A stretch of DNA of 62,451 nucleotides, filler included, from Squatina squatina (taxonomy: Eukaryota), in the NCBI GenBank assembly GCA_031763465.1. It is 3 parts of 2 records of this genome, joined end to end, with 100 filler letters (N's around TTAATTAATTAA, not from the genome) between each part and the next. Parts side by side here need not be neighbours in the genome. Positions count along the whole stretch, not along the records: positions 1 to 18,624 come from JARFOE010000189.1; 2 more parts are not named here. One strand, given 5' to 3'. Of this stretch, positions 1 through 62,451 are shown one piece after another (position 1 is the stretch's first letter; the number at the start of each line of letters is the position of its first letter). Both the position numbers and the translations under genes were made by a program. The notes beneath the pieces are model-generated. The model was not told the origin of the DNA. It searched no databases and worked only from the letters and a program-made list of their open reading frames with translations.

Positions 1-13
1 GATATCCTTCAGG

Positions 14-2145
14 TCACCTCTTCAGATTGCCTATGGAGACAATTTTAAGAGATTGCTTGTCATTTGGCAGATTAGTTCGTATTTCAGCAGTCCTTTCATT
101 AATAACTGAATGTATTTGAACAGGTTTTTTTCCAATTAGGTTGTAAACCAGGTCTTTGCTCAAACTTTCTCCCCTGTACCCTTCCCCTACTTGGGGTTGC
201 CATGCTTTCTTGGTCAATTTCTTTTCCTATTTGTCTCTCTTATTCTCTGATCGATCTTATGTACCTCATCTGGCATTTCTTGTTTTAAATCTAACTGTTG
301 CTGTCGAGTCAAGGAGTCAGAGAGTGTAGAGGCAATGAACAAGCCATGGGCAAGGGGTGTCTGCATCTCAACCCCATACATGAGATAACATGGGGTTCTG
401 GGGGACACTGTCCCTGGTGCAGATGTGGGCCCATTATTAAGTGATGGCTGCACTTCCGTTAGTAAGGTGGTCCACTTATTCTCCTGATTCTCAACAGTTT
501 GAACCGATAGCTTTTTCACTTCCTTATTTTTACATTCCACCAGTCCCGCTGATGGCGGATGACGTGGCGTGCATTGCTCTGACCCAATTTTCCTTTGTTC
601 ACAACAGTCTTTGAAGATCTTAGAAACAAAGGCTCCACCCTGATCGGAGTGTAGAATTTCAGCTACAGTAATAATGTCAGTATTAGCATCGACGAGCGCG
701 TTTTCCGAAAAAGTTTTTGTGGGGAGCAACCAGCAAAAGGAAGTGTGTCCATCGACACAGACGAGAACATGTCTGTATCCCTAAGATGGGGGAAGTGGTC
801 CAATGAGATCAAGGAAGAATTTTGTCATTGGTCAATAGGCTTCACCGAGGCTAATGGTGGTGGTTTAATAAGTGATGACTTATTGGTTAAATTGCATGGC
901 TCACAATTAGCCACGTATGTTTTACAGGCTTTAAGCATGCCTGGCCACCAATACAATGGAGTTAATTTACAGAATGTGGTTCTGGTGCCACAATGTGCTT
1001 GACCTATGCCCTCGTGAGCTTCTTTTACAAGCTGTTCTCGTTTGTGATACTTCTCGGTTTCCCTTGGGCAGCTCAACAAGTACAATACCAGTAGGGGTTT
1101 CTGAGTAAAAGTAATTTGATGGATATCCTGGTGGATTTTCTTTTGTTGGGTCTAATAGCTGAATCAGTTCCTCATCCTGATTAGCTGCCCTTTCTGCTCC
1201 AGTGATAACACTAATTCTGGCAAACCCCTCCTTAGGGGGTGTTATGCAGACCGATCCTTTTGCTTGTTCATCTGTAAGACTGTTGCCCTTCGAGTGCACT
1301 GTCCCAGTAGTATGCCCGTTTACATGTAGTGCCTGACAATTTTGTTTCTCCGTCCTCAAAAGGAGAATTTCTTCCCACAACGACTTGTGTTTTATAGATT
1401 TATTCTTATGATTGGTAAAGTTTGTTCAGTCCCAGAACACTCGGTCTTGGTTATATCCTCTTTTACAATAGTCGCTATCAGTGCAGATTAATGTGGGTTT
1501 AATTCGGTCTGCCTGTTCTAAAGCATACCGTAGTGCTGCTGCTTCAGCATATTGTGCTCTCTTCTGGCTAAGGGGTCTGGGCAGTAATTCTTCTGGATAA
1601 AAAGATTAGGAGTCTCGAAAGGTCCCTACTGCTACCCCCATCCCAGCTGAGGACTGCAGGGATGTCCCGGTTTTAATCATCATTGACGAGCCATCACAGG
1701 AAATGACTTGATTGCATTCTGTGAGTGGCTACACAGACGCTTGTTTGACTCCTTCCTTCATATCATCAAGCTCCATGATGGGGAGATGCTCTCAGTCCAT
1801 TTCTGAGGATAGAAATTTTAAAATGAGTGTAGGATCATTCAGGAACAATGCCCATTTATCATGTCGGATCTGGGTGGCTCTTTCTTCATCAGAGGCCATC
1901 CTCAGTACTGATCTCAAGTCAGGAATTTCAGTATAGATGGTAATGGGGTGTTCCCCTTGAAGGGTTCTTGCGTGATGAGGCATCGGACTACCATAGTCAT
2001 GACCCTTTCTTTTTTTGCGTGTCTTCTTTCAACATTGGAGAAGTTGTACAAATGGAACTGAACCGGTACAATGCTCTTTTCATTGTAAAAGACGGCAACT
2101 GCCACTTTAGGTGATGTTCTGAGGTGAACATTGAGGGGGACTTGT
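14..2145 (-). mobile_element. pol: Endogenous foamy-virus-like pol fragment, copy C (connection, RNase H, complete integrase to the pol stop)
   Basis: HHCC (AHEGIGQAHCG...YWWPGM...CEPC), core [60 protein letters not shown] (D,D,E retained), SLTRQQQLDL, and C-terminal domain WQPQVG...KIVSIGNLKR*. All match remembered foamy integrase (FFIDYIGPLPPSQGY, IHSDQGAAF, TPYHPQSSGKVERKN, TVSIDNLK). Confidence 0.93.
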
Positions 2146-2500
2146 TATAACCAACACCCTATTTCGTCAGAGAGACAAATACAAGACCTCATGGCAACAC
2201 CCTCGCCCCAGGCATTGGTACCTACTAGACTATGTCATCGTTCGAGCGAGGGACCGCAAGGATGTGTGCATCACCCGCACCATTACAGGAGCCAACGACT
2301 ACTGGACTGGCCACCGCCTAATCCACTATTATTTCCATTAACTTCATCCAAAAATGGCAGCGGCAACAGAAACGCTGCTGCAAGAAAATCAATGTCGAAG
2401 TACTCAAAGATCCCGTGAAGAAAGCCCTGCTCAGCCAACACCACACAACCAATCTGGCGATGCTCACTGAATCGAAGCCACAGAATGTCCACAATGCCTG
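2138..2500 (+). mobile_element. RTE-clade LINE fragment (APE endonuclease C-terminal part)
   Basis: Frame from 2138: GLVITNTLFRQRDKYKTSWQHPRPRHWYLLDYVIVRARDRKDVCITRTITGANDYWTGHRLI, typical of the RTE endonuclease (SWxHPR..HWHLIDY...TDHRL). Confidence 0.8.
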
Positions 2501-2600
2501 NNNNNNNNNNNNNNNNNNNNNNNNNNNNNNNNNNNNNNNNNNNNNNNNNNNNNNNNNNNNNNNNNNNNNNNNNNNNNNNNNNNNNNNNNNNNNNNNNNNN

Positions 2601-2690
2601 ACCCCTCTGTCTCTCTGCACTTGTTCCCATCCCCCTGCCACATTAGTTTAAATCCTCCCCGACAGCACTAGCAAACATTCCGCCAAGGAC
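2601..2690 (-). mobile_element. CR1 LINE fragment (end of ORF1 esterase-like region)
   Basis: Reverse strand reads ...FASAVGEDLN*MWQGDGN, like the CR1 ORF1 terminus. Confidence 0.55.
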
Positions 2691-3934
2691 AATTTTGCCA
2701 TTGATTCAGTAGACTTCACCAGAGCTAATGGTGGTGCATTAATAAGTGATGACTTATTTGTTAAATTGCACGACTCACAATTAGTCACGTATGTTTTACA
2801 TGCTTTAAGCATGCCTGGCCACCAATACACTGGAGTTAATTTGCAGAATGTGGTTCTGGTACCACAATGTGCTTGACCTATGTCCTCGTGAGCTTCTTTT
2901 ACAAGTTGGTCTCGTTTGTGACTCGGGAGTACATCTCGGTTTCCCTTGGGCAACTTAACTAGTACGATACCAGTAGGGGTTTCCGAGTATAGTACTTTGC
3001 TGGATATCCTGGTGGATTTTCTTTTGTAGGGTCTAATGGGTGAATCAGTTCCTCATTCTGACCAGCTGCCCTTTCTGCCCTAGTGATAACACTAATTTTG
3101 ACTGACCCCTCTTTAAGGGGTGGCATGTAGAATGAAAGTTTTGCTTGTTCGCCTGCAAGACTGTTGCCCTTTGAACGTACTGTTCCCGTGGTATGCCCGT
3201 TTACATGAATGACCTGACAATTTTGGTTCTCCGACCTCAAACAGAGAAGTTCTTTCCACAGCAACTTATGTTTTATAGATTTACCCTTCTGATTGGTAAA
3301 GTTTGTTTGTTCACAGAACACTAGGTCTTGGTTATATTCTCTTTTACAATAGTCGCTATCTATACAGATTAATGTGGGTTTAATAGGGTATGCTTTTTCT
3401 AAAGCATACTGTAGAGCTGCTGCTTCAACATATTGTGCTGTCTTATGGCCAAGAGATATGGACAGTAATTCTTCTGGTTAAAAAGAATAGGAGTCTTAAA
3501 GTCCCTACTACTGTCCCCATCTCAGCTGAGGACTGCTGGGACGTCCCTTTTTTAATCGTAAATGACTTAATGGTATTCTGTGAGTGGTCTCATAGGCGCT
3601 TGTTTGATTCCTTCCTCTTTATCATCATCCTCCATGATGGGGAGATGCTCTAAGTCCATTTCCAAGGATAGGAATTTAAAAATGAGTGTAGGATCATCCA
3701 GAAACTATGCCCATTTATCATATTGGATCTGGGGAGCTCTTTTTTCATCAGAGGCCATCCTCAGTACTGATCTCAAATCAGGAATTTCAGCACAGATGGT
3801 AATGGGGTGTTCCCCTTGAAGGGTTCTTGCCTTGATGAGGCATTGAACTACCATAGTCATGACCCTTTTTTTGTGTGCCTCCTTTCAACATTAGAGAAGT
3901 TATAAGAATGGAACTGAATGGGTGCAGTGTTCTT
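2691..3934 (-). mobile_element. pol: Endogenous foamy-virus-like pol fragment, copy B (connection, RNase H, integrase N-terminal HHCC domain)
   Basis: Nucleotide-level paralog of copies A and C. Peptides FTNQKGKSIKHKLLWK, HVNGH, and integrase zinc finger AHEDIGQAHCG...YWWPGM...CESC. Several stops and frameshifts. Confidence 0.9.
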
Positions 3935-4837
3935 TGGGATTGTCACAAAAAAGGGAGCTGCTGGTGATATTGTGCTCTGGAACCATTCAATGCGACACTC
4001 AGGAATTCTCCTGATTTCCCATGTGGTCAGTTCAGACCTGATGTGGCCTTAAAAGAAAATAGTAATGTTCTAGGAATTGGAGGTATGCTGGACTTCAGAA
4101 GAGAAAACCACGGGATGTGGGGGTCTTTTCAAAGCAGGGCAGTGTTCAGAATGTACAATCAGCAAGATCCCAAATATCGGAGTTGTGCAAGAATGTTTGA
4201 AGATTTAAAAACTAAACAACAAATAACCCCATTAAAATTCCAATTTGTGAATATGAACTTGGGTCTTTCCTAACTGGTTGTCCTCTTCAGCTGCATTCCA
4301 CTTTACGACCTTTTTGAAGCAGATGATGTTCAACCTGTTAGTTCAAATGCCACTCTGGATCAGGCTTCCTGGCTTCATGCTGAGGATGTGATTACTGGTT
4401 TTGCCGGTGACAAGCACATAGTTTAATAGCTCTCAGGAGCAGTCTACCTGAGAAGGTTCATTAATCAAGACAAGCCATTGAAGGCAATCGTCAGTTCTGC
4501 TTTCCACAGGATACTTTGACAAAGTGNNNNNNNNNNTTCTAAAGATATTGAATTTACTGGTAAATCAGGCAGGGAGGAGCTTATGCCCACAAGGGAACCT
4601 GCCTGATATTCCATTCGTTAACTTCAGTGTAAGGAAATTTGGGCAGACTCCTTATCATGCGATATCCCAGGCATTCCAATATACCCTAGTACAGAAACAG
4701 AAAAATCTGCCACATGGTCTTTCAGAATGAAGTGGATAGGATGTTCCATTTATTACTGTAATTGCTCTAGCATTTTAAAGTATTTCCTAGTTATTTTGAA
4801 GTTGTTAAAGCTCTTATTGTTTTATGGTCAGATGTGA
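3935..4837 (+). pseudogene. Decayed ORF of unknown family, abutting foamy pol copy B in the opposite orientation
   Basis: One frame of about 300 codons (crossing a 10-N gap) with 7 internal stops, versus about 19 expected at about 60% AT. All stops are one C>T away from Gln or Arg codons. Shares motifs with 39258-39692. Confidence 0.55.
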
Positions 4838-5149
4838 TTGCCTTATTGTAAGCTCCTATTAATAGGTCAAGTTGTCAAGTATTATCAAGATCTAAAAGCA
4901 TAAAAGTCACTACATTATATCCCAGAATTTAGGACTTTATTTTACTAGATTAAAATTAGCAGTTCAAATTATTCTTTTGTAGTGTAATAACCTAATAATT
5001 ACATCAAGATTTATAATGATTGGTGCATATGCCTTACTATTTTCCTGTCNNNNNNNNNNNNNNNNNNNNNNNNNNNNNNNNNNNNNNNNNNNNNNNNNNN
5101 NNNNNNNNNNNNNNNNNNNNNNNNNNNNNNNNNNNNNNNNNNNNNNNNN

Positions 5150-6721
5150 AGAATTATGTTTTATGGGTTTACCCTTATGATTGGTAAAGTTTGTTTGTTC
5201 CCAGAACACTAGAGTCTGGTTCTTTCCACTTTTACAATAGTCACTGTCTGTACAGATTAATGTGGGTTTAATAGAGTCTGCCTGTTTTAAAGCATACCGT
5301 AGTGCTGCTGCATCAGCATGTCGCGCTGTCTTATGGCCAAGGGGTATGGACAGTAATTCTTCTGGATAAAAAGAATAGGAGTCTCGAAAAGTCCCTCCTA
5401 CTATCCCATCCCAGCTGAGGATTGCTGGGATGTCCCTTTTTTAGTCGTCATTGACGACCCATCATAGTAAATGACTTGATGGTATTCTGTAAGTGGTCTG
5501 ATAGGCATTTGTTTGATCCCTTCCTCCGTATCATCATCCTTCATGATAGGGAGATGCTCTAAGTCCATTTCCGAGGATAGGAATTTAAAAATGAGTGTAG
5601 GATCATTCAGGAACGATGCCCATTTATCATATCGGATCTGGGTGGCTCTTTTTTCATCAGAGGCCATCCTCAGTACTGATCTCAAGTCAGAAATTTCAGT
5701 ATAGATGGTAATGGGGTGGTGTGCCTCTTGAAGGGTTCTTGCCTTGATGAGGCATTGGACTACCATAGTCATGACCCTTTCTTTTTTTGTGTGCCCCCTT
5801 TCAACATTGGAAAAGTTATAAGAATGGAACTGAACAGGTACAATGCTCTTTTCATTGCAAAAGAAGGCAACTGCCACTTTAGGTGATGTTCTGAGGTGAA
5901 TATTAAGGGGGACTTGTAAGTCTCTTTTTCTAGGTCTGTGGCCTTTTGTATCTCTCAGCATAATAGTTGCAGTATTGGATAATCATCTGGTGAAAATATA
6001 AATGGTCCTTTCGCTGCTTCGCCCACTCTAGCACATAAGGGAGTTGAGAGCTCGGCAACGGTCGGTGTAAAGGATCTAGCAAAATTCAGGAGTCCCAAAC
6101 TTGCTTGTAGGTTTTTCCAGAGTTTTAGGATATTAGATGTGGCTAATTTCTTTTTATAAGATTGAGTTAATCCTCTACCATTTCCAGTTATTCGTAGACC
6201 CAGAAAAATGGACCTCCTCCCTAACTAGTTAGACTTTTTTTGATGTTGATTAGGTGCCCAGCTGTGGTAAGTCTGGATAAAACACCATCAATGGCTTTGA
6301 AGTGATCTTGGAGATCGTTGTGTGAAAGATATATATCAATCACATAAGAGTTAATGTTGGGTATGTCTTTTAAAAGATCAATGCTCTGAGTGGAAAAGAG
6401 AATGGGGCTGTTTTGAAATCCCTGGGGCAATCTGGTCCAACAGTATTGACACCCATCAGGTCCAGTCATTGATGTTTTTGCCCAGTCAGACTCATCGATA
6501 GGATGTGACCAAAAGCCATTTGCTCGGTCAATACACGATTTATATCTCTCCCTCTTTATTCCAGAGAAAAGGGCTGTGGAATTCTGCTGTTGTGCAGTAT
6601 GCGGGGCCGTAACCTTATTTAAGGCTACGTAATCGATCACTAACCTCTACCGTCCATCTGGTTTGGCAACACCAAACAATGGTGAATTGGTTCTAGATCC
6701 TGTTTTAACAAGGGCACCCTG
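5150..6721 (-). mobile_element. pol: Endogenous foamy-virus-like pol fragment, copy A (RT, connection, RNase H), inactivated
   Basis: Translates to QGALVKTGSRTNSPLFGVAKPDGR*RLVIDYVALNK...NGFWSHPI...[18 protein letters not shown]...DLLKDIPNINSYVIDIYLSH...FLGLRITGNGRGLT...[10 protein letters not shown], then connection (WASFLNDP), RNase H YYDGS...SAGMG, SIPLGHKTA, ICTDSDY, FTNHKGKPIKH. This is colinear with remembered prototype foamy virus Pol ([55 protein letters not shown]). Stop at 6649-6647, frameshifts, and YVDD reads YVID (6335-6346). Confidence 0.93.
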
Positions 6722-7136
6722 GAGCCAAAATTGGCCTCCTTTAATGTCCCATTAGTACCTGCCCAGTTAAATTTCGTGGTGGGTCAGCAGGTGACGTCAT
6801 CAAGACGTGCGACGACCTGCCCCGCACAGTAACAACGTCCTTGGTGCTCCGTTTGCGTCCCGCGGGCAAAATTCACCCGCAGGAGGCAGCTGCAGCGCGG
6901 GGCAATTGCAGCAACAGGAGAACCTGTCACTGTGACGGGCCCCTTAAAGGGAAGGGCTTCTGCGCCTCTGGCCGCCATTTTTATTTATTGCCTGACTTCA
7001 TAGTCGACCGATAAATGGCGGCCCCTCGGCCGGATCGGGCCACCATTGCCTCGTCTGGCACGCCAACTGGCATGCCAGGCTGGTGGCTTGGTCAGCGGCG
7101 GCCCTGGTGGCCCAGGGTAGCATGTTCAGCATGGCC
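6722..7136. mobile_element. GC/CpG-rich non-autonomous DNA-transposon-like repeat truncating the pol 5' end
   Basis: Abrupt switch from AT-rich RT coding sequence to CpG-rich non-coding sequence starting GGAGCCAAAATTGG, similar to termini of other GC-rich inserts in the window. Confidence 0.5.
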
Positions 7137-7457
7137 NNNNNNNNNNNNNNNNNNNNNNNNNNNNNNNNNNNNNNNNNNNNNNNNNNNNNNNNNNNNNNNN
7201 NNNNNNNNNNNNNNNNNNNNNNNNNNNNNNNNNNNNTCGGGCTTGAAAGATCGCGACCTGAAATTCTTCCCCTCAATGTTATTACTTTGCCCACAAAAAT
7301 GGGTGTATGGAGGGCCAATTTCTCCTCCCCAGTATCTCTCTCAAACAAGTAAAATATAGCATGTTCAGATGCACAGTAAAGGTCTCTTTTCCGCCTCAGT
7401 CATATACCTCAGGCCATTCTCTGCTGCACCTATGTGACATTTAGCTTATTTTCTGCC

Positions 7458-7511
7458 CTTTGGGATGTCCGGTGGTCGTGAAAGGCGCTATATAAATGCA
7501 AGTCTTTCTTT
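7458..7511 (+). mobile_element. DeuSINE/L2-type 3' tail
   Basis: ctttgggatgtcc...gtgaaaggcgctatataaatgcaagtctttct matches the tail at about 44625-44678. Confidence 0.65.
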
Positions 7512-10500
7512 CACTAGTCTCCTGTGGGTTTTCTGAATTTGTTTATCAAAGGCTGCATTGTGCTGTGGGTCTGTGCCTGCCAGGAACTGTATTGAGACAG
7601 GCGAAACACCTGGGAGCTTTTCATCCCAGCAGTTCTGTTGGATTTGAAAGCTTTGTGCTGAACCCACTCCCTCTTTTAATTTCCATCGTAATTGTACAGG
7701 CCAGAGAGCTCAAATCTTCAAACTCTTACAGGAATTGGTTGGAACTTCTTACTTAAAAAAATTGTTGACAGGTGTTCTCTCTGCATATCTATAACAATGT
7801 AACTTTATGTACCAAAACTCAGCTATGTCTTCATTCATCCAATCTTCATATTTTCTTCCATTTAATTTAGCAACATCCTCCAGTTACCCGAGTGCTCATT
7901 TGCTCAAGCAGATTTATTGTCTCCAGAGAGGTTTGGGTAAACGAAAGTGTGGTCAACCTGCAATTTGTGACATCAGAAGTATTGCTCAATTTGATGCAAG
8001 GGATCTAAATAATGGTAAGTGATCCTTCAGCTTATGTACAAGGAGCATTATTACCATTAGCAGTAATGTTGAACAGACAGACGTACAACTAAGTATTCCA
8101 GGCCTGTGACTGTGTAAACTAATGATGTAAATTCACATATTTCAAAATTTACAATTTCAAAATAATTATTANNNNNNNNNNNNNNNNNNNNNNNNNNNNN
8201 NNNNNNNNNNNNNNNNNNNNNNNNNNNNNNNNNNNNNNNNNNNNNNNNNNNNNNNNNNNNNNNNNNNNNNNTAGGTTCTTTCTGTATTGTATGTCCTACA
8301 GTAAACCAAATGCTGCAAAAAAAAGTGAGTATTTTAAAAGATTGCTGTGAAGGATCTGAAAGTAATTGAATTTAATTTTGTTTTGCTGCTAAAAAAAAGA
8401 TTATGCAGGAACCAATGCAGGTAAATTTCTAAACTCATCACTCATTTATTATTCTCTGGTGCAAGTGCTGCCACTATCTAAACTGCCATTCACTGATGTT
8501 CATTGTCAGAAAATGTTCAGCCTTAAGCTTTGGAATTGTTCCAAGACAAAGGGGAAATATTGCTTTCTTCTACTCTGCAGCAATTCTTCTTAACTTTAGT
8601 GGAATTTAGTTCCACGTCCACAAAGTAGGAAACCTCAATTTATTCAAGTGCTGAACTTGGTGATCCTGTTGCTTAACAGTTCATGTTGCTTCAGAAGTAA
8701 AAGGTTTGATGTTGTGTTCAGGAAATTGTAGAATTTGAGAAATAAGGTGGAAGAACTGAGTATACCTCAGTGCTAAAAGCACACCTTTTCTACCTGAGCT
8801 ACATGTAGAAGTGTAATCTGTTAAGCCTTATATAATGATGCTTATGCTTTTAGAGGGCTCATCAGCTTAGGCATTTGTCTCTCAAGGCCTCCAGCTGCCT
8901 TCCATGCTTCACAGTCAAACAAGGAATCTCAAGGCCACATTGCTGACCGTGATAGATAGGAACATAAGGTGGGGTGGGCAATTCTCCTGACTGTTGCCCC
9001 AACACCTATTTCCCAGGTGCAAAGCTAAGGATAAAGTTCGCTTTATGTTGCCTGGGAGGGTGAGACAACATAGGCATTCTCAGTCTCCTGCCTCACTTTC
9101 TTTCTTGTTGGGCCATTGGACACTGAAGTGGAGGAGTCTTAGAACAAGGCGAGGTGATGGGTCCTGTCGGCGGGGGTCCCGGCGGGAGGGGATCAGGCAG
9201 CTCAGAGAGTGAAACAGCAGGTTGTCGGAGAGCAGCAACCATAAGGCCCCAATGCCAGTGGCCAGGAACACAGCTGGAGGCCTGAGGCAGNNNNNNNNNN
9301 NNNNNNNNNNNNNNNNNNNNNNNNNNNNNNNNNNNNNNNNNNNNNNNNNNNNNNNNNNNNNNNNNNNNNNNNNNNNNNNNNNNNNNNNNNGTGCATTATT
9401 ATTCGAAGATTTTACATTTCAAATAATTTGTAGTTCTGTATATTTTTGAATTCTGCAAATGTTTTAAAGAGATGTTCATGTTTGAAAACGGAGTAGATTT
9501 TTTTGAGTATCCAAATGGTTAAGTATTCTTACTGTTGAGAGTAAAAGGCGTCTGTTGCCTCTGGAGACAGTGCGGCCACATACTAGTCAACCTTCTACCT
9601 CTAACAGGCTTTGACTCTTCTCCAGATATATTTAAAAGACATTTTAATGACTTGAAGTGCCAGTGTTCTAAAAGCACTTATAAGTCTGGGTGTGGAATTA
9701 CCTCCTTCTTAATTTTACTTCCTTTGCAATTGTTTATGATTGTTGCTGATTCTGAGTTAAGTAGTTGTTTCAGTCATTCACTAATTTTTGGCCTGTGATT
9801 TTTCAGATGTTTGGTCTCTGAGGCCGCACTCAGGTGTAATGCCTTTCAGAGGCCTGATGAGATAGCAGTGTGCTCGATGCAAGACTTAATAATGCAGACA
9901 GATTCAACTAGCTGGGTACCATGGTTATTTGTAAAACCTGACTCAGTACAAAAGCTTCACAGTGCCAAAATATTCTGTGAAAAAAACAGCTTATTCAGCT
10001 GTATTTCTGCTGGCACATAAAAAGTATATAACTCGTGTGATGTTGAACAATGGTCATGTCAGCTGTAAATCTAGTCATAATGTACCTTGATGAATTGGGC
10101 ATTAACAGTTCTATATGCTGTGAAATGTACCAAGGACTATGAATACTTTTTCAGCGATGTAAAGTAAAATAATTTTACACTTGATTTAAATTCCTGATAA
10201 ACAGCATAGAGAATAGTGGCTATATTTTAAGCTATACTTTGTAAGTAGTATCATGTATGAGTAATTTGAGCACACAGACTTATTGACTACTATAAAAATT
10301 TAGTGNNNNNNNNNNNNNNNNNNNNNNNNNNNNNNNNNNNNNNNNNNNNNNNNNNNNNNNNNNNNNNNNNNNNNNNNNNNNNNNNNNNNNNNNNNNNNNN
10401 NNNNNTACCATGAGTTACATGTCCTAGAAAGTTCATAAGAACTAAAAAGATGTACAACAGTGAAGAAATATTATGGGGAGCCCCAATGGCATAAGCATTC

Positions 10501-13500
10501 TGATAAATTTCAAAGGCCCATTCACGTGGTGGATATTAACGCACAATAGAGTATTCTCCACAGAACAGTTATTGTCTTGATACGTCATCTCCTTCTCGCA
10601 GATATCTGGCTTTATAGTTTGTGATGTGGCTTAATGTTTTCTGAAGAAAACCAATATCATAAGAATTTGTACAATTTTAAAGGAGACAATGGCATTAAAA
10701 CCGAAAATGTCTGATCTGAATCTGAACCAATGGGATTTGTTAACCCTACAATGATTTGTAGGCACCATTGCTGTTAAACAAATATGAACCATGGGTAGCT
10801 CGTAACAAATGGATAATATATTGAGCAGAATGAAGAGGCCTGTGATGTGTTTAAAGGCAATTACCTTGGCAGTAATTTATATCACTAGAAAGAGATAACA
10901 TATAAAATCTTCATTTTAGGAAATCTGGGCCGTTACTGCACACTGCAGGCTGTCACCTGTGGTGCCATGAATATAATAGACAATTTGAAACATTACTTCT
11001 TTTCATTCCTGTACTTTTCCTTAACAATAAATTATTTCTGCTTTGGTGAGAGAGTAATATATGTGATGAAGTAGAATTAAAATAATTTTATCTGTATTTT
11101 CTAAAAGTTTCAAGTTAATTACTGAACTCAGTGTTTCTCTTCAAAAGTGAACGTTTATAAGAAGTGATGCATCCCATAGTAGGTCACATGTATAATGGGA
11201 AAACGTCATCTCTTAGAAAACACAAGTATGCTTTTAAGATGAATTGGAGAGGGGAACTGTTCCAATTGCTATTCACAAACAGCATTCTGATACTCGGGTG
11301 GTAGCTTAGCAGATGATACTTGCTTCTTGGTTATTTCTGTAATGAAGCCTCCAATTTAAACACAGCAGAAGATCCATGACTTCAAATTACTGGTTTTCAA
11401 CTCATACGTTTCGGGAACATCCGGAATCACATGAGCACTGCCTCCACCCCACCCCCCAGCTTGAAATGCTGGTGGAAGTTTTGGTGAGATATACCTGGTG
11501 CGATCAAGCATACCTCCACAGATGCTGAGGGCCAGGGAGCAAGAACTCCTAAAATAGGGAGTCCCTACCCTCCCTTCCCCTCTCCCCCTTTATGTCGGCA
11601 TCTTTGTTAGGATTGAGTAGAGGCTGTTCAGGGCCATACAATTGAGATTTTCTTCCACTTCCTTGTGGGCGGATTCTGATGCCTGCCCTTGACCTGCCAT
11701 GTTGCATGCTAATGAGACCAATTAAGCGTGGTTTAGGTCTCTAGTTGCATTCCTTCTGTTTCCACCTCTGTTCTGTCAATCGGAAGGAATGTGTGCAAAG
11801 AAGAGTCAGAACCACATCTGTTGAACTAAGTGCAATTAGCAAATGGTTCTTTGCTTGGACTCGGCTACAAGGAACATAACTATTCGTCCGAGGCTGGAAT
11901 TAACTGTGGTTTCCATAGTGAAAGACTAAAACTTGCATCTTAATCATTGAATCTACCTCATGCTATTTGCCTATCAAATAACTTACTTGCAATTTAATTT
12001 GCTGAAAATGGATTTGTTGGTGTAGAAATCTGATTACAGAGATAAACATTGAAAACATAAGGGCAATTTTGTTTGGACGTGTAACCAAAATGCATTAAGT
12101 TGAGGAAACCAAAGTGCAAGAAAATTGAGTGCTGACTCGCAACAGTAGAATTTAAAACTACCTCCATTGTGATTGATTTTCCAGTCTGTCTCCATTTCAC
12201 AAGCAATTAGGAGCACCTGAAATGAGCACAGCCATTTAAATGATATGCAAATAGAGGTCATCCTATGCCTCTCTTTAATTGCAACCAGACTTCCTGCATT
12301 ACTACTGGTCACAGATCAGGAGCAAGATCAAGAGCAAAGATATAGCGCAGACTTTCTGCAGGTAGCGTCCCTACAGCGTAGTTCTGGGCAAGGTGTATGG
12401 CAATTGTTCAGGTATTTTGCTGCCAGAGATTTTTTGTTCCCTCTTTAGTAGTGTAAAAACCTAAATAATCCTCGGAATCCAAATATAGGTAACTTCAATC
12501 ACATTACCATGCAATGTTGCCGTCCAATGTATGATGTTGAACACTGGCAGGATTGTGAGGTCCGGCATTTGGAGCAAGCAAGAGGTCTGATGGGAAGGAT
12601 NNNNNNNNNNAGTTCCTTAATATGTGCTCTGACATGCAACGCTGCTGTTCAACCTTCCGCAACAAAATTGGGCCTTTAATCTTTTGTAGATGAAGTAGAT
12701 GCCACATGGTTCATGGCTGCTACTTCCTTCCTTCATTAGGTGCAATTGCCTAAATAACTACTGCTAGCCTCCTAAATAGAAGCAAAAGTAGTTTCACAGA
12801 TAGCCATGAAGTAAATAACCTGTTTATACCATATGAAATTGTGGTGTTTTTGTGTGGCTTCCCCCGAATATAACACTATTCTCAAGAACCAAGGGGCAAT
12901 TTTGTTCAGTTCATNNNNNNNNNNNNNNNNNNNNNNNNNNNNNNNNNNNNNNNNNNNNNNNNNNNNNNNNNNNNNNNNNNNNNNNNNNNNNNNNNNNNNN
13001 NNNNNNNNNNNNNNCATCTTTTGTTAAGTAAGCTGTGTGGTTTGTGTCTTCTGGAATCCATGTAGGGCCAATAATACAATTTAAAGTACTGTGGTGCTTC
13101 AGGTGCAGAAACCTGAGGTGTACTACATGCCTGATGCACTCAACACTTGCCTGCCCTGTCAGTTAGTAATTACCATGCCATAAGCCTGCATACGAATTGT
13201 GCACATGGTTCATAGTAGACCCTAAATATTATGTAAATGAGGGATCTTCCATTTCCAACAGGCATCTTTGATGAGTCTTCTAACAACCAAGTCTTCAAAT
13301 GGGGAATTTGTGCCCCACAGTTTGAGAGGACAAATATGACTGCTTTGCAAGCCCAGCTAGTAGCTCTTCACTGGCTGCCGTCATCCAAGATTCAAAGTCA
13401 GCACAATCCTGGGCTGCAGATGTGCACAGAACCCAAGGAACACCGATCTCAGTAACACAGCGTTGGGATGACCTTATCTGCAGCCGAACATTGCCTAAAA

Positions 13501-14001
13501 GGGAATTATTCCTGTTTTTGCACTCCTAGGGAAGAGCATCACATGTCGGGAGCAGATAAGTGAACATCATTCATGGAGGATTGCCCCTCGTTACTAATCT
13601 GCCAGCCAGTGGATACAATCTTTCCTTGGAAAACCTTTAAAAAAAATTTGAATACACCTATCTTCCTGGGCCTCTTCTGGCCCCACTCCTGCGGACGGGC
13701 AGGGTTTGTTTTTTTGACAATTAAAAACCTGCATTGTAAAATTTTATGAAAGGTTTCCATGGTAATATGCTTCACGGATAGGATAATTAACAGGATCTGC
13801 TGGTGTGTGACAACTCATTTAATGGCATTTCTAGATAACAGCTGTGTGTTAGCATTTATGATTCATACTCGCTATAAATTGGCCACTACAGCTTTGAAAT
13901 ATCCATGAACTATTGCTATTCCACTCACTGATAAATTTGATGATATATGTGCTTAATGGACAATGGAAGGAAATTAAAGTACGACTAGTTATCTGCCTAT
14001 C

Positions 14002-14156
14002 GGGTGTAGCATAGTGGTTATGTTACTGGATGAGTAATCCTGAGGCCTGGACTAATGATTGGGAGACATAAGTTCAATCCCACCACAGCAGTTGAGGAAT
14101 TTAAATTCAGTTAATTAAATGGAATAGAAAGTATCAGTAATGGTGACCATAAAACG
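14002..14156 (+). mobile_element. tRNA-derived SINE, 5' part
   Basis: A-box-like TAGCATAGTGG and B-box-like AGTTCAATCCC; the body matches the reverse complement of about 20670-20755. Confidence 0.6.
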
Positions 14157-14256
14157 NNNNNNNNNNNNNNNNNNNNNNNNNNNNNNNNNNNNNNNNNNNN
14201 NNNNNNNNNNNNNNNNNNNNNNNNNNNNNNNNNNNNNNNNNNNNNNNNNNNNNNNN

Positions 14257-14525
14257 GGTGAGCTATGTAGACCAGGAGGGTCCCAGATTAAATCTCCAGT
14301 CTCTGCTGAGTGAATTGATCCTCGACAGTCCTGGGTTAGCAGATGGAAAACTGGTTAGATTTCTCTATCCTGATCGCAACCCAGTGACCCCCATCTAGAA
14401 GTACAGCTATGTGGGCATTGAGGATGGGATCTGGCATGCCTGTGATGTCTCTCCTGGTGGTCAACACACTCACTGTCAAGGCTCTCGCATGAATCATGGA
14501 CACTTGGGGGAGGTACCAGATAGTG
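14257..14525 (+). mobile_element. SINE-like repeat (second family)
   Basis: Related copies in reverse orientation at about 48290-48600 and 54480-54530 (shared gcatgaat..tgg.cacttggg segment). Confidence 0.45.
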
Positions 14526-14929
14526 ACCAAGACTCTGGAAGTTAGCAAAGATTTAAAACCTTCAGGAAAGGATGGGAAGAGGGACAATTGGTGAGGAAAA
14601 AGAAATCACCTCTCAGTGTTTGTGGCTAGTTTGAAATCTCTCTGAGAATTGTGCTTCACAGAATAACATTGAGACAGAGAACACCTGCAAATTGTGTTCT
14701 TTGTTTGACAGCATGGAGAAATTTGTAAAGATGATACTGCTATATTTTAGGTTGTAGGAGAATTCATAAAAAGTTCTGAAAAGTTCCCAAGTGTCCACAT
14801 AATTGATTTTTAAGTGGTTTTAAATATGCAATAGTGTGTTGCCAAAGGCTCAGTCGTGATGCTTCCCAAAAGTCCACCTGCTTTCAACTTTAATGGGTGG
14901 AACTGGCAGAAATATGTGAACAGATTAAA

Positions 14930-15125
14930 GATGATGCTAAGCTGTATGGCCAGGTGAACAGTGCAGAGAAGATTGATAACATTCAAAGGGATCCAGACAA
15001 CTTAAGTATTATTTAATGTGGAAAAATCCAAGGGAATGCACATTAAGGAACATTGATCATTTAACCAGTGGACAGGTATCTACTGACAGAGGCAGAGAAG
15101 GAAAATGATTTAAGTGTAATGACTG
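14930..15125 (+). mobile_element. Old CR1 RT fragment
   Basis: DDAKLYGQVNSAEKIDNIQRDPDNL...FNVEKSKGMH...EKENDLSV resembles the CR1 ADDTKL...LQ.DLD.L...FN..KC.VMH...E.DLGV region. Confidence 0.55.
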
Positions 15126-16142
15126 TAGTTATATCTCTGACCCCCTGCATCCCTTGGGGGTGCTAAATGTACTCTTATGAGAATGCCGTCTGGGATGAAA
15201 TCAAAAGAAGCAATTTTAGGAGGGCAATGCATTCGCCTACATCTTGGAAGCTGTGCTTTGTTANNNNNNNNNNNNNNNNNNNNNNNNNNNNNNNNNNNNN
15301 NNNNNNNNNNNNNNNNNNNNNNNNNNNNNNNNNNNNNNNNNNNNNNNNNNNNNNNNNNNNNNNGAAACTAACAAGGAGGCGGGTTTGGAGCGGGATCCCG
15401 ACCCACTGTCAATCAGAGCCATTTTGACAGCAGTCCCATTTCCAAACCCGCATTGGCAGAGCTGGGAATATTCCAGCCCATGTGTGCATTCAGGTCATTC
15501 GTTGATGAGTGCGAGCTGGAAGAGTGCTCCCACGTGTGTGTATTTGTCAGCAGCTCCCGGAGCCCCACAGCACCTGGACGAGCAAATTCATCCATGGCAC
15601 GGGAAGTGTTAACTCAGTAAATTACTGCTTTATTTGTACAGCACAATGTAGAATTAATTAAAGCTTTACTAATGCAGTATGACACATTAAGAAGCACTAC
15701 TAATGGTTCTTAAGAACACTAACGTTTATACATCATCTTCAATGAACCGATTTTCATTACATTTTACATTCTACATTATTCTGAAGCGGAACTGAAATGT
15801 AATTTGCCACATTGTTGGACAATTAACAATTTCAGTTTTCAACTCACAAAAGTCAGCCCACTCGCTGTATTGATGAAAGCAGGACTGACAGGATAAGACA
15901 GAAACACATAAAGCTGATTAGTCTGGAAGATTTGAGGCCTAAATAGTGGAAGATGAAGATGCAATGTGGATCAGGTTTTGAATCTGAAGCTAAATATATG
16001 AAATGGAAATAGCAAACTGCATGGCAAAGGAATGAAGTCACAAAAATAAAGAAGACATAACATAGACCCATTTGTCAAATATTACGATTATTCCCACAGC
16101 ACCATCACTGGCCAGAGGTGGTTATTATCAGATGTCATTGGT

Positions 16143-16272
16143 CATAAGAAATCGGAGTAGGAATAGGCCATACGGTCTCGCAAGCCTGCTCCACCATTCA
16201 ATAAGATCATGGCTGATCTTCTACCTCACCTTCCTGTCCTATCCCCATATATTTTGATTCCCTTAGTGTCCC
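16143..16272 (-). mobile_element. CR1 LINE 3' end fragment
   Basis: cataagaaat..gagtaggaataggccat...ccattcaataagatcatggctgatc recurs at 33848, 47894, 57023 and 62400. Confidence 0.7.
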
Positions 16273-18668
16273 AAAAAATGAAAAGTTTACATAGAACATT
16301 TTCATTATGAATTAAGACAGTAATGGAAATATGAAAGTAAGGATAGAAGGTATGACTTTAACATAGCGACTGAATTATGTTTTGTGTGCTCTGGTCCAAT
16401 AATCACCACTCTCTAACCAGACTTCATCCGAAGACAGTATTTGACCTTGACTTCTTGAGTGTGGTGCCACAGGAGATTAACTTCTGTGTGTGCGTGCGTA
16501 TTGGAAATAACATAGCTGACCCATTGACATCTGAAGAAAACAGGTTAAGATTTTGCATGTAAGCGATTCAATAGTGGTGGTGGAATTGGTTGACCACTGT
16601 GTAGAAATAAATAGGATTTTATCGCAGCTAGTCAGAAGGAGCAAATACCTGCAGGATTAATTGGAATATGGAAAAACAAGTTTGATTCTAGATTGTACAC
16701 TGATGAAATTTCAGCTTATATTTATTCCCTGGAGAGGAAATAAGAACTTACCAGATACAGAAAGAAATGTGCATTCAAACGCATTTTATATATATATACA
16801 CAAAATGATTTTTTTACACAAAGAGTACGCTTTGTGCACATGTACACATAAGCAAACTGTTTGCAACTGAACTATAATGAGAATGGCCCTGAAATTGCGA
16901 TTGGAGGCTTCCTGCGTGCGGGTGCCTCCAATCACAAAAAAAGTTACGTACTTTCCTAAGGGTCCTTGATCCACGCGAGTTTGCAATGTTCAGCTCCCCC
17001 GAGTTGGAGATTCGGAGCGGGGCCCTCCAGTTTCCCGGGCAAGTTGAGCGAAGAGGCTGGNNNNNNNNNNNNNNNNNNNNNNNNNNNNNNNNNNNNNNNN
17101 NNNNNNNNNNNNNNNNNNNNNNNNNNNNNNNNNNNNNNNNNNNNNNNNNNNNNNNNNNNNGCTAAAACTGATACATTAGTAAGATGAAGAGCTGAATTAT
17201 TGTAATTTGGTTTTCAATTATAGTGCTGTTCACTTTGTTTACTTGCATTTTGATTGGTTGATGACTATAATAAAGGCTTGAACATCTTGACAGTGCATGA
17301 AGCATCCTGTCAACAGTGAAAATCAAAACCAAATCTTTCCCTGGCAGTCTGTTGTTAGTGTCAGAACACACGACATGTTGTGGCTGTTGCCAATTTTCTT
17401 GTTTTATTTATGTAATTAGAATTCTATCACAAAGAGGTTTTTTTTGTAAAGATAAAATCACTTATTTTTGTTGAAACGACAAGTGTATATTATTAAATAT
17501 ACATCTATTATTGTGCTTTTCAAATGGTCACTGAATCAAACTTTATAGAATGGATGTGTTCCAAAATGGTAAAATCAAAAATCAACAACAATTATACAAA
17601 CTACATAATCTATTACTAAACTGAAAATAAATCACACTGAATGATTAAATGGATCTCAAAGCAGATTTATTACTCTTTACTAAGGTAGCATAATTTCTCT
17701 TCAAAAGTGACATTGAAAAAGGACTGCATGCATCTGCTTACTACTCATGTAAACAATATTCTAATCAACAATCATTTATCTCTGCTGATTGAACTTAGAT
17801 TTATGTTGACTTGGACTATACAAGGAAGTACTTTATATCACATTAGATAAACGCATAACTGAAAATATATTGAAATAACATAGAGTGCCAAGCTAAAAAT
17901 GTCCATAGGTCATATAAAATTACAGTTCACTATTCTTAAGTAACAAATCATAATGATTAATTACTGGCTCTGAAATCACACCGTGGTGCAAATGTACAAG
18001 CTTTTAATATAGCTGCCTGAAATTCCACTCTCTGCAACTTTAGTTGAGGTGTTTAGCCATTAAAAGTAATCCCACAGTGTAAACTCAGGGCCACCTGAGT
18101 TGTATGTAAGGCATTGTTGCTGTTGCTTGTGAGTTATGAGTTTGTAGTAACATTTTCAGCAGTGTAATTTTTTTGGGCTCTTCAATCCATCCATCACTAC
18201 AGCCTCCCTGAGGCTGCCAGCTTTGTGTTGCTTTGTGCTGAATTGTGGGCAATTTTGTAGTGTGGGCCTGCGCCCATCAAGACCTGGATTGAGATTAACC
18301 AAACTCATTTTATGTAGGAGTATTATAGTCAGCATAGGAAACAAACTGGGCTGTATTCATAATAAGTGCCCCTTGTGCCACCCATTTCTCAGGACATGAA
18401 TCTTTAACAATTTTGAAATGAATCCTTAAGTTCTCTGCTGCTGTTTTGATATTCTCTGTGCATTTATATCAATTAAAAAAACAATATTGTAAATTATTTT
18501 TACAATATTAAAATCACGGTAAGATTAAACATACATTACATCGTGGATTCATCAATATGTTCGAGGGAATAAGTAAATAACAGTAAATACATGATTTGCT
18601 AGAGCACATGATGCATCTTAAGAANNNNNNNNNNNNNNNNNNNNNNNNNNNNNNNNNNNNNNNNNNNN

Positions 18669-18680
18669 TTAATTAATTAA
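18669..18680. other. Artificial six-frame stop linker TTAATTAATTAA inside a scaffold gap
   Basis: 44 N + 12 bp + 44 N = exactly 100 bp; identical construct at 45665-45676. Confidence 0.95.
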
Positions 18681-20440
18681 NNNNNNNNNNNNNNNNNNNN
18701 NNNNNNNNNNNNNNNNNNNNNNNNCCGTCCAGTTTTATTCTTATTGTTGTTCCTAGCGGATAGCTACAACTGAGTGGCTGCCGTCTGCCTGGCTCTCATT
18801 CCAAGTTCAAATCAGTGCTTAAAGGTTTGGATCTGTCAGGTTTGTTAGAATACATTCTTGTGAAGATTGTGAATGATTTTTACAGATGAAGTGAATTGCT
18901 CAAATTTGCTATGAAAACTGAAAATAAAAATTTTATTTTTCCAGCGAATGAATTATGTTCTATCTGTTAGCAGTTCCCACAATCTTGAAATACTTTTCCA
19001 TGGTGCAGCATCTGTTCATGTTTCTGTGGGTGTAGCTTCTCACAAGATTAGTCTTATATGTCTGCAAAACAACCGAATGTTTGGGGGAGGTGTGGTTGCC
19101 CGACTCATATCACTACCATTCAGCTTGTCAAATATGATACTTGATTTATTTAAGATGAATTGGTATCCAAACAAAACTGCTCTGTGTCAAAGCTTTGACA
19201 TAGGTCTGGTTCATAGGTTTACAAATTGACATAATAGTATGGGGAAGGTGGAATATTTTGGAAGACAGCCAGTTTAGCCTTTGCATGTGCAAGACTTGAA
19301 TTAATTCAGACTCTGCTATGAAATGGTGAACAGTTTACTTTCATGTGCCTGCATTGGATGCATTCTCAGTAAAATGAAAGCTACTGGAGATGTAATCAAA
19401 CCAAAGGGACTAATATCCCATGAGTGTACTTTAAGTATCTCCTTACATTAGATATTTCTCCTTGAGCTGTGGATATGACTAAAATACATGTGTTTGAGCA
19501 AAATAAAATTTGTGCATATCTTTTGGGGATACTTATTGCAAAGAGGATCATATTACAACATTTGAAAAGTATGGTAAATTGCCTCTCAAAGCATGCATTG
19601 TGCTGCAGCACCTTATCCTATTTGTCTGCAGTGGCATTGATATATAGTTCCCCGATTCTGCAATTATGGCCAATTTAAACCATGGGATATCAGTGCAAAC
19701 AGCGTCCCTGAAAACACAGATTAGGGCAGACTGTTTACGTATTAGAAAACTGTTAGTTAAATATTGAAATGCCCAATCATACTCTAAAGATTTGAAGATT
19801 GCCCTCGCTATTTTAGAAAAGTAATTTCTAAATAGTGTACTTTACTATATTCTATTCTCTCATGATTATTGGCAGCTATTTCAAAGGAAATGTCAAGAGG
19901 ATCAACCTATGAAAAGAAATGAAAGGGATGGTAAATGTAGCCAGCATATGGTGCAATGTGTTTGAGTAACAGCTTGTGTCCCAACGTGGCAAGATTTAGA
20001 TTTATTCCACCAAGTTTTAGATCTCAACTTCACTTCGCAGGGAGCTGCCAAGTGGTCAGCCACTTAACTTTAGTGACAACACTTTGTTTTGGTTGTTTAT
20101 TTTGTAATATGCTCGAAATGGTATGGGGCAAGTGAATGTCTTATTTGTGTGTACCTGAGAACACAAAATAGGACCAACAGAGAAAGGGTTAACATGAAAG
20201 CAGGAAATCCTATAATTTTAGTAAGGAGGGGATTTCTAGATAATGGCCAGGATTTCTTGTCCACCCTCCACTGATTAATAAGCAGATGCAAATGGAAAAT
20301 GCATCCTCCAATATATTTCCTGCATTTCGCACCATTGCAACACTAGATGCCTGCGATGCTTGTTGATACCCAGCATTCAGCATTACCATGGCACCAGAGG
20401 GAGGCTCTCATACGAAACAAAGTTTTTTATTTGTTCTAGG

Positions 20441-20755
20441 GATGTGAGGGATGTGGGCAAGGCTGGCATTTATTGCTCATCCCCAGTTGTCTTGTTTTGA
20501 TACAACTGAGTGTCTTGTGAGGCCTCTTCAGAGCGTACTTAAGAGTCAACCATGCTGGTGTGGGACTGGAATCATGTATAGGCCAAACCAGGTAAGGCCA
20601 GACCAGGTAAGGACAGCAGGTTTCATTTCCTAAAGGGCATCACTGAAGCAGTTGGGTTTTTACGACAATCTGGTAGTTTCATGGTTACCATTACTAATAC
20701 TAACTTTTTATTCCAGATTTATCTAACTAAATTCTAATTCACAAACTGCCACTGG
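20441..20755 (-). mobile_element. SINE body and tail (same family as 14002-14156)
   Basis: tttcatggttaccattactaatact...ttattcca is the reverse complement of the 14120-14152 segment. Confidence 0.55.
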
Positions 20756-20879
20756 GGGAGCACTTCATAGGAGCACTAGATTAGGAAAAGCCAAATGAAA
20801 GACAGGCACTAAGGGATTGCTAAAGAGTGATTAGTTAATATTTTTCATGTAAATATGTCTGAATTGACATGTGTACAGA

Positions 20880-20954
20880 GGGTTTGGAGGAAGATAGGGA
20901 AAGCAATAGAGGTAAGGGATTCGATAGTTGGGGGAACAGGCAGGCGTTTCTGTG
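20880..20954 (+). mobile_element. CR1 ORF1 esterase-like fragment
   Basis: KAIEVRDSIVGGTGRRFC resembles the (G)DSIVRGTDRRFC motif. Confidence 0.55.
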
Positions 20955-23232
20955 NNNNNNNNNNNNNNNNNNNNNNNNNNNNNNNNNNNNNNNNNNNNNN
21001 NNNNNNNNNNNNNNNNNNNNNNNNNNNNNNNNNNNNNNNNNNNNNNNNNNNNNNTCTGTTTATACCTTTATTCTAATGCACAGCTAAATGCAAACAAAAT
21101 ATTGTTTTTGGGGGGTTTTATGAAGATTATTACCACTACAGATGGTGTTTTAATATTACATCATCTGAACCTCTTTGTGTATCTCTCCAGATGATGTCGC
21201 TGCCATCTTCAATATCTCCTAAATGGCATTAACTTCATGTGGCTGTCATGGTCACAAATGACTTTGACAGAATAGGTCAAATTTGCATTGTAAGAAGGAG
21301 GGAAAGCCCATCTGGTTCCAATGTTATCACACCACATAAAAAATTGGGTTTATAGCACAGCTATATTTTCTGTTGTATGAAGTTGCCTGTAATCTCCAGG
21401 TGGCAATAGATTCTAAAATTCGGAGTGCCTCACTAAATAACAAGACAAATTGAATAATACTTATTAAATCCATATATATATTCAGAAATAGCAAATTAAC
21501 ATACATTAGTGATAAAGAGAAGAGGGTGAATGAATGGTTTATTTTCACAAATATCTACTTTAATGCTCAACGTTGTTGTATTTGTAAGTTGGTGCCATTC
21601 GGAGCCTTTAGAACTTTGATTAGCTTGCGTACTTTCCAACTCTTGGTCCTTAGCCTTGCAGGTTACGGCACNNNNNNNNNNCTTTGTCCTTTTGGTCATG
21701 ACAATTGAAGTGATCCGATTCCAATAATTCCCAATAATAAAGGGATAAAAAGAATAAGAACAATCACAGGTGCTTTATGAATGTATAGCAGTCCTTGCAA
21801 AAGTATAGAATTTTGGTAAGGCAAGAGCTACGGAAATGCCTCATCCATATCACATGATTGTTTTACTAGTAAGCATTTAATAAATAAAGGTGACTAGTCA
21901 GGACTTGGTGATAATGTAATAAACTGCATTAACAGAATACTAAAACTGAAGTATCGTATTAAGTTCTTCATTGGCTATTANNNNNNNNNNTTAGTTAGTC
22001 TTGGTACTAATACATTGTACTCAGTTGATTTAGTATCCTACCATTATGAGGTGGTTCTGCTGAGTGGTGTGGCTCAGGTGAAAAAAGTATAATGATCTAA
22101 ACATAGGTAATAATCTTTGACTGGCACTGTGGTATTGTAAGGTTATATTTTTTGTGAAAACTATGTAATAAAATGGATTGTAATTGTTATTGATCATAGA
22201 TTGTGTAACATTGTGTAACATTGCAACACTACTCCAATATGTGCTTTCGTATGCAGCTGATGGATATAATTGCTATCAGTTATGCATTTAATAATACTTG
22301 TAAGCATGCAGCTATAAACTTAAATACTGCTTTACACTGGAACATCTGCCACGGTGTGTAAANNNNNNNNNNAACTGGAATTTTTATAGCAGCACATACT
22401 CACTGCCCCGGTCATTAAAGGAATGCAGCGTCTTCATATCATGTGTTCTGCCCACCTATTTGTTTGCAAAGGATTGGCCAACGGGGACAGGGACACAGAA
22501 AGTGATCTGCTGCTACATGCTTTGGGAAAGTATGGGAGCTGATTGAGATTTGCCCTCAGGACAACCTGGAATATGAAATCGGTCACATACACATTCTTGA
22601 TGATGGAGTATGTAAATACTGAAGCCAAATAGCAGCACAATATCAGATATCTACTTAGCTGCTAGCCTCTGTGTTAACTACAAAAGCAGGATCAAGAGAC
22701 TGTATGATGTAAAGGGCTGGGTATAGGTTGAGAAAGCTCGATACATAGGCCTGGATTTTTTTTATAAACTGCCCAAGATCAACTGATATGGCAGCAGAAG
22801 AAAAAAGAAAATAGGACAGGGAGGCCTAACTCTGAATCCCTGCCCCTCAGAGTGCTGCCCAAAATCTTCGGTCAACCCGCACCCCCTGGCCCCAACAGGG
22901 AACTCAACCACCCATCCTGTGACCACTCTGTTGCAGTTGTGACAGAGCAGAGCAAGGACAGAGAACTTGGCTAATTTTCATGCCTGGGTAGTGTCCGCTG
23001 GAGGCGTTTCCAGGGCACTGAGCGTATTTTTGTGGCCGGCGGTGCTGCTCACATCTCCCCGGACATTCATGGGCTGTTTTGCGGGGGTGCCCAGAGGATA
23101 TGCCTCCGCGGGCCGGCGCGGCGAGAATATCGGCAGCGCATGACCACCGTGCGCACCGCCACGTGTGTCACCCGGCAGGGTTTTCATCTCGGGAAACAGC
23201 CATGGCGCCTGGGGTTAGCAGCGACAGCAAGT

Positions 23233-23762
23233 GATTCTATAGACTTTGGAGCAGTTCCTACAGATTGGAGGGTGGAAAATGTAAACCCACTATTTAAAAA
23301 AGGAGGGAGAGAAAAAACAGGGAATTATAGACCAGTTAGCCTGACATCAGTAGTGGGGAAAATGCTAGAATCTATTATAAAAGATGTAATAACAGAACAC
23401 TTGGAAAGCATTAACGGGATTGGACAAAGTCAGCATGGGTTTATGAANNNNNNNNNNNNNNNNNNNNNNNNNNNNNNNNNNNNNNNNNNNNNNNNNNNNN
23501 NNNNNNNNNNNNNNNNNNNNNNNNNNNNNNNNNNNNNNNNNNNNNNNCGCAGCAAATTGTTACGATCTGGAATGCACTGCCTGAAAGGGTGTTGGAAGCA
23601 GATTCAACAGGAAATTGGATAAATACTTGAAGGGGAAATATTTCCAGAGCTATGGGGAAAGGGCAGAGGTGTGGGACTAATTGGATAATTCTTTCAAAGA
23701 GCTGGCACAGGCATGATATGCCGAATCGTCTTCTTCTGTGCTCTATCATTCTATGATTCTAC
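23233..23762 (+). mobile_element. CR1 LINE: RT N-terminal fragment (23233-23446), gap, then 3' end (23548-23762)
   Basis: VPTDWRVENVNPLFKKGGREKTGNYRPVSLTSVVGKMLESII...QSQHGFM; the tail ends in the (ATTCTATG)-type repeat typical of CR1. Confidence 0.9.
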
Positions 23763-25054
23763 TGAAGCAGAGTGGTACTCTTCCATTTTCCATACCAACA
23801 ATCCTGAAACCTGCCTAAATGGCGTTGCTAATTAGTTCCAATTTCGGGGTTGTTTTGTGCTTGGCTTTGGATTGAGATATCCTAAACTTATTTCTTATGG
23901 GGGTTTTGTAGCCAGCAGCAGGAGAGAATTTCATACCATTAGCCTGTACTGGATTTAAATCAGGTCTCAAAAGTGAAAAGCCAGTGTCTAACCCACTGTG
24001 CCACCTACATAGCTTTTGCAATGGAGGAGATATGATCAGAAGAAAAAGTGAAGTTGAAAATGGAGATAGCCGAAGAAGGATGAATGATGGAAGCATCAAA
24101 AAGGTGCTAGCTGTTGGGTAGATTTGCAATACATATGTAAAGATTTTGATTGCATTTTGAAGGGTATGAAGGAGCAAATTGTAGTGATTCAACCATTGCA
24201 TTGCTAAAGGATCGGAGGTGGTGTGTACTGAGGACATGCAATGTGAGGAAAGTTTATGACTGTTGAGTGGAATTGTCAGCAAAAGAGTGGACGTGGTTCA
24301 ATGATGAGTGGAGGAAGTCATTGATATGAAAAAGGAACAGTGTGTTAATGGAAAATTGTCAGAGGATGAGCTATCAACTGCAGTATAGATAAAGCAATTT
24401 GAGAGGAAACTAGATAACCATAACATTAGTTGGAGTCCATATGATAACTTGTTTAAAAGTGCACCAGGTCAGATCTTGACAAAGCCTTTGAAGTTGTGAA
24501 AGGCAATGATAAATGATTCATCAAAATATTTTCAGCCCTAAAGAAAATACACACCATTGGGTCTTTCTTTCTTTCTCTCTCTGTTCCACTTACTTTCTGT
24601 CTTTCCTGTGTTAACTCTTTTCACTTTGCCATTTTCTCCTCCCCTTTTCTTACTCCTTTATTTTTACTTTTCACTCCTCTTTGTTTGTACACCCTTTTGC
24701 TTTGTTTCTCGCAATTTCCTTGGCGGGGGGATTGTGAGCATGGGAAGCAGCTCATGCAGCTGAAGTGCCCCAGAGGGAGGAAATAAAGGGGCCGTGGCTG
24801 CTGTTGCATCAGTGCAGATTTTTTTTGCGAGAATATGGATTTTTCTCATGAAACATAATTTGGGAGAAAGATTTTTTTTATGACCGAATAACAAAGCTAG
24901 ACAATAACCAATTACAAATGGGAGAACACAAATCCTCAACCAACAAGGAAGTAGAACGACACTTAACTAATGAGAAAAAAAATTGACAGATTCGATGATT
25001 ATGATGTAGACAGTAGATGTGACAGATGATAGTTACAAGAAAATCTATTATAGA

Positions 25055-26035
25055 CAAGAACAGAAGCAACTTGCATTTATAACACCTTTCATGTAGAAAA
25101 ATGACCAAAGTGATTCACAGAGGTGTACTGTAAAATGGGTAGTGAGTCGAAAAGGAAAGATTGGGATCCATTACCAAACGTTTTGTCAAAGAGGTAAATT
25201 TTAAGCAATGTCTTAAGTGAGGAGAATGAAGGACTTAGGGAGAGAATTCCAGATCATGGGGCTGAGGCGGCTAAAGGCACAGCTGTCAATGGTGGGGCAA
25301 AGGGAGGGGAGAGGAACAAGATGACAGAGTGAGAGGAACAGAGTGCTTGTGTTGGGGGAGGGGAATAGTAGAGCTGGAAGAAGTTGGAGAGATAGGCAGA
25401 GGAGAGACCATGGAGTGATTTAAACATATGGATGAGATTTTAAAATTTGAGATGTTGGGGGACTGAGGACCATTACAGATTTTTGAATTTGAGATGTTTG
25501 GCACATGGTGATGGACAAGTAGGACTTAGTGAGGGACAGGATACAGGCAGCAGAGTTTTGGATAAGCTAATGTTTATAGAGGATGGAGGATGGGAGGGTG
25601 GCCAGGAGATCATTGGAGCAATGGATGAGAATTTCAGCAGAAGATGGGCTAAGATAGGGAGAAGATATAGGGTCAGAAATTCAGGTCAGGATTGTTTAGA
25701 CACCAAGGTTGCAAATAGTATGGTTCAGTCTGAGACAGTAGTCAGCAAGATAGGATGGAGCTGATGGTGAAGACCTAGATTTGTGATGGGGTCAAAGACG
25801 ATGGCTTCAGTCTTCTCAATGTTCAGTTAGATGATATTATGCCATATACAAGACGAGAGAAACAACTTGACAGTATAGAAGCAGTGGATATCTTGAGGGA
25901 GGTAGTAGAGAGATAGGTCTGGATGTCATCAGCAATCATATGGAAGGTGACAACATGTAAATTATGTCATCAAGGGGCAGCATGTAGATGAGGAAGGGAG
26001 GGGGCCAAGGAATCTTTTGGAAACACTGGAGGTGA
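25055..26035 (-). mobile_element. Decayed L2 LINE 3' portion
   Basis: Begins with the reverse complement of the L2/DeuSINE-type tail (aacttgcatttata..acctttca), followed by purine-rich antisense L2 RT sequence including YADD-like gtcatcagc near 25925. Confidence 0.65.
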
Positions 26036-29000
26036 TGGAAAGTGACAGATTTACATGCAGCAAAACCTTGCTACTACATTTTTCATTGTAATAAACTCTA
26101 CAATCCCAGTGGAAATTTAGTATAATCAGTGGAAGAGTTTGAGAGCAGGAATTTCCACAGCAATTTTTCCATTTTAATGGCATTAGCGGACAGGCAGGGC
26201 ATGGAAAATCAGTCAGAGAGCCATTCCACTAGCTCTGTGCTGATTGCTGGCACTTCTGNNNNNNNNNNNNNNNNNNNNNNNNNNNNNNNNNNNNNNNNNN
26301 NNNNNNNNNNNNNNNNNNNNNNNNNNNNNNNNNNNNNNNNNNNNNNNNNNNNNNNNNNTTTAATGCTATGATGCTCTGAGGAATCTTCTCTCTCCAAGAA
26401 TAGATCAAAGATCATTAGTTTGGAAGTGAGTAAACAGCCTGTTTTTTTTAACTACCCACCCGCGCAGTTTACAACAGGCAGTTAGGATTAAAATCAACCC
26501 CAGAGCTGCAGCAAACCATATGGCAGCAGGCAGGGGCCCTGTTACTGCAGATTGTGTTATGAAGGTGAAGGGGGCCTTTCTGTTGTCAACCTCCCTGATG
26601 AGTTTTACAGCAGTTGCATTCCACTATCCAGCATACTGAGAATATGTACAAACCAGTCACAATGCCCGGGACCATAGAGGTAGTTTATTTATTTAACCTA
26701 TTGTCATTCCCCTTTTGCCTCCCTGGGTTGTTCTATAAGCAGAGAGGGCGCGTAGAGAGGATGTAACAACGCATTGTGCTACAGAGCCCAGTTGCCACTC
26801 AACAGCATTATCAAACATGCAGCCTTTTAGCAGGTACCTCTGCTGTTCGCATTGCTGAGAGGACCAGCAATTCTGTGGAGAGCCGAGGTGACTTGTGCTC
26901 AGGTTTTTGTTTTCTCCCTTTGTGGTCTCTGCATTTACCCTGACAGCAAGACTGAGACTGGGACTCACTATGTGACAAAATAAACCTGCATCCGAACACT
27001 GTGTGCACTACTTCTCCATATTAATGTGCTACAAAGCCATGCACTTACAGCTTGATTTCTTCATAAACAAGATTTTCCTTCTTTCCAATTAACAGTTGAT
27101 GTGATCACAAATACTTCTGGAAAATAATAGTAATTGAGTAATCATCATAATAAAAGTATCACATTTATTGTAATATAACTCTGTTAAAAAGAAGTTTTGA
27201 CAAACATTTAATGCCATGCACCCATTTTATATCCATTGCAGTAGTTATGGGTATTTATGAAGACATAAATATTCAGACTGAGCAGTACATACACAACGAT
27301 AAAAAAAACAGACTTAATTTGTGCAATGATTTGTTTACACAGATATTTTTAAAAACATATACAAAATGCTATAACAAAGTGGGTGAGCAGCACAGTCATA
27401 GGTTAGTATGACACTTAACACAGTCAAAGTTTATTACCCAAAGGCAATCGTTTGTGTGAACTAATTGCCTCCCTTCAGAAGTTTAGAGGATGGTTCTTTT
27501 TTCTGAAATGAAAAAGGGGGCGGGAGAACATTAATCACAAATATGCAAATACAGACAAAATATCCTGTTCAATCACAGTCGGCAGCTTTAACTTGTTCCG
27601 CATGCTTCTTGCTGCACATCAGACCCACAAGAAGATATTGTTCACGCATAGAAAAGCATAGAATAAAATAAGGGTCGCTGGCCGAGAGGATGAACTAAGG
27701 GGAAGTGTTCTCTTTTATCGGCCATTTAACCGTGAGTGGTTTCTGTGATATTTCCTTTTGTTTCTGCTCTAAATATTTGAAAAGTCTATTTTTTTGCTAC
27801 CACTTTAAATGTAGCTGGAATGTAATGTTTTGGCAGACACTGTAAACCCGTTCAGATTATTTAAACATGGAATGCTGAGAAAAAAGCTGTTTTTCTTGGC
27901 TTTTTCCTCCAAATGTAGGAGCTGTGACAGAAGAAGGATTATGGTCTACAGTGACAGGACCATAGCACCGAAGTTAATTCAATACTACAGTACCTCATGT
28001 GTGGAAACAGATACAGAATGACTGACACTTATATTTGATCAGCATTGCTATATTTCAATGTGCTGTATGTAGTATGATTTATTGAAAAATGCTGGGTATA
28101 TTTTTGGGAATTTAAAAAAGCCAGTATCTTAAAGTATTGAGTCAGAATGTGCCCTAGAATTTTAAACTGTATTTTTGCCCTTTTTAATACTTGGTCTCAT
28201 GCTCGACCTCTCACACGCATATTGGCCACAAACCAACTCAGTATTGTGTGTGCCTTTGTAATACCTTACAAATCATCATTATTTTAATACATAGTTTTAT
28301 AAAAATACATTATGCAAAGGAGGATCATTGTCATTTTAAAAAGGAAANNNNNNNNNNNNNNNNNNNNNNNNNNNNNNNNNNNNNNNNNNNNNNNNNNNNN
28401 NNNNNNNNNNNNNNNNNNNNNNNNNNNNNNNNNNNNNNNNNNNNNNNNNNNNNNNNNNNNNNNNNNNNNNNNNTATCCTCTACAAGGGCAGTCATTCTAG
28501 TCTTACGTACCTGCCCTGCACTCCTATCCCTTTATCCCCCTTTCCTTCAATCACCCATCTAACCTATTCTTTAAGTGTTGACGTGGTATTTGCTTCAATC
28601 ACTAACTGCAGTAGTAAGTAAACCACTTTCATAGCATTATATTTTCCAAATGGGGGTCCAAACTGCATACTGTCACACACACTGGCTGAGAAACATGTCA
28701 AGACAATATGTCTTGTAGTTTTATAAAGTGTACTCTCCTGTCTGCATGCACCTGGAGTCCAGATCCAGTCAGTTCAGCAAAGCTTCCAAAGACCAATCTA
28801 CAACCACCCCCCACCACCCCCCATCCCCACCCCCACCAAACCCTCACCCCACCACAGGTAACAATTGGTCTGCAGTTTTAAATTATTATCTTAGCAAGCA
28901 CAGTCCCAAGAGTGTCAGGTTACTTCATTTAAAAAAGAAAGTTGAACACCAGTTAGTAAATACAAACTAATCACCACCTTATTTTTAAAGCATGATTAAA

Positions 29001-30385
29001 ATGTTACTTACAATTTGTTTAAGCAGACTGTAGGTACATTTATTTCTGAAATAAAATTACTTTAAATAGCCCCTAACTTTACTGTTGTTGCAACAGCCAC
29101 TTGTCCTGAAAACTGACCATATGTGGAAAGATTCCTATCAAAACCAACCATGCTTTTTGCTTAAATGACGTAAAAAAAAAGCTAGATGATTACCTGGTTA
29201 AGAATAATGACGTCTGTAAAGATAAGTGTAGATAGATGACCAATAATCTATGGATCACTGTGATCTCAGTCGTGCTGAAATTATTGAAATACCATCTACG
29301 CAAGGTAGCTGATCAGCAATGAATACTGTGAATTGTAATGTTGGACTGACATCTTGGAGCCATTGCTTGATTAACTTTTGAATAATGGAGAAATTTGAAA
29401 GACTCATCTTCTTGTACGCTTTACCTTCACATCCATCAGGAGATTAAAGGAATACTTTTCTGTGGCTCTACTGCTGGTTGGAGCCTTGCTAGATACCATC
29501 ATGGGCCAGAGATAGATCTATAACACTATAGTCCCTATTCTCTGACCTATGCTTGCCATTAGTGAGGCTCCGTGCCAGTAGTAGTGCCTTGCAAAATTGC
29601 TCTCTGTGTCAAGTGAAGTGGATGATAGTGTAAATTGCAAACAGCTTATTGGAAGTAATGGGCTCGATAGGAAAATGGATATTTCTTAATGTTCTTTCAT
29701 ATTCTTTCTCCCTTCCCTCTCCCTCTCACTCCCTATCCCTTTCTCGCCCTCCCTTTTCCTCCCACACTTTCTCTCGCATTTCATGTTAGTTCTACCATTT
29801 CTTATTTGAATTAGTCTTCACTGCTGTAGAAACTCCATGACCTCACTTTCTGCTCAGATCACTAGATCACCGCATTCCCCTGCAAATCACTAAATTTAAA
29901 AAGATGAGATATGTCCCCAGACATTTGATTTATGTGAGGTGATAGAAAATATTAAATTATGTTCTGTGCTTACTCGTTCCCGGGAAAGGAGTACTTCAAA
30001 AGTAAGAGCACAAATTTATAATTCTGTTTCAAATTGTTATTTTTAATCTACATTTGTATCAATAGAATTATGCATGAGACGGTGTGGATCGCTTTGCTTA
30101 TTGTTCTTGTGAAGTGACATAAGTCATGAATGAGACCTTCCTCACTCATGGGCCACGATTTTGCCAACGGAGGCGAGATTGGAGCGGCCAGCATTGGTGG
30201 AGTGTGGGTGTACACTCTCCCAGCTCCGCCCGCCCACCCCCGACGATCTTACCACGATTGGCCTTGTTAAGCCCGCTGTAAGGGCNNNNNNNNNNNNNNN
30301 NNNNNNNNNNNNNNNNNNNNNNNNNNNNNNNNNNNNNNNNNNNNNNNNNNNNNNNNNNNNNNNNNNNNNNNNNNNNNNNNNNNNN

Positions 30386-30835
30386 GGTGGAGCCCATCCC
30401 AATGGTACAGTTCCTTCCTGTTCCAACACTGGTACCACTGCCCCAGAAATGGAACCCCCGTTTCCCACACCACTCCTTGAGCCACCTGTTCCCCTCCCTA
30501 ATCAGCTTATAATCCAGAGATTATAACCCTTGAGGTCCTGTTCTTTAATTTAGCTCCTGGTTCCTGATACTCCCCAAACTGGACTTCTTGCCTACTCTTC
30601 CCTATGTTGTTGGTCCTAACATGGGCCATAATGACTGGATCCTCCCCCTCCCCCGCCCAAAATCCTTTCAAGCTGGTTCAAGATGTCCCTCACCCTGCCA
30701 CCACATAGACAACATACCAAGTGGGGCTCTCAATCTTGCTTACAAAGGATGCTATCTCCCCCAAATTATTGAATCCCTTACAACCACATTAGATTTCCCC
30801 TCCTCCTCCCCCTTTTGGAGCAGTAGGGTGCCCTA
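30386..30835 (-). mobile_element. CR1 ORF1 SGNH-esterase-like fragment
   Basis: VVVRDSII..., HVRTNNIG, and FLGQWYQCWNRKELYHWDGLH (GDS / GxND / DGLH blocks). Confidence 0.7.
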
Positions 30836-33354
30836 AGTGCCATGGTCCGCATTACGGCTGTCCTTCCGACAGTTTTTATCCTTATCTTCACAGGTAGCAA
30901 ATACATTGTACCTGTTGAAAAGGATGTTTCAGTGGATCCTTGTTCTCTATCTCACCTGGGATCCTCTTATTCTGCACATTATCAATCACACCAACTTCAT
31001 TCTGAACCTGCATCTCTGAGGTGTGAGCGAAGTATGGAGCAAACAGTCCAGCTACTCCTCCCCCTCCCTCATGCGTTGTCTCCAACTCGCACTCCAGCTC
31101 TGACTCCGAGCTGGAGNNNNNNNNNNNNNNNNNNNNNNNNNNNNNNNNNNNNNNNNNNNNNNNNNNNNNNNNNNNNNNNNNNNNNNNNNNNNNNNNNNNN
31201 NNNNNNNNNNNNNNNNTCTAGGCAAAAAAAAACCATGAAAGACTATTTGAACCTTCTTTTCATCCGAGTGTATCTCCCAGAAAGTTGGTTCCATGGCACA
31301 AAGCAAAATTCTGTTTAAAAGTTCATCTTGGTATAATGTTATGGATTTTAACAAAAGCAAACTCCATCTGTTTTTCATAATAATGTTGCTCCAACCTCTG
31401 GGGAAGAGATCTCGCTGGAACACCTGCTGCAGTATGATCTGTTCTGCAGAAAGGATGACAGCGACTTTACAAAGCAATCTGTTCCTGGCCATTTCAAGGC
31501 CTGAGCCATTACTCAAACACTCCAAAAATACCTCCAAATATCTAATAAACGGGTCTCACTGTAATAACCGTACAATTTTCAGTTCAGGCAAGGAAGGCGA
31601 ATTCTTAAAAATAATATTGAATTACTATATAATTTATATTTTGACTATGATAGATCTTCTTCTGTTGCTGAGAGCCCCACAGAAAGTATGTGCTTGTGAG
31701 TGGTGTATATAGAGGATGTCACACAGCCGAGTGTTTCTCATTAAAGTCAGCGAGCCTTATATTTTGAGTAGAAGGAAGGCATCACATAGAAATTCTTTTC
31801 TGAATAAAGTTAGATTGCTGGAAGTACCTGGCCTGTATAACAAGTAACCCACTTGTTGAATGGCCAGTGTTTTTGATATGAAATACAGCTTTGGGGACAT
31901 CTGTTGGACTGTAGTGGTTTTATGTGCATTTTGGTTGCAGAATGTACCAGCGGNNNNNNNNNNNNNNNNNNNNNNNNNNNNNNNNNNNNNNNNNNNNNNN
32001 NNNNNNNNNNNNNNNNNNNNNNNNNNNNNNNNNNNNNNNNNNNNNNNNNNNNNCTTCCTGACTGCACTCATTCATCCATTTCCGTGCCTCTCTGTTGAAT
32101 CGTATCTTTTCAGCTATCTAATATTTCTTACAAATTGAAGGTGTTCAAGATAGGTTTGAGAACATTTCTTTGTCACATAGCAAACAGCACTGATTGTAAA
32201 ATATGTGATATTGTTAGCCCTAGCCAGTGTTGATGCCTTGTGAATGTTGCAATGATAAACACAACATAACTTTCAACAAATAACATGATAGGCACATTAT
32301 GATACCCTCAAGAAGAAAATCTTAAAAGGAATTATGACTGGGGTGAAAAAGGAAGGCTCTCAGATCTCTCTGATTTGCACTGGTTGTGCAGTAATTCTAG
32401 ATCTGAAAACCAAGAAGCCGTGCAATAAATGAACCTTTCTATTGGATACCCCCAAGGTATTACAAAGTAATAAATTACCTGTGAGAAGATTGTTGTATTG
32501 TGACCCAGCCTTTTTTTCAAATTAATCCTGGCATGTGTGAAACATTAGCAATCTAGATTTCATCCAGTCACACAATGTCACAGCAGAAAGTAACAGCAGG
32601 CAGGAACACTTCAACAAATTGTTTCAAAGGAGCTGGGTGAAGGGGGCATAAATAAAATACCCAAACTCCTGACAATGTCAACCTTTAGCTCATACAGATA
32701 TCAAACACATGTGTTTTTCAAATCAAAGGCACTGTGCTGCTAATGATGAGCCATTAGCTTGCTCTGTTTAAAATAGAAGTCATATGATTGTATTTTGGAT
32801 TTGTTTCTATGCTGTCAAATGGAAACATTGGCATGATACCAAAAACTATCTTATGCAAGTTTTGGCAAGCTTTCAAAAAAAATATTTTCATGGGTTAACA
32901 CAATACAATTCATGTAATATTTAATATCTTCTGGCTCCTGAATACCTCCCACAGCTATTGTGCTCCCCATGCATATCAAAGAAGCGTAAACAAAAAGAAT
33001 TTCTGCACTCATTTTTGATATTTGAACTTGCGCCATTACGCTGGAAACTAATGTCATTTATTTAATTAAAAATGATTGGAACTCAGAGATACTGGAGGGC
33101 CCTTTCCCAGTGATGATGTTAAGGCTTTTCAAACATGTTTATAATGGTAATCGTGTACTCCTGCGACCAAGCAAATCAGCAGTAAATCAAGATATCTGAT
33201 CAAATAGTAGTGGAAATTATTCAAGTTTATTTACTGAGGGGTAAGAGCTGCTTAGCTTGTGGAAATGATGTGATTATTATACTGGGTAGCAAGAAAGGGC
33301 AGAAAGTGGTAACCAAGGCTAAACACCAGGTTCAGCATTCTCTGTAACAGCTTA

Positions 33355-33475
33355 CGTAGAATTACAGAGAATTGACAGCACAGAATCAGGCCATTCACCC
33401 CAACTAGTCCATGCTGGTGTGTATGCTCCACACGAGCTTCCTTCCACCCCACTTCATCTAACTCTATTAGCATAA
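33355..33475 (-). mobile_element. CR1-type 3' end fragment
   Basis: Reverse-complement match to the plus-strand tail at about 59115-59210 (gatgaag.tgggtgggaggaggctc.tgtg). Confidence 0.6.
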
Positions 33476-36400
33476 CTGGTCACATATGTAACAGAATACT
33501 GCACATAAAAAAAGAAATGGTAAGATACATCTTCATGAACTCACAAGGACAGCTAAGAATTAATTGTACATATACAATTGCTTTAAAGTGTGATCCCAAC
33601 CTTTGAGCAACTGCACAGGTGCTTTCTTATATATATGCAGTTACTTCAATGCAGTGTTGTGAACTTCAGTGTTGCCCTGAAGTGTAAACTGGGCAAATTC
33701 AGAATGCCAATAGAGATGATATATTGTGGAACCAATAGGCAGATAATCAAGTTTGCCAACAGCAAGGGACCACTCAGTGTTAACTATTATGAAAAGCATC
33801 ATAATTAATATATAAAAGTACACAGAACTACAGATTACTGCTGCCAAATAAGAACATAAGAATTAGGAGCAGGAGTAGGCCATTCAGCCCCTCGAGCCNN
33901 NNNNNNNNNNNNNNNNNNNNNNNNNNNNNNNNNNNNNNNNNNNNNNNNNNNNNNNNNNNNNNNNNNNNNNNNNNNNNNNNNNNNNNNNNNNNNNNNNNGG
34001 CGGGGGGGGGGGGGGGTGTGGTGGGGAGAAGGAGATAGAGAGAGAAAGGTTAGAGTCACACATCAGGTGCAGGAAGTGTGTGAGGAAGATCACAGTTACA
34101 ATGGTGGGTGGAAAACTGATATGCAGTAACTATAGTAACTTTTTGGTACATTTACAATCCAAAAGGATGTGTCTAAGAAGGCATTGTACTTTGACAGAGA
34201 TAATTTAATGTGAGTAATTGTGTCACCGGCCCTTCATTAATTATTCTATAAACTCTCTTCTTCCTAGCTGGTGGAAGACAAAGGATTTTGCTCTGATCCA
34301 TAATCATGTCTCGAATTAATAATCAGTAGAAACTGATCATTGTTTTCCTGCTGTGTGATATAAATTTATACGGCTTATTGAATAAGTTATGCAAATCATT
34401 GCAACCTCTCATTTTCTTCAGTTGCTTTGCATTTTATTGATTCTTGCCCAGCATCTTTCAGTTCCGACTGACGAATGGATATTCGTAAATCTCCTATTAC
34501 TTTGCACCATAGATTCAGTTTGAGCCAGCCTGATTTTGAAAAGACAGAACTGCACAAACTACCCTGTACCACAAGGTGGAACTATAGCTACACTGTGGTT
34601 GGGAGATTATTTGGGTTCTCGAGTGACGAACATCCAATAGTCTGCTGTTTTGCCATGAAAAAGCTCAGCTAAATATACAGAATGAGGTCATGTTTATGGG
34701 CTCACTAAAGCTTCCATTTTCTGTTGCAAGGCATTGCAATTTTATCATGCAAGGGTAGATTTGTTCTTGTCCAACCTTAAGGAACAGGCAGCTCAATAAA
34801 GAGAAAGAAAAGGTATCCTCATCTCTGTGAAGGAGTAATGTTATTTTATAGTTGACCTGGCCATTTTACCTCTATCCCAGGTGCACCCGCCTCTCTCCAC
34901 CCTGCTTCAGGCCCAGGTAAGATTGGCAGAGCCTATTTATTATGTCCATTACTCAATCATGTGATATTGGGGTGACAGGCTCTCACTGAAGGTGGATGGG
35001 CACATACAGCTACTGTCTACCTAACTTGTCTTGNNNNNNNNNNNNNNNNNNNNNNNNNNNNNNNNNNNNNNNNNNNNNNNNNNNNNNNNNNNNNNNNNNN
35101 NNNNNNNNNNNNNNNNNNNNNNNNNNNNNNNNNAATAGCATTTTAATGACTGTTTTCCCTGAATATATATTCAACCAATTAAGGATATGTTTTGTTTACA
35201 AAGTGATTCTGTATAAGGTCATTGTATAACTTTACTGTGTGTAAAATGCAAGTTCATAGCAAAATGAAATTCCTACAAAGTGTAATATATTCTTTATAGT
35301 ATATCTGGGTATATTTTCTTCCATTTGTTGTTAGCAAAGGGATCAGTGGGAGTATAAAATGAGTTTCTGTTTCACTAAAATTAGTGATGGAAAAAATATA
35401 CCTCAGGAAAAAAACTATCTGTATTTGCACAAAATGTAAACTTTTAGGTCATTATGTATTTAGTTTTTTTTAGTGTGTTTAAACAAAAATGGCCTGAATC
35501 TAATGCCTTTTGACTTTTCCCATAACCCTTATATATGCAATCGCAAATCACAAGACTTTCTATATTTAGATCATGTGAGAGCTGGCAGGAGCTTCAGCCT
35601 TGACCTGGTGCATGGAACTCTCCATCTATATCACATTCCAGAATTCTGGGGAAACATTACTAATGGCTACAACACGCAGCAGCAAGCTCCACAATGAATA
35701 CACAAGTGAATTTAGGGACAAATAACTTTTATAACAGATGGCATTTTTCAATAGGATTGTTGCAGGGGAATCAGTCAGAACTTTGATATGAGATAAATGG
35801 CTGTGCCGACAGACATATGTGATCATGCAACATATCTGGAGTGTATTTACTCAATCTTTTCCCGGAAATGAACACTAAGAAATTCTCTGCCTGTTTGTAG
35901 TCTCTTTATTCAAAGTATATTGACAGCTGTGTGTTCTCTATCCAAACCCCGCTGGTTGAAATTTTGCTTTGAGCAGATTTTTTTCTTGTGTAACTTCTCA
36001 GTCAATACCCCTAGTTTCTACAGATGGAACGCATCTTTTGTTGGATTCGTTGTTTCGACTGAATTATGTACTGTTATCATCAGTAAAGTACTCTTATTTA
36101 TATCTATACTTTAGCTGTCATGAAAAAGATACCAAACTATGGTCCACTAGTTTAAGCAATGCGGAACATTAATCTCCAAAGTAGGGGACCGTAAGTTCAA
36201 GTTTCAACTTTAACTGTTATTTGAACTCATCTGCTTTTATTCAGTATCAGTGAGGATTATGTGTGTGTTTCTGGGCTGCCATGATATTGGTCTCTACTCG
36301 GCTGTGTTGTGTCATGTCTTTCATTTCTAAAACTACAGAATATTGTAATGAGCATGACTGTAAATTCTGGCTATGCACAGATGTAAATTCTGCTGTTCAG

Positions 36401-37119
36401 TTGTTAGTTGCCTGGGTAAAGCTCATTCTGTACCAATCACCTTGTGAGAAGATTTCAATCTCTTTGCTATTTGTAGCAAAATTGCAAACGTGAGCATAAA
36501 GAATGACCCTGGTTTTAACTCCCCTTGCCTGATGGGAACTGGGCCGAGGAAGTAGCTAAAATAAGGTCAATCACTTACCCACTCTGATCTTCCCGCCGTG
36601 TCCTGATCTTAATCTGCTATTTTGAGCAGGAGGACAGGACATCTGCAGGAAGGCAGCAGGGTCCTTCTTTAAATATGCAGATTAGATCTGATGATGTCAT
36701 TGGGATCTGATGTGCAATTTTAGTTGGAGGCATTTGGTGGGGGGGAGTAGTGATGGCTTCTCTGTCAGGCAACACCTGCTGGAGGGGGATCATGGGCCAG
36801 AAGAGACACAGCAGGTNNNNNNNNNNTTGGGTCTCCCTTGCACAGGGCTCCCTCTCCTCCCTATCATCGCCTCCAGAGCCCTGCCCCCTCCCCCCACCTC
36901 AACTAACAGCAAGGAAAGCAAACAGATGGTGGTTGTAAGGATGGTGGGACTGTTGATGTATTGGGGAGGGGAGGTTTGGTTCAGGTGAAAGGCTGTTGTA
37001 TTCATTGTTTGCTAAGTACCCTGGCAGTTGGATGGACTGGTGGTCGATGCTGCTCCTGCCCTTCCTTTACTTCTTGCTGCTCTTCCCAATCTTTCTGCCC
37101 AGCTGGTGGTATGGGCTGG

Positions 37120-37602
37120 TCCCTCTGGAGTCTGGATAGCAAAATTATGCAGCATGCAGCATACAACGACAGATTTGGAGACTTGGTCAGGGCTGTCCAG
37201 TAGAGCTCCTCCCAGAACATTCCAGGCAACGGAATTGTTGGAGCACGCCGGTGGTCCACTCAATGAGACTTCTGGTGCCAGCATAGCTCTCATTGTAGGC
37301 ATGCTCCACATCTGTGCACATGTTCTTGACCGGATTCATCAGCCATGTTTGGAAGGGATAGCCCTTATCGCCAAGTAGCAGGCCTCTGGCCTGACCAGGC
37401 TGAAGACACAAGATCAAGAAATCATGGTTGCTGCCAGGATATTAGGCACAGACTTGCATTATGCATTGCCTGTAATCACAAACTAGCTGCACATTGAGGG
37501 AGTGGGATCCCATTCTGCTAAGGAAAAACCAGGCAGGGCAGTATGAGTGCAGTCTATGACCCCTTGAACTCCAGGGAAGCCGGCAATGTGGGTGAAGCTT
37601 AC
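37120..37602 (-). mobile_element. PIF/Harbinger DDE transposase (HARBI1-like) pseudogene fragment
   Basis: FTHIAGFPGVQGVIDCTH, HSLNVQLVCD, YPGSNHD, LLGDKGYP...WLMNP, YNESY..TRSLIE..TGVL..FRCL, CCMLHNFA, with frameshifts and stops. Confidence 0.88.
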
Positions 37603-37605
37603 TGT

Positions 37606-37892
37606 TCTTTCCCATAGTGCTGTTAGGGAGGGAGTTCCAGCATTTTGACTCAGCAACGATGGATGAATGGTGATATATTTCCAAGTCAGGATGATGTGTG
37701 TCTTGGAGGGGAACTTGGAGATGATGGTCTTCCCATGCACTTCCAGCCCTTGTCCTTCTAGATGGTAGTGGGTTTGGGAGGTGCTGCCGAAGAAGCCTTG
37801 GTGAGTTGCTGCAGTGCATCTTGTAGACAGTACTCACTGCAGCCATGATGCGCCGGTGATGGAGGGAGTGATTGTTTAAGGTGGTGGATGGG
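37606..37892 (-). mobile_element. CR1/L2-group LINE ORF2 C-terminal fragment
   Basis: PSTTLNNHSLHHRRIMAAVSTVYKMHCSNSPRLLRQHLP...KCWNSLPNS (L..RR and WNSLP motifs). Confidence 0.75.
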
Positions 37893-38337
37893 TCATATTT
37901 GACCCTGAAATGAGCTTTCGACCACATAGCCGCAGCATAACTAAGACTGTCTATTTCCACCTCTGTAACATTGCCCATCTCCGCCCTTGCCTCAGCTCAA
38001 CCGCTGCTGGAGCCCTCATCCATTATTTTGTTACCTCTAGACTTGACTATTCCAACGCACTCCTGGCTGGCCTCCCACATTCTACCCCACGTAAACTAGA
38101 GGTGATCCAAAACTCGGCTGCCTGTGGCCTAACTCTCACTGAGTCCTGCTCACCCATTACCCCTGTGCTCGCTGACCTACACTGGCTCCTGGTTAAGCCT
38201 CGACTTCAAATTCTCATCCTTGTTTTCAAATCCCTCCATGGCCTCACCCTTCCCTATCTCTCTGATCTCCTCCAGCCCCACAACCCCCTGAGATGTCTGC
38301 GCTCCTTTAATTCTGTCCTCTTAACATCCATTGGTGG
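37893..38337 (+). mobile_element. L2 LINE ORF2 C-terminal fragment
   Basis: FDPEMSFRPH...YFHLCNIAHLRP...LIHYFVTSRLDYSNALLAGLP...IQNSAA...ITPVLADLHWL...VFKSLHGL..PYLSDLL. Confidence 0.9.
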
Positions 38338-38564
38338 NNNNNNNNNNNNNNNNNNNNNNNNNNNNNNNNNNNNNNNNNNNNNNNNNNNNNNNNNNNNNNN
38401 NNNNNNNNNNNNNNNNNNNNNNNNNNNNNNNNNNNNNGGGTAAGTTGCTGCAGCCAATTTAACTGCTCACTACCGGTTTCCACGGGGTGGTCAGGATTAA
38501 AATCATCATTTAGTTGTGGATGAACCAGAATTTACACCAACTGAACATTGGGAAGGAAAGAAGG

Positions 38565-38815
38565 AACTAACTTACATTGATGTAGCGCCTTATTTTGTAG
38601 TCCCAAAGCGCTTAACATACAATGGATGTCTTTTCAAAGTCTAGTGACTTTTCTTATGTCGACAAATATCGCTGCCAATTTATGGCAAGCAAGATCTAAC
38701 AAACAGCAAATCAAATGAGTGACTAATTAATCTGTTTTGATGGTGTTACCCAAAGGAGGAATGTTGACCAGGACATCCTAATTTTCTTCATCGAGCAGTG
38801 CCACAAAATCTTTTG
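38565..38815 (-). mobile_element. Decayed DeuSINE 3' half
   Basis: Reverse-complement similarity to 44450-44670 (gccaattt..g.c.agcaag, tcccaaagcgct). Confidence 0.55.
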
Positions 38816-38850
38816 TTTCCAAGCAACAGTGCCTCTTTTCAAAGTCTTAT

Positions 38851-50522: not shown

Positions 50523-53500
50523 TTACAAGCTCTAGCTTCCCCTACCTCTTTGTTCTGTTGTAGGAACTGGCTACTGTGATTCCTCAATTAACTGGTTGTG
50601 TTCCTAATGTGGCTTGGAGAAAAATTGACTGTTCTCCAGGATGGGTTATGCTGCTGTGTGCTGCACTACTTCACGGTATAACTGGCACAACTTCCCCAAT
50701 CAATACACAAGGCATTCAAAGGTTAAGATTCAATCTCCCAACCATATAGCCAGGAGCAAAATAATCTACTATTAACAGCTCTATTGTCACTAAAAACTGC
50801 CATGATAACATCACTGTGATTTTGGTACTGTGCAAAACTTAATCTGGCAATGAGTTTGAGGTGAGCTGAAAGACTCACTAGCTTCTATGAGGCATCGGCA
50901 TGTTTATACCATAATTTCCAATCCATAATTTATTTTTCTCTGCTACCTTTCCAGCTTGTTGTAACACTTTCCTATTCCATTGACTGACATCATTGATAAA
51001 CCATAACTGTGCTCGATTCCACTTTAGGATTCATTTTTCTCAGGTTAAAAAGTTTTAAAGTGAAAAACAGTTTTGGGGATTTTATGTCAGATGGGGTCAG
51101 ATTTACCCCATTCATATGCAAGTGTTAATCTATGTGAAATGTCATGTGTAACTGCACATTTTGCATACAGTTATTTTACCTTGATTTGGTATCAGGAAAT
51201 TTTGTGCACTGTCAGAACTGAGATCCAAATCATTATATGGACCGTAAATTAATGAGATACACACTAAGTGTGCATTACTGACCATGGGCAGAAAGGAAAA
51301 TGTCAAGTAAAGGAGCAAGAGACAAAAAAGATATTCTCTGATGGCAGAGACCATGAAACAGGGCAACATTTCCAAACCAATAAACTTCAAGTTAAAATGG
51401 CGCGAGGAGTGGAAAGAAGTCATAAAACGCTAAGCTCTATCTACAAACAAGTTGAACAGTGCAGGCAGAGTATATGGATGTTACACATCAAGCGCTATTC
51501 AAGGTCACAGGATGAAGCTTAAATATCCCAAGACCACCAGATGATGGTAAAGGAGAATGTTGCCCAATTGTTTGCTCCAGAAATTTTGACGGGGAGGGTT
51601 TGGTTGTGAGGACATAGCTTCAAAAGGCACCTGAAAGGAAATTGGCAGCCAGCAAGTTCACATGGTTCATAATCTTGTTTGGGATATTCTGCATTTTGAT
51701 AAACTTTAGTGATAAAGTATATGCTTTTTTTCTTTTGAAGCCATCCATACACAACAAATACACTGTATTAAAATTGCCTTCTTTATTCCACTACATCATT
51801 CACTGTCATGCTGAAGGCCAAATGGTAAATGCAGACCTGTAAATTTAGCTACAAGTTCCATCACCAATAATGCAATGTTATATGCATTCTGTCCAAGTAC
51901 TGAAGTGGCCTATAAGGTGAACTGATCTATGCAGACAAACTTACATGTTCCATTAGATACTTGAAAAAGACAAGAGTTTGTCTAAATGCAACAAAGTCAC
52001 AGTCAACTTTCAAAATATAACATAATCCTCATATGGGACTCAAAGAAACGATTGTCCATGCTGGCTATACTATAATCCATAGTCACAATTGGCCACGGGT
52101 CACTTTAAGGAACTGCTGTAAGTCCTGGCAACATTGCAAATAGTAATTGGCTTCTTCTTCACAGACGTGCTGGGATCTACACAAGAATTCAGTAGCTCCT
52201 ATACAGGTCCACATACCTCCAGTGTGAAAGACAATGTCTCCTCCAAATCCTTCCCATCTATAGCCAGGAGCCTTGATTTAAAGTAGCTCTGGAGAGGATG
52301 AGCTGGACCGCAACATGCAGTGGAACCTGAAGAAATATGGATGTGGAAGATGATGACGAAGATTATGATAGTCCCCTTGATTCTGATTCAATATACTCCG
52401 AAACATCCATTAGAGAAGAGTCATGTGTTCAGCATTACGTGGTCAAAATACATCCAATTTGGGCCAGGATACAAGAAGCAGCCGGAAAGACAAAGAGGTC
52501 GAGGGCTAAAAGTTTCTGGAATCCTGAAAAAAGATATCCGTAGTACCTTGCAAATTCAGAATGAACACAAGGAGAAAAGTTCTAATTCTGTTGCTGTCAT
52601 TCAAAGACAAGCATGGATCAATTAAGCAACAGTGCGAATAAAATCTCATTAGACTGGCTGCTATCGTTTAGGGCATTCAATCTGCATTGTTGTTTAACAT
52701 GCCAGAGTAAGGCTTTATGAAATTTCGNNNNNNNNNNNNNNNNNNNNNNNNNNNNNNNNNNNNNNNNNNNNNNNNNNNNNNNNNNNNNNNNNNNNNNNNN
52801 NNNNNNNNNNNNNNNNNNNNNNNNNNNNNNNNNNNNNNNNNNNNNNNNNNNNNNNNNNNNNNNNNNNNNNNNNNNNNNNNNNNNNNNNNNNNNNNNNNNN
52901 NNNNNNNNNNNNNNNNNNNNNNNNNNNNNNNNNNNNNNNNNNNTTCAACAGCACCTTCAGAACTAAGGGACGATGCACAATGCTGAGAAGCATTACCCAT
53001 CAGTAAAAGTAAATACACCTGTTGAAATCGGAGCAGGAACCAACTATATTAATACTATTCATATATTTGCTAAAATCAGTTTGCATATTTAAAAATATTC
53101 TGGCCCATGCTTCAACATCCTCCTCTGCTTTCTTCCTCTGTCCTGTCTGAATCTTATCAAATGAAAAAAGCTTTACACTGTAGTTTGATTCTTGTGCAAA
53201 TGAATACATATTTATGCACACCATTAATACCTGGTTCACAAGCACATTCCCAATGAACTCATAAAACCAGAGATAAAATAGCACAAGGCCGAGAAACATG
53301 GCTGGTTATACCCCTAAATAATGTATGCTTGAGTTGCCAGAACAACTATACATAATTCTATATGTGCCCAAATATGCCAAAATTTTGCTGTTCAAAAATG
53401 CCTTTGCATTTGCATATATACACAAAGGATGAAAAACAGTCCATTCTCCACACATCATCAATCAATGTAAGCCCCTCGGATGCTCAACATTTAAAAAAGA

Positions 53501-53907
53501 GGCGTACCATAAAAATCCCATGCTGAGGAAGCATCTATTCCCTGATTGTAAGGGTGTGACTCAGATGAGTTTGGGCAGTCTCTATTTAATTCCTTATGTG
53601 CATCGCTCCACAGTGCAACTGCCCAATTTAGCACGAAATTGACAATTTCATTCAAAAATGGTATGGAAAATGTACGGGGTCATGTTAGTGCAATGTTGGC
53701 AAGGTTCTCTCCTGAGGCTGTGCCTCATTGTTTGAGTAGAATAGAGGGAAGCTTTAGTCAGCATCTAACTGTACTATACCTAGAACTGGAACTGCTTGTT
53801 TCATAAAAGAAAAGCCAAAAAGAAAATTGCACACTGGTAATGCCACTGAAGGAAAATGCTGACATTTCATTAATCTTACTACTACTATTAACTGAGTAAG
53901 TTGCTTA

Positions 53908-54135
<228 letters not shown>

Positions 54136-54630
54136 CTATAGTAAACTAGCAATAAACATAATGCCATAGAAAGCTCATTCACACAGTTCTAATAATGTTT
54201 AGCTGTGGGATTTATTGCATCTGCCCATAATTCATTGGACAGCATTGTTGCCTTTGCTCCACATTACAGTTATGGAGCAAGAATGCATCATCATCATTGA
54301 CTAGCCCTTATCTGACTGTCTGCTGCCTTTTTCCTACTTAGTACTCTGTGGGAGTTGAAATTCTTTTCAGTAAAAAGACCTAACCATAACAAAAGCATTA
54401 CACCCGTTTAATAGTGCATTAAAAGATTCGCAACTCTCTCCCTTTTTTCCCTGAAGATATGGACTCTTGTTGGAGATATTGGCAGTTCTCCAATACTTCA
54501 CCCACGTGGCCATTCTTTATGCATCAGCCTNNNNNNNNNNNNNNNNNNNNNNNNNNNNNNNNNNNNNNNNNNNNNNNNNNNNNNNNNNNNNNNNNNNNNN
54601 NNNNNNNNNNNNNNNNNNNNNNNNNNNNNN

Positions 54631-55915
<1,285 letters not shown>

Positions 55916-57022
55916 NNNNNNNNNNNNNNNNNNNNNNNNNNNNNNNNNNNNNNNNNNNNNNNNNNNNNNNNNNNNNNNNNNNNNNNNNNNNNNNNNNNNN
56001 NNNNNNNNNNNNNNNGCGGTATGAAAAGGAATTTTATGTTCCATGGTTTCTGGGTCCACATGGGTGTTATAAATTGTAACGATCACTCTTTGAAACCACA
56101 TCCACAATTAATTTGTATTCATCCATTTAGGGAATTTCTTTGTCCTCCGAAGGCAGTTATTTGAGAGGAAGGTTTGTTTTAAGTAAAGAATTGACGAGGG
56201 CAAAGGGTTAAGAGAATCAAAAACACATGGCCAGATGCATAAAGCTTTTTATGTGCCATCATTTTTTTTCAGCAGTGTAACGAACTGGCAGGTTGTAATC
56301 AAACAATATAATTATGATCCCGCAGAAGGGAAAGATTACGTTTACCAATAAATCACAAGATCAATCGAGCCAGATCATGGTCAAATGATAAAACACAAAA
56401 CTCCATTGCCGAAGCCCATCAAATAATTCCCAAGTGACAGTGGCGAGGAATGATGTAGTCATCCTCATCAACAGACATTATCTGCCTTTTCATGTTGGTT
56501 CTCTCTGTGAATGCTTTGCTCCTCTCGGCGAGGGAGGTTAGTGCTGTGAATGGAACACTGTCCATTTCCACAACTGGTCAGCATCAAGAATTCTCAGGTT
56601 AGGTGTAACACTCTACCCTGCCCCGTCAACGTGCCTCAGCCCCTAACTCAGATGAGCCACCCCCCTCCACTCCCCCACTTCACCACTGTGACAGTTTTCC
56701 CGCTTGCTATACCAGCTGCCATCTTGTGGCCTCTCTGAGTAAAATCACCAATTGACACAGAAGTAGGGCTGCTGACTAGTTAGGAACTGGGTTATGACTG
56801 ACCAAAGTCATTTTACNNNNNNNNNNNNNNNNNNNNNNNNNNNNNNNNNNNNNNNNNNNNNNNNNNNNNNNNNNNNNNNNNNNNNNNNNNNNNNNNNNNN
56901 NNNNNNNNNNNNNNNNTCTGTTGTGTTCACTCAAACTTCTTTATTCCTGTGAGAAAGCTCCAATTTTGACAAGCATTTCCTCTACGCCTCTCATTCCTGG
57001 TATAATTCTGATGAATGTTCTC

Positions 57023-57437
57023 GGAACATAGGAATAGGAGGAGGCCATTCAGCCCCTCGAGCCTGTTCTGCCATTCAATGATATCATGGCTGATCTGCAA
57101 CCTAACTCCATCTAACCAAGTTTGCCCCATATCTCTTAATACCTTTGGTTAACAGAAAGCTATCAATCTCAGATTTAAAATGAACAATTGGCCTAGCACC
57201 AATTGCCATTGACGATCGAGTGTCCCAAACTTCTACCTCCCTTTGTGTGTAGAGGTGTTTCCTAATTTCACACCTGAAAGGTCTGGCTCTAATTTTTAAA
57301 CTGTACCTCCTAGTCCTGGAATCCCCAACCAGCAGAAATAGTTTCTCTATCTCTACCCTATCTGTTCCTCTTAATATCTTGAAAATTTTGATCAGATCAC
57401 CCACTAACCTTCTAAACTCTCGGGAATACAACTCTAA
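57023..57437 (-). mobile_element. CR1 LINE 3' end
   Basis: LYSREFRRLVGDLIKIFKILRGTDRVEIEKLF...SRTRRYSLKIRARPFR...FKSEIDSFL. Confidence 0.88.
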
Positions 57438-57439
57438 CT

Positions 57440-57630
57440 GCCCTTCTCACTGCCCTTTCCGTGGTTTTAATATTCTTCCTACACTGGGGGATGTGCAATC
57501 TTTTCACAGTCGAAAGACAGCACCTCCGACAGTGCAGCACTCCCTCAGTACCGCACTGGGAGTGTCTGTCTAGATTTTGTGCTTGAACCCACAACCTTCT
57601 GATTCAGAGGCAAGAGTGCTACCGTTGACA
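57440..57630 (-). mobile_element. DeuSINE 5' portion
   Basis: gacagtgcagcactccctcagtac...gaacccacaaccttctgattcagaggcaagagtgctacc is the reverse complement of the head at 41670-41800. Confidence 0.65.
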
Positions 57631-58989
57631 CATATAAATGCAAATGCATTTGAGTCCTATAATGAAAGTGACACTATTTTNNNNNNNNNNNNNNNNNNNN
57701 NNNNNNNNNNNNNNNNNNNNNNNNNNNNNNNNNNNNNNNNNNNNNNNNNNNNNNNNNNNNNNNNNNNNNNNNNNNNNNNNAAAATCGCGTACCTCGCAAT
57801 TAGTTCACAAGAGTTGGCATTATTGAGCCTGCTCTGTCACAGCTGCTACAGGTCAGCACTCTGCTTCATATGATTAAAAACACAAAATCACTTTTGCTTT
57901 TAGATTATAATGGTTTCAATGCTCGTGTAGGGTATGTTGGATTCAAACCCGAAGCTGTTTCTGATGCAGCGGCAGCAGCACAGTTCGAAATCCTCCCTTT
58001 GCTACAGAAGAAAAATCATGAGTTGTTACAGTTGACTCATGAGATCGTAAATTGGGGCAATTTTTAAATTAAAAATCGCATGTCTTGCAATTAATTTGCA
58101 AGAGTTGGCCTTACTGCATACCCAGGAATGACTGGGATACATAAATGCAGGCCCTGAGTAAGGATGGCTGTGGACATAAAGCTCCAGGTGTTGTTGCATC
58201 TCATCTACATCATGCGGCTATTTGCAACCCAAACAAATTCCCGTCCTCTGCACTTTAGCACTTTGAATTTCAATTGCAGCAGCAACTAATACTGCTGCCA
58301 AAAGATTTACCAAAAAACATCACACTCCTCAGCAACAAACATTAACAGGAGGAGCAAAATGCAACCAAATATGAATACTAACACACTGTGCCATACCTGG
58401 CATGAGACTGTTTGACTCTGACATTGGATGCCCAATACAGCTTGTGTTCTATTTCCCAGCACTAACATCGCTCACATGATTAATGTTGAGAAAATATTTT
58501 TTTTAAATCTTGTATTATAAGCTTAATTCAAAGAGGTGACTGATTATGATAAAGACAAAAATAAAATGGAACACGTTCCTAAACTGGGAAATCAAGTTAA
58601 GTCAACTTCCTGGGTACAGCTCTGAAAACAAAAGGTCAAAATGACTCAACATGAAGTTGATAATATCAGTTTTGAAATGGTTTACTAATAGCAAAAATTA
58701 TGAATCTATCAATTTACTAGTAATGCATGCTCAAGTGAGCAGTTTTTGAGTCAATGATGGACTTTTGTAAGATAACCAATTTGGAAATTTCTCAACATCT
58801 GGAATGCATATGAAGCAACTCAGCCAGTAATGTCTGCTTCAAAACAAATTCGGTGGTTAAATTAATGATTAAGTTCCAGCATTCTTAACACCATATAAAA
58901 AAAGAGGCAGTCATTTTTCTGTGACTATTGCTAATGACTAGATTTTCAGAATTTGTCACAAATAATAGGAATCTGCCCGATCTCAATCA

Positions 58990-59210
58990 ACTCCTTCACC
59001 CAAAGAATGATAAGAATGTGGAACGTGCTATCACAAGGAGTAGTTGAGACAAATAGCATAGATAAATTTAAGGGGAAGCTAGATAAGCACATAAGATAGA
59101 AAGGAATAGAAGGATACAGTTAGATGAAGATGGGTGGGAGGAGGCTCATGTGAAACATAAAATCCATAGAGACCATTTGAGCCAAATGGCCTGTTTCTGT
59201 GCAGTAGACT
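58990..59210 (+). mobile_element. CR1 LINE 3' end
   Basis: FTQRMIRMWNVLSQGVVETNSIDKFKGKLDKH. Confidence 0.75.
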
Positions 59211-61881
59211 TGATGTAACTCGATGTGAAGTGATGCTTTCCTGTCAGGTAAATAGCTATCAGAGTTATTCTGTTATGGAACCACCAAATGAGAATTTCCG
59301 TGGTTAGATGACACAGAAATGACAAACCATGCCTCCTGCATGTAGAAATAATAATTTAACACTAGCTATCAATCTTCTCTAATGAAATATCAAATGCTAA
59401 CACTGACTCCTGGAATAAGTGGATAGGATACTTCATGTTCTGATTCAACAAAGAGTTGAGTTATTTTTTCACCCAACTGCTCAGAGAAGTATCCAACTGA
59501 GTGAGGGACCAGAGGCTGAAAGGTNNNNNNNNNNNNNNNNNNNNNNNNNNNNNNNNNNNNNNNNNNNNNNNNNNNNNNNNNNNNNNNNNNNNNNNNNNNN
59601 NNNNNNNNNNNNNNNNNNNNNNNNCGTCTGGAATACATTTTGACTAGCTGGAGCGAAGCCAAACCAATATGGAGAGAACTATTTTGTAGTAAACCTACCC
59701 TGTAATCATTAAATTACATTCTCAAATTAGGTACCCAGTTCTGCTCTTTGTGCAAACCATACTTCACATCTTTAACAGGCTGATTCTGTCTTACATGGAA
59801 CTTTGCAAGATAGTTCTTCCTGTTGCAGCTGAAAGAAGTAGGATGTGTGTTCTTTGTGGTCTACCAGACTTGATTTGAACTCTGTTATAAATGAAAGCTG
59901 GACACTATTCCCTTTCAACGCATTTCATACTGAAGGTAATGGAACATCATCGATGCATTATCTTCCTTCCTCCTCTCCACCTGCCTCGCCTTTCAATTAC
60001 TTTTTTCTCTCACACTCCACTAGACCTCACACTATAAACCATTGTGCAGGAGCCTGAGAGGATGTTGTCTTCATCGGGCCTGTGTTAAATAATGGTGATG
60101 GGTGTACGCTCTGGAGTTAGCACAATCAATACAAGCCTTGGGCAAGGATGGAGATTAGAAATAAAACATTTTCCTCACAGGATAGTGGACGTGTGTACTT
60201 GATTTGGGCTCAATTGGCACATTTAAAATCCATTGAGAAGAGGACCAAGGGTTAGAGAGATATTAATAGCACACTGATATTATTTAGGGGACAGAACAGC
60301 AGGAACTCAGCAGCCTAGAAATTGATTCGCGTCGGCCTGCCAGTACGAACTGGGTGACGGGACCGACTCCTGTGCCGGAATGGGTAAGCCCAAGGCACAC
60401 CCAATATTGGGCCTCGTTTATATAAGACTGGCCAGCTATAGATGTCCCCAGGCACCTCACTGCCGAATTGAAGCTGGATTTCAGTCTGCTGCATCATCAC
60501 GAGCAACCCGCCGGTCGGTCCTGGGAGGGGAACAGGCGGCGATTGGGATGGGATGGTGGGGTGGAGCAATCGGGAGGAAAGGTGGCGANNNNNNNNNNNN
60601 NNNNNNNNNNNNNNNNNNNNNNNNNNNNNNNNNNNNNNNNNNNNNNNNNNNNNNNNNNNNNNNNNNNNNNNNNNNNNNNNNNNNNNNNATGATCTCATTG
60701 AATGGCGGAGCAGGCTCGAGGGGCCGAATGGCCTACTCCTGTTCCTATTTCTTATGGTCCTCTGGTCTAAAAGCAGACAATAACTAAATAATCTGGCCGA
60801 TTTCCGGGCGAGGAATCCCGTCCCTGGTGTTGCAAACGCAAAGCTCCACAGCGAGTCGGGAAACCCGAACTTCCGGGGATTTTCATTGTATCCCGGGCTC
60901 TCCCCGCACCGTGTGGGGGGTGAGATCCGGCAAAATCCAGCCCAATCTATCCGTAGGCATGCAATCAAGCCCGTCCACTGATTGATAACCCTCGACCAGG
61001 TCCGCCTCTAAGTCAGCACTGCCATAGAGGTAAATAGACCCAGCTCTTTGCGTCTATCTGAGTGGCCAGGAATCATTCTCGTAGCTCTCCCTCTGAACCT
61101 TCTCCAAGGCCTTTCTATCACCCACCATGTGAGCCGACCAAAACTGGGCCCAGTACTCCAGATGTGAATGTGAGTGCCGTTGGTTTAAAACCTTCAGTGT
61201 TTGATCTCAATTTAGATGAAGACTATTACATCAATTGCTCATTTATACTAAACAGAGGAACAGGCCACACTGCTCCAAATTACTTACGGAGCAATAATTG
61301 TTTCAGTGCTTGCAGGAAGCAACTAATAGAGTTGAGTAAGTTAGCAAAGGTTCAGATACCCATTTGGGTTCAAATTAGCCCAAAACACATCAAACCTAAA
61401 CCGAGAACCGGGCCCAATACTATCGTTCCGTTACTTATAAGGGCTGGAAATGTTGTGGTTTCTTTTTAAACTGTTCACCATTTCCAATTGAANNNNNNNN
61501 NNNNNNNNNNNNNNNNNNNNNNNNNNNNNNNNNNNNNNNNNNNNNNNNNNNNNNNNNNNNNNNNNNNNNNNNNNNNNNNNNNNNNNNNNNNNACCTTAAA
61601 ATGCCTTGCAATCATTGTGTGGGACTTGGAACGGCCATTTTGAAGATTTTTTCTGATCATGGCTCACCGTTTGAAAATTACAAAAATCGGGTTATTCAAC
61701 CATGTTGAATTGGGGATGGATAGAAGAAGGAAGGCGACCTTGACTGTATGTAATGTTTGGGAGTTTGCAAGCTTTGTGGGGGGTGAAAGCAGAAGCCGCA
61801 CAAGCAAACATGAATATTTTATCAAAGCAGAACAGTCTGTTATTTTGAGTTTATGTCTCTGATGTTCGAATGACATCAAAT

Positions 61882-62053
61882 TTAATGGCCAACTTGTGAT
61901 TGTTCTGGTTTAATGCTCCACCAATTCGCCAGCACTGGTGAGACATTACATCTGTTGTCGGTCTCAGTTAGACTCGATGCAGTGACAGGCCAGACGAGAC
62001 TGACAGAGACATCAGCATCGTGAACCCTTCCAGGCCTCTCTAAGAGGTCATAG
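61882..62053 (-). CDS. Candidate terminal exon of an unidentified gene upstream of CNNM1
   Basis: Strong acceptor gtttttttttatccctttcAG. Only one frame stays open (56 codons: YDLLERPGRVHDADVSVSLVWPV...NVSPVLANWWSIKPEQSQVGH*). Not recognised. Confidence 0.25.
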
Positions 62054-62399
62054 CTGAAAGGGGATAAAAAAAACACTCACTGGGATAACAGTGACTAATG
62101 CTCAGGATGAAGCAAAGCATTTTGAAGGGGGATTATTTTATTTACACTCCGATCGTGAGGCACCAGTGGAAAATGGAAGGTTCCTGGGAGTTTGAGTTGC
62201 ATCAGCTCCTGGAAAACCATAAAGTTCCTTCAGTGTAATTCATTCATTCTGACATACTGAGCTTTGCTGTACAAGAGAGTCTAAATAAATAAAGTCCTTC
62301 AGATTGTGTACGCCAAACACTCTTTGGGTAAAATCAGTTGTGTGAATGCAGAGGCTGTCTCCAACTCTTAAGGAGGCACTGCCTTGGTACCTAAGCCCT

Positions 62400-62451
62400 A
62401 TCATAGGAACATAGGAACAGGAGTAGGCCATTCAGCCCATCAAGCCTGTTC
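62400..62451 (-). mobile_element. CR1 LINE 3' tail (runs off the window)
   Basis: cataggaacataggaacaggagtaggccattcagccc. Confidence 0.7.

Follow-up and report, generated by a model that had tools for sequence, protein, structure and literature searches.

Foamy viruses provide the principal clock for retroviral dating, and the lineages branching below the tetrapod foamy viruses determine how old their special traits are and in what order they appeared. Wang, Chen and Cui are said to have described in 2023 (J Virol) an endogenous foamy virus of cartilaginous fish, reportedly covering sharks and rays and, by its title, rooting to the vertebrate foamy viruses. Foamy-like endogenous retroviruses (ERVs) of cartilaginous fish also include CmiFLERV, for which the accessible part of the report gives pol alone as detected (PMC5512871), and ERV-Spuma.0-Sca, as described in the accessible part of its source (PMC10699275). 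The trait that most distinguishes foamy viruses is separate Pol expression, in which Pol is made separately from Gag via a spliced mRNA (PMC5035957). The present locus carries foamy-like pol sequences, which an earlier note on this DNA had proposed as a possible unreported host record. That proposal is not supported, given that endogenous foamy elements of cartilaginous fish have already been published; the locus adds another example, and no new kind of thing.

Pol copies and their arrangement

The window, that is, the whole 62,451-nucleotide stretch of DNA analysed, was previously read as containing a single element at positions 14–6721. Self-comparison instead revealed three overlapping pol copies (A, B, and C) on three contigs, parted by 100-N gaps and unrelated DNA. 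The features are as follows.

14–2145, minus strand: copy A of pol, with the tether, RNase H, and integrase N-terminal, core, and C-terminal domains (PFV Pol residues about 460–1121)
165–175, minus strand: 11-purine run in copy A, beginning at the codon position of the foamy central polypurine tract
2146–2500, plus strand: likely LINE endonuclease fragment, an unrelated repeat adjoining copy A (nearest families Exo_endo_phos, 0.92, and Exo_endo_phos_2, 0.90)
2501–2600, no strand: assembly gap of 100 N separating the copy A contig from the copy B contig
2684–3935, minus strand: copy B of pol, broken, with the tether, RNase H, and integrase N-terminal domain (PFV residues about 500–864)
3936–5049, no strand: stretch lying upstream of copy B, matching no Pfam family
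5050–5149, no strand: assembly gap of 100 N separating the copy B contig from the copy C contig
5151–6721, minus strand: copy C of pol, with RT lacking its N-terminus, the thumb, the tether, and the first half of RNase H (PFV residues 188–701)
6721–7328, no strand: GC-rich stretch with 16-nt inverted arms (81%), one arm lying where the RT similarity stops

The copies were mutually 87.1–90.0% identical over 671–696 shared columns, with RT present in copy C only and the integrase core and C-terminus in copy A only. Copy A reaches a stop at 14–16 and is interrupted by several stops and frameshifts, copy B is truncated ahead of the integrase core by unrelated DNA (2601–2683), and copy C, which stops at the gap, contains stops, frameshifts, and a damaged RT active-site motif. 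Some frames are open over 140–190 codons. Today these copies would yield no functional enzyme.

The host of these copies was identified from the CNNM1 gene in the window, which was 93% identical to that of Heterodontus, 87–91% to those of other sharks, 82–89% to those of rays, 80% to that of Callorhinchus, and at most 80% to those of bony vertebrates. These identities, highest to the horn shark, support the cartilaginous-fish host suggested previously, and the value of 93% marks the host as an elasmobranch and likely as a shark. In a 2,737-base stretch containing two 100-N gaps, CNNM1 lacks about 230 residues, so the true length of such gaps is not given by the N count. The assembly of the window is broken by 45 N runs into pieces with a median of about 1 kb. 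Among 44 pieces, one further pair of neighbouring contigs overlaps (by a 50-base repeat), indicating that the pile-up is not general in the window.

We consider it reasonably probable that the interval contains three broken partial pol copies of one foamy-virus family, which are likely separate ancient germ-line insertions and were likely juxtaposed by the assembly. The ancestral virus would have reverse-transcribed its own RNA, integrated via a foamy-type integrase, and spread to many loci, where the copies would have degenerated free of selection and been interrupted by other repeats. The assembly would then likely have set the copies side by side; they share a strand and are sorted by their end points on pol, an order and orientation expected from sorting on one reference provirus. 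Pointing to many copies, position 978 is covered by 25–35 contigs from one DNA sample, the longest pieces of which are 14–20% divergent, and at position 2147, 17–20 contigs of one DNA sample continue with different letters. A sequencing-run search at a word share of 0.05 matched four DNA runs of one sample, with no RNA run among the matches listed.

The other arrangement to be weighed is that the same virus left three copies that are truly adjacent, either because one provirus was duplicated early, in tandem or locally, or because the site is an insertion hot spot, with later erosion by repeats. The common strand, a strikingly regular copy-to-copy spacing of about 1.86–1.92 kb, and the similar starts of copies A and B on pol (at most about 70 bases apart) all speak for adjacency, and the divergence between the copies fits neutrality. 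However, each of the six frame-changing gaps in the three-way alignment affects one copy alone, so that no such gap is shared, no flank is common to copies A, B, and C, and each copy occupies its own contig. In addition, the accessible part of a report on a different endogenous foamy virus ascribes its repeated fragments to assembly error, although the fragments there were >90% identical (PMC10581153). True adjacency is possible but less likely.

Purifying selection between the copies was considered and dropped, because the between-copy dN/dS values (0.45–0.58; upper 95% limits 0.81–0.99) were indistinguishable from a neutral control with medians of 0.66–0.72, in which 9–19% of simulations were equally low. 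The third-position excess between copies (44/45/63) likewise fell short of significance (p 0.11), so that descent of the copies from separate viruses is not demonstrated.

The repeat at 2146–2500 had no Pfam match, and the DNA at 3936–5049, when aligned with the RT part of copy C, scored no better (26) than shuffled sequence (mean 25.5, maximum 36) and is thus dissimilar to it. The stretch at 6721–7328 is possibly a MITE-like insertion, although short two-copy repeats can arise by chance. The reported absence of protease, gag, env, and LTRs was borne out for the whole window: 50 non-pol ORFs from 16 foamy-virus loci gave a best window match of only E 0.019, and the N-terminal parts of three relatives one of only E 0.03. 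The primer-site pattern had no match in the window, where two were expected by chance, and neither a tRNA nor an Rfam family was found there. By position, env would lie to the left of position 1, and the window also contains no foamy accessory gene or internal promoter. Foamy viruses carry a central polypurine tract 9-mer in the integrase gene (PMC4070436), which was present in all 16 of the foamy loci compared; it had no match in the element even when one mismatch was allowed, and the purine run at 165–175 is one of six runs of at least 10 purines in copy A.

Identity and placement of the pol copies

All six motifs named in the earlier note were found in minus-strand frames between 14 and 6721. 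Among the 13 peptides searched, RVT_1 (E 8e-13), the tether (RT_RNaseH, E 2e-6), RNase_H (E 6e-10), and Integrase_H2C2 (E 3e-16 and 2e-15) matched above their own Pfam cut-offs, whereas rve (E 1e-5) and SH3_11 (E 0.19) scored under theirs; the integrase C-terminus matched PFV at 31% over 65 residues (pairwise E 2e-4). The Pol domain matches in 14–6721 far exceed chance. In the PDB search, a foamy protein was the top match for both RT (136 bits; Ty3 50, HIV 26) and the integrase core (105 bits; HIV 31), and foamy proteins accounted for five of five matches for RNase H and for the tether. Feline foamy virus Pol was the top match (46%) in an HMMER search of 1.84 billion representatives; a word-based protein search with the RT frame had returned no match at E 1e-10 among 205 candidates, whereas the full HMMER search succeeded. 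A metagenome scan produced 115 pattern matches, none of which was a relative. The copies encode both the tether and a further RNase H domain, and this dual RNase H, in the order RT–tether–RH–IN as read from the overlap of copies C and A, marks Retroviridae as opposed to Ty3/Gypsy (PMC7947760). Ty3/Gypsy elements (Metaviridae) have a single RNase H.

The RT and integrase phylogenies, proposed earlier as a check, both grouped the window with spumaretroviruses, away from Gypsy and lokiretrovirus-like rows. In the RT tree (47 rows), the window fell in a starred 16-row clade (97/86; 96/90 in a second RT tree) that also contained the mammalian foamy viruses, a newt, a catshark, and two unnamed proteins, and in the integrase tree (33 rows), it joined the foamy viruses in a starred 12-row clade (100/97). 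The tether tree was largely unresolved, with one of 12 inner branches starred and 11 of 25 references left out. The catshark row in the RT trees was padded past its matching part, which makes its placement there and the test joining both chondrichthyan rows (p 0.041) weak; when it was trimmed, its grouping with the window was not rejected (p 0.235).

An element of the ray-finned-fish or elephant-shark foamy-like lineages (FLERV or ERV-Spuma.0-Sca type), rather than of the branch toward the tetrapod foamy viruses, is very improbable. The RT AU tests do allow the window to group with teleost foamy-like rows (p 0.083; these labels are host names, not named elements) or with the chimaera (Callorhinchus) row (p 0.098), and the accessible part of one report has a catshark element clustering with ray-finned-fish elements (PMC10699275). 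Against this, the teleost rows formed their own starred clade in the free RT trees, and the integrase core was 40–46% identical to those of foamy viruses, whereas, of six teleost-type proteins, five gave nothing at E 1 and one matched at E 0.37. Foamy integrases have been divided into one group (II) of tetrapods and the coelacanth and another (III) of fish (PMC7947760). By sequence comparison, in a set without a coelacanth sequence, the window integrase resembles those of tetrapod foamy viruses (group II) in type and not those of teleosts.

Still less credible, and largely refuted, is a lokiretrovirus, orthoretrovirus, or Ty3/Gypsy element with a chance likeness to foamy Pol. Gypsy-like and NYNRIN-like proteins do form the majority among the 150 RT matches listed, and lokiretroviruses, which are marked by an integrase related to CGIN1/NYNRIN and an RT sister to other retroviruses, also have the tether and RNase H layout and join foamy viruses in RNase H trees. 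However, foamy proteins outscored the others two- to fourfold in RT and integrase, RNase H and the tether matched foamy proteins only, and five AU tests (all p ≤ 0.033) rejected the grouping of the window with Gypsy (RT p 0.033; integrase p 0.002), with lokiretrovirus-like rows, so labelled from NYNRIN-like names (RT p 0.018; integrase p 0.0005), and with gamma/epsilon-like rows (integrase p 0.012). The PDB scores, the two trees, and these tests uphold the earlier preference for spumaretroviral Pol over Ty3/Gypsy or orthoretroviruses, and the foamy-virus identity of the copies, taken alone, is held with high confidence. A co-opted host gene or contaminating exogenous virus, to which the frames open over 140–190 codons might point, is exceedingly improbable and is refuted for these copies by the stops and frameshifts in all three, the direct joining of pol to other repeats inside contigs, and the many diverged relatives in one DNA sample.

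Comparison with known foamy viruses and other relatives

The RT of the window was 44–48%, and its integrase core 40–46%, identical to those of the mammalian foamy viruses (PFV, SFV, FFV, BFV, and EFV), with which it shares the tether and RNase H and an HHCC zinc domain with an upstream extension; its C-terminus may also be SH3_11-like. Unlike these viruses, it is endogenous and dead, falls outside their clade, lacks the exact central polypurine 9-mer, and is longer by one residue in RT and by four within the integrase core. A three-residue gap in the integrase zinc domain was discarded as a signal of kinship, being peculiar to PFV and FFV.

The virus attributed to Wang, Chen and Cui (2023), compared by its title only, has the same host class and, by that title, the same tree position as the window. 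CmiFLERV and ERV-Spuma.0-Sca, compared by description only, are reported in the accessible parts of their sources as basal or with ray-finned-fish elements (PMC5512871, PMC10699275). A Callorhinchus protein (P0012; 40%) fell outside the starred RT clade of the window. A Scyliorhinus torazame gene model (P0018, GCB66461.1) combines a foamy-like RT and a shark host with the RT insertion of the window, which was found in seven of 112 scorable proteins, and it joined the window in the tether tree (77/78); its identities of 43% in RT and 31% in the tether make it either a member of another family or a relative that has decayed considerably.

The sister of the window in the RT trees (89/90; 96/88, starred) was P0002, a 1687-residue protein from a 10,956-base Logan contig, which has both the RT and integrase-core insertions. 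For integrase, this sisterhood was not rejected by the AU test (p 0.31), whereas the free tree set the window nearer the mammalian clade (95/68). P0002 is intact, in contrast to the window copies, and was 41% (RT) and 37% (integrase) identical to them. Unlike true foamy viruses, it has a Gag-like part, an RVP-type protease, and Pol in one predicted chain; the Gag-like part matched no Pfam family, and its Atlas leads were all <0.9. Another shark family on this branch is a useful data point, yet what survives of it here is dead, and fragmentary in a broken-up assembly. Tentatively, and with considerable doubt, the window may represent a stem lineage associated with sharks in which the foamy integrase was already present, while Gag, a conventional retroviral protease, and Pol were still produced together in a single reading frame, as P0002 appears to do. 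Were this so, the spliced separate Pol and A9 protease that characterize the mammalian foamy viruses would have arisen later, and sequencing data would still contain intact representatives of the stem lineage. The finding would carry more weight if natural full-length copies proved to have a fused Gag-Pol, since this would show when Pol came to be expressed separately.

Three decayed pol copies

The minus strand at 14–6721 carries a genuine endogenous foamy virus, dead and multi-copy, in the genome of what is likely a shark. Although all six motifs described in an earlier note were recovered there, the single element that it proposed was not: self-comparison resolved the span into three overlapping partial copies of pol, which explains why it exceeds the pol part that it matches by a factor of more than two.

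Features of the window (residues follow PFV Pol, the reference numbering)
5151–6721, minus strand: copy C, residues 188–701
2684–3935, minus strand: copy B, residues about 500–864
14–2145, minus strand: copy A, residues about 460–1121
18625–18724 and 45621–45720: gaps built from 44 N, a 12-base palindromic AT linker and a further 44 N, an artefact of assembly or joining
22975–23445: LINE RT fragment (RVT_1, E 2e-4)
16143–16250, 33835–33898, 42266–42435, 47879–48041, 57023–57196, 60689–60759 and 62402–62451: dispersed repeat, both orientations, 70–91% alike, likely LINE or SINE 3' ends

When 13 peptides from the pol region were scanned against Pfam, RVT_1 (E 8e-13), RT_RNaseH, the tether family (E 2e-6), RNase_H (E 6e-10) and, twice, Integrase_H2C2 (E 3e-16 and 2e-15) were above the cut-off, and rve (E 1e-5) and SH3_11 (E 0.19) were under theirs. 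Each copy occupies a separate contig, with 100-N gaps at 2501–2600 and 5050–5149. In the part common to all three, pairwise identity was 87.1–90.0% (K2P 0.109–0.144). Stops or frameshifts are present in every copy, and in copy C damage is also seen in the RT active-site motif. The domain order, kinship, decay and distinct flanks of the copies are established observations.

The protease, gag, env and LTRs that the earlier note could not find were also absent from our searches: 50 ORFs outside pol, taken from 16 foamy-virus loci and including accessory genes, gave a best E of 0.019 in the window, and neither an LTR-like direct repeat nor a match to the primer-site pattern was detected there. The sequence adjoining copy A (2146–2500) is likely a LINE endonuclease fragment, and sample contigs have loose ends at 2147. 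The DNA upstream of copy B showed no similarity to the RT region of copy C (score 26 versus a shuffle mean of 25.5), and RT similarity ends at 6721, where a 16-nt inverted repeat has one of its arms. Except for one 27-base match, the flanks did not recur elsewhere in the window.

Foamy-virus affinity of the RT and integrase

Against solved structures, the RT frame scored 136 bits with foamy PR-RT, 50 with Ty3 and 26 with HIV, and for the integrase core the scores were 105 bits (foamy integrase) and 31 bits (HIV); for both the RNase H and the tether, five of five matches were foamy proteins. Among 1.84 billion representatives, the top match was feline foamy virus Pol (46%), and no near-identical sequence was found.

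Trees were built from single frames with each stop read as X. In the RT tree, where all 47 rows were retained, the window fell in a well-supported clade (97/86) that also held the mammalian foamy viruses, two unnamed proteins and proteins of Pleurodeles and Scyliorhinus; the teleost rows formed a separate well-supported clade, and the Callorhinchus row lay just outside that of the window. The integrase tree (33 rows, after omission of six references lacking a usable match, five of them teleost-type) united the window with foamy viruses (100/97, well supported). Both domains thus fell within Spumaretrovirinae.

With group labels inferred from Pfam content and from the names of hosts and proteins, AU tests rejected grouping with Gypsy (RT 0.033, IN 0.002), NYNRIN-like, i.e., lokiretrovirus-like, proteins (RT 0.018, IN 0.0005) and gamma/epsilon-like proteins (IN 0.012). 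For RT, grouping with the teleost (0.083) or Callorhinchus (0.098) rows was not rejected. The structure scores, trees and AU tests therefore uphold the earlier assignment to spumaretroviral Pol rather than to Gypsy or orthoretroviruses, and, as far as Pol shows, the element behaves as a foamy virus. The available part of PMC7947760 places tetrapod and coelacanth foamy integrases apart from those of fish; in this division, the window integrase is of the tetrapod/coelacanth type, and five of six teleost-type proteins had no match to it at E 1. We conclude that the element sits on the branch leading to the tetrapod foamy viruses.

Copy number, age and arrangement

The metal-transporter gene CNNM1 lies at 47412–55911 on the minus strand (four exon matches), so that the element, counted along the joined window, is some 40 kb downstream and not intronic. 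Its middle exons are missing across 100-N gaps. Among the best 120 of 3,460 matches, a 187-residue piece was 93% identical to Heterodontus francisci, 87–91% to other sharks, 82–89% to rays and 80% to Callorhinchus, while bony vertebrates did not exceed 80%. These identities place the host among the elasmobranchs, where it is likely a shark. In four runs from a single sample of organism A, 868–876 contigs matched positions 1–2500, some of these falling on the LINE flank; 25–35 overlapped position 978, and the longest pieces differed by 14–20%. This depth and divergence indicate that at least one further sample carries many copies of the family, though apparently not this exact copy.

A foamy-type virus would have colonized the germ line, reached many loci and subsequently decayed. 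Six of seven gap events between the copies change the frame (one at the uncertain edge of copy B), each missing from one copy only, indicating that the common ancestor had an open frame there. The dN/dS values between copies (0.45–0.58) were within the neutral control, so that the data do not distinguish separate viral insertions from an early duplication. As rough upper bounds, two shark rates, from the portions available of PMC10699275 and PMC4422223, convert the copy distances to 109–144 or 248–327 million years.

The side-by-side arrangement was probably produced by scaffolding, because the window contains 45 N runs, CNNM1 lacks about 230 residues where two 100-N gaps fall, and the copies stand in the order that alignment to one reference provirus would give. 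Their regular spacing and the rarity of other overlapping neighbour contigs in the window argue against such placement, which we nevertheless favour.

Relatives and known elements

P0328, from a 10,295-base Logan contig, is an intact 1156-residue Pol with a Spuma A9 protease, 52% identical to feline foamy virus, and branches just below the mammalian foamy viruses. In P0018 (GCB66461.1), a gene model from Scyliorhinus torazame, a foamy-like RT and tether are combined with a PRDM-type PR domain; gene prediction likely created this join, a genuine fusion being less probable.

The nearest relative in the RT trees (89/90; 96/88, well supported) was P0002, a protein of 1687 residues from a 10,956-base Logan contig. 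Two insertions are common to it and the window: one residue in RT, which the Scyliorhinus protein also has (carried by 7 of the 112 proteins that could be scored, out of 188 examined), and four residues in the integrase, which five other references lack. P0002 is an apparently intact foamy-like polyprotein that includes a Gag-like part: its single chain combines Pol and a protease of the RVP type with an N-terminal part of 520 residues. The N-terminal part carries a Y-x-L-R motif, also present in newt foamy Gag; this motif has a role in chromatin binding. Whereas Pol is produced separately from Gag in mammalian foamy viruses, as stated in the accessible part of PMC5035957, P0002 has a Gag-like part and Pol in one predicted chain. 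It is doubtful that the lineage of the element also made Gag and Pol as a single chain with an RVP-type protease, because the window has no gag, the free integrase tree draws the window nearer the mammalian clade (95/68), and P0002 is seen as protein only.

For chondrichthyans, the available text of PMC11089739 gives 2,843 clade III RT loci over six genomes, so that foamy-related ERVs are not rare in the class. In the excerpts available, PMC5512871 describes the basal CmiFLERV of the elephant shark, with only pol, and PMC10699275 reports 293 elements and ERV-Spuma.0-Sca, which clusters with ray-finned-fish elements, in the small-spotted catshark; parts of PMC6955096, PMC8227577, bioRxiv 2020.12.18.423569 and PMC4070436 were also drawn on. 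A cartilaginous-fish endogenous foamy virus (Wang, Chen and Cui 2023) is cited by title in the portions available of PMC10581153, PMC12386078, PMC11468914 and PMC12323578. The present element adds to an already known kind, and may possibly be that 2023 family itself.
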